Below are positions 1 to 64,000 of a stretch of DNA of 64,000 bases, in pieces (position 1 is the first letter of the stretch; the number at the start of each line of letters is the position of its first letter). The position numbers and the translations under genes are program-made. The notes under the pieces are model-generated. The model did not search any database and was not told where the DNA came from. It saw nothing but the letters and a program-made list of their open reading frames with translations. Location: contig CM000154.2 in the NCBI GenBank assembly GCA_000004695.1, positions 2,944,001 through 3,008,000 on the forward strand. Reading direction: 5' to 3'. The stretch is from Dictyostelium discoideum (Eukaryota).

Positions 1-2232
1 GCATCCATTGAAAAACGTTCATCAGGTTTAAATCCAAGTGCAATTAAAATCAAAACATTTGATGATCAATCATTTATATTCACTCATTTTATGCATAGAG
101 AGGTAGCATTTGATGATTTGGAAGGTTTATTAATTCATCAAGAAAGTTTACATTTTGCACATAGTATAGTTGCAAATAATTTCCCAGGTATGAATGAAGC
201 AATTAGAGGTCAAACAAAGAGATTACTTTCAAGAGCACGTTTAGATGGTCATTATCAAATTCATAGTAAAATACGTTGTCCAATGCCAAGTAAAGAGATA
301 CTATTAATGAGTGCAATTAAAAATAATAATTTAGATATGGTTGTAACTTTATTAAATTATTATTGTCAAGTGAATTCCGATGAAATTAATTCCGTTGATT
401 CAAAAGGTTATACACCATTACATAATGCTGTATTCTCTGAATGTTCTGATCAAATTTTCATGCATTTATTGAATCAAAAGGAAGTACGTGTTAGAGAACG
501 TAATATGGATGGTAATACACCACTTCATTATTTCTGTCAAAAATTCAAATCACCAGAATGTCAGAGAATAGTTCAAGCCATGATTGAAAAAGGTGCAAAT
601 ATTAACGAACAAAATTATAATGGTGAAACTCCATTACATAAAGCAATCTTCAATCATTCAGTACGTTTATTAATGGTTTACATTTTGTTAAAGAATAATG
701 CCAATGTAAACATTGTCAACAATGCTGGTGAATCACCACTTCATTATGCAGTACGTTTAGGTAGATTAGATGTTGCAAAAATGTTATTAGCTGCTGGTGC
801 TGATCCAACAATCATTAGTTTAAGAGATAGAAAAACCGCTTTAGCTTTAGCAGTTGATTATGATGTTTGTCCTGAAATCTCTGATTTATTACGTCGTTTA
901 GATACAATCACAACATCATTGGAAATGTATGAATTGGAAAAGTTTCAAGCATCATTGGTTGTTGAAGAACTTCAAAAAGAGAATGTTGTAGCACGTTTAG
1001 ATGAAAAATTATTGGATAAAATAGGTTGTACTGATAAAGAAGAACGTAGAAAATTCTTATCATTAAAGAGTAATCGTTTATTAATTCATCATCCAGCACG
1101 TACTCAAGGTGCTAAAATCATTTTAAAAGAAATGGAAACTATGGATATTAAAAATGGTAAATTAATCATTTCAGAAACTGAATTGGAGTATACAGAGAAA
1201 ATTGGTTCCGGTGCATCTGGTAAAGTTTTCAAAGGAATTTATCGTGGTAGAGTAGTTGCAATTAAAGTTTTAAAATCTGCCGATGATGAAATGACTCGTG
1301 AAGATTTCTTAAAAGAATTTGGTGTTTTGGCTTCATTGGAATCTCATACTATAGTTGGTTTATATGGTGTGGTTTTAGAACCAAAGATTTGTTTAGTAAT
1401 GGAATATTGTTCAAACGGTAGTATCTATCATTCCATTAGAAAGAATCCACCATCTTGGGAGAGATTCTTTTCTTTTGTTCAACAAATGTTGGCTGGTATT
1501 AATGCACTTCATCAATCAACTCCTCAAGTTTTACATAGAGATATTAAAACTCTAAATTTCTTGGTAAATCATAACAATAAGGTTAAAGTTGCCGATTTTG
1601 GTTTAAGTCGTTTCAATACAGAATCAAATCAAGAAACTTTAAATAAAACAAGAGGTACTTCAGTATATTGTGCTCCAGAAGTTTTCGAAGGTAAAGAATA
1701 TAATGAACGTTCCGATATGTATTCAATGGGTATTGTAATGTGGGAGATTGTCTATTGTGTTGTTTATGGTTGTTATATGATACCATATCAAGAGTATAAT
1801 AAAATGTTTAATGCTTTCCAAGTTGCCCTATTGGTTAATTCGTCAAAGAGAGTTTTAAGACCAACAATCCCAATTGGTGTACCACAAGTTTTAAAAGATT
1901 TAATCTATTGTCTATGGGATCATGACGTTTCTTCAAGACCAACCGCAACTGAAGCAATGACCGCATTGGCTGTATGTGAAAAAGAATATAAACAAAATAA
2001 AGCTCAATGGGAATTAGTAATTACTAAAAAAGAACCAACTCCACTTCCACGTGTTGCTCCATTACCTGCTTTCCCTGGTTATCGCCAATTCTATGAACAA
2101 AATCTTGATATTAAACCTATACCTGAGGAGGAACAAATTTATCAAGAAGCAATGGAAAAACAAAGAAGAAATCAAGAAGCAAGTGCAAATAGAAATCAAA
2201 AAAATAAAGAATTATTAAATAATAATAATTAA
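1..2232 (+). CDS. Ankyrin-repeat-containing TKL-type protein kinase; 5' end truncated by the window edge
   Basis: Frame 1 is open from nt 1 with no stop before the listed ATG at 91, so the gene starts upstream of the window. ANK repeats are visible (GYTPLHNAV, GNTPLHYFC, GETPLHKAI, GESPLHYAVRLGRLDVAKMLLAAGADP). Kinase subdomains follow: GSGASGKVFKG (I), VAIKVLK (II), HRDIKTLNFLV (VIb), DFGLSR (VII), YCAPE (VIII), DMYSMGIVMWE (IX). Stop TAA at 2230-2232. Confidence 0.8.
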   Translation, partial: ASIEKRSSGLNPSAIKIKTFDDQSFIFTHFMHREVAFDDLEGLLIHQESLHFAHSIVANNFPGMNEAIRGQTKRLLSRARLDGHYQIHSKIRCPMPSKEILLMSAIKNNNLDMVVTLLNYYCQVNSDEINSVDSKGYTPLHNAVFSECSDQIFMHLLNQKEVRVRERNMDGNTPLHYFCQKFKSPECQRIVQAMIEKGANINEQNYNGETPLHKAIFNHSVRLLMVYILLKNNANVNIVNNAGESPLHYAVRLGRLDVAKMLLAAGADPTIISLRDRKTALALAVDYDVCPEISDLLRRLDTITTSLEMYELEKFQASLVVEELQKENVVARLDEKLLDKIGCTDKEERRKFLSLKSNRLLIHHPARTQGAKIILKEMETMDIKNGKLIISETELEYTEKIGSGASGKVFKGIYRGRVVAIKVLKSADDEMTREDFLKEFGVLASLESHTIVGLYGVVLEPKICLVMEYCSNGSIYHSIRKNPPSWERFFSFVQQMLAGINALHQSTPQVLHRDIKTLNFLVNHNNKVKVADFGLSRFNTESNQETLNKTRGTSVYCAPEVFEGKEYNERSDMYSMGIVMWEIVYCVVYGCYMIPYQEYNKMFNAFQVALLVNSSKRVLRPTIPIGVPQVLKDLIYCLWDHDVSSRPTATEAMTALAVCEKEYKQNKAQWELVITKKEPTPLPRVAPLPAFPGYRQFYEQNLDIKPIPEEEQIYQEAMEKQRRNQEASANRNQKNKELLNNNN

Positions 2233-2264
2233 ATAATTAAATAATAATAAATAATAAATAATAA

Positions 2265-2295
<31 letters not shown>

Positions 2296-2488
2296 CTTTA
2301 TAATTAATAATAAGAAATAAAGAAAAAAAAAAAAAAAAAATATAATTTATATATTTTTTTTTTGTGTATATAAATATTAATAAAAATAAAATTAATTATT
2401 TTTAAGTTTTTTTTATTTATATCTTTTCTTTATTTCTTTTCTTTTGAAGAAATAATTGACATTTTTTTTTTTTCAATTTATCTTTGGT

Positions 2489-5226
<2,738 letters not shown>

Positions 5227-6025
5227 TGATATTTATCTGTATATTCAAGGTCTTAATACTTCTCTTTGAATATTACATTGAAAATAAAAAAATAAAAAAG
5301 TGAAAAAAAAAAAAAAATATTCCCCCAATTAGACACATAAAAAAAGAAAAAAAAAAAAAAAAAAATAAAATAAAATAATTATTTATTTTTTTTTATTTTT
5401 TTTATGTTTTTTTTTCTTTTATAAATTGATTTTTTTTTAAATACAAATTTAGTGTATAAAAATAGGGTATTCAAAAATACATAAAATGATATTAAATATA
5501 AAAAAAATGAATGTAACCATTATTATTTTTTAGTTTTTTTTTTTTTTTTTTTTTATATAATTATTTTTGATGTATAGTCCTTTAATTTCAGAATTTAATC
5601 ATTTGGCATTCATTTTTTGTAATTATTATTTTTATTTGAAGAACAATGAGAAGAAAATAAATTTTATATAAAAAATAGATTTACAAAATAAAAAACAGAA
5701 TATTTATTTTAAAATAACTAATTTAAAAATCCATATTTAATTCATTTATTTTTTTGATTTAAAAATTAATATAAATAAAAAAAATAATAAATAAATAAAA
5801 ATGGTAATATATTAAAAAAATAAAAAATTCAGAAATTAAATTACAAAATAAAATATTTGATTAAAAAAATAAAAAAAATTCCAAAAAAAAAAAAATAAAT
5901 ATTCCAAAAATCGTAAAGTTTAAATTCATTTTTTTTATATTATATATAATTTTGTGTATTTTTGAGTGTAAAAATATTATGATAATTTTAAATATGGATT
6001 TAATATTTAAAATTAAATCATTATT

Positions 6026-6059
<34 letters not shown>

Positions 6060-6542
6060 AATATATTTTTTTTTTTTAATTGTCAAATTATTGGACTATA
6101 CATCAAAAATAATTAGTAATAATAGCAATTAATATTTCAAATAAATCAAAAGGATATAAAAAACAAATATTAATTTAAATAATTAAACTATTTATTTATA
6201 AAATAATTCATTTTTTTTAACAATAATTATAATAAAAAATAATAATTATAATAAACCTAGAGCATTGACAAAATCTTTTAAATTATTTCATTTTACAAAA
6301 AAAAAAAAACAAAAAATCGAATTAATGATTGGTTCAAGAATACTATAAAAAAGAGTAACAATGTAAAAATGAAATACAAAAAAAAAAAAAAAAAAAAAAA
6401 ATTTTAATTCAAGGTTACAATTACAATCAAATATAAAATAATTAAAATAAATTAAAAACAATACATCTTAAAAAAAAAAAAAAAAAAAATATAAAATAAT
6501 TAAAAAAAATTAAAAACAATAATAATATAATTTATTTTTTTG

Positions 6543-6580
<38 letters not shown>

Positions 6581-7234
6581 AACTTATTTGATTAACATAA
6601 CAATAAGTTGTTGTTATAGTACAATATTAACATTGAGATTTATGGAGATTACACCTAACAATAATAATTTTTCTTTATTTTTAATTTTTTTTTTTTGCTT
6701 TTTGTTTTTTTTTTTTTTTTTTTCTTGGGGGGGTAATGATTAAAAATAGAAAAATTGAAGGGTAGAGAAAAGTGAAAAAAAAATTTATAATTAACACACT
6801 AATTTTTTTTCCTTTTAAGTTATCACCACTAGTAGTCAAAAAAATTTTATATAACAATCCACCTAAAATACACAATATGGTGTAACTAATTTTATTAGAA
6901 ACTACCCAAATTCAAAATTTAGGTATGTAGTGTTTTTTTTTTGTTTATTATTTTGAGTTAAATAGTATGATGTTCTATTTTCTTTGTGTTTATATAATTT
7001 TTTTTTTTAAAAAAAAAAATAATAATTTTTTTTTTAATTATTATTATTATTTTTTTTATTTTTTTTTTTTTTTACACTTTTTTTTTTTTTTTTTTATTCA
7101 TTTATTTTTTATCAAATTTATTTTTCTCATTTTTCAATACCAATATATTATTATTATTTTTTTATTTATAATTTGTATAAAAAATAAAAAATAATTATAA
7201 TAAATATAACAATCTATTAAAATTTATAAAAAAA

Positions 7235-10166
7235 ATGAATATAAAATATTTATCATTTTTATTTATATTATTCATTTTACCAATATGGTGTGAAGTTAAA
7301 GTTGAAAGTAAGTATTTTTTTTTTTTTTTTTATACAAATGATTTAAAAATATTAATTTTTTTTTTTTTTTTTTTTTATAAAAAAAATAGATTTTTATAAT
7401 AATGAAACAACTATTGTATTTGAATATAATTTAAATGATGAATATTTTACAAAATGGTTTTATTTTGATAATAATTATTTTGCCATATTCTCATGTTTTG
7501 ACAATTCAACAAATAGAATTTGTGAATTTTTACCAAGTATTTCAGATATGGATAAATTATATAGTAATAAAATTTTTTATTGTTCGATTAATCCATCATC
7601 ATCATCAGTAGAGGAATGTAATAATAGTATTTTAAAACCATCATTTTATCCAACACCAATTATATCGAAAGATTTTAAACCTCCAACAAAAGGTGGTCAA
7701 GTAGTTATTAAAGGATCATTTTTAATAAGCAGTGGTCACAAATTTCCAACACAATATGGTGATGTTAAAGTTGAAATTCCAAATTCAGGTTTAATAAATC
7801 CAACAAACATTACAATTAAATCATTTCCATTTGGATGTGGTGAACAAACAATTCGATATTATAATAATAAATTATTTAAATTTCAATATTCAAATCCAAT
7901 CCTATATTCAATATCAATTGAAAAAATAAATGAATATTCAAAAATTAAATTAATTATTAATGGTGATAATTTTTGTACAATTAGTGATAATGTTTCATTG
8001 TCAATTGGAAAATTAAATGGATTACAATTTAATTGGGAAAATAATAATAATAATAATATAATTTCAATTGAATATGATCAAATTTATTCTGGATTATATA
8101 ATGTATCATTAAATGCAAATGGATTAATTTCAAATAATTTATTATTAACGTTTAATCCAGAAATTAAAAGTGTAACATCCGTTCCAAAATCATTAGGAGG
8201 TATTATTACAATTAGAGGTAATAGATTAATATCAGAAAATGGTATGAATGATACTATTGTATCATTTGTTGGTAATCGAGAATTTGATTGTTTAATGATT
8301 TCAAATTCTGAATCCATTATTGAATGTAATCTTCTAAAAGTTGTTTTATTATTTTACGCATATTTTAATATAAATTTAATAGTTGGTGGTCAAAAACAAT
8401 TAGATGGAACAATTAAATTTGAGTTTGATAAACCATATATTAGTGGTAAATCATTAACAGGAATGAATTTAACATTATTTGGTGAAATGTTTATGAATCC
8501 CCATGTTTTTATAAATGGTATTGAATTAAATAATAATTTAACTATCTCTTTTAGTTCAACAGAATTTAAGTTCACATTACCAAATGATTTTAAAAAAGGA
8601 TCGATATTTCTTCGAAATTCTAAAAATGCTGCAGATTCAAATACAATAATATTTGAAAAATCATTTAATATTGAATCAATTGGATACTCAACAACTAGAG
8701 GTCAATTATTATCATTTCAATTTAACAATATTTTAAATGAAAATTTAAATTTAATACCAACTTTAACCTATAATTCAAGTCAATTAATTTTTAATGAACC
8801 ATTATCAACAATATTTAATAAAACAAATGGTGATTTTAAATTTGAAGTACCAATGGGTTGTGGTTCAAATAGTCCAATTCAAGGTATAATTGGTAATCAA
8901 ATTGCAAATTCAACATTTTCATATTTTGAACCAATTATTTTAAGATGTCTAACTGATGATTTTTTAATAATTTGTTATGGTTTTAATTTTGGTAGTTTAT
9001 CAATGATCAATAGTGATGATAGTGATAATAATAATAATAATAATAATAATAATATTAAAATTAATTTTTTAAATCAAATCTATACAAATAATAATATTAG
9101 TAAATTAGATCATGAAAAATTTGTTATACCATTAAAATCAAATAATCTTTATAATGGTAATATTTCAATCACTGTTTGTGGTTTAACTTCAAATTATTAT
9201 CAACTTTATTTTAAATCATCAATTAAAAATGAAGCTCGATTATTTAACCAATATTTTAAATCAAATGGTGGTGATTTAATAATTAATGGTCATAACTTCA
9301 TTTATAATAAAAGTAATTTCACATATTTACTTTGTGATGATGATGATGAATATTATAATCAAATTAAATATAATTGTAATTTTATAGATAATACATTTTA
9401 TAATTGTCCAATTAATATTATTGGGCCATTTGATAGAAAATGTATATTAAATTTCCAAAATGAAAAAATGTTTAATATAAAAATCAATTATTTATCACCA
9501 ACAGTTAATAATGTTATTTTAAATAATTTAACAATTACTGGTGGTTTAATAACTATAAATGGAAGTGATTTTTATAACCTTACAACTTTTATTGAAATTG
9601 GTAATTTAAATTGTTATAATGTTACTTTTATAAATTCAAATCAATTAAATTGCAATTTAATTACAAATAATATTTCACAACATTTAATAAGTAATAATTT
9701 ATATTATGTTAATATTTCAATTTTTAGTGGCACAAATAATAATTTAGATTTAATTAAAAATAGTAGTACTTTAATATTTAAATATGATAATTTATTAGGA
9801 AATTCAAATAGTAATAATAGTAATAATAATAATAATGGTGATGGTAGTCATGGTGATGATGGTGGTGATGGTGGGGGTGGTGATGGTGATGGTGATGGTG
9901 ATGGTGGTTCCAGTAAATTAAAATGGTTAATACCAACTATTATATGTCCAGTTATTTTTGTTGTAATGGTTATCTTTATTGGGCCTGAACTATTTAGAAG
10001 ATTCTATACCTATCCACCTCCAAAACCACCATTACCTGAACCAGGTTTTCAAAGAAGACCTTATGATCCTCCGAATTTAAATAACAGATTATATGAAAAT
10101 ACCATAACTCGATATGATAATGATCCTGATAATCTACAATTATCATTTGTTCCAATTCAACCTTAA
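7235..10166 (+). CDS. Signal-peptide, IPT/TIG-repeat single-pass transmembrane protein (Tgr/'tiger' family-like); 2 exons
   Basis: Exon 1 is 7235-7307 (MNIKYLSFLFILFILPIWCEVKVE, a signal peptide). It has a GTAAGT donor at 7308, an 82-bp intron and acceptor ATAG at 7389. Exon 2 is 7390-10166 and is in frame with the supplied 7548 ORF. Repeated IPT/TIG-like motifs are present: ITIRGNRLISENG, IINGDNFC, LIINGHNFIY, ITINGSDFYNL. A C-terminal TM segment (WLIPTIICPVIFVVMVIFIG) is followed by a Pro-rich tail. There is a G/D-rich GDGSHGDDGGDGGGGDGDGDGDGG stalk. Confidence 0.6.
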
Positions 10167-10489
10167 TTCTAGCGAAGAAGAAGAAAAAAGAAAAAAAAAA
10201 AAAAAAATATATTTAATAATAACCTGTAAATAAAATAAACTATTTAACTTTTATAATTGTTTTTTTTTTTTTTTTGAATATATTTTTTTTGTTTTTTTAT
10301 TGATACATTTTACAATTTGAGGTTTGAATAAATATTATTTAATATCTTTTTTTTTTTTTTTTTCTTTCTTTTCTTAAAAATTTTTTTTTTTCTTTTTCTA
10401 TTTTCTCAATCCTGTTATATATATTTTAATTTTTTTGAAATTAATAAAAATAAATTTATTTTTTTAACTTTTTTTTTTTTTCATATATT

Positions 10490-10811
10490 TTAAAATAGAA
10501 AAAATATACTAACCCATAAGAAGAGCATTCCCACAAATGTTTCATATTGTACATATCCTGAATTTTGTGGATCAGCTTCATAGATCATTTCTTCAATCTT
10601 ATAAAATAAATATAATTTTATTTTATTTTTTTTTTTTTTTTTTTTTTGATTAGTAAGAAAATTGTAATAGGAAATTAAAATTTTAAAAAATGCTTACTTC
10701 ATCAGCTGGCATCATATCACCAAGTTCATTTAAAACTTTTCTTAAATAATCTACAGTTACATAACCATTACCATCACGATCAAAAACTTTGAAAGCTTCT
10801 ATAACTTGTGC
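10490..10811 (-). CDS. Small two-EF-hand protein (calmodulin/myosin-I light-chain-like); first exon not resolved
   Basis: Exon 10698-10811 (minus) encodes AQVIEAFKVFDRDGNGYVTVDYLRKVLNELGDMMPADE, a canonical EF-hand loop DRDGNGYV, and ends at a GTAAGC donor. Exon 10490-10597 follows acceptor ATAAG and encodes IEEMIYEADPQNSGYVQYETFVGML.., a second EF-hand. A possible tiny first exon ATGAATCACATAAATACAAAA (about 10938-10958, minus) with a weak GTACAC donor is unproven. Confidence 0.5.
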
Positions 10812-11803
10812 CTAAAATAAAAAATAAAAAAATATTTTTAAATAAAAATTAAAATAATTAGAATTGGTAAATGAATTTTGTGTTTTTTTGTTTTTATAAA
10901 AAATTTTGTAATAACTGTGTACTTTTGTATTTATGTGATTCATTATTTATTTATTATTTGTGAAAGTTTGTTATGAAAAATAAAAAAAAAAAAAACTATT
11001 TGGATTTTTTTTTTTTTTTAATTTTTTTTTTTTATTTTGAGCATGTCATGACCCATTTTTTATTTTTATTAGAAAATTATTGATGAATTTTTGGGGTTTT
11101 TTTTTTTTTTTAATTTTTTTTTTATTTTCCAATTTGTTTTATCTTTTAAATAAATAAATCAATTCCAATACCAATTTTTTTTTTTTATATTAAATTTTGT
11201 AATTATTTTATTTATTTATTGTTTTTTTTTATTCAATTTTAATTATTTGTTTTAAAAAATAATTTAACAATCCAATAATTCTTTAATAACACAAACTATG
11301 AAATCAAATTCCAGTCCTTAAAATTCTAAATTACCGGATAATTTTTTTAATAACCTTGCACAATTAATTATGCGTGTTCGATTAATGTTTTTTTTTTTTT
11401 TTTTATACAAAGATTATTTTGGTTTGATTGTATTCCAAATTTTTTTTTTTTTTGAATTGGATAACGCAATTATTATTTGCTTCTCCTTGAGATGCTAGAT
11501 CTCATTTTATTTTATTTTTTTTTTTTTTTTTACAGGGTCTCTAAAAGAGGGGTTAGTTTACTTTTTTTTTTTTTTTTTTTTTTTTGTTTCGAATTTTGAA
11601 TTGTATTATTACTTTTGATTAAAACATCTTTTTTGTCCAAACTTTTTTCTAAATCTTTTTTTATTTTATCGTCTGGTTCGTGATTGATGTTTATGACGTA
11701 TTTGAATTGTTTTTTTTTTAATTGAGTTTTATCCACAATTTCGCTTATTTTTTGTAGGCATTTGTGTTGCTTAATATTTGTGGTGTTGTTTGTGATTTTC
11801 ATT

Positions 11804-11903
11804 NNNNNNNNNNNNNNNNNNNNNNNNNNNNNNNNNNNNNNNNNNNNNNNNNNNNNNNNNNNNNNNNNNNNNNNNNNNNNNNNNNNNNNNNNNNNNNNNN
11901 NNN
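11804..11903. other. Assembly gap (100 N) inside the tandem-repeat/retroelement region
   Basis: Run of exactly 100 n. Confidence 1.
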
Positions 11904-12631
11904 CAATAAAGTAAAAAGATGGCTTTTTAAGATAGTTTATTTATTTATTTATTTGTTTTTTAAGTCTTTTTTATATGAAAAATGAAATAATCAAAAAAAG
12001 AGATTGTTGTTGTTGTTTGTTTTTTTTCGATCTGATTATTTTTTGCTTTTTTTTGAAAATTTTGCTACGCAAAATTCTCAAAACGAAACAAATAATAAAT
12101 TACAATAAAGTAAAAAGATGGCTTTTTAAGATAGTTTATTTATTTATTTATTTGTTTTTTAAGTCTTTTTTATATGAAAAATGAAATAATCAAAAAAAGA
12201 GATTGTTGTTGTTGTTTGTTTTTTTTCGATCTGATTATTTTTTGCTTTTTTTTGAAAATTTTGCTACGCAAAATTCTCAAAACGAAACAAATAATAAATT
12301 ACAATAAAGTAAAAAGATGGCTTTTTAAGATAGTTTATTTATTTATTTATTTGTTTTTTAAGTCTTTTTTATATGAAAAATGAAATAATCAAAAAAAGAG
12401 ATTGTTGTTGTTGTTTGTTTTTTTTCGATCTGATTATTTTTTGCTTTTTTTTGAAAATTTTGCTACGCAAAATTCTCAAAACGAAACAAATAATAAATTA
12501 CAATAAAGTAAAAAGATGGCTTTTTAAGATAGTTTATTTATTTATTTATTTGTTTTTTAAGTCTTTTTTATATGAAAAATGAAATAATCAAAAAAAGAGA
12601 TTGTTGTTGTTGTTTGTTTTTTTTCGATCTC
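11904..12631. repeat. Tandem array of a 199-bp unit (at least 3.6 copies; truncated by the gap)
   Basis: The identical 69-aa ORFs at 11975, 12174 and 12373 are spaced exactly 199 bp apart. Unit sequence: ...caataaagtaaaaagatggctttttaagatagtttatttatttatttatttg...tgttgttgttgtttgttttttttcgatct... It is plausibly the repeated 5' (A-module-like) region of the retroelement. Confidence 0.85.
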
Positions 12632-12679
12632 ATTGTATTCCAAATAATTTTAAGCGTTCCAAATCCCAAATTTCAAAAT

Positions 12680-12750
12680 GGGAGATTAGTTAAGTGGTAT
12701 AATGCTACCTTTGGGTGGTAGCGTCCTGAGTTCGATTCTCGGATCTCCCC
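12680..12750 (+). tRNA. tRNA-Pro (anticodon UGG)
   Basis: GGGAGATTAGTTAAGTGGTATAATGCTACCTTTGGGTGGTAGCGTCCTGAGTTCGATTCTCGGATCTCCCC. Acceptor stem GGGAGAT/ATCTCCC, anticodon stem CTACC/GGTAG, loop TTTGGGT giving anticodon TGG, T-loop GTTCGATTC. Length 71 nt. Confidence 0.9.
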
Positions 12751-12781
12751 ATCTTTTAAGATCCGAAACAATAGATTACAT

Positions 12782-12791
12782 GTTCGATTCC
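12782..12791 (+). promoter_or_regulatory. ex-B box (extra pol III B-box) downstream of tRNA-Pro
   Basis: GTTCGATTCC lies 32 nt 3' of the tRNA end. This is the Dictyostelium-specific external B-box arrangement. Confidence 0.7.
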
Positions 12792-12899
12792 TATATTTAT
12801 TTGGTATTCAAACTCTAATTTTTTAATATTTTAAAAAAAAAAACAAAAAAAATAAAAAAGTTTTTTTGGAGTAATTTAGGGTTGGCAATGTCCCTAGAG

Positions 12900-12932
<33 letters not shown>

Positions 12933-13192
12933 GACCCAAAATGACCTAAAATTTTTTTTTTTGACCCAAGATGACCCAAAATTTTTTAATTTGGCATTAT
13001 TTACTAAAAAAAAAAAAAAAAACTTAAAAAATTAAGAAAAATAAATTTAAAAAAATAGAAAAATTTTGATAAGATATTTTTGTATTCTAAATTTTTGATT
13101 AGTTTTTTTTTTTTTAGGTTTTCTTTTTTTTTTTTTTTTCATCATTTTTTTATATAAAATAAAATTAGATTTATAATTTTTATTCTCAAATC

Positions 13193-13654
13193 ATGATATC
13201 AAATAATAATAATAATAGAATATGTACACTTCATCCAAACAGATTTTTAATGTTTTTTTGTTTGGATTGCCAATTAATTCCATGTTGTGCTCAGTGTACC
13301 TCAGTTTCAGGTGAACATCATGGTCATAAAACTAATGAATAGGATGTGAATCCAAAAATAAATGAAAGAATCGAAGAGGATCAAAAAATATTAAAAGAAT
13401 CAAATGAAAAATTTGATAGAATTAAAACTCAATATGAAACAAATGTGGGAATATTGGAAAGGGAAATTAAAAAAATCCATGATATAGCTTCAATAGTACA
13501 AATAGAGGTCCAGAAAACATTATCGGTAGCTTTTGAAATGAATACATCAATAAATGATAGAATAGCTTTTTCAATCGAGAATGATAATGAAACACTTTCT
13601 AGCGATATGAGTAAAAATATTAGTTTTGATATATTCATTTATATCAGTATTTAA
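13193..13654 (+). pseudogene. B-box zinc-finger ORF (13193-13342) followed in the same frame, after a single TAG, by a coiled-coil ORF (13343-13654). Either a disrupted B-box/coiled-coil gene or a sequencing error
   Basis: [49 protein letters not shown] has a C-x2-H-x8-C-x7-C-x2-C-x6-H-x2-H B-box. TAG sits at 13340-13342. The same frame then reads ...NPKINERIEEDQKILKESNEKFDRIKTQYETNVGILEREIKKIHDIASIVQIEVQK, which has a heptad-like coiled-coil character. Confidence 0.4.
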
Positions 13655-13973
13655 ATGAATGGTTCGATTTTCGTATTCTTTTAATTTTTATGAGGAAAGT
13701 GGAATTAATAGTAATAATAATATTAATAATGATAATAATAATAATAATAATGTTAATGGTAGTAATGAAGAGAGAGAAATCCAAATGGCAATTTAACAAT
13801 CTTTTAGAAGTTTCTATAGCGATATGAGTAAAAATATGGTATGAATGTCCAGAAAGTATTCATTATATATCTGATCTACCATCTGTGGGTCTTATATAAT
13901 AAATTTTATTTTTTTCTAATCAATCATTAGATAAATTTGTAATATTTTTACAATACCAAATTAATGTTATTAT

Positions 13974-14018
<45 letters not shown>

Positions 14019-14323
14019 AATAAACAAGATAAATAAAAAAATAATTAAGTTAAATAAAAATAAAAAATAATTAAAATAATCTTTGATCTATTTTTTTTTT
14101 TTTTTTAACCAAATTTATTTATTGGGAATTTAAAATCAGAAAATTTTTCCCCCCCTTTATTAAATTTTTTTTTTTAAAAAAAATTTCCCAAAGGTAAAAA
14201 TATTAATTTTAAAAATTTAAATAATTTTAAAACCCAAAAATTTCAAAAAAAAAAAAAAAATTTTTTTTTTAACAAAAAATTTTTAAAGGTCAATTAATTT
14301 TAATTTTTTTTATTTAATTGGTT

Positions 14324-14366
<43 letters not shown>

Positions 14367-14705
14367 CACCAACCAATTCATCATTTTTTTTATTTGAATT
14401 AATTTATAAAAAATTAAAAAATTGATTTAATTAATTTTTTTTTTTTTATTTTCATTTTTTATTTTTTTTTATTTTTTTTTATTTTTTTTTTTTTTTGTTT
14501 TTATTTTTTTTTTTATTTTTTTATTTTTTTATTTTTTTTTTATTAATTATAACCTTTCACATGATATAGTCGACAATATTTGAAGTCATTCAAATAATTT
14601 TTAATAAACAAAAATAAAATTTAATAAAATAAAATTTATAGAAAACAATATAAAATAAAAACAAAAAACAAAGTAATAAAAATATTAAAAAAAAAAAAAA
14701 AAAGA

Positions 14706-15311
14706 TATGGGAGGGTCTCAAAGTAAAAAATTAACAAAAAAATGTAAGTTTAGTATATATATATATATATTTATTCACAGCGCAGAATAATAATAATAAC
14801 AATAGTAATATTAATGTGACATATAATAATTTAATAATCACAATTAATATAGTAGAACAAAATGAAATCGATAGAATTCAAAGTTTATTTAATGATATAT
14901 CAGTACCAATAAAATCAGTTAAATCAATTGATAGAGATGGATTTAAAAGATTTCATTTAATTCCAGAACCACTATCCGATAGAATATTCAATTTATTTGA
15001 ACAATCAACAAAAAAAGGTGGATCTATGACTTTTGATGATTTATTATCAGGTTTAGCAGTTTGTGGTAAATCAACTGAAAAAGATAAAGTTAATGGTAAT
15101 TATTATTATTATTTTATAATATCATTATAAATTTTAAAATATATTTACTTTTTTTTTTTCAATTTTTTTTTTATTTTTTTTTTTTATTTAGTTATATTTA
15201 AATTTATAGATATTGATGATGATGGTATAATAACAAAAGAAGAGATATCAGTATTATCAGTTGTTTCATTAGAGAATGCAAATTCTCCAAAAATATTCTC
15301 AAATGGTAAAT

Positions 15312-15377
<66 letters not shown>

Positions 15378-16981
15378 ATTTCGGAATGTTAATATATACA
15401 TATATAAAATAATATTATATAGATGATAATCCATTACTTTTACAAGTTGTAGGTATGGGATTCCCAAAACATAAAGTTAATACAGCATTAAAAGAGACTA
15501 GAAATGGCACAGTTGGTACACCTGGTAGTAATCCTGTTGAAAATATAGTATCTTGGTTATTAGTCAATCAAAGTTCTGTATGTAATAGTATTTTAAAGAT
15601 GATGATGATGATGAGTATATACATATAATTTATTAAAATAATTATTTATAAAATTTAGGAAAGTGATTCAGGTATTGATGAAGAATCAAAGCAACAACAA
15701 CAACCAACATCAGTTAAACCAGATCCAAAATCAATTGAAGAATTAACAATTGGATTAAATTTATCAACTATATTAACAACATTTGAAGGATTATTCGATG
15801 TTTTAGATAAAGAAGGTAGTGGTAAGATTACATTAGCTAAATTTAAGAAATGGGCATCATCAACAAAGAAACCACATGAATTAGATTCATTATTGAAACC
15901 AATAGCTGCATTATATGATAGAGCAATTAAATGGAAATCTGAATCAAATTCATCCTCATCTTCATCAGCATTAAATCAATCAAATGGTAGTGGTAATGAA
16001 CAAGTTGTTGCTGCACCTTCTGTTGAAAGATCAACTTCTCAATCAAGTTTAAATGGACAAACAACAACAACGACACCAACACAATCACCATCAATAACTT
16101 CAACTAATCCACCAAATATAATTAGTAATAGTAATAATACTTCGTCATCTGATTTAAACAATAATATTAATAATAATAATAACAATAATAATACAAATCC
16201 AAAAGAATTAAAAAGATATTCATCAGTTTCAGTTATGGAATCAACGAAAAAAGATAAAGAAAAACAAGAAAAACAAGAAAAAGAAAGAGAGAAACAAGAA
16301 AAAGAAAGAGAAAAACAAGAGAAAAAAGCAGAAAAAGAGAGGGAAAAATTAGAAAAAGAAAAAGAAAAAGATAAAGAAAAGGATACAACAAATACAACAA
16401 CAACCACTACTACTACAGCAGCAACTACAACAACACCAACACCAATTAATTCTAGTAGTAATATAGTTAAATCATCAAGTAATTCATCAATATCAAAAAA
16501 TAATAACAATAGTAATGTTAATGATGGTGATTCATCATTTGATTCAGATAGTGATGATGAAGTTATTAAACCAGCTATTCAAGTGGTTATTAGAGATAAA
16601 CCAATTGAAAGTCAAAAGAGTGAAAATTCATTATTTAATATTGAACCTTCAATTGGTATTGTTAAACCAATGCTTAGTAAAGCTGCTACCTTAAGAACTA
16701 GAGGCAGTAGATCAAATAGAAATACAATGGATCCTGAATTATTCTCTTCACTTCAACCATTAACTCCAACTTCAAAACATACTACTACCACTGCAACTAA
16801 TACAAATACAAATACAAACACATCAACAACTTCACCAAATTTATCATCACCATTATCACCAACACCATCATCACCATTATCACCAACACCCTCAAATAGA
16901 AACCCATTAGGTCACAGTAATACTATTGTATCATCACCACCACCATATGTAACATCACAATCTAATGCAAGTTTCTTTTCA

Positions 16982-17018
<37 letters not shown>

Positions 17019-17625
17019 GTAGTAATAATATCAATAATAATAATAATAGTAATAATAATAATAATATAATCAATAATCAAAATAAAGATAATTTCACAGA
17101 TACAGCATCATCTAATAGTAATCCAACAAGTCCGATTTCACAAAAATTAAATTCTGAAAGTATCGAATATATGAAGAAATGTATAAATCAAATGGAAAAT
17201 GGTAACTTTAAAGAAGCAATTTTAGATTTGGATCAATGTATTAAAATATTATGTGTGTATAAAATTTTATTTAAAAAATAATATTAATAATTTTATTTTA
17301 TATTAATTTTTTTTTTTATTTTTTTTATTTTAAATAGTACAAGTTCATTCAAATAATTTATCAATTATTCAAAATGAAATTAATTTTTGTGTTGGATATA
17401 AAGTTACATTAAATTTATTAATAGAAATTAAAGAAATTGAAAAGAAGATTGAACAAGAATCAAATAAGGATGAAGTATCATCATATTATGAAACCATTGC
17501 TTTATTATCTAAATTTTTAGTCGACATTCCACTTCAAACTAATCATAGATTAGTTTGTGCAAAAATGGCTGTAAAATATAATTTAATTTCAAATAATTTT
17601 GGTATAGCTGGTAAATTAATAGAGG

Positions 17626-17663
<38 letters not shown>

Positions 17664-18052
17664 TTATAAAATAATACATTTATTAATTATTTATTAATTA
17701 TTTATTTAATTATTTTTGAAAGATTATTTTACAAAAAGGTATAAATTTAGGTGATAAAGAAAAAGAACAATATGAAATTCAATTACAACAATGTAGAGAT
17801 AATCAATTTAATAATTCAAGTTTACCAATGTATATTTGTCCAAGTTGTAAATCATCAACATCTTGTAGTTCAATTAGATGTTCTTGTTTGAGACCTGTAA
17901 GATGGTGTTTTCAAACTTTTCAACTTATTAAAGATTTAACCTTTTTACAATGTAATTATTGTTATTCAACTTTTTCAATTAATCAATCTGAAGTTGTTTC
18001 AAAATCAATTTGTCCATCTTGTAATCATGGTATAATTAATACTAAAAATTAA
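14706..18052 (+). CDS. N-myristoylation-motif EF-hand / UBA-domain protein with a long S/T/N/KE-rich linker and a Cys-rich C-terminus; 7 exons
   Basis: Exon 1 starts at 14706 (MGGSQ...). Its donor is ambiguous: the GTAAAA at 14722 gives frame continuity into exon 2, whereas the consensus GTAAGT at 14744 does not. Exon 2 is 14781-15095 (...FKRFHLIPEPLSDRIFNLFEQSTKKGGSMTFDDLLSGLAVCGKSTEKDKVN). Exon 3 is 15192-15305 (FKFIDIDDDGIITKEEI, an EF-hand loop). Exon 4 is 15422-15576 (DDNPLLLQVVGMGFPKHKVNTALKETRNGTVGTPGSNPVENIVSWLL, UBA-like). Exon 5 is 15659-17252 (FDVLDKEGSGKITLAKFKKW, then the low-complexity region). Exon 6 is 17338-17624. Exon 7 is 17723-18052 (YICPSCK...CPSCNHG). All junctions are GT..AG and frame-consistent. 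Confidence 0.6.
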
Positions 18053-18176
18053 TAATAATAATTATTATTATTATTATTATTATTACTATTACTATTATTA
18101 TTATTATTATTATTTTTATTTATAAAAAAAATAATAAAATTTTGGTATAAACAATATAACAAATAATAACTCAAAA

Positions 18177-18276
18177 NNNNNNNNNNNNNNNNNNNNNNNN
18201 NNNNNNNNNNNNNNNNNNNNNNNNNNNNNNNNNNNNNNNNNNNNNNNNNNNNNNNNNNNNNNNNNNNNNNNNNNNN
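18177..18276. other. Assembly gap (100 N), intergenic
   Basis: Run of exactly 100 n. Confidence 1.
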
Positions 18277-19455
18277 AAAAAAAAGGTTATTAAAAAAAAA
18301 ATAATAATATTAATTTTTAAAGAAAATAAAAGATTATGTGGAAATTATTTTAAAAGAAAATTTTTGATGATCCCATCCTGATTTACTATTATTGGTTTTA
18401 AAAAAAAAAAAAAAAAAAAAAAGTTTTTCAACTGATAAGGGTTAATTTGGTTGAATGAATTGGTTGTGGTGATGTGTGGTGTGTTATTATTTTAAAAGAA
18501 TAATGGTAATATTTTGTATCTTTTTTTAATTTCTAAAAATAAAAAGTTTATAAAGGTATTATTTTTTTTTTTTTTTTTTTTTTTTTTATTTTTTTTTTAT
18601 TTTTTTTTTTACAACCCAAATTCATTCACATCATAAATCTCAATAAATAATAAAATAATTAAAACATATCCACTTTACAACTTTATTTTTAGATTTATTG
18701 AATTGTGTAACCTAAACACTTTTCAACTTAATTTTTTTTTTTTTTTTTTTTAAATTAAAAAAAGATATTTTAAAAAATGTAATTTCAAAAAAAGATATTT
18801 TTTTTTATTTTTTTAAATTTTATTTTGTTTTTTTTTTTTTTTTTTTGATAATTAATTTTTTATAATTTCAGCCTTTTTTATATATCTTTGAATTAAGATT
18901 TAGAAATCCCATTCACCATATATATAACACTTTTTTTTTTTTTTGCAATTGGGGGTATTTTTTAAACTATTTTTAACTTTAATAAAATTAAAAAATGGGC
19001 TCCAATTAAAGTGTTTGAATGAAAATGGGAAATAATTTGGTAAAAAAAAAATAAAAATAAAAAAACATAAAATTGATGTTCTAAAAATCTCTCAATGATC
19101 ATTCAATCTTTAAAAAAATAATTCAAACCATATGTATATATTTTATGTGGCTCAATATATGGTGCTATTGAAGAGATTATTTGAACATCAAGTTTATGGT
19201 TTTTAAGTTAATAAAAAAAAAAAAAATTATAGGGCTTTTAAAGGAATGAGCTATTTTTAATTATTTTTTTTTTTTCTCACCCCGCCACACAAGGAAAAAA
19301 ACCACCCAAAATTTTTTTTTTTTTTATTTTTGGAATTTTTAAATCTAAAAGTTAAGATTTGTGTTAATTTTTTTTATCATTTTTTTTTTTTATTATTTTT
19401 TTTTTTTTAATAATTTTTTTTATTATTTTTTTTTATTTACCTTTTTTGTGTTTCA

Positions 19456-19502
<47 letters not shown>

Positions 19503-20197
19503 ATTTTATTATTTTATTTCAAACAACACATTTCAATCCATCACATATATATACATATAAAAAAAAAATCTACACATACATTGTAACATAGTTGTAATTT
19601 GTAAAATACCATATATATATTATAAAAATCATTTCAATTTTTTTTTATTAAAATTATTTTAAATTACAAATAAAACAAAAAAAAAAATAAATAAAAAAAA
19701 TAAAATTGGGTAAGTTTTATTTTTCAACAATCAATTTCATTTTTTTTTTATTTTTTATTTTTTATTTTTTTTTCCTTTTTCATTTTTTTTATTTCTTAAT
19801 TTATTTTTTTATTTTTTTTTAATTATTTTTTTTTTTTTATAATTATTTCTTTTTTTATCAGTATTAAAAAAGACAATTTTATTTATAAAAAATTAAAAAA
19901 AAAAAAATTAAAAAATAAAAAAAAAAAAATTTTAATCAAATATAAACCACTTCACACACCACACACACTTTTTAACTTTTTTTTTTTTTTTTATTTTTTT
20001 TTTTTATTTTTTTTTTTATTTTTTTATTTTTTTTTTTTTTTACTATAATATTATAATAATATTATTTTGTATCAATCTAGAAAAAATTATTAGTATTGTT
20101 TTAACCTAACCTATAAATATAAACATTGTTTAAAATTATAAAGACAATATAATAAATAAATCAAAACATATAATTATTATTATTTTTTTTTTTTTTC

Positions 20198-20235
<38 letters not shown>

Positions 20236-20469
20236 CATTTTTTAATTATTATTATAATTAAATATACTTTAAACGTACTAATATTTCAATCAAATAAATC
20301 ACCAAAAATAGGAACCACAATAATACTGTAATAACAATAAAAATAATTTAATTACTACCAAATTAATCATACAAAATTTTAAAAAATTAATAATAAAAAA
20401 ATTAATTTAAATAAAAAAAAAAAAAATAAAAAAAATAAAAACAGTAAAAAATAAAAAAATAATTAAAAA

Positions 20470-20502
20470 ATGTTTAAATTATTTAAAAAAAAAGAAGTAC
20501 CA

Positions 20503-20561
<59 letters not shown>

Positions 20562-22659
20562 AAATAATAATAATGAAAATAAAATTTTAACACCAAGAAT
20601 TAATGGTGCAGATCAATCATCAACAACAACAACAATTACAAATATTCAGACTAGTGGTGAAAAGAAATTAAAAACTAAATTATCAAAGAGTGAATTAACA
20701 AAGAGTGATAGTACAACAAGTAGTTTAGCAAATAGTCCAAGAAGTGAAAAAGCGGAAATGGGTATTAGAGATATTCCATATGATCTTTTGGGTAAATTAT
20801 TGGCGTTAATTCATGGTAATCGTATATTGACCAAAGAATTTATGTCAACAAGTTTAGTATGTAGAAAATGGAGAGCATTGGCACGTCTTAATGGTAATCA
20901 TTTCAATTTGGAATCATTTTTTAAAAAGGTAGAAGCAAGTAAAATGAGAGTTGAAACCATTGAAAGCTGTATCAATTATTTCACCTACATTTACCAAGCA
21001 TTGGAAATCATTGATATTGGTAAACTTTGTATAAATAATAGAATCTATTCAAAATATTCAATCTTTTTAATTGAATCATTGGATAAAATCACCAAACTCT
21101 CATTGGATATGTCAAAAGTTACATTGTCAGAGTTTGAAGTATTAGCATCAAGTTTAAAATCATTGAAAGCAACCAAAGATGTAACCATTCATTGTATGAC
21201 ACATCATTATTGTAATGCAATGATATCCGTATTCGAATCGTTACCAGAGTTGGAGAGTTTAAAGTTTACAGAGATGACATTTGAAAATTCAAATGAAGAT
21301 CATGATCTATTCGTACAATATTTGAAAAAGAATAATACAATACAGAAGTTATCAATAACTTTATTACCTGACAATACAAGATTCTTAAATTCAATTAAAA
21401 CGATTATGGGTTCAAATAGATCAATCAACTCTTTACAACTTACTCAAAGTATTAAAAGACCATCATTAACTTCATCACCTTCTTCAAATAATGTACATAT
21501 TCCACCAAGCTCTTCAAATTCATCCTCTGCTGCTGCAATTTCAACATCACCATCATCATTTTCAAATACACAATTCAATAGTGTTTTACAAACTTCTTAT
21601 TCAATTTCAAAGTTTAATTATTCTCATGATAGTTTAAAGGAATTAAATCTATCAAATATGTCAATGAATGATACAGATATGATGGAATTGGCAGAGAATG
21701 TTTTACAAAATAATCAATCATTGAAATCATTAGATATTAGTTATAATAAAAAAGTATCCTCTGCTACAATGGAACAATTCCTAAGAATTATGTGTGCAAA
21801 TACTGATATGAAATTAGAATTTTTAAATATTAGTGGTTTATCAATTAATGATCAATGTATAAGTTTGGTTGGTGATTATCTTCAAACCAATCCTTACCTA
21901 AAGGAAATCTATATTAATGATAGTGTTGAACAATATTGGTCAGATGGATTTAGAAACTTTTCAAATAAACTTTCAAATCGTCCAGCTTTAAAAACTTTAT
22001 ACCTAAATAGAAATCGTATTGAAACTAAATGTTTCGATGATTTAGCTCATGCAATTTCAAATAATAGTTCAAATGTTAGATATTTGGGATTAAGTGGTAC
22101 TTTAAATAATGCTCAAAGTTTACATTTAATTTGTAATTCTTTAGGTTCAAATTCAAATTTAGTTTCATTGGATATTTCAAATTGTGAAGTTTGTTTCTGT
22201 CCTTCTCTAACAGATTCATTATTAAAGAATCGTTATTTAGCAAAATTAAATGTAAACAATTGTAAATTAAATCAAAAAACTCTATTGGGTATGGCAAATA
22301 GTAATCTATCCATTCTTGATATTGGTTCAAATAATTTCACTTCAGGTGATACACTTCAAGAGTTTTTCGAATCTTTAAAATCAAATCAATCACTTTACGT
22401 TTTAAATCTTTCAAATACAGGTTTAAAAACTAAAGAATGTCAAGTCCTTTCAAGTCTTTTAGATTTAAATTCAAAAATACACTCGGTTGATATCTCTCAT
22501 AATAAAATTAAATCCTCTGATATTCAATGTATCGTCAAATGTATTCAATGTAAAAATTTACCTCCTTCAACAAAATTCACTTTGAAATTAAATGATACTA
22601 AAATAGATTTATTAAAAATTTCTAATGATTTATTAAATAGTCAAATTTCTGTTGATTAA
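20470..22659 (+). CDS. F-box / leucine-rich-repeat (RNI-like) protein
   Basis: Single 729-aa ORF. The N-terminus is poly-N. An F-box-like motif IRDIPYDLLGKLLALIHGNRILTKEFMSTSLVCRKWRAL is present. About 28-residue LRRs of ribonuclease-inhibitor type follow (NLSNMSMNDTDMMELAENVLQNNQSLKSLDISYNK..., LKTLYLNRNRI..., LVSLDISNCEV...). Confidence 0.7.
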
Positions 22660-22797
22660 AAAAATAATATTAATAAAATTTTATATATATATATATATAA
22701 CTTAAAATAATGTATAAAAAACATTTGATTTTATTATTTGATTTTTCTTTTTTTTTTAATTAGTATTGACATAGAAATAAAGTTTCATCAATATATG

Positions 22798-22968
22798 TCC
22801 CATGCCAAAATAAATATGGCTGCTGAAATTAATATGGCATGGGACTTATGTCTGCTAGAATTACCATATTAATTTCAGCAGCCATATTAATTTTGGCATG
22901 CACAGACCAACTATTTTAGGCTGAAATTAATATGGCTGCTGAAATTAATATGGTAATTTTGGCATGGG
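22798..22968. repeat. Complex nested inverted/direct repeat element (MITE-like or cruciform), just 3' of the F-box/LRR gene
   Basis: GTCCCATGCC...GGCATGGGAC 10-bp terminal palindrome. The motif ATATGGCTGCTGAAATTAATATGG occurs at 22815(+), 22864(-) and 22930(+). CATGCCAAAA and TTTTGGCATG copies flank them. Confidence 0.6.
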
Positions 22969-23353
22969 ACAAATACGTTTTAAAAAAAAGAAATTACAAT
23001 AGTAAAATTTCTCACAATATGGCAAACCGATTCATTTTTTATAATTAAATGACAAATTAATTATTCAAATTTAATGAATGATATTAGATTTTAACAATTT
23101 TAATTAATATTAAATAATATTTTTATTTTGGCCAATGATTGTTAAGGGTATCAGGAAAGAAAATAAAGTTTGCTGGATATTTTTTTTTTTTTTTTTTTAA
23201 TTTTGGTAATTATAAATTAAATTTTTTTTTTTTTTTAAATAAAAAAAAAAGAAAAAGATTAATTATTTCATTATTAAAAAAAATTAAAATTTTTATTAAT
23301 TATAAAAAAAAAGAAATTAAAAATCATTTTATTCATTATTAAAAAAATTAAAA

Positions 23354-23919
23354 ATGAACCCAAATAAATTATTATTATTATTAATAATTGTCTTGTTGTC
23401 TATTAGCTATTCATTAGCAACGATGATTAAGTGTACTTGTGAAAAAGCTGGGGATATTCCAAATTATGCTGGCCACAATGTTACTAAGATATCGGGTAAT
23501 TTGTTAAATAATAAAAACCAAAATAATATATATAATTAATAAAAATAATTTATTTATTTATTTATTTATTTTTTTTTTTTTTTTCCATTCATATTTATTA
23601 AAAAGATTTTAAAAAAGCATTAGATGCACTAGAATATGATAATGTTTTTAATAAGGAAGGTACAATAAAAGAAATAGGAAATGTTAGAATTGAAAGAACT
23701 GGTTTTGCCATAGTAAATCGTAGAAAATGGAAAACCGTAGAAGGCCACGTGATCGGCGTCAAAGGAAATTCAACAATTTCACAAGTTGTATTTCCTAATG
23801 ATTTAAAAGATTCATTTGGTGATATTTCTAGTCAATTGAATCTTGTCAATTGTATTGATAATGCTTTGTATGATTCATATATATCTGGAAAAGTCCACAA
23901 GGTTGTCCGTAAATTTTAG
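23354..23919 (+). CDS. Small secreted protein (signal peptide; 2 exons), unknown function
   Basis: Exon 1 is 23354-23495 (MNPNKLLLLLIIVLLSISYSLA..., donor GTAATT). The intron is 110 bp. Exon 2 is 23606-23919 (DFKKALDALEYDNVFNKEGTIKEIGNVRIERTGFAIVNRRKWKTVEGHVIGVKGNSTISQVVFPNDLKDSFGDISSQLNLVNCIDNALYDSYISGKVHKVVRKF*), in frame. Confidence 0.45.
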
Positions 23920-24059
23920 AGGAATTCGTGGAAACGAAGGAATAAGAGGAAAAATTTTTATTTCCTCCATTTCCTTAATATTTCCTCACAAATTCCTCTT
24001 TTTCCTCTATTTCTCCTTTGAAATCCAATAATTTTTGAAGGAAAAGTAGGAAATGGAGG

Positions 24060-24350
24060 GAAAAAATTAAATTCCTTTTTTTCCTTTATTTCCTCAAAAA
24101 AAAAATAAAATTCCTCTTTTTTCCTTTGTTTCCTCAAAAAAAAAATAAAATTCCTCTTTTTCCCTTTATTTCCTCAAAAAAAAAATAAAATTCCTTTTTT
24201 TCCTTTATTTCCTCCTTCTTTTCCTTTTTTCCTTATTTCCTTAAAAAAAAAAAAAAAAAATTTCCTTTTTTTCCTTTATTTCCTCCTTCTTTTCCTTTAT
24301 TTCCTCCTTCTTTTCCTTTTTCCTTTATTTCCTTAAAAAAAAGAAAAAAA
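24060..24350. repeat. Minisatellite, about 57-bp unit (TTCC/T-rich: ...attcctctttttcctttatttcctcaaaaaaaaaataaa...), about 5 copies; preceded by a GGAA-rich mirror segment at 23920-24058
   Basis: Visible periodicity of the 'ttcctttatttcctcaaaaaaaaaataaaattcctc' units. The upstream segment, ggaattcgtggaaacgaaggaataagaggaaaaa, is the purine-strand mirror. Confidence 0.7.
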
Positions 24351-24589
24351 AAAATTTCCTTTTTTAAGGAATTTTATTTTTTTTTTCTTTTTTTTTTTTT
24401 CTTTTTTTTTTTTCTTTTTTCTTTTTTCTTTTTTCTTTTTTCTTTTTTCTTTTTTTTGTGTTCACCAATTCCCGGAAAATAAAATTCAAATTATGGTGGA
24501 AAATGGAAAATGGAAGATCATCATATTTATAAAAATGGAAATAATTGGAAAAAAGATTAAAATGATTAAGAAAAAAAAAAAAAAAAAAA

Positions 24590-24625
24590 TCAAATCAAAT
24601 CAAATCAAATCAAATCAAATCAAAT
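24590..24625. repeat. (CAAAT)7 pentanucleotide microsatellite, followed by (AAATT)/(TAAAT) variants to about 24670
   Basis: caaatcaaatcaaatcaaatcaaatcaaatcaaat. Confidence 0.85.
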
Positions 24626-24675
24626 AGAATAAAATTAAATTAAATTAAATAAAATTAAATAAAATTAAACAAAAT

Positions 24676-24731
<56 letters not shown>

Positions 24732-24831
24732 AAACTAATTAAATATATAAATAAATAAAATTGGATAATGTAAATTAATTTTTATTTATTTTATTATTTA
24801 TTTTTTTATTTATTTTATTTAATAACCGTCA

Positions 24832-24876
<45 letters not shown>

Positions 24877-25762
24877 AATTTAAAAATTAATAGTTTAAAA
24901 AAAAGAGTATTTTTATTATTTCATTTTTTTTTTATTTAAACTTTTTTTTTTTTTTTAATCACTTTAATTTAAGCAATTTTTGTTTGCTTTTGGTAACTTA
25001 AAACAAATTAAATGATCAAAGAGAAGTTCCACTACAATGGTTCTGATATAATAAAAAAATATTGAAGCTATGAGGTCTTTTGGATTTTATTGACCATTTT
25101 AATTGGTTGATAAACAATTGTTATTATTAATAATAATATTGTTATTATTTTCGTTTTTTCGATATTTCTTTAATTTTTTATTTTATTTTCCCAAAGGGAA
25201 CAAAATATAAAAGTTTGAGCAAAAAATAAAAAAAAAAAATTAAAAAAAATCAAAAAAAAAAAAAAAAAAAAAAATGGTGTAAATTTGAAAGTGAATTGTT
25301 AAAATAACTGTTTAAAAATAGTTTTTTTATTGTTTGGGTTAAATTGATAGTTTTTGATATTAAAAAAAAAATTTAGTGAATTTTATGTATTTTACTGTGA
25401 AAATTCCCCACCGTTGATGTGGGGAAATTTTTTTTTTTTTTCACTACAACAAATACTCTAACTCGATTGATTACCCCAAAATAAAACCTATGTCCAAATT
25501 AATTTCTGGTCTCAGCCTTAAAACCCTACACCTTTTTTAGAAAATTTAAAATTAAATAAAATAAAATAAAATAAAAAAATTATCAAAAAAAAAAAAAAAA
25601 AAAAAAAATAATTAAAAAAAATAAAAAATTAAATATTAAAAAAAATATAAAAAAGGAAAATTTAAATAATGATTTTTTAAAAGAGAGCCTAACGCATTTA
25701 CCATTACAATCTCATTACCACTACCACTAAAAATAAATTAATAAATAAATAAATAAATTATA

Positions 25763-25795
<33 letters not shown>

Positions 25796-26003
25796 TTTTT
25801 TTTTTTTTGTGTTATTTTTTTTTTAATTTTTTTTTTTTTTGCACTATCTCTAAATTTATTTTTGGTGTATCTATATCTTTCTTGGGTCCAATATGGAACG
25901 ATCTGTTGCGATGAATTTGAAGTTTTTCATTTTGTTGGGTTTTATAAATTCTTGTGTTTTCTTTATCAATTTTTTTTTTTTTTTAATATTGATTAATCCC
26001 AGT

Positions 26004-26131
26004 TCAAAATAAAAAAAAAGGAATAACTTTTTTACATTTCAAAATTAAATTCATAAATAAAACTATTAATTATTGCTTTGCTTGATTTAATTTTGAAATG
26101 TAAAAAAGTTATTCCTTTTTTTTTATTTTGA
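26004..26131. repeat. Perfect 47-bp inverted repeat (arms 26004-26050 and 26085-26131) with a 34-bp spacer; potential hairpin or cruciform
   Basis: Left arm tcaaaataaaaaaaaaggaataacttttttacatttcaaaattaaat. The right arm is its exact reverse complement. Confidence 0.85.
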
Positions 26132-26405
26132 TGGGATTTTATAATATAGGGTAGTTATTAATATTATTATTATTATCATTTTAAGATATCTACTTTTTAA
26201 ATATGTTAGTATTTAAAGTTAAATGTTAAATAATTAAATAAAATAATAAAATTGTAATTGTTTAGATGAATTGATCAAAGGATATAAGATTTGGAAGCAT
26301 TGATTCTGGAAAACAATATACTTTGCTAGTTAATTTTCTTTAATTATTACAATTAAAGAAACTCAGCCAATATAGACAAAATCTCTCTATTAAATAATCT
26401 ATATA

Positions 26406-26415
26406 GGAATCGAAC
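26406..26415 (-). promoter_or_regulatory. ex-B box of the minus-strand tRNA-Pro
   Basis: The reverse complement is GTTCGATTCC, 31 nt downstream (on the minus strand) of the tRNA 3' end. The flank matches the copy at 12751-12795 (ATCTTTTAAGATCCGAA-CAATAGAT-ACATGTTCGATTCCTATA). Confidence 0.7.
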
Positions 26416-26446
26416 ATGTGATCTATTGATTCGGATCTTAAAAGAT

Positions 26447-26517
26447 GGGGAGATCCGAGAATCGAACTCAGGACGCTACCACCCAAAGGTAGCATTATAC
26501 CACTTAACTAATCTCCC
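26447..26517 (-). tRNA. tRNA-Pro (anticodon UGG), identical copy in inverted orientation
   Basis: The reverse complement of 26447-26517 is identical over 71 nt to the tRNA at 12680-12750. About 30 nt of 5' flank (..GCGTT..AAATC..AATTTCAAAAT) is also conserved. Confidence 0.9.
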
Positions 26518-27312
26518 ATTTTGAAATTAGTGATTTTTAACGCATAAAAATATTTGAAATATTTTTTTAATTCGAAATTTTAATGTAAATTTGATTCTCA
26601 TTATTTAATTTAAGTTGAAAACATTGAGTAATAATTAAAAAAATATTAAATAAATATTAAACAAAGGTGGTTTCTACAAAAAAAAATTTCCAACACACCA
26701 ACAATTTTTTTTCACCATTCCAATTATTTCCATGTTTTGAGCCAATGATGGCACTTCCAAGTATAAACAATTAAATTTTTTAATTGCTGAACTAAATCAC
26801 CAGTACATGCACTCCAATCGCCATATTACCAATTATATTAAATCACATGATTAACCCTATAAGGATTTTGAATATTTGGAACAACATTGTAGATTTCACA
26901 AAAATATTAATGTTATTGTGTTTGTAAGCCATTTATAATTAAGGGCAACTATCCAAAAACTATTATTGATAAAATTGAAATTTTCAACATTATTTTGATT
27001 GTTATGATTCTTTTTTTCTTTTTTTTTTTTTTTTATAATAACACAATGAAATTTTTAAAAATAATACCAAATCATTAGAATTTCTTTAGATTATATAATT
27101 GGTTTATTAATTTGGTGAAGGTTATTTTTTTTTCAAATTATTAACTTCTTTTCAAAAAAACCGATAAAAACTTATTTGTTTTTAAAAAAAAAAAAAAAAA
27201 TTCCCATTAATTTAAGTTTCTGTACACTGTTTAAAATAATAAAAAAATATCTTTTAATTCCCACCTCGAGGTTTAGCCCGAAATTTTTTAGTAAAGTCTC
27301 GAATTTTTCAGC

Positions 27313-27354
<42 letters not shown>

Positions 27355-27495
27355 AAATCAAGAAAAATCTTGTTACATTTCATAATAATAATTATATTTT
27401 TTTTTTTTTTTCTCCAATACCAACAATTTTTTTGTTTTTATATTTTTATTTTTTTTTAATTTTTTATTTCCAACAATTGAAAAAAAAAAAAAAAA

Positions 27496-28644
27496 ATGAA
27501 TAAATTAATATTAAATGTTCTATTTATAGCAATAATTATTTGTGGTGTTGTAAATTCTTTAGGTTTTACAAGTACAACAACATTAATTGTTGATGTAACT
27601 CAAAATAACCAATATCCAAAATATGGAACATGTGGTACTGCCAGTAAAACATGTAATAATATTCAAGATGCAATTAATTATTATAATAGAATTTCCCAAA
27701 ATTCCAATATCCAACAATTAAATTTATTATTAGCCGATGGTGTATTTAATAATACAAATAATTTTATTGAATTTAAAAAATTCAATACAACTATTTCTCC
27801 ATTAAATGTTGGATCTGAAAATGTAATTTTCGATGGTTCAGTAGGTACTAAATCCAAGGAAACCCTATTCTCATTTGTCAGCTCAACAATTTGGATTACC
27901 GGTATTCAATTTGTTAATTTCCAAAGTGAAAGTTCTTTAATCTATAGTGAATCTGGCCAAATCAATATTGACCAATGCTCTTTCAAAAATGTTTCAAGTA
28001 AAGATGGCACTGTTTATTTAAAGAGTTCAAATAGTTTAATCTCAAATACAATTTTCACATCAAACTCTGTCAAGAAAACTTCCGATTCCGCCTCAGTTAT
28101 CAGCTTTTTCACAAGCTACACAAATAAATTCATAATCTCCAAATGCCAATTCAACAATAATGTCGCATTGAATGGCGGTGCCATTTACGCCAAAAACACT
28201 GCACTTATTACTGTTCCAGATCCACTTGTGTCCTTGATTGAGAATACCCTTTTCAATGGTAATGTTGCAAGTGGAAAAGGCGGTGCACTCTACACTGACA
28301 ATATTCTATTAATCGTCGATTCAAATGTTTTCACTAATAACACCTCACCAACTGGTAGTATTATTAATTTAAACAATGGTCTTATGAATATTACCTCTTC
28401 TTCATTCTACTCTGGAACTAGTTTAAACTATTTCTTATCAACTATTATCTATACAACTAAATCAGATTTAAATATTGATGATAGTACTTTTGATAGAAGT
28501 TTTTCAGTTGCAATTAATTGTGATTCTTCAACTGTTATAACTCAAAATAATAATCTTTCACTCAGATTAGTTTGTTATAATTGTATTTCAATTATTGAAG
28601 GTACTCAAGATTGTCAAGGAGTTCCAAAAAATTTAGATTACTAA
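27496..28644 (+). CDS. Secreted protein with parallel beta-helix / polymorphic-membrane-protein (PMP)-like repeats
   Basis: Signal peptide MNKLILNVLFIAIIICGVVNSLG. Repeated GGAIYAKNTALITV, NGNVASGKGGALYTDNILLIV and FTNNTSPTGSIINL motifs (GGA[IL]Y...N..F.N) are typical of PMP/pectin-lyase-like beta-helix repeats. Single exon. Confidence 0.55.
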   Translation: MNKLILNVLFIAIIICGVVNSLGFTSTTTLIVDVTQNNQYPKYGTCGTASKTCNNIQDAINYYNRISQNSNIQQLNLLLADGVFNNTNNFIEFKKFNTTISPLNVGSENVIFDGSVGTKSKETLFSFVSSTIWITGIQFVNFQSESSLIYSESGQINIDQCSFKNVSSKDGTVYLKSSNSLISNTIFTSNSVKKTSDSASVISFFTSYTNKFIISKCQFNNNVALNGGAIYAKNTALITVPDPLVSLIENTLFNGNVASGKGGALYTDNILLIVDSNVFTNNTSPTGSIINLNNGLMNITSSSFYSGTSLNYFLSTIIYTTKSDLNIDDSTFDRSFSVAINCDSSTVITQNNNLSLRLVCYNCISIIEGTQDCQGVPKNLDY

Positions 28645-29031
28645 TCAAAAAAAAAAAAATAATAAATAATTAAAAAAATTGTACAGAAAAAAAAAGAATA
28701 TTAATTTATTGATGATTTATTATTACTTTTTTTTTTTTTTGTATTTTTTTTATTTTTGGTTCACTTAAAAATTTTTATTTATTATTCTTATTTTATTTTT
28801 ATTTACAAATAATTTTTATTTTCTTTTTTTTTTTTTTTTTTTTCTTTTTTTATTTGATGTAAATGAAGTTTTTTTTTTTTTTCTTTTTTTTTTTTTTTTA
28901 TTATTTTGTACAAAGAGGTTATTTTCATTTTAAAATTTACTATGATCGCCATCATTTATCATTATTATTATAATAATTTTTCCTTTTTTCTTTTTTTCTG
29001 TCTGTTTTTTTTTCCATCTTTTTTTCTGTTT

Positions 29032-29062
<31 letters not shown>

Positions 29063-29075
29063 TATTATTATAGTT

Positions 29076-29266
29076 TTAATGATGAGGAGAATTTGGTGTA
29101 TTTGATTGAATATGGATATGATGATGATGATGATTTTGAATATTTGGGCCTAAAAATTTTCTAATTCTCTTAATTAAATCTGCTTTAACTTGTGGTGGTA
29201 CTTTTTCTAAAATTTGTTAATTTTGGGAATTAGTAAAAATATATATGGAAAATAAAAATAAAAAAA

Positions 29267-29333
<67 letters not shown>

Positions 29334-29749
29334 ATACTTTTAGCAATTGGTGTTATGAGTGCAATTAAATCTTCAATTTTAAAGTTTTCATTTTGATTAT
29401 TTTTAATATATTCACGACATGCAATTTTTACTTCATCTCTCCAACCACCTTCAACTAATTTACTCTTTAATAAAACCTTTAATCTTTCTTTTTCTCCTGA
29501 TTCTATAAGTTTTTGATGTATAGTTGATCTTAATTTGATATGACTAATTAAAATAATTATAAAAATAATAGAAAACAAAGAAAAAAAAAAATAATAAAAA
29601 AAAAAACGATAAAAAAAAAAATAAATAAAAAATAAAAAAAAAATTAAAAAGTTTTATTAGTATTTTAAATATGGAGTTAAAAAATTTAAGAAAAATTGTC
29701 ATATGAATACTTACTCTTTTGGTAGAATTGTAGTTGTAGTAGATGCCAT
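29076..29749 (-). CDS. eny2: ENY2 / Sus1 homolog (transcription and mRNA export factor, SAGA/TREX-2 subunit); 3 exons
   Basis: Exons (minus): 29715-29749 (MASTTTTILPK, donor GTAAGT), 29338-29543 and 29076-29206. Introns are 171 and 131 bp. The second intron is the (TTTA)n/(AAAT)n tract and has a GTATTT donor and TTTTAG acceptor. The product ..HIKLRSTIHQKLIESGEKERLKVLLKSKLVEGGWRDEVKIACREYIKNN..NFKIEDLIALITPIAKKKVPPQVKADLIKRIRKFL.. aligns along its length with human ENY2 ([75 protein letters not shown]). Confidence 0.8.
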
Positions 29750-30233
29750 TTATGTATTTATGTTTTTTTGGTTATATGACTGATGTGTGTGGGTAGTATT
29801 TTACAAAAAAAATAAAAATAAAAATAAAAAAATAAAAAAAATAAAAAAAGAGAAAAAAAAATTATTTGAATTACTAAATTAAAAAATTAATAAAGTAAAA
29901 TGTCTTTTTGTTTCGGTATCGATGTGTGGCCCCCTAAAGAATTGTTTTTGGTTTTTTATTTTTTTTTTTTTTTGATTTTTTATTTTTGATTTTTTATTTT
30001 TTTGATTATTTCAAATACTTTTTTTATACAATTGAAATCTTTATGATAATGAAAACTAAAAGAAAAAAAAAATATCACAATTTTTTAACGGCAAAAAAAA
30101 AAAAAAAAAAAAAAAAGAATAAAAAAAAAAAGAATAAAAAAAAAAAAATTTTTTGGAAAAAAAAAAAAAAAAACAAAAATAAAAATAAAAAATAAAAAAA
30201 AATAAAAAAAAATGATCAATCAAATTTGTGGTC

Positions 30234-30333
30234 NNNNNNNNNNNNNNNNNNNNNNNNNNNNNNNNNNNNNNNNNNNNNNNNNNNNNNNNNNNNNNNNNNN
30301 NNNNNNNNNNNNNNNNNNNNNNNNNNNNNNNNN
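30234..30333. other. Assembly gap (100 N), intergenic, between the ENY2 and ankyrin-like genes
   Basis: Run of exactly 100 n. Confidence 1.
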
Positions 30334-30796
30334 TTTTTTTTAAAATCTGTGTTTTTTTGTGTAATATAATTATTATTATTATTATTATTATTTTTTTATT
30401 TAATTATTTTTATTTTTTTTTTTTTATTTTTTTTTTTTATGGAAATGGTTGTGTGTTTGTGTGTGGAATAATAATAGTTATTATTTTTTTTTTCTTTTCT
30501 TTTTATTTTATTTTTATTTTTTAATTTTTCTGAAAAAAAAAAAAAAAAAAAAAAAAAATTAAAAAAATCTATTCCAATTTTATAAATCAATTCTAATAAG
30601 AAACCAAATCTGAGTAATGAAATTATCTATTTGAGATTAATTTTAGATTTTTGTTCAATGAAAATAAGACATCAAATTGGTTTTATTTGAAAAAATTGAA
30701 AAAAAGAAAAAACTCGCAAAAAATTTTTTTTCAACACTTTTATTTTTTTTTTATTTTTTTTAATGCGAATCTAAAACATCTCTAATACACAAGAGA

Positions 30797-32608
30797 ATGA
30801 TCGATAATCTATTTTTTAATGTATTTCGAAATAAATATATAAGATCGATTATCGTTCGTTATCTATGTTCATATAATCATATTGATTATTATTTTTATTT
30901 TAATCAACAAATTGAACAAAAATTAATAAAACAACAAAAATATCAATATAAAAAAAATAATAATAATAATAATAAAAATAATGATAAAAATAATAATAAT
31001 AATTTTGAAGAATATCAAATTTATTTTGATAAAATAATTGAAATTAAAAATGAATTAAAAATTAAAAAATATATTGAAATTAATGAATTAGAATGGATAG
31101 TAAAAAATAAAAAATTTTCAATACTTCATGATAAATTGATAATGTATAAAAAAATAATTAAAAAACAAATAGTAAATGAAAATAGTAATAATTTTAAAAT
31201 TAAAATTACAGAAGATTCAATTTATCAATTTTTTGAATTTAATAATAATTTTAAATTATTTAAATTATTTTATAAACTTTATTTTAATGAAGAGAACCAT
31301 GGTGAATATTATTGTAAAACCAATACGAGGATTATTCAAAAAGCAGTTCAAAGTGGTAATATTGAAATTGTGAAATTCCTAGTTGAAAATGGATTTAAAT
31401 ATGATGGTGATTCATTAAGATTCGCATCATCCTATGGTTATTTCGATATACTGAAATGGTTGAACCAAACTGACCCAACCATTGAACTAGATGAGAATAT
31501 TATAAATTTTGCAAGAGGTGATCCAATCCAATATGAATATTTTAATGAGCAGGGTAAACCTGTTATTGGTATTAGAAATGTAGGATTGGAGATTATTCAA
31601 TATTTAAAATCGGTTAAGCCAAATTTAATATTCTCTCAAGATGCCATTGATTATAGTTGCATTAGTGGTAATGTTGATATGGTAGATTGGTTTTATAAAA
31701 ATGCAAATTTAAAATGCACTTTATTCGGTGTTGAAGGTGCTATCATTGGCAATCATTTAAAATTATTAAAATATTTATTATTAACAAAATCAAGTGGTAT
31801 AAATATGGTTGATTTAAATTCATCATTTAGTATTGATGAGTCAATTAAAAATGGTAATATTGAAATTGTGAAATATATATATGAAAAGTACTCTAAAAAA
31901 TGGTCAATTAAAGGTATTGAAAATTCGGTTAAAAAGAATCATTTTGAAATTTTAAAATATATTTTATCAATTGAATTAAATAATAATGAAAATTCAATTA
32001 TTAAAAATCCAAACTTAAATTACTCAATTTTAGATTCCGCATTTTGTGGTGGTGATTTAAATATATTAGAATATTTAATTAATAATAATTTTAATAATTC
32101 ATTTAAATCTTTATTAAATGCAACAAAATTTAATCATGATTTAAATGTTTTAAAATTATTATTAAATAATAATAATTTAATTTTAAAATTTTCACAATTT
32201 AATTTTTTACAAGCAATTCAAAATTCAGTTTTAAATAAAAATTTAGATTCAATAAATTATTTAATTGAAATTAAAAATAATTTATATAATAATAATAATA
32301 ATAATAATATAAATCCTTATAATACATCATCATCAACATTAGAAACTAATGAATTTTTAAAAATGATTGATAGATGTATTATTACAAAAGATTTAGTAAT
32401 TTTAAAGATATTAATAGAGAAATTAAATTTTGAATTTAATTATAGAAAAGATTTAATTTTATCAAATGCAGCATTAAATAATTGTTTAGAAATTATTGAA
32501 TATCTTTTATCATTATCAAATTTTAATTTTAAAATTTTACCAACTACAATATTAATGTCTGGTAATATTACAACTGCAAAACTTCTTTATAATTATTATT
32601 GTTTAAAA

Positions 32609-32663
<55 letters not shown>

Positions 32664-33217
32664 TACCAATTAAATTATCATTTAATATTAATCATAATAA
32701 AATTTTAAATAATTTAAATTTAATTAAATATCATTTCTTTAGAAATGATTGGAATTTTATAAATGAAGATGAAATTATTAAATTTGCATCTGTACCAAAT
32801 AATGTTGAAGTTTTAAAATTTTTAAAGAAAATTAATTCAAATCATTATGGTAAAGAATATAAATTTTCAACTAAAGTACTTTCAAAAGCTTGTTTTTCAA
32901 ATTCAATTGAAAATGTTATATTTATAAATGAAAATTTAAATAAAGAAACAGTTGATGAATGTCCAGTAATTGATAGTTCTGTTGATAATTTAGAAATTAC
33001 AAAATATTTACATTATCAAACAATTATTAATAATTATAAAAATTGGTGCACCACAAAATCTATTGACACTGCTGCTGAATTAAATAATTTTAATACAGTT
33101 TTATTTTTATTAGAAAATAGAAATGAAGGTTATTCTACTGATGTTTTCACTTCTGAAACAATTCATCATTCAATTTTAAAATTATTAAATTCTTTTAAAC
33201 ATTTATTAAAAAAATAA
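30797..33217 (+). CDS. Large N/I/K-rich protein with degenerate ankyrin-like repeats
   Basis: Single 806-aa ORF. Repeating about 33-aa units are present: ...IIQKAVQSGNIEIVKFLVENGFKYD, GDSLRFASSYGYFDILKWLNQ, CISGNVDMVDWFYKN, IKNGNIEIVKYIYEKY... (G-N-[IV]-[ED]-[IM]-V-K-[FWY]-L spacing typical of ANK helices). Poly-N linkers separate them. Confidence 0.45.
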
Positions 33218-33520
33218 AAAAATAAATAAAAATAAAAAAAATTATAAAAAAATAAAAAAAATTATAAAAAAATAAATAAATTAATTTAATAATAATAATA
33301 ATAATTAAAAATATAAAATTAAATAAATAAATTAATTTTAAAATTTTTTTTTTTTATTTTATTTTTTTATTTTTATTTTCTTTTCTTTTTATCTTTATAT
33401 ATTACTGAAGGATTTTTAAAAAAAAAATTTGCGATGCCATATTATTATTATCTTCTATTTTTTTGATATTATTATTATTTGATTTGATTTGATTTTTTTT
33501 TTTTTTTTTTAAGATTTAAT

Positions 33521-34795
33521 TTAATTTAAAATTTCAGAAATAACACCAGCACCAACAGTTAATTGACCTTCTCTGATGGCGAAACGACCATTAATTGATA
33601 ATGGAGTTGGTGAGATAAGTTCAACAGTGAATTCAAGAGAATCACCTGGTAAAATGACGGCATGAGTTGGTGGGAGTTCGATCATACCAGTGACATTTGC
33701 AGTTCTAATGAAGAATTGTGGTCTGTAACCAGTGGCGAAACCTTTCTTTCTACCACCTTCAGCTTCAGTGAGTACGTAGGTCTTGGCCTTGAATTTGGTT
33801 GAGGCTTTGATTGTACCTGGTTTAGAGATGACTTCACCTCTTAAGACTTCTTCACGTTTCAAACCTCTTAATAAACAACCGACGTTTTCACCAGCTTGAG
33901 CGAAATCTAATAATTTACCAAACATTTCAATACCGGTGACGGCAACCTTTGGAACTGGTTTGATACCAACGATGGCAACTTCTTCACCGACCTTGAGGGT
34001 ACCTTGTTCGATACGACCAGTGGCGACAGTACCACGACCAGAGATGGAGAAAACTTCTTCGACTGGCATGAGGAATGGTTTATCGACGGCACGATGTGGT
34101 AATGGGATTTTAGTATCGAGGACTTCGACGAGTTCATCAATGGCTTTTCTACCGTATTGGGTGGCGGTTTCGTTGGTTTCAGCGAGAGCGACGGCGGCGG
34201 CACCTTTAACGAATGGGGTTTCATCACCGTTGAAACCATATTGTGATAAGAGTTCACGGACTTCCATCTCGACGATTTCAACGAGATCTGGGTCGGCGTT
34301 ATCCATCTTATTTAAAAAAACAACTAAAGCTGGAATACCAACTTCACGTGATAAAATGATGTGTTCACGAGTTTGTTCTTGTGGACCGTCTGGTGCTGAT
34401 ACTACGAGAATAGCACCATCCATTTGAGCGGCACCAGTAATCATATTTTTAATGTAATGTTGATGGCCTGGACAATCGATGTGTGCATAATGACGAGTTG
34501 CTGATTCGTACTCAATGTGTGATGCTGTGATTGTAATACCACGAGCTTTCTCTTCTGGTGATTTATCGATTTGTGCGTATGATTTAAAGTTGGCTAAACC
34601 ACGATCTGATAATGTCTTGGTGATTGCTGCTGTTAAGGTGGTTTTACCATGATCGACGTGACCAATGGTACCTACGTTAACGTGTGGTTTGGTACGTTCG
34701 AATTTCTTCTTTTCTGCTGCCATTGAAATTGATGTTGACTTGAATGTTCTTACAAGTTTAACATTTTGATTTGATGCAAATAATCTTGAAATCAT
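33521..34795 (-). CDS. tufM: Elongation factor Tu, mitochondrial precursor
   Basis: Full-length EF-Tu: N-terminal presequence [24 protein letters not shown].., G1 [21 protein letters not shown]..; domains II/III ..[13 protein letters not shown].. ..[19 protein letters not shown]. Much higher GC and codon bias than its neighbours. Single exon. Confidence 0.92.
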
Positions 34796-34845
34796 TTTCT
34801 TATCAATTTATTGATTGATTATTTAATTAAATAAAAAAAAAAAAT

Positions 34846-34889
<44 letters not shown>

Positions 34890-35223
34890 AAAACGAATTT
34901 TTTTAAACTTTTTTTTTTTTTTTTTTAAAAAACGAAAAAAAAAAAAAAATAAAAAAATAAAAAATAAAAATAAAATAAAAATAAAACCGAACTACGAATT
35001 TTTTAAAAATAAATAAAATAAATAATAATTAAAAATGAACTTTTAAAATTTAATTTTTTTTATTTAAAATGAAAATTGTTTTTTTATTTTTTATTTTTTA
35101 TTTTTTTTTTGATGATTTTATTTTTAAAATGATATGTAAAAAAAAAAAAAAAAGTAATCAAAAAGAAAATAAATAAAATTTTTTTTCAAATAATAAATTT
35201 AAAATTGTTTAAAATTATTTAAA

Positions 35224-35257
<34 letters not shown>

Positions 35258-35487
35258 GAGACTGTTTAGTGATAAATAAAAAATTAATTAAAAAATATAT
35301 ATATATATATATTACTATTGATTATTTTTAGTAAAAGATATACAATTCCAATTATTTAATAGGCCAATTGAAAAGATCTTAAAAAAAAAAATAAAAAAAT
35401 AAACAAAATATATAAATGGAAAATAGATAAATGAAATATTTCATCTGATTTCAAGAAAAAATTCTTTTTTAAGATAATTTAATTTAT

Positions 35488-35521
<34 letters not shown>

Positions 35522-35592
35522 TTGTTTCCATATTTATTGGAAAATTTAATCAAAAAAAAAAAAAAAAAAATAAAATAATAAAAAATAAATAA

Positions 35593-35643
<51 letters not shown>

Positions 35644-36400
35644 TTTTTTTTCGGTTTTTAAAAATTTTTTTTTTTTTTTTTTTATTTTTTTTAAAAACCA
35701 AAAAAAAAAAAAAGAATTTATTTCTTTGTTGTTTCCCAATTCTTTATTCGTTCCAAAAAAAAGCACACAAAAAAAAAAAAAAAAAAAAAAATATATTTTC
35801 ACTAGTATCAAATAATAATTAAATTTATTATCACACATAAAATTTTCACCTTTTTCTTATCCTTTAACCAATTTAAAAAGAATTAATAAATATAAAGAGT
35901 TTCAAAACACATATAAAAGGAAAAAAAATAAAAATAAATAAAAAAAAAAAAAAATAAACACAAATAAAAAAAAAAAGAGTTTTCATTTTAATATTATTTA
36001 GACCTTTTTTTTTTTTATTTTTTATTTTCGGCGTTAATTAATTAAATAAAAAAAAAAACCCAAGTAAATTATTTTTTTTAAAAAATTTACGAATTGATTA
36101 TAGAGTATTATTGAAATTTTAATTAATTGATAATAAATACTTGATTATTAATCGTCATTGATATAAAATCCTCTGTTTCTTTATAAAGGATTTTTATCAA
36201 TTTTCATACGAACGCACTTATACCCCTAAACGGAATTGTTGGTTTCATTCTTTGTTTTTTATTACCCTATACCATCACTTATTATTTCATTTTTGATAGA
36301 TTTGTAAATCTAACCCAAAAATTAATAATAATTTGGTCTTTGTGACAATAAGGATTTCAGGAATCAATACAAAAGTTAAAACTACCCGATTAATTTAAAA

Positions 36401-36431
<31 letters not shown>

Positions 36432-37033
36432 TTTACAAAAAAGGTAGGAGACCATAACAATTCCATGTTCATTAAAGGGATCATGACAATATAGTTTTTA
36501 TCTATATTAAGTTGTGTTGTGTGTTTTTTTTTTTTTATTTTTAAAAAAAAAAAACAATGTGTGTGTTTTTTTTTTTTTTTATTTTTTAAAAAAAAAACAG
36601 TGTGTGTTTTAAAATTTTTTATTTTTATTATTTTTAAAAAAAAGGAGGGAAAAAGAAATCAAATCAATCGTTTAATAATTATATTATTTATTTATTTTAT
36701 ATTTTTTTTTTTATTTTATTTTTTTTGTTTCGGTTTTTTTTTTTATGGTTATCTGTTTTTTTCCCCGATTTTCGTCGTTTTTTTTTTTTTTCTTTAAAAA
36801 ATTTTATTAATTTTAATTAAAATTAATAAAATTTTAATACTCGATTTTTTTTCTCAAAATTATTTTTAATTTTTTTTTTTTTTTTTTTATATGTTTTGTT
36901 TAAAATCTATAAAATATTTATTTATTTATTTTTTTTTTTTTTCTCAAAATTATTTTAATTTTAATTTTTTTTTTTATAAAACAAATGTAATATATTCTAA
37001 TGTTTAAATTTGTTTATTTATAAAATTTAAAGA

Positions 37034-39254
37034 ATGCCAATGGAAGTACACACACAACCAACTCAAACAAATACACCAACTACTGGAAATATACCATCAT
37101 ACGAGATACTATGGAATAAAGCTATATCAAGTTCAAAACCAAATTTAGCAGATTGTAAGTTTTTATCTATAGATAAATATATATTAAATATATTCATTAA
37201 AATTAAAATTAATATTAATTTTTTTAAAATTTTTTTTTTTTAAATAATAAATAGTAATAAATTTTGATTGGACACAATCAGAACAAACAGTTAATAATTT
37301 TGTAGATTTTTTAATTAATTTGGTAACATTTAAATCAACATTTGCATTTGAATGTTTTAGTTTATTAATATCAGCATTTGAACCATACAAAATTGCAATA
37401 AAGAATCAAAGTAAAGTTTCCTATGAAAAATGGGAATTAATTTCAATGAAAGTTCATTTTTCATTTAATAAAATTTTATCAGTCATTCCATTAAGTTCAT
37501 CGATTTTAGCAAAATTAATTGTAAATAAATTTCCACATAAATCACATCCAGCCGATGTACAACATTTCTATTTAAAGAATGCATTATATGTAACACGTTA
37601 TTGTTCATCTATAACGCAAACCATTGTATCGGCTGCCGTTTCATCTATGATTCAAATCGATGTTTCCATCTCATTGGATGAGATGCCAGATGATGAAGAT
37701 TTACAATTTGATATAGAAGGTAATGCAAGTACAAATACAGCCGAGGAGCAAGAAGGTAAAATCAATGCACAAAAGTTGGATATTCTAATGAATTTAATGT
37801 TGGATTATTTCGATGTAAGGTTTGGTCTAGCTAAAAAAGATTCTGGTAATATCTTTTATTTCGATGGTTGTGAACTTCAAGATAAGTCAACTCAAGATGA
37901 CCTTTTTGCAAATTTAGTTAAAATATTCGATCAAACCATTTTACCAACTTATAAATCAAAATATACTCAATACCTTTTATTTTATATTTGTCGTATTCAA
38001 CATTTACAAAGTCATTTTCCACCATTAAATACAAATCAATCTTTATTACAACAATTTCCATCGATTAGTGCAAATAATAATAATGGTTCTTCATCATCAA
38101 ATAATAATGGTGGTGGTGGTGGACCAACTATGATGAGTACATCACCAGTATTTTTAACACCATCATTTAATAAATTAGCACAACAACATTCACCAAATTT
38201 TAGAAAATCACCAAATAGTTTTGGTAATAGTAGTGGTTTTAATAATTATTCAACAACAAATAGTGGTTCACCAAAGAAATCATTTAAAAACTTTTTACAT
38301 ATTGAACCAGTTCAATTTAGTGGCACAAATCATCGTATACTATATGCTGAATCATTTATTAGATATCTTTTTGGTAAACTTTGTAATGAAACTATTCATT
38401 CAATGCATAGACATGCTTGTGCAGCTTATATTGGTGGATTCATATCAAGAGCATCGTTTTTACCATCACATATTACTAAATTGGTTTTCAAAGATTTACT
38501 TGGTTTTGCAATGGCCTATGTTGAACGTGTCGATGTAAAGAGTAATCCAAATATTTATCCAGATCCACATAATCATTCTTTATTCTATTCAGTTTGTCAA
38601 TCGATTTATTATATATTTTGCTTTAGAAATAGTGTAATTTTAGATTTTACTGATTTCAAGAACGATAAAAAAGATGAAAAACAACGTGAGTTTTGGCAAG
38701 ATCTTCATGCTGCCTTTAGAAAGATTAGTATGTCTCGTTTAAATCCTTTCAAGGTTTGTTTGAAATCAGTTGTACGTCAATTTTGTTGTGTTTGTTTACG
38801 TGTTGGTATCTTTACTAAATGTACTGGTATCTTAAAAACAAACAAGAATGTATTATTATCAAAATCAACAATCACTGGTAGTTCTGCTGCTCCAACCGTT
38901 TCAAATAATCAATTTGATTCTTTCTTTCCTTTTGATCCTTATCTTTTATTCCATAGTAGTAAATTCTTTGCAAACTCTTATATTCATTGGAAAGATATTC
39001 GTAAGGATGGTGATGAAGAGAATTTAGAAGATCTATCCGATCAAGAAACTGATGATGAAGATGATTTATTAGATAAACTCTCCTCAGAATCTGATGATTC
39101 GGAATTTTCAGATTTTGATGGTTCTGACTCTGATTCTGACTCTGATAAAGATTGTGAAGATTCTGATTCTGAAGTTGAACAATTAGCTACATCTTTACAA
39201 AATTTCACTCCTGAACTTTATGATCTTCATTATCATTTTAAACATCGTAATTAA
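37034..39254 (+). CDS. rrn3: RRN3 / TIF-IA homolog (RNA polymerase I-specific initiation factor); 2 exons
   Basis: Exon 1 is 37034-37154 (MPMEVHTQPTQTNTPTTGNIPSYEILWNKAISSSKPNLADC, donor GTAAGT at 37155). The intron is 100 bp. Exon 2 is 37255-39254. The conserved RRN3 core HRHACAAYIGGFISRASFLPSHITKLVFKDLLGFAMAYV...NHSLFYSVCQSIYYIFCFR matches human YLGSFLARAKFIP...FYSACQAVFYTFVFRH. The C-terminal tail is acidic and Ser-rich (DSDSDSDKDCEDSDSE). Confidence 0.75.
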
Positions 39255-40063
39255 TAATATAGTATAAAAAAAAAAGTATAAGTGTAAATTTTAATAAATA
39301 AATAAAAAAAAAAACAAAAAAAAAAAAAAAAATAAAAAGTAGTTGATTATCTTTATTTTGTATTTTTCTTTCTTTTTTTTTTTTTTTTTTTAATAATTTT
39401 AACCCAACTTAGGGTGTGTCCTATTTTTTTTATTAATTATTGTTAGTATTATTTTTTTATATTATTTGTTTATATAGTTAGTATTGAATATTCAGAAATA
39501 AGCAAGATTTTATAATAGATAAATTTGGTTCAACTCTGAGTCCCGCACGTGAAGATAAATTTTTCCATCATTTTTCATGATTTTGCATGTCTGCTTGAGG
39601 GTCTTTACTTCCATTTTTCTGATAAATTTTATTGATGAACATAATTTCTATTTGTATCAAAGTAAGAATTGGATGGGGATTAACCAAATTAACAAGATTC
39701 TCCAAATAGAAAATGAACCAATGCAACCGATTAACCAGATAAATTAGATAAATCAACCAAATGAAAAAATAAAATAAAAAAAATAAAATGGTCAAACAAG
39801 AAAACAATTACTTCACAAATTTCATTTACTATTATAAATAATCAAATAACTTTCCTAATTAATACAAATAAAAATAATTTATCTAAAATAAAAAAAAAAA
39901 TAAAGATTTTCAAATATCAATCCAATTAAATGAAGATGGTAGTTTCTGGATTATCCAGAAACTTAACTTTGTCAATAAAATTAAAATTAAATAAAAAATA
40001 AATAAATGAATAATAAATATAATAAAATAAATAAAAATAATAAATAAAATAAATAATGAATAA

Positions 40064-40094
<31 letters not shown>

Positions 40095-40109
40095 CTATTT
40101 ACATTTTAT

Positions 40110-41612
40110 TTATTGTTCAAGTTTTCTTTTATTTTTAAAACTAGAAGATGAAAAATATTTTTCAGTTTTATTATCTTGTTCACGTATATTTTGAGTAATA
40201 GAAAGTTGTAAGCCTTGTACAGGAGTAATGGCAACACTTGCAAGACCACTAGTTGAAGCAGAAGTCATAGAACCACCATAATTTTTTTGTTCCAATTTCT
40301 TTTTCTTTAGGATACCTCTTTCTTGAGCAACCAGTCTTACTTTACCACTTTCACCACCAATCATACCTAAACCAATACCACTTTCACCTATAGTTTTCTC
40401 TTCAACACCAAAGGACATACGATTTTTAGCTTTTTGAAAATCGGTGACACCATATTTCTGTTTGTATAGTCTAGCCTTTTTACCACCTCTCTTGGTTCTC
40501 TTACCCTCTTCAGGGGCAGGTAGTGCTTTATCTTGTTTTTGAGGTGGTGGTTCTTGCCATTTCTCAATTTTAGCTAAAATTTCATCACGATATTGTCTAC
40601 CTGTTTCACCATAGAATGATGAATCTTGTTGAGCATCAACTCTTGCAGCAATCGATACTCTACCAGTTAGAGTACGTAATGCTTTAACTTGTAAGAATGG
40701 TGGTGCTTTCTTTACAATATCACATTGTGAAATTAAACCCATTTGAAACTTTCTATTTGACATACCACTAAAACCTGCCAATGCTTTCTTATCAGCACCT
40801 AATGTTTGTAAATGACCAGCTGGAATATTTGCTAATTGTTGAATTGAACCTGCTATACCAATTAATTTAGATGCTATACTACTTCCCATCAATACTGATA
40901 AATTTGGTGCTATATAAGTCATTCTACTCTCTAAATAATGTAATATATTTTTTTTATGTAAATCTAATTCTAAACCCATATCACATGCATCAATTACTCT
41001 CATTAATTCTTCTTGTGTTAAATTTTTACCTGCTGTTGATGATAATGTTACTAATAATACCATAATTGTTGATTTTGGTAATAAATCATTTAATTGAACA
41101 TTAATTAAATCCTACATATATGTGTGTGTGAATATTCATCAAAAAAAAAAAAAAAATATTAATAAAAATAAACATAAAATAAAAATGAATAATAAAATAA
41201 TAAAGATATGTATGGGGGGTAAGTAACTTACATTTTCATTTTTAATTCTTTTAACACAATTTATATAATCTAATGGATTTTGAACGGAACTTTCTAATTC
41301 AGGGAATTTTTTTGAATATCTTTCACGAACAAATTTATGAATTAAATAAATTTCATGTTGAATCTCTTGAGCCATTTGATTACATTCAACGATTAATTTA
41401 TGTTCTTCAGAATCTTGACCTGTTTTAACACCTTTTTCAGGTAAACTCTTTATCATTTGATTTTTTACACGAGTTAATAATGATGTTAATTTATTTGAAT
41501 TATTTAATTTTGCAATTGATTCAATTGGTGCATCTTTATGTTTATTAATTAATTCAATTTGTTTCTTTTCAATCATTTCATCTGATAACATTAAATCATC
41601 TTGATCTCCCAT
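40110..41612 (-). CDS. prpf31: Pre-mRNA-processing factor 31 (PRP31, U4/U6 snRNP; Nop domain); 2 exons
   Basis: Exon 1 is 41232-41612 (..PIESIAKLNNSNKLTSLLTRVKN..QEIQHEIYLIHKFVRERYSKKFPELESSVQNPLDYINCVKRIKNEN, donor GTAAGT). The intron is 120 bp. Exon 2 is 40110-41111 (DLINVQLNDLLPKSTIMVLLVTLSSTAGKNLTQEEL..RMTYIAPNLSVLMGSSIASKLIGIAGSIQQLANIPAGHLQTLGADKK...KWQEPPPQKQ..KRGGKKARLYKQKYG..NRMSFG...FSSSSFK). It is colinear with human PRPF31 throughout. Confidence 0.85.
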
Positions 41613-42115
41613 TAATGTATCATTATCATCATCCTTTATATTTATATTTGTAGTAGTAGTTGTAGTAGTTGTAGTAGTGGAATTTTCATTATTATTATTG
41701 TTATTATCTTCCTCACCACCAAAATCATTAATGAAATCATTTGATAAACTATTATTTTCATTACTTTTTCCTAATCCATAATCTACTAATGCATCTTCAC
41801 CATCATTAAAATCATCTAAAAATTTATTTGGTAAAGGTGACCATAAATTAATAATGGAATTCCTTCGTCCTTTTTTTTTTTTTTTTTTTTTTTTTGAAAA
41901 TTTGGAAATTTAAAATGGAAAAAAAAAAAAATGAAAAAAAAAAAATAAAAAAAAAAAGGTTGTCCTTTGTGGAAAATTCTGTTTAGAAAAAAAAAAAAAA
42001 ACAAAAAATTAATCTATTTTTATTTTTATTTTATTTAAATTTAATTTATTAATTTATTATTTATAAATTGGTTATTTTGAAACAAGTAATGTTTTTATAT
42101 TAATGAAAAATTGAA

Positions 42116-43709
42116 TTATCTTTTTATACTACTTGAAATATCATCATGATCATCAATTATCATTTGATCATCACAATCATTATCATCATTATGTGATGAA
42201 ATTAAATTTAAAAATAAATCATCTGAAATATATTCTTCATCGAGTTGTTTTTGTATGAATTGATTAACCAATACTGCACTATTATTTATATTATTATTAT
42301 TATTATTATTATTTATATTATCACAATTATTGTTAATATCACTAAACCCACTAGATCCACCACAACTACCAATATTATTGGTATTATTTATTATTTCTAT
42401 TTCACAATTTTTATAATTATTATCATTTGATTTTATTGTTAAATCATCAGCACCATCCATTTCAATACATTTATTACCATTTAAATCATTATTTCCATTT
42501 TTTTCATTTTTTAATTGACTAACTTCAATTTTTTCACATTTTTCATTTTCATTTTTATTTTCATTTTCATTTTCTTTATTAATTTTTTTTAGTTTTATTT
42601 GTTTTTTATTATCTCTTTCTTGAGAAATTTGTAATGGTGATTGTGGATGATTGTGTGATAGAAATTCACCCATTTCAATTTTTTCAACAATACAACTACT
42701 ATCATCAGTATCATCAGTATCATCAGTATCGCCATCACCATCATTCAATACTAAACCTTGATAATTACCATTAATAATACACCCATTGAAATTAGTTTTT
42801 GATGATCCTTTAATTGATTTCAATGTTTCTTCAACCATATCATGTTGATTTATAGTATGGAAAATATTATCAAATAAACTTCCAACCTCAACCCTTTCAA
42901 CTAATAATGGTTGAGAATTAATTGCAATCACTCTATAAAAATCATATGGATATGCATAAACATGTACAATTGATACTATAAATAATTCAAATGTTGTTAA
43001 AGTTATCTTTTAAAAAAAAATTAAAATAAATTAGTATTATATAATTTATTAATTAATTAAAATATTTAATCCAAAAAAATATTTAATATATACAAACATT
43101 TATTAAATCCAAAAGTTCAGAAGCTTTAATATCATTTAAATCTGGAATAAAATTTAATTTATTTATTAACATGAAAACTATACTTTGCCAAAAACAAAAT
43201 CCTAAAACTATTTTAATTGATAAAAATTTTAAAATCGGTTTATAAGGTAATAATAAACTATAGGTAACTTTTAAAAATAATAAAATCGCTGATAATGCTA
43301 AACCAACTGATACAAATTGAACCATAATTTTATAAGGATAAAATTTATTAAATTGTGAAAAACTATTACCATACAAATTAAATTGTATTAATGCAATTGC
43401 AATTAATGTTAATAATGGTTTTACAACAATATATTGAAAAACTGATAATCTACAATAATATAAAAAGTTTCTATAATTAAAAATAAAAAACAAATATATA
43501 TATTAATAATTTGATTATTTAAATTTAGTATATAATATAAATATTTACTGATTTGGTTTATATTTTAAATCTGATAAATAAAGAATTTTAATCTCAAATA
43601 TTGAGATTGGTTCATGAACTACAAAGTGATTTATTAAATTTTCATCACCACCAGCATAACATGTTAATAATGCAAAAAATACATAAATTACATATGCTTC
43701 ATACCTATG

Positions 43710-43766
<57 letters not shown>

Positions 43767-44091
43767 GTATTAAATAAATTAATTAAGGAATTTTTAAAAA
43801 TTGTTTAAAAAAAAATACATACAAATCTCTAGCTAATTCTAAATAAATTTTATAATTAATAGTTAAAACTGTACAAAGTGTTAAAATTGAATATAATGGT
43901 ATCATAAAAATAATTCTAATGATATATCTTTGATGATCAGGTTTTGAATAAAATTTAAAATGTTTCAACATTAAATGAAATGATATTACAAATGTTAATA
44001 AACAAAAAATTGATGAAACTGAAAAAAAAGATGTTACAAAAGGATTATAAAATAATCCTCCTATTTTATCTTCATTTTCATTACCATTCAT
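42116..44091 (-). CDS. TMEM184 / Ost-alpha family (DUF300) multipass transporter-like protein with a long Asn/Asp-rich C-terminal tail; 4 exons
   Basis: Exons (minus): 43823-44091 (..HLMLKHFKFYSKPDHQRYIIRIIFMIPLYSILTL..ELARDL), 43549-43704 (YEAYVIYVFFALLTCYAGGDENLINHFVVHEP..), 43098-43470 (..LPYKPILKFLSIKIVLGFCFWQSIVFMLI..LLDLIN) and 42116-43006 (ITLTTFELFIVSIVHVYAYPYDFY.., then the tail). Introns are 118, 78 and 91 bp. The third donor is the unusual GTTTGT, which is required for frame and for the conserved FxE...HxYAY motif. Confidence 0.7.
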
Positions 44092-45529
44092 TTATTTATT
44101 TACTACTATATTATTTATTATTATTATTACTTTTATTATTGTAATTATTATTTAAATAAAAAAAAAATTTTATTCAATGGACAAAAAATTGATTACTACT
44201 TTTTTTTTTTTTTTTTTATTTATTTATTATTATTATTATTTTTATAATTTTTATTATTATTATTATTATTATTATTTGTTATTATTTTTTTTTATTATTT
44301 ACCACTATTTGAAAATCATGATAATGTTTGTAAATTATAATTGGTACTCCTAGTATATTAGGATGTGTTTATTTTTTTTTTGTGTAATATTTGTTTTTGT
44401 TTTTGAGGGAAGCTTTAATATATATTGGAATGTTGCTCAACATTCAAAAAAAAAAAAAAAAAAATTTAATTAAGTTTTTAGCTTTTGTTTTCATGTAACC
44501 ATCTATCAAAATGTTTTGATAATGAGTTAAGATTAGGAAATTTATTTGTATTTTTGGTAGAATTAGGAAATTTTATTTAGTGTGTTGTGGTACTACTGTG
44601 TGGTTATTATAGTCTTTTTTTTAATTTTTTAATTTTTATTTTTTTTGTGGTAATAGAAGTTTATTATTTAATTGTGGTGCGGAGTAGTGTTGTTGTTGCA
44701 ATAAAGTGTTATTTAGGTTTAGAAAAAAACAAAAAAGAACAAAAAAAAAAAAAAACAAAGCAAAACACGGGACTGTGGTTATTAATATTGAAAATAAATT
44801 AATTTTTTTTTTTTTTTTTTTTCTTTTAAATAATTTTTTTTTTTTTTTTAGGATATGTGTCCTTCTAACTAAAATTAATATGTTGTGATTCAAACCAGGA
44901 AAAATTTCATTTCACTGTTTTAAAAAAAAAAAAAAAATAAAATAAAAAATAAAATAAAAAATAAAAACAAAAAACAAAAAACTAAAAAAAAAAAAAAAAA
45001 TTAAAAAAATAAAATTTTACTGTTTCAAATAAAATGTCAAAAATGTCATAACCATTCGTGCAAATGATGAAGTTATACGAAAATCAGTGAGAAATAAATT
45101 TTCTTTAAAAAATTTTATTTTGGCTATTTTTTTAATTTTTGTTTTTAGGAAAAGAACTTTTGATAAATAAACAAATAAATTAATAAATATATTAATTATT
45201 GTTAATTAATTATAACAAAATAAAAATAATATAAAATAAAAAAATTGAATATTAATTTTTTTTTTTTTTTTTTTTTTCCCAAAACAATTTTTTAAAATAA
45301 ATATTTATAAAAACATATTTAAAATTTAACCAATAAAGTTAAGTTGATGTGGATTTACTTGAAAAATAAAAAAGAAAAATAAAAAAATAAAAAAAAATAT
45401 TCCATTATTTTTTTTTTTAAACTTTTATTTATGTATTTATTTTGTTTTTTTTTATTTTTTTTTTTTTTTATTTATTTATTTATTTATTTATTTATTTTAT
45501 TTATTTTTTTATTATTATTATTTTTAAAT

Positions 45530-47117
45530 TTAATTTAATTCAACAAAGAATGGAGAACCTTTAATAGGTAAACCATCAGAAGTAATATTTAAAGAGTAAC
45601 TACCAGTTTGAGGAGAATTAAAGAAAACTGTATAGGTACCAGGTTTAGTTTGTTTATTATCTTTAACGATACATTCAATTGATTTAAAGAATAATGAACT
45701 TCTCATTGGGAAAGGTTGTGGAGAATTGGTTGGAATTGTAGTTGATTCATCAGGTGCACCAATACCAATTGGAACAGCACCATCATCAACTTTATTATTT
45801 GTACCATTTAATAACATTTGTACTTTAAATTCATCACCACCACTAACTCTTGGTTGATTATCATAATCAAAAGCATTAATAATGAATTGATTTGGTGCCA
45901 TTGCTTTTAATTCACTACCTAAATCTGAAATTGTACAATTTGGACCATAACATTTCATATATGGTTTAAGATTTCTTAAAAATGTTGGTATACCTTCTTT
46001 AATCCATTCGCCTAATGGATACTTTATAATAATAATAATAAAAAATTAATATATATATTTTTTTTAAATAATAATAATAATAATAAATAAATTAATAAAA
46101 AAAAGACCTTACTTCTAATGGATTTGGTATTAAAATTATATCAATTGATGGATTTAATAAGAATAATTCACCAGGTATTTTAGTTAATTGATTTTGACCT
46201 AATAATAATCTTCTTAAATTTTTACACCAACCAATTTGTTTTGGTACTTGGGTGAAAGCACCATTTGATAAATCTAAAATTCTAATTGTATTTAAAATTG
46301 AACAAAGACTTGTGCATGTTAATTGACCAAATTGAGGGATTCTATTCTCTGATAGATAAATCTCTTGAAGGTTAGTTAATTGTGAAAGATCGAAATCAAA
46401 TGAAGTCAATGAACAATTACTGAAATTGATGCTAATTAATTTTGAAAGTGTTGTGAAATTGTTGCTTAACGTGCCAAGATTATTGCCAGATAATGATAAA
46501 GTCTCCAAATTGATCAATGTTGCAATTGGTGTTGGAAACGATGTGAATACATTATCCGAGATATTCAACTCAACCAATGTGCCTGCCAAATGCGAGATCT
46601 CGTCAGGGAGATAATTCAAACGGTTGCCTGCCAAATTCAATATTCTCAAGGTACGCAACTCCAATATCTCTGTGGGGAAAATGCTCACCTTATTATGAGT
46701 GTATATCAACTCCTGCAATGCTGGCAATAAAATAGTTGCGTTTCCAAATGACTGGATTGAATTATACGAGATATTCAACGTGATCAACGCCTTCAAATTA
46801 TTTGGTACAATTGATAAAATATTATTTGAAACATCCAAGTAGGTTAAATACTCAAGTTTTGATAATTGAGGACACGTCTCTTTAAGTTCATTAGATTCTG
46901 CAATCAATGTTTCCAAATATAAAAACTTTTCAATTTGACCATAAAACTCTTGAATTGTATTCTTTCCAACATTTAATTTCTTTAAAGTTTTCTTAAATCT
47001 TAATATTCTTTTTGGTATTCTTTTACTATTACATTGTGATAAATTTAAATCTGTACCACCATTCTCTTTACATAAAAAGATTCTATCTTTTGCTTTTTGT
47101 GATATATTATTACCCAT
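45530..47117 (-). CDS. N-myristoylation-motif leucine-rich-repeat protein with a C-terminal filamin/ABP280-type Ig repeat; 2 exons
   Basis: Exon 1 is 46113-47117 (MGNNISQKAK.., about 12 LRRs of the LxxLxLxxNxL type: LTYLDVSNNILSIVP.., LRILNLAGNRLNYLP.., donor GTAAGG). The intron is 91 bp. Exon 2 is 45530-46021 (YPLGEWIKEGIPTFLRNLKPYMKCYGPNCTISDLGSELKAMAPNQFIINAFDYDNQPRVSGGDEFKVQM...GTYTVFFNSPQTGSYSLNITSDGLPIKGSPFFVEL), in frame. Confidence 0.7.
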
Positions 47118-47567
47118 AATTTTTAAGATTTTTTTTTTTTTTAAGATTTTTTTTTTTTTTCAAGATTTTTATTTTTTTATTTTTTTTAGTTATTAATTAA
47201 TTTTTCAAAACCAAAAAAAAAAAAATATGATTTTATATTAATTTAACTATTAATGGTTGTTATAATATTATTGAAGATGAAAATTATTATTATTATGAAC
47301 TAAAAATACAATGTGATAACTTTTTTTTTTTTTTTTTTTTTTTCAGTTTTTTTTTTTTTGAATTATTTTTATTTTTATTTTTGTATTTTTGTATTTTTTT
47401 TGTATTTTATTATTGTTTTTTATTTTTGTTTTTATTTTTATTTTTATTATGTTTTATTATGTTTTTTTTTAATTTTTTTATTAGTTGTTAATGATATACA
47501 AGTGGGGGTGTGTGTGTCTATTTATGTTACAAAATTAGTGATACAAAATAAAAATAGTTTATAAATT

Positions 47568-47604
<37 letters not shown>

Positions 47605-48156
47605 GATTTATTTTTTATTTTTTCTATTTTTTTTTTTTCAGTTACGGATGATTTTTATTTGAAAAAAAAAAAAAAAAAAAAAAATATAAAAAACAGATTG
47701 GAAATGATGCAAAGTTTGGATTTTTTTTATATGGAACACACAAAAAAACACTTTAATTTTTTTTTTTTTTTTTTTTTTTTCCTTTTTTTTTTTTTTATTT
47801 TTTTTCAGGATTGAATTATTTATTTTCTGATTTAATTATTTTTTTTGGATAAAATTATTTATTTTTATTATCTAATTCTATAATAATGAGCCTAAACTAA
47901 AAAAAACAATTGTAGACTATGACCTTTCCAAATACTTTTAAAATAATTATAAAAACAGATAAAATAAAAATAAATAATTTAACCCAAAAAAAAAAAAAAA
48001 AAAAAAAAAAAGATGGACACATCGGAGATTGAAAGTTTTTTTAAAAAAAAAATAAATAAAAAAATTAAAAAAAATTAAATAATTAAAAAATATATGTTGA
48101 ACATATTGGAGATAGGAGGTTATTAAAAAAAAAAAATTATTTGTAATAATAAAATT

Positions 48157-48166
48157 TTATTTTTTT

Positions 48167-48255
<89 letters not shown>

Positions 48256-51200
48256 GGAAGTAGTGGTTGTGGCAGTGGTAGAAGTGGTGGTACTGGTGGT
48301 TGTGCTACTATTATTATTATTATTATCCTTATCTTTATAATTTTCTTTTAATTCATTTGCTTTTTCTTTTGCTTTCTCTTTTCTTTCTTTTTTCTCTTTC
48401 TTTTGAGCTTGTAATAAATTTGGAGCATGTAATCTAACATCAGCCAACATATTTGAGGTTAAATCTTCATCTTTAACATGTTTAATCAATTCCTTTTCAC
48501 GTTTAGTCAATTGTGGATTTGTTAAGATTACTTGAGCTGCTTGTTTTGCAGCTTTACCTCTCTTTAAGTGACCTGGTGTTAATTTCACTTTGAATTTATA
48601 ATTGTTGAATACTGAATAGGGTGCGACCACTGGAATTGCAAAATGAAGAATATCATCATCTCTTGGTTGACCTGTTAATGTATCAATATTTGTAATATCT
48701 TTTTGATCATCAACTGCTTTTGATGAATTCTCCTCCTCCAATAATCTTTTAATCTCTTGTTCTTCTTTAATCTTATCTTCTCTTTTTTCTTTTCTTGATT
48801 TTCTTTTTTCTTTTTTCTCTTCACTTTCCTCACCTTCACCTTCACTCTCACTTTCACTTTCTGATGATTCTTCTTCTTCTTTATCTTCTTTTTCTTCTTC
48901 TTCTTCACTATCACTTTCTTTTTCTTCAACTTTTGGTTGTGATTTTTCAGTTGTTGTTGTTGTTGTTGTTGTGGTGGTTGCTGTTGTAGTTGTTTGGTTT
49001 GTAGTGGTTGGAGTTGGTTTTTTATTTTGGTCTTCTTTTAATTTAATAATTTCTTCAACTTTTTGTTTATCAGCAACAACATTTGAATTTATTGGTTTTT
49101 TATCTTTATTATCTTTATTATTATTATTATTATTTGTTGATTTACCACCTTTTTTACCTTTTTTATCTTTTTTCTTATTTTCTTTTTTAGAACCAGCTGA
49201 ACCTAAAATTTCCATTCTTTCCTGTCTTTCCTCTTCATCTTGATGACCATATTTCTCTTTAATCTTTTTCAATTTATTCTTTTGACTTGGTAATAAATGT
49301 TTTTGAGGTTCAGATTTAACTTTTTCTTCAGATTTGGTTTCTTGTTTCTTTTTCTCTTTTTCATCTTTTTCCTTTTTCAATTGTTGTTCTAATTGTGCTG
49401 CTTCTTCTAATGAAATACCTTCTTTTTTCATTAATTTTCTTTGATGAGCTGATACATAACCTTTTGTTCTACCTTCTTCTTTTTTATTTTCTTCATCATC
49501 TTCATCATCATCTTCATCATCATCATCTTCATCATCTTTAAAGCTACTAACTAATTGAATTTTATATTTATTTGTTGTTGTTGTTGTTTGTGGTTTAATT
49601 GGTGATGTAGTAGTAGTAGTAGTAGTAGTAGTTGTAGTAGTAGTAGTTGAATCATTATTTTGATCTTTTAATGATAATTTTTCTAATTCTTCTAATTCTT
49701 TTTGTTCTTTTTGTTCTTTTTTTAATTTAGTTCTTTCAAATTTTCTTAAATGTTTTTCAGCATTTTCACTTGATTCAATGGTACCATCCTCTGTGGTAGT
49801 ATTGGTTGAATCGGAAGTTGTTAATAAACGATCATCACCTTCACCATAAATTGGTTTTCTTTCATTTAAATGATTACCAAGACAAGAATCATCAATTTTG
49901 AACATGAAACCAAAACCCATAACCAATTGAGAATGTGGTAAATAATTCTTTTTACCTCTGATCATGAAACTACCAGTGGTAAGGAATTCACCGGATGGAG
50001 CAGTTTTTGAGACTTGATGACTATAGACCCAATAAGCACTAGTGACAACTTTAGCAGACCAAGCATTACTATAACACATTGTCATTGTACCAGCTTGAAT
50101 TAAAGTATTTGGTGGTATTTCACCACCATTTGGATTTTTAATAACGCAAGATGTTGAACCGAAAATATCGGCATGTACATAGATATCATCCTTTTCCAAA
50201 TACTTTTTATAGAGTAACTCATTCTGTTGAGCATCTCTACCACTCACAACGATATAATTATCAGAACTAATGAACCAATGAAACTTTTCAAACCAAAATA
50301 TCTTTCTCATTGCAATCATCGAATTCTTTGATTTAGTCTCTGATAACTGTTGACGAGTTTTCTTTTCAGCAGCTTTCAATGCAAATTCAGCTTGTGATAT
50401 AGTTTTTTGTGCTTTCTCATGTGATTGTTTCTTTGTATCATAATATTTTCTAGCATTTGCAAATGCTGATAAACTAATATCAACATCAATTAAATTTGGT
50501 TTTTGATTTGATGTTTTTGATTTCTTTATTGATTTTTTTGTATTTTGATCTTCTTCATCTGATTCTTCATCAGATTCTTCATCGTCATCATCGTCGTCAC
50601 CATCATTATCATCATATAAGAAATTATCAGTTAATGATAAAGTAATTTGATTTGATTCTAATTTTAAACGATGAATTTTTGTTGCTACAGAATATGGATT
50701 CTTTTTCTTTTCTTCTTTTAATAATTGGTTCAAAGTTTCCCAATCCATTGATGAGGCTACACCCGATCTAATGATTAGAATACATTGATCAACTTCTTGA
50801 AGATTTGCTTCAATCAATTGTGCTTTTCTAATATTTTCAACTTCATTTGCAAATAAACTATCGATTCTTCTTTGTTGATCCTCTTTAACTTTATCCAATT
50901 TCTTTAAGACGACTTGTTCTTGAGCGATTCTTTGTTGTTCAACTTTTTGTGATTCAATCTCTGAAAAGAATTGATCGACTGCTGCATCAAATGATTCAAA
51001 TTCAATAAATTTCTTTAATTCATATTGTTTATATAAATATGGTACAAATTCTTCATAAATTACCATTTCTTTTTTTTCTTCTAAATTATTATTATTATTA
51101 TTATTGTTATTATTATTTGATGATAAATCATTTGAAATTTTTAATGTATTTGATTGTTGTTGTTGTTGTTGTTTTTGTTGTTTTTGTTGTTGTTGTGGTT

Positions 51201-52185
51201 TTAATTGTTTTGGATCTTTTAAAACTATATAACCTTTTGATTGAATTGAATTATCAAATATTTTTTGACCTTGAATAAATGAATCTCTTAATGATTTACT
51301 AAATTTACTATGATCATATTGTTCTAACTTTGTTGATGGTTGTAAACCAGCAGATAATAAACAATGTTCAATTAATTCTGGTCCGAAATCTAATGATTTG
51401 TTAAATACTTGTTTCAAAGTTTCCTTTTTGTCTACTGTATTCTCTATGATTTGATCGATTAATGATTCTGTGAATTCAGTTGGTACTTTAACTTTATCAA
51501 TTGGATAAACATCACCAACTGCAACTGATTCATCTTGATTATATTGATGTGTACGTAAAATTGCTAAAATTCTATATTCACCATCTGTTAATATAATATT
51601 ACCAATAGAGTAAAGTTCTACTATTAAATGTTGTACTGCAACTCCTGATCCAAATGTAAAATCAACAACTCTATCAACTCCTAATTGTTTTACACTTTCC
51701 AATCTTTTTGTTTTTAAATATTTTCTTAACTATATGTATGTATGTATGTGTGTATGTATGTATATTTTTTTTAAAAAAATAAAATAAATAAAATAAAATA
51801 AAATAAAAAATAAAATAAAATAATAAAATAAAATAATAAAAAAAATTAAAAAAATTAAAAATTAATACAGATATTCTAAAAGAGGAATAAAATAAAATAA
51901 AAAACGTTTTTGTGAATTTTTTTTAAAAAATTTTAATAATTAAAAACTTACATTTAATGAAAATGGGGCAGGTGTATGATCACCTTTATCACGTACGAAA
52001 TTAGTACTATGAATACGAATACCAGATTCAATGATAAGATTCTTTTTACAATCAGGCTTTGAAAATTTTAATAGAAAAACTCTTGGTGAAAGGTCATATA
52101 GATTTGCTAATCTAAGACCTATTAAGGATTTTTGTAAATTTACAACTGTTGTCCTAATATCAATTGATGAAAATCTTGTTTTCAT
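48157..52185 (-). CDS. NEMF / Rqc2 / Tae2 (ribosome quality control complex subunit; NFACT domains); 2 exons
   Basis: Exon 1 is 51952-52185 ([59 protein letters not shown], donor GTAAGT). The intron is 222 bp and is (TATG)n-rich. Exon 2 is 48157-51729 (LRKYLKTKRLESVKQLGVDRVVDFTFGSG.. ..FWFEKFHWFISSDNYIVVSGRDAQQNELLYKKYLEKDDIYVHADIFGSTSCVIKN.. (NFACT-R/DUF814) ..HFAIPVVAPY.., with poly-N/T/E/K low-complexity inserts). The N-terminus aligns with human NEMF [59 protein letters not shown]. Confidence 0.85.
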
Positions 52186-53461
52186 CTTTATTTATTTTTA
52201 TATATTTTTTTTTTTTTGTAGATTTTATTTAAATAGGGAAAAGCAATATACAAAATATAAAAGTGAAAAAAAAAAAAAGTAAATGAAAATTAAAAAAAAA
52301 AAAAAATTGAAAAAAAAAAAAAAAAAAGGAAAAAAAAAAAAAAAAGGACTTTTCATTTTCAAATTTTTCTCCCCTCTCAACTTGTAAAATGCCCAGAAAA
52401 AAAAAAAATTAAAAAAAAAAAAGTTAGTTATATCATTAACTAAACGGGAAGCAATCTCCAAAATTTATTTTTGGTTGGTTAATTTTTATGGTATCATAAA
52501 AAAAAAAAAAAAAAAAAAAAATTTTTTATTAATTTCCATTTTTAACTTACTAATTACCAAATATTATTAATAGGTTGATTCATATAATCTATAAATAATT
52601 TCCAATTATTTATTTTGTTAAGAATTTTTTAAAAAAAAAAAAAAAAAAATGGTCAATCAATATTTAATAAACCTTCCCTTTGCCATCCATAAATCAAAGA
52701 TTAAAAATAAAAAAAAAAAAATAAAAAATAAAAAATAAACCAAGAAATTTTAAAAATAGCTTACAACATATGGATAAACAGAAATCTTGGTAAAAAAAAA
52801 TAATAAAAAAATAAAAAATTATTTTGGTCTTCCAAATTTCCCCCAAAAAAAACAATTTTTAATTTTTTTTTTATAATTATTTAAAAAAAAAAATAAAAAA
52901 AAATGAAAATTAAATTTTATTAAAAGATCGAAAAAAAAAGATAAAAAAAAATAATTTTAATCATTTTCTTACAATAAAAAAAAAAATTAAAAAAAATAAA
53001 ATAAAATTTTAAAAAAAAAAAAAAAAAAAAAAAAACAATTTTTGGATCTAATTTTCTAACCGTAAAAAAGGTTTTGATATACTGAAGATTATTTTTGTGG
53101 AGCACGCACATGAAAATTGACCAATTGGATTTTGAAAATAAAAACAAAAAAGGTTAAAATGTGGCTCACTATGCATTTGGTTTAAAATCTACACTCTTTT
53201 CAAATAATTTTTATTTAAAAGCTACCAACTCTTAAAAAAATCTATTAAATCTTTTATCAAAGAGGTGGCTCAGTGACTATTTAATCAATTATTAAAATCA
53301 CACTTTTTTTTTTTTCCCTAATATTTTATTTTAATTTTTTTTTTTTTTTTTTATTATAAATCAAATGAATTTTTTTATAATCAAACCAATTAAGCCATAT
53401 TAATATGTGTTGATCCAGTAAAATCATAGGATGATTTCTCTAAATTTAAAAAATCTTTAGT

Positions 53462-53508
<47 letters not shown>

Positions 53509-53749
53509 AAAATAAAAATTGTTGAACAGCAAAAACTATTCGAATTATTAAAATAAGGCTGTTTGGTGATGCCACCATATATATTAAATCTTTTTTTTAT
53601 ATATATATTTATATTATTTTATTTTATTTTATTTTTTTTTTTTTAATTTTTTTTTTCTTTTCTAAACATTTTTTTTTTATTTTTATTTTTATTTTTATTT
53701 TTATTTTTATTTTTTTATTTATTCTATTTTTATCTTTTTAAAAACAATA

Positions 53750-53760
53750 TTATTGTATAA

Positions 53761-53794
<34 letters not shown>

Positions 53795-64000: not shown

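What the first reader, a model, noticed from the sequence alone, without database searches (positions are those of the whole stretch)
11427..12750. Retroelement remnant inserted exactly 48 bp upstream of tRNA-Pro, with a 14-bp target-site duplication, an oligo(A) end and an array of 199-bp modules
The 14-mer ATTGTATTCCAAAT occurs at 11427-11440 and again at 12632-12645. The segment between the two copies ends in T14 on the plus strand, which is a poly(A) 3' tail of a minus-strand element. Its other end lies 48 bp from the first base of tRNA-Pro(UGG). The interior holds at least 3.6 copies of a 199-bp tandem unit and the tail of a Lys-rich ORF. Position and orientation match the known behaviour of Dictyostelium TRE5 (DRE) non-LTR retrotransposons, which integrate about 48 bp upstream of tRNA genes and can carry repeated 5' A-modules. 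The 100-N gap shows the assembler could not traverse this copy, so its real length and module number are unknown.
Basis: partly seen in the sequence, partly recalled or inferred. Interest (0 to 1): 0.6.

Follow-up and report, generated by a model that had tools for sequence, protein, structure and literature searches.

The report
Known TRE5-A retrotransposon beside tRNA-Pro
This is an ordinary copy of TRE5-A, the well-studied Dictyostelium discoideum retrotransposon that targets tRNA genes. It looks like a fragment only because the reference assembly has a gap where a long-read assembly of the same locus holds about 21 kb more of the element.

Summary
The window is D. discoideum AX4 chromosome 5. 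An exact 14-bp duplication (11427-11440 and 12632-12645) brackets a minus-strand element. The element ends in A13 and starts 48 bp from tRNA-Pro(UGG). It shows 3.65 near-identical 199-bp units next to a 100-N gap.

- Published primers named for TRE5-A ORF1 and ORF2 match it.
- Four C-module nucleotides named in the literature are present, and each lies in the stem the paper assigns it.
- Spacing, orientation and duplication length fit published ranges and 19 other copies I sampled.

Two details are wrong.
- The "Lys-rich ORF tail" is the duplicated start of ORF1 inside the 3' B-module.
- It is not a remnant. In a long-read assembly with 99.8-100% identical flanks (GCA_054883475.1), the same duplication flanks 22,382 bp. 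That element has 36 full plus one partial A-module, three tandem intact B-ORF1-ORF2 units, then B, C and A13.

Multi-copy A arrays are common in that genome (1 to 21 elsewhere), so the array is a family trait. The verdict is an already known element of low interest. The only mildly new point is the size of this composite.

The parts
11427..11440 (.). Target-site duplication, left copy (ATTGTATTCCAAAT), next to the element's 3' oligo(A).
   Evidence: Exact 14-mer found only twice in the window. The same 14-mer flanks the 22,382-bp element in the long-read assembly.
11441..11453 (-). Oligo(A)13 tail of the element, read as T13 on the + strand.
   Evidence: Six other TRE5-A.1 copies end ...TGCGTTATCCAATTC(A)12-26.
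11454..11589 (-). C-module (about 136 nt), the 3' UTR end. It includes the terminal 54-nt three-stem structure that is needed for retrotransposition.
   Evidence: Identical to the long-read copy apart from one homopolymer A. T15, C26, A35 and C38 counted from the 3' end match the nucleotides mutated in PMC3159450, and each lies in the stem the paper names. Matches the C-modules of other copies at 96-99%.
11590..11803 (-). Distal 214 nt of the 3' B-module. It carries a duplicated ORF1 start codon (ATG at 11802-11800) and about 70 ORF1 codons, and is cut by the gap.
   Evidence: 99.5% identical to the start of the 444-aa ORF1 genes in L001 and L003. Published primer Rep-108 (named TRE5-A ORF1) hits 11671-11697 with one indel. 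The divergence point from the 5' B-module is.
11804..11903 (.). 100-N assembly gap. It stands for about 21.3 kb in a long-read assembly of the same locus: the rest of the A array, three B-ORF1-ORF2 units and the proximal part of the 3' B-module.
11904..12631 (-). A-module array (the plus-strand promoter module). It shows 3.65 units of 199 bp, and the element's 5' end is at 12631.
   Evidence: Tandem Repeats Finder result. Unit-by-unit identity. The same unit sits upstream of B-ORF1 in 19 other TRE5-A copies.
12632..12645 (.). Target-site duplication, right copy. It forms the first 14 nt of the 48-nt spacer (12632-12679) between the element and the tRNA.
12680..12750 (+). tRNA-Pro(UGG), the RNA polymerase III gene that served as the integration target.
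   Evidence: ARAGORN. Internal B-box motif GTTCGATTC at 12730.

Best explanation
The feature is one insertion of the non-LTR retrotransposon TRE5-A (subform TRE5-A.1, formerly DRE) upstream of a tRNA-Pro(UGG) gene on D. discoideum AX4 chromosome 5.

**How it got there.** This mechanism is established for the family and inferred for this copy.
- The element's ORF1 protein recognises the TFIIIB/TFIIIC complex assembled on the tRNA gene.
- The ORF2 endonuclease nicks the DNA about 48 bp upstream.
- The RNA is reverse-transcribed from its oligo(A) end by target-primed reverse transcription.
- A staggered second-strand cut produces the 14-bp duplication.
- The 5' end of the element ends up facing the tRNA gene.

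**What the window shows.** Only the two ends are visible: C-module plus part of the 3' B-module on the left, and 3.65 A-modules on the right. The repetitive interior was left as a gap.

**What fills the gap.** A near-identical long-read assembly shows the whole element as A(36.4)-[B-ORF1-ORF2]x3-B-C-A13, 22.4 kb long, with all ORFs open.

**Origin of the internal repeats.** The A array and the tripled coding unit most likely grew after insertion, by unequal recombination or replication slippage between identical repeats (199-bp A units; roughly 329-bp 5' and 3' B-modules). This step is inference.
For: **Organism.** The neighbouring TIG-domain gene is 100% identical to DDB_G0289561 of AX4 on a 5,125,352-bp contig.

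**Anatomy in the window.**

**Identity as TRE5-A.**
- The 3' segment is 99.5% identical to the start of a 444-aa ORF1 that is followed by a 1047-aa RVT_1 ORF2. It is 97.8% identical to a B-C 3' end in L001.
- Primers published as TRE5-A ORF1 Rep-109 and TRE5-A ORF2 Rep-75 match exactly. The 3' 21 nt of Rep-176 match exactly; its printed 5' part (an apparent XhoI site plus stop codon) does not. Rep-108 matches with one indel and lies inside the window (PMC4559204).
- The C-module nucleotides T15, C26, A35 and C38 match PMC3159450, as do their stem assignments.
- ORF2 has an RVT_1 domain (E = 3e-33). It overlaps ORF1 by 25 nt in the -1 frame, as stated for TRE5-A in PMC5911963.

**Fit to published behaviour.**
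- The 5' end faces the tRNA 5' end, about 50 bp upstream (PMC3159450).
- 80% of integrations fall within 47 +/- 3 bp (PMC5391098).
- Target-site duplications are 10-16 bp (PMC9012585).

**Controls within the family.** Five simple full-length copies lie 47-48 bp from their tRNA. Duplications of 13-16 bp were found at five of the six copies examined (none at L014). All six share the same termini.

**Gap closure.**
- L003 and L004 flank the locus at 99.8-100% identity.
- L010, L011 and L012 merge without conflict.
Against: - The interior is seen only in another assembly (GCA_054883475.1) whose strain I could not identify. AX4 itself may carry different numbers of A-modules or coding units.
- Long arrays of identical repeats can be mis-sized by assemblers.
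- No TRE5-A consensus record was available, so identity rests on primers, named nucleotides, architecture and annotated paralogues, not on a direct consensus alignment.
- Pfam did not detect the endonuclease domain at E <= 0.01. Only its motifs are visible by eye.
- The B-module measures about 329 bp here, against 290 bp in the literature. This is probably a difference in how the boundary is defined.
- No true empty site was found in another strain.
Confidence: 0.95

Rival explanations
1. It is a dead remnant: a short A(n)-B-C solo element, or a non-autonomous TRE5-A.2 (AB-ORF1-BC) lacking ORF2. On this view the gap hides little.
For: Only 1.1 kb of element is visible in the window. Non-autonomous TRE5-A.2 copies are common in the same genome (seven).
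Against: - The orthologous locus in the long-read assembly has three intact ORF1-ORF2 units between the same duplications.
- TRE5-A.2 copies carry a BC deletion that leaves only C positions 51-136 (PMC3159450). The window has the full 136-nt C-module and an undeleted B-C junction.
Confidence: 0.03
2. It is a related family member, TRE5-B or TRE5-C, not TRE5-A.
For: All TRE5 elements integrate about 44-54 bp upstream of tRNA genes in this orientation (PMC5911963). TRE5-C also ends in a C-module.
Against: - TRE5-B and TRE5-C lack a 3' B-module, and TRE5-B lacks a C-module (PMC3159450). This element has both.
- The TRE5-C C-module is only 78% identical to that of TRE5-A. Here all four named TRE5-A nucleotides are present and the TRE5-A primers match.
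Confidence: 0.01
3. The 14-bp repeat is chance or part of a segmental duplication, and the two sides of the gap are unrelated repeats joined by scaffolding.
For: The genome is 79% A+T and low in complexity. With one mismatch allowed, 7 of 100 shuffles gave two or more matches somewhere in the window.
Against: - The two copies abut exactly the canonical 3' end (...CCAATTC(A)n) and the canonical 5' end (GAGATCG...) of the family.
- There is no similarity beyond the 14 nt.
- A gap-free assembly joins the two sides through one continuous element.
Confidence: 0.01

Closest known systems
TRE5-A.1 (DRE), the autonomous tRNA-gene-targeted non-LTR retrotransposon of Dictyostelium discoideum
   Same: - Module order A(n)-B-ORF1-ORF2-B-C-oligo(A), with a 199-bp A unit.
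- ORF1 start inside B, and a 444-aa (about 51 kDa) ORF1.
- ORF2 carries a reverse transcriptase domain and sits in the -1 frame with a short overlap.
- A roughly 136-nt C-module with the published hairpin nucleotides.
- 48 bp upstream of a tRNA gene, head to head, with a 14-bp duplication.
- Published TRE5-A primers match.
   Different: - Nothing in kind.
- In the long-read assembly this copy has an unusually long A array: 36.4 units, against 1-21 in the 15 other copies I counted that begin with an A-module.
- Its B-ORF1-ORF2 unit is present three times in tandem. I found no published description of this arrangement, though I could not read the key structural papers from 1992 and 2001.
TRE5-A.2, the non-autonomous derivative (AB-ORF1-BC)
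   Same: Same A, B and C modules, ORF1, target preference and orientation. It also carries variable A arrays (1, 1, 1, 8, 8 and 21).
   Different: TRE5-A.2 lacks ORF2 and has a 72-bp BC deletion that leaves 87 nt of C. The window copy has the complete B-C junction, and the long-read copy has ORF2.
TRE5-B and TRE5-C
   Same: Same clade, and the same position and orientation upstream of tRNA genes.
   Different: Neither has a 3' B-module. TRE5-B has no C-module, and the TRE5-C C-module is only about 78% identical to that of TRE5-A.
L1-type target-primed reverse transcription elements in general
   Same: APE-type endonuclease motifs plus reverse transcriptase, an oligo(A) tail, variable target-site duplications, frequent 5' truncation, and an internal promoter in the 5' UTR. 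Tandem promoter monomers are also known in mouse L1 (my own knowledge).
   Different: Targeting works through RNA polymerase III transcription factors instead of a loose sequence preference. The ORF1 protein is unrelated to L1 ORF1p.

Membership tests
TRE5-A | Integration about 47 +/- 3 bp upstream of a tRNA (RNA polymerase III) gene. | tested here: met
   48 nt lie between the element's 5' end (12631) and tRNA-Pro base 1 (12680). The published window is in PMC5391098.
TRE5-A | Fixed orientation, with the element's 5' end facing the tRNA's 5' end. | tested here: met
   The A-modules adjoin the tRNA, the oligo(A) is distal, and the element lies on the opposite strand. The rule is stated in PMC3159450.
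TRE5-A | Modular UTRs: one or more A-modules of about 200 bp plus B at the 5' end, and B plus a C-module of about 134-137 bp at the 3' end. | tested here: met
   199-bp A units. B-C at the 3' end with C of about 136 nt. B measures about 329 bp by self-alignment, against 290 bp published. The A(n)B layout with multiple A-modules is from Marschalek et al. 1992 (Mol Cell Biol 12:229), which I recall but could not read.
TRE5-A | The ORF1 start codon lies in the B-module, and ORF1 encodes a protein of about 51 kDa. | tested here: met
   ATG at 11802 in the 3' B copy. The same sequence starts 444-aa ORF1 genes.
TRE5-A | ORF2 has APE endonuclease, reverse transcriptase and zinc-finger regions, and is reached by a -1 frameshift from ORF1. 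| tested here: met
   Tested on the long-read copy of this locus. RVT_1 scores E = 3e-33. The ORF2 frame is open from 25 nt before the ORF1 stop, in the -1 frame. APE motifs (GVWNVQG, LLTETN, IYAP, GDFN, DRVF, SDHN) and a CxxC...H...C motif are visible, but Pfam gave no APE hit at E <= 0.01.
TRE5-A | A hairpin in the last ~54 nt of the C-module, with the nucleotides named in the mutagenesis study. | tested here: met
   T15, C26, A35 and C38 are present and paired in stems III and I. The fold gives dG = -16.9 kcal/mol at 22 C, z = -2.9 against shuffles.
TRE5-A | Oligo(A) tail and a target-site duplication of 10-16 bp. | tested here: met
   A13 and a 14-bp duplication. The published range is in PMC9012585. 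Five of six copies examined have 13-16 bp.
TRE5-A | Sequence identity to published TRE5-A sequence. | tested here: met
   Primers Rep-109 and Rep-75 match exactly. Rep-176 matches over its 3' 21 nt (without its printed 5' add-on), and Rep-108 matches with one indel, including inside the window.
TRE5-A | Full-length alignment to the deposited TRE5-A.1 consensus. | not testable with these tools
   No Dictyostelium repeat library or GenBank nucleotide record is reachable. The structural papers were not held.
TRE5-A.2 (non-autonomous subform) | ORF2 deleted, plus a 72-bp BC deletion that leaves only the last 87 nt of C. | tested here: not met
   The window has the full C-module and an intact B-C junction. 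TRE5-A.2 copies show only C[51-136]. ORF2 is present in the long-read copy.
TRE5-B / TRE5-C | No 3' B-module. TRE5-B also has no C-module. | tested here: not met

The most novel reading that the evidence does not exclude
In NC4-derived laboratory strains, this locus may hold the largest TRE5-A composite in the genome: a 7.3-kb array of 36 identical A-module promoters driving three tandem, intact B-ORF1-ORF2 units. The composite would have been built in place by unequal exchange between A units and between the 5' and 3' B-modules. If it is real and previously undescribed, it would show that TRE5-A copies keep growing by recombination after insertion. Such a locus could be a dominant source of ORF1/ORF2 protein or transcripts, or a recombination hot spot.
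Probability: 0.25. Interest if true: 0.35.

Novelty: already known. Interest (0 to 1): 0.15.

Why it matters
For the scan, this finding can be closed as a textbook TRE5-A insertion in the reference genome of the organism where the family was defined.

It has some practical value.
- It shows that a 100-N gap in the AX4 reference hides about 21 kb of intact, probably retrotransposition-competent element.
- It shows that several short AX4 "hypothetical proteins" (for example DDB_G0282561 and DDB_G0280833) are mis-annotated B-module fragments.
- It shows that A-module number varies from 1 to 36 among the copies sampled in one genome.

That variation could matter for anyone who measures TRE5-A promoter strength or uses these loci as landmarks.

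Tried and rejected
- **Other copies in the window.** I searched the window for further copies of the A unit and the 3' segment. Only low-complexity hits came back.
- **AX4 gene look-ups.** AX4 proteins P0001, P0007 and P0010, and the 872-aa window ORF, are not on record in the contig index. I had to go through a sister assembly instead.
- **Third homologue search.** I used the 102-aa ORF just right of the tRNA, and it found nothing. That gene looks degenerate in AX4.
- **Locus-derived protein.** I got round this through cluster membership.
- **Empty site.** I hoped L002, from a more divergent D. discoideum assembly (flanks about 88% identical), would show the unoccupied site. It carries a different insertion upstream of the orthologous tRNA-Pro, so no empty site was obtained.
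- **Paralogous tRNA-Pro as proxy.** The second tRNA-Pro at 26447 shares flank similarity only from -44 to +46, so it says nothing about the left flank.
- **Papers not held.** Marschalek 1992, Glockner 2001 and Siol 2006 were unavailable. Searches for the assembly accessions and for "A modules" returned nothing useful.
- **Readings rejected.** TRE5-A.2, TRE5-B/C, a chance repeat, and a scaffolding artefact (see the rival explanations).

Full report
**1. Observation**

- ATTGTATTCCAAAT occurs exactly twice in the 64-kb window, at 11427-11440 and 12632-12645.
- The bases on either side of the two copies differ, so the repeat is 14 bp and not the edge of a longer duplication.
- Thirteen T's (11441-11453) follow the left copy. 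The run is 14 if the final T of the 14-mer is counted.
- ARAGORN finds tRNA-Pro(UGG) at 12680-12750 on the + strand. Exactly 48 nt separate it from the last base inside the right repeat copy.
- Tandem Repeats Finder reports a 199-bp period, 3.7 copies and 99% matches over 11904-12634.
- Phased from the element end, there are three full units plus 130 nt of a fourth, which is cut by the 100-N gap at 11804-11903. The units are identical except for the first base, G in the outermost unit and C in the internal ones.
- Neither the unit nor the 11441-11803 segment recurs elsewhere in the window.

**2. Source organism**

The window has 21% GC and four 100-N gaps. The 872-aa ORF at 7548-10166 is 100% identical to DDB_G0289561 of Dictyostelium discoideum AX4, on a 5,125,352-bp contig. 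The window is therefore AX4 chromosome 5.

**3. The left-hand segment**

Read on the minus strand, 11802-11533 is an ORF that begins with ATG at the gap edge (MKITNNTTNIKQHK...).

A protein search found only short D. discoideum "hypothetical proteins". They share these first 65-70 residues and then diverge into unrelated tails. That is the signature of a repeat fragment annotated by accident. Two of them (P0006, P0008) run straight into a translation of the element's last 45 nt.

One hit led to locus L001 in a long-read assembly, GCA_054883475.1.
- Positions 1-213 of the window segment are 99.5% identical to the start of a 444-aa gene there. That gene is followed by a 1047-aa gene with a reverse transcriptase domain.
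- Positions 1-361 of the segment are 97.8% identical to the 3' end of that element.
- The 199-bp unit matches the sequence just upstream of the first 444-aa gene.

This is the published TRE5-A.1 layout: AB-ORF1/ORF2-BC. The B-module carries the ORF1 start and is duplicated into the 3' UTR, and the C-module is about 134-137 nt (PMC3159450). So the "Lys-rich ORF tail" is the duplicated head of ORF1 in the 3' B-module. The B/C boundary falls at about 11589/11590.

**4. Tying the sequence to the name TRE5-A**

No repeat library was available, so I used published sequence facts.
- PMC4559204 lists primers "TRE5-A ORF1 Rep-108/Rep-109" and "TRE5-A ORF2 Rep-75/Rep-176".
- Rep-109 and Rep-75 match the element at this locus exactly. 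The 3' 21 nt of Rep-176 match exactly, while its printed 5' part (an apparent XhoI site plus stop codon) does not. Rep-108 matches with one indel and lies inside the window at 11671-11697.
- PMC3159450 names four C-module nucleotides counted from the 3' end: C38 and A35 in stem I, C26 and T15 in stem III.
- The window has exactly those bases at those positions. A fold of its last 54 nt puts each of them in the corresponding stem (dG = -16.9 kcal/mol at 22 C; z = -2.9).

**5. Closing the gap in silico**

The TIG-domain protein of a sister assembly (P0015) gave locus L003. The window's positions 1-11803 align to it at 99.83%, and the sequence then continues into ORF2, ORF1 and ORF2 again.

The single-exon 729-aa gene at 20470-22659 gave L004 from the same chromosome record. 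There the tRNA-Pro is preceded by the 48-nt spacer and by A units that run off the end of the locus.

The ORF1 protein itself (P0016) gave three overlapping loci, L010-L012. They merge without a single conflict into 31,117 bp. The same 14-mer flanks an element of 22,382 bp, made up as follows.
- 36 full A units plus one 99-nt partial unit.
- Three tandem B-ORF1-ORF2 units with a period of about 4.89 kb. They are 99.8% identical, and nearly all differences are homopolymer indels.
- A final B-module, a 136-nt C-module and A13.

All three ORF1 copies (444 aa) and all three ORF2 copies are open. The ORF2 frame opens 25 nt before the ORF1 stop, in the -1 frame. This matches the -1 frameshift reported for TRE5-A (PMC5911963). 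ORF2 has an RVT_1 domain (E = 3e-33). Endonuclease motifs are visible by eye, but Pfam did not call the domain.

Flank identity between the window and this assembly is 99.8-100% with few substitutions. It is therefore the same or a very close laboratory lineage. I could not identify the strain, so the copy numbers in AX4 itself remain inferred.

**6. Family-level controls**

I sampled 19 further TRE5-A copies from the same assembly.
- Five simple full-length copies start 47-48 bp from their tRNA gene.
- All six copies examined end in ...TGCGTTATCCAATTC(A)12-26, and duplications of 13-16 bp were found at five of them, none at L014.
- Four of the six begin GAGATCGAAAAAAAAC.... The others begin at position 2 (one copy) or are truncated by 6 nt (two copies).
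- Published values are 47 +/- 3 bp for 80% of new integrations (PMC5391098) and 10-16 bp duplications (PMC9012585).
- Full A-unit counts in the 15 other copies that begin with an A-module are 1 (six copies), 2 (three), 3, 7, 8, 8, 10 and 21, against 36 here.

Repeated A-modules are therefore a normal and variable property of the family. I also recall this from the abstract of Marschalek et al. 1992, but I could not read that paper. This locus is simply the largest array I sampled. A tandem B-ORF1-ORF2 arrangement also occurs in L001, with at least two units.

**7. Mechanism**

The following is established for the family and inferred for this copy.
- ORF1 protein binds TFIIIB on the tRNA gene.
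- The ORF2 endonuclease nicks the DNA about 48 bp upstream.
- Reverse transcription is primed on the oligo(A) end, and the C-module hairpin is required for it.
- A staggered second cut gives the 14-bp duplication.

My inferences go further.
- The identical A units and the near-identical tripled coding unit arose after insertion, by unequal exchange or slippage.
- For the coding unit, the exchange would be between the 5' and 3' B-modules, which are about 329 bp long and 98.8% identical.
- Template switching during reverse transcription is an alternative that I cannot exclude.
- The terminal G, which replaces the internal C, may be a reverse-transcribed cap nucleotide. This is speculation.

**8. 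Rivals**

- A remnant or TRE5-A.2: contradicted by the complete B-C junction and by the long-read interior.
- TRE5-B or TRE5-C: contradicted by the presence of a 3' B-module and a TRE5-A-type C-module.
- A chance repeat or scaffolding artefact: contradicted by the canonical termini and by the gap-free assembly.

**9. Verdict**

This is a known element in the genome where it was first described. The "remnant" label and the ORF description need correcting. Interest is low. The only mildly new point is the 22.4-kb size and the A(36)-[B-ORF1-ORF2]x3 structure at this locus in a long-read assembly.

Noticed in passing
window 26447-26517 (- strand) and flanks: A second tRNA-Pro(UGG) gene has no TRE5-A upstream. 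Its flanks are 94% identical to those of the first gene, from about -44 to +46. Both genes carry a second, external B-box-like motif (GTTCGATTC; 12782 for the first gene) about 30 nt downstream. From my own knowledge, this is the kind of site that TRE3 elements target.
   Followed up: partly
L002 14186-14646 (GCA_054859385.1, orthologous locus): A more divergent D. discoideum assembly (flanks about 88% identical) has a different insertion of about 460 bp upstream of the orthologous tRNA-Pro, starting about 12 bp from the gene. It includes what looks like an extremely 5'-truncated TRE5-A tail (CCAATTCAAT plus A8) flanked by a 14-bp direct repeat, GAGCAGTACTATTC. The rest matched none of my loci except a 57-bp piece in L009.
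   Followed up: partly
merged L012+L010, element positions 7222-22233; also L001 112-10212: Tandem B-ORF1-ORF2 units, three at this locus and at least two in L001, are joined only through a B-module with no A- or C-module between them. I did not find this arrangement in the papers I could read.
   Followed up: partly
L020 5627-9905; L008 7816-9904; L015, L021: Other TRE5-A copies in the same genome carry long A-module arrays: 21, 10, 8 and 8 units. Within each array the units are virtually identical.
   Followed up: yes
window 12631; L006 9615, L008 7816, L013 8419: The outermost A unit of complete elements starts with G, where internal units have C (GAGATCG versus CAGATCG). This would fit transcription starting at the following A plus a reverse-transcribed cap G. 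It is untested.
   Followed up: no
proteins P0001-P0009 (for example DDB_G0282561 and DDB_G0280833 in AX4): Short annotated "hypothetical proteins" in several D. discoideum assemblies are the duplicated ORF1 start in TRE5-A B-modules, fused to whatever sequence follows. They are annotation artefacts.
   Followed up: yes
window 13194-13800 (+ strand): The gene just right of the tRNA has an in-frame stop at 13340-13342. It also lacks the long Asn-rich middle part that is present in L002, and it has no protein match in the collection. It is probably degenerate or mis-modelled in AX4.
   Followed up: partly
window 18177-18276, 30234-30333, 57431-57530: There are three more 100-N gaps. In the long-read assembly the first corresponds to only about 30 bp and the second to about 82 bp, so unlike the TRE5-A gap they hide almost nothing. 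I did not check the third.
   Followed up: partly
L005 6822-15239; L006 9615-18933; L013 8306-15237: Several tRNA genes carry stacked TRE5-A insertions, with a newer copy inserted between the tRNA and an older copy. Examples are a TRE5-A.2 in front of a TRE5-A.1, and a 90-nt C-module stub in front of a full element. This matches the TRE-TRE tandems described in PMC5391098.
   Followed up: partly

Follow-up and report, generated by a model that had tools for sequence, protein, structure and literature searches.

In the 64,000 nucleotides of Dictyostelium discoideum DNA that were analysed here (the window), a short open reading frame coding for a B-box zinc finger is followed, after a single TAG codon and in the same frame, by a second open frame coding for a putative coiled coil. 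The question is how this arrangement has to be understood: as a gene inactivated by a nonsense codon, as a stop codon that is read through, as a small gene in its own right, as the beginning of the next gene or as an error in the sequence.

The first open reading frame (ORF1) starts with the ATG at position 13193 of the forward strand and runs after 49 codons into the TAG at 13340–13342, as had been read from the letters before. Its residues 6–47 match the Pfam family zf-B_box PF00643 (E=5.1e-10, 39.8 bits) above the cutoff of 24.1 bits, and the Cys/His ligands are complete (C11, H14, C23, C26, C31/C32, C35, H42/H43, and H45). The B-box is 65–67% identical to the B-boxes of its paralogues. Beyond the TAG the frame continues for 103 open codons (ORF2, 13343–13651) up to the TAA at 13652–13654; the sequence-only reading had counted about 100. 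An open frame of this length downstream of the TAG is far beyond chance, as only 2 of 200,000 mononucleotide shuffles of 13343–13651 were stop-free in this frame, and the remaining two forward frames of the same stretch contain 11 and 18 stops. AlphaFold2 predicts for ORF2 a single continuous helix comprising residues 4–102 with a mean pLDDT of 91.7. Thus, the coiled-coil character that had been ascribed to the second frame is borne out at the level of the predicted helix, which may well oligomerise as a coiled coil. Tryptic peptides encoded by ORF1 and ORF2 include IEEDQK, FDRIK, and IHDIASIVQIEVQK.

For comparison we used a second D. discoideum assembly, GCA_054883475.1, a chromosome-scale re-assembly of the same lineage. 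The corresponding locus on CM142511.1 (L002) was reached via a neighbouring gene of 729 aa; it is the only assembly that was retrieved in this way and it is nearly identical to the window. Over the aligned positions 12563–13974 both sequences agree base for base, including the TAG, except for one T in a T-run at ∼12906. Elsewhere nearby the differences are poly-A and poly-T lengths, a few SNPs, and the copy number of a tandem repeat upstream. The window is very AT-rich and contains 100-N scaffold gaps, and all protein matches are to D. discoideum. Three of the gaps are located at 18177–18276, 30234–30333, and 57431–57530; of these, the first two are flanked on either side by sequence that aligns with L002. 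A separate observation concerns the intergenic stretch ∼14100–14330 of the window, which shows many differences to the positions ∼3770–4000 of L002 (for example, tttttccccccctttattaaa in the window and attattacaccacttaataaa in L002). Identity in this block averages 98.2% and reaches 99.9–100% in the flanking blocks; the block looks low-quality or consensus-smoothed in one of the two assemblies.

A tblastn search with a conceptual paralogue of 511 aa yielded one match to the locus that extends from 13193 to 13603 through the TAG (46% identity, E=2e-37). Because this single match crosses the stop codon, ORF1 and ORF2 are remnants of one gene, and in intact relatives both parts are found in one chain. 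The earlier suggestion that a single B-box plus coiled-coil gene has been split by a nonsense codon is therefore confirmed. The joined ORF1 and ORF2 match only four proteins (P0001–P0004), all of them D. discoideum B-box proteins with 41–66% identity. When 1.84 billion representative proteins were searched with a profile, 63 relatives emerged, among them the intact DDB_G0289849 (510 aa) and full-length members in D. dimigraforme, D. citrinum, D. firmibasis, and D. purpureum. Three of the three full-length members checked by Pfam (P0005, P0007, and P0014) contain both zf-B_box and FNIP, with E values down to 4.6e-52. From the DNA of L001 and L003, two of the loci behind the four B-box proteins P0001–P0004, the family gene could be reconstructed: it codes for a B-box, a conserved linker, a coiled coil, an N/E-rich linker and, after one intron, four to six FNIP repeats, in total about 510 aa. 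The family with this order of B-box, coiled coil, linker, and FNIP repeats is found only in Dictyostelium.

A protein search covered 5.8 billion sequences, with those of AX4 and of two further annotated D. discoideum assemblies among them; none of the matches obtained exceeded 50% identity to either ORF. Look-ups of the exact proteins for the 49-aa ORF, the 102-aa ORF, and an upstream ORF of 872 aa gave no match. Within the 64-kb window, tblastn of both ORFs returned the locus itself only and no paralogue, and there is no DNA in common between the window and either L001 or L003.

The intact DDB_G0289849 (XP_636010.1, Q54GZ7), whose paralogues are DDB_G0289799 and DDB_G0289777, is located on the same chromosome, ∼320 kb apart from the locus in CM142511.1. 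Both share the B-box pattern CTLHPN...FFCLDC..IPCC..C...GEHHGH and a helical region with the motif EIKKIHDI, and they are 50% identical over 142 aligned residues. Unlike DDB_G0289849, the locus carries the in-frame TAG, lacks a linker segment of 15 residues, the intron, and the FNIP repeats, and its homology stops at about residue 158. As the identity amounts to only ∼50%, the locus represents a separate lineage of old standing rather than a recent copy of DDB_G0289849. A functional protein of the same general Dictyostelium class, with a B-box zinc finger and FNIP repeats, is AreA (DDB_G0279871), which binds Atg101 and is a negative regulator of autophagy (PMC4554924). In contrast to the locus, AreA possesses a DUF4559 domain and FNIP repeats, and the likeness noted here is one of architecture class.

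The order of the two frames had been called TRIM-like. As in metazoan TRIM/RBCC proteins, the B-box is directly followed by a long helix, here interrupted by the stop codon, and the ancestral protein is similar in function and structure to that core of TRIM proteins which is formed by B-box and coiled coil. The RING and the TRIM-type C-terminal domain, however, are absent from the locus: Pfam finds no N-terminal RING, 10 residues precede the B-box, and the DNA upstream is AT-rich and non-coding. A sequence search of the PDB gave nothing significant, the best hits being the B-box2 plus coiled coil of TRIM28 and TRIM63 (E=0.27–0.33). With the RING domain absent and significant similarity confined to the generic B-box, the locus does not code for a TRIM protein; the B-box followed by a helix stands, and the likeness to TRIM proteins is analogy only.

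When the locus is compared with the family part by part (Table 1), the N-terminal B-box has its full Cys/His set and the long helix is present with EIKKIHDI, as seen in invariant alignment columns, in tblastn, and in the AlphaFold helix 4–102. What is lacking is the linker behind the B-box (L-E-S-T-S-N-I-L-S-L-M-N-x-F-K), where a gap of 15 residues or 45 nt coincides with the TAG. In the tblastn alignment the conserved segment LESTSNILSLMNNFK is missing exactly at the stop codon. The C-terminal FNIP repeats (PF05725) are likewise missing, and the reading frame is interrupted by the TAG in two assemblies. Because of this in-frame TAG we file the locus as a pseudogene derived from the family and not as a functional member.

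Table 1. Positions in the window of the remnants, the lesion, the direct repeats, and the downstream neighbour
Feature	Position	Strand	Evidence
B-box zinc-finger coding remnant, 49 codons	13193..13339	+	Pfam, paralogue identity, alignments
Lesion junction AAT GAA TAG GAT	13334..13345	+	tblastn gap, blastn gaps versus DDB_G0289849
Coiled-coil (long helix) coding remnant corresponding to family residues ∼75–158, with invariant EIKKIHDI	13343..13603	+	Alignments, AlphaFold
Open-frame tail DMSKNISFDIFIYISI plus TAA, no detectable family homology	13604..13654	+	End of protein alignment, shuffle z=0
21-nt direct repeat TAGCGATATGAGTAAAAATAT, copy 1, starting where family homology ends	13600..13620	+	Sequence comparison
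Coding-like, frame-broken sequence: short ORFs in more than one frame and a tract of AAT repeats	13655..13900	+	Composition, three-frame translation
21-nt direct repeat TAGCGATATGAGTAAAAATAT, copy 2, 217 nt downstream, in a different reading frame	13817..13837	+	Sequence comparison
Downstream multi-exon gene with EF-hand-like and UBA-like segments, starting MGGSQSKKLTKK	14707–∼18150	+	First exon followed by a GTAAGT donor

Aligned by blastn with the DNA of the intact DDB_G0289849, the junction shows gaps of 35 and 10 nt which flank a retained AATGAAT island. On this alignment AAT GAA TAG corresponds to (TT)A ATG AAT A.. of the paralogue, read one base out of frame between a deletion that shifts the frame and a second one that compensates for the shift. 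The TAG may thus have arisen by two deletions of 35 and 10 nt or, equally possible, by one deletion of 45 nt together with substitutions (TTA/TTG to TAG); the island is too short to choose between these two histories.

All protein alignments end at about residue 137 of the joined ORFs, which is position 13603 and corresponds to about residue 158 of 510 in the family. Past this point the nucleotide alignment to the paralogue, calibrated by shuffling, gave z=0 for 13604–13700, z=2.7 for the part with the AAT repeats, and z=0.3 against the FNIP half, none of which is significant when the AAT repeats are taken into account. With permissive settings tblastn past 13603 found only tiny matches or matches driven by poly-N, with the FNIP part of the paralogue it found nothing near the locus, and the downstream ORFs contain neither a Pfam match nor an FNIP repeat. 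The GC content of 13655–13900 is 20–25%, compared with ∼8–13% in the flanking intergenic DNA. A direct repeat of 20 bp at 13600 and 13812 had been reported; the repeat exists, although it is 21 nt long and its second copy starts at 13817. Three further ideas on this region were given up. Excision of the segment between the repeats restores no long frame and leads to ...SDMSKNMV*. The sequence CPESIHYISDLPSV as a relic FNIP repeat and the tail of ORF2 as a frameshifted ENENDRTTTIEKLNEI were both dropped, as the alignments past 13603 are not significant.

Disabling lesions were also found in three sister loci of the same family in other D. discoideum assemblies, each of which is annotated as two or more short "genes". 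In L003 (ACTFIR_002077; 6001–7626) a TAA lies inside the coiled coil (IISII*LDIKK) and the FNIP repeats are retained. L001 (ACTFIW_009059; 1–1880) has also kept its FNIP repeats; its lesions are a frameshift in the N-terminal part and a premature stop that follows QQSLI. In L004 (ACTFIR_002676; 4001–4791) a deletion of 1 nt shifts the frame and leads to a TAG three codons after HGH (after HGHKID), with the coiled coil in another frame. As at the locus, a TAG here splits the B-box from the coiled coil; L004 still has its linker, with no identified FNIP repeats further downstream. All three differ from the locus in the position and the kind of their lesions. Since the lesions occur at different places and are of different kinds, they point to decay and not to a conserved recoding signal, and the decay of the sister loci fits a family that would turn over by birth and death. 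As a side observation, the AX4 model of DDB_G0289799 (P0003) joins ...MNNFKDDIHQK to EGIAFKDNC... and thereby lacks the coiled coil and linker of DDB_G0289849, ∼225 residues; it is possible that this stretch is damaged in AX4 and that the model treats it as an intron of unusual length.

Taken together, we suggest with a probability of roughly 80% that the locus is a truncated, inactivated paralogue, that is a pseudogene relic, of the Dictyostelium B-box/coiled-coil/FNIP family. A nonsense-disrupted gene had been among the possibilities named at the outset and this one is supported, with the qualification that the damage is larger than one codon, as 15 residues, the linker, and the FNIP repeats are gone. 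The ancestor would have coded for an N-terminal B-box, the conserved linker, the coiled-coil helix, a second linker and, after one intron, the FNIP repeats. A loss of 45 nt just behind the B-box would then have removed the 15 conserved residues and left the in-frame TAG at the junction, either by two deletions (35 and 10 nt), between which 9 nt came to be read in a shifted frame, or by one deletion plus point changes. The 21-nt repeat next to 13603 would mark a local rearrangement where homology ends. With the C-terminal two thirds (linker and FNIP repeats) gone, the recognisable gene is reduced to the equivalent of its first ∼158 codons (13193–13603). Translation from the ATG would give at most a B-box peptide of 49 residues, and the helix frame downstream would be left without means of translation. 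We infer that the locus is non-functional.

The inactivation was probably fairly recent, because there is only one stop in the frame and the zinc ligands are all intact. The dS values to the nearest paralogues are 0.55–0.63, and in a simple simulation of AT-biased neutral decay the chance that 153 codons contain at most one stop falls below 6% beyond ∼0.15 substitutions per site. Most of the divergence would thus have accumulated under coding constraint, and either the loss is recent or the sequence is still used. The dN/dS ratio versus the paralogues is about 0.5 (0.49–0.58), which points to weak constraint, yet this value is too intermediate to separate the explanations. The open frame of 103 codons and the intact zinc ligands would also be expected from continued use, from which the rival explanations draw their strongest argument. 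Searches of the literature on the gene IDs of the paralogues and on Dictyostelium pseudogenes with FNIP repeats returned nothing relevant.

The first of these rivals is a live gene for a stand-alone B-box peptide of 49 residues, with the former coiled-coil region as its 3′UTR. The ATG is intact, the B-box retains its zinc ligands and scores above the curated Pfam cutoff, the region upstream is AT-rich and promoter-like, and among the annotated genes of other assemblies there are short ORFs (51 and 67 aa) with only a B-box. At least one of these short ORFs, L004, however, is a family member truncated by a frameshift and so a pseudogene that offers no precedent, and the ORF of the locus is absent among the protein matches, which include AX4 proteins. 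In addition, it ends with TAG, a rare natural terminator in the TAA-dominated genome of D. discoideum. We regard a stand-alone peptide as improbable.

Less probable still, and on a par with the fused gene discussed below, is programmed or leaky readthrough of the TAG, which would produce a protein of ∼150 residues with B-box and coiled coil and without FNIP repeats, possibly a short isoform or a dominant-negative partner. ORF2 is open over 103 codons (2 of 200,000 shuffles), its helix is predicted with confidence, the B-box ligands are intact, and the stop is preceded by two A bases, a mildly readthrough-favouring context in yeast. The openness of ORF2 beyond chance, however, is explained equally well by recent pseudogenisation. 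The 3′ context TAG GAT GTG AAT differs from both the CARYYA and the CUAG type of readthrough-promoting motif, and the TAG sits on the scar of a 45-nt deletion in a segment conserved in the family. Moreover, the frame ends in a non-homologous tail with the remainder of the gene missing, and the sister loci carry stops and frameshifts at unrelated positions, which is a pattern of decay. None of the titles and abstracts that a literature search yielded described programmed readthrough for a Dictyostelium gene. The programmed readthrough considered by the sequence-only reading thus finds no positive support, as a known motif is lacking, the stop lies on a deletion scar, and the C-terminal domain is gone. 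The wider proposal, that readthrough of the TAG is frequent enough to be useful or that the TAG is a polymorphic allele in a gene that is still live, so that a short protein with B-box and coiled coil but lacking FNIP repeats is made, is in our view just as unlikely. If it were true, the short protein could hetero-oligomerise via its helix with full-length B-box/FNIP paralogues and modulate them, and the locus would be a naturally truncated "decoy" in a family that includes the autophagy regulator AreA.

A further explanation, to which we give equally little weight, is that the B-box frame (and the coiled-coil frame) are 5′ exons of the downstream EF-hand/UBA gene and that an intron removes the TAG. 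The automated annotation of GCA_054883475.1 in fact contains a model of 1057 residues (L002 2869..7679) which starts at the ATG of the B-box and ends at the stop of the downstream gene. By exon count the downstream gene accounts for ∼920 aa, leaving by estimate ∼135–147 residues from the locus, so that the 1057-residue model must splice around the TAG. On the other side, the downstream gene possesses a canonical first exon of its own, beginning with MGGSQSKKLTKK and followed by the GTAAGT donor at 14707, and an architecture of this kind occurs in no member of the family. An intron that removes the TAG was rejected because the locus offers no in-frame GT...AG pair of plausible Dictyostelium length; the only in-frame option spans ∼39 nt and deletes the last zinc ligands. 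To join the next gene, ∼1.1 kb would have to be removed as an intron, a length that is very unusual in Dictyostelium. The 1057-residue model is probably a chimeric prediction. A homology search with the downstream neighbour gave no match, and its start MGGSQSKKLTKK is of the N-myristoylation type.

Finally, that the TAG is a sequencing or assembly error, as had also been considered, can be rejected with near certainty in spite of the four 100-N gaps in the window and the stretch ∼14100–14330 that is unlike the other assembly, since the independent L002 is base-for-base identical over the aligned positions 13193–13974 including the TAG, despite different homopolymer lengths and SNPs.

The surroundings of the locus contain several repeated elements which we note in their own right. 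A tandem repeat with a unit of 199 bp (11904–12634, 3.7 copies, 99% identity) lies directly upstream of a tRNA-Pro gene and adjoins the N-run 11804–11903. L002 holds at least 11 copies of this repeat (seed matches 185...2176), so the gap in the window hides more copies of the array. There are two inverted tRNA-Pro(UGG) genes at 12680–12750 (+) and 26447–26517 (−) which share 161 bp including their flanks with 94% identity. Each has ∼30 nt downstream a second B-box-like element GTTCGATTCC (12783–12792) that looks like the Dictyostelium "external B box", and no TRE retrotransposon adjoins either gene. An Rfam search found tRNA only. The interval that separates the tRNA from the B-box ORF contains 2.2 copies of a 30-nt unit, TTTTTTTTTTTGACCCAAAATGACCCAAAA, at 12922–12987.

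The results indicate that the locus is biologically ordinary and involves no new mechanism. Its value lies in annotation, where it ought to be marked as a B-box/FNIP family pseudogene, and together with L001, L003, and L004 it is a further data point for a family with birth-and-death turnover and many disabled copies.
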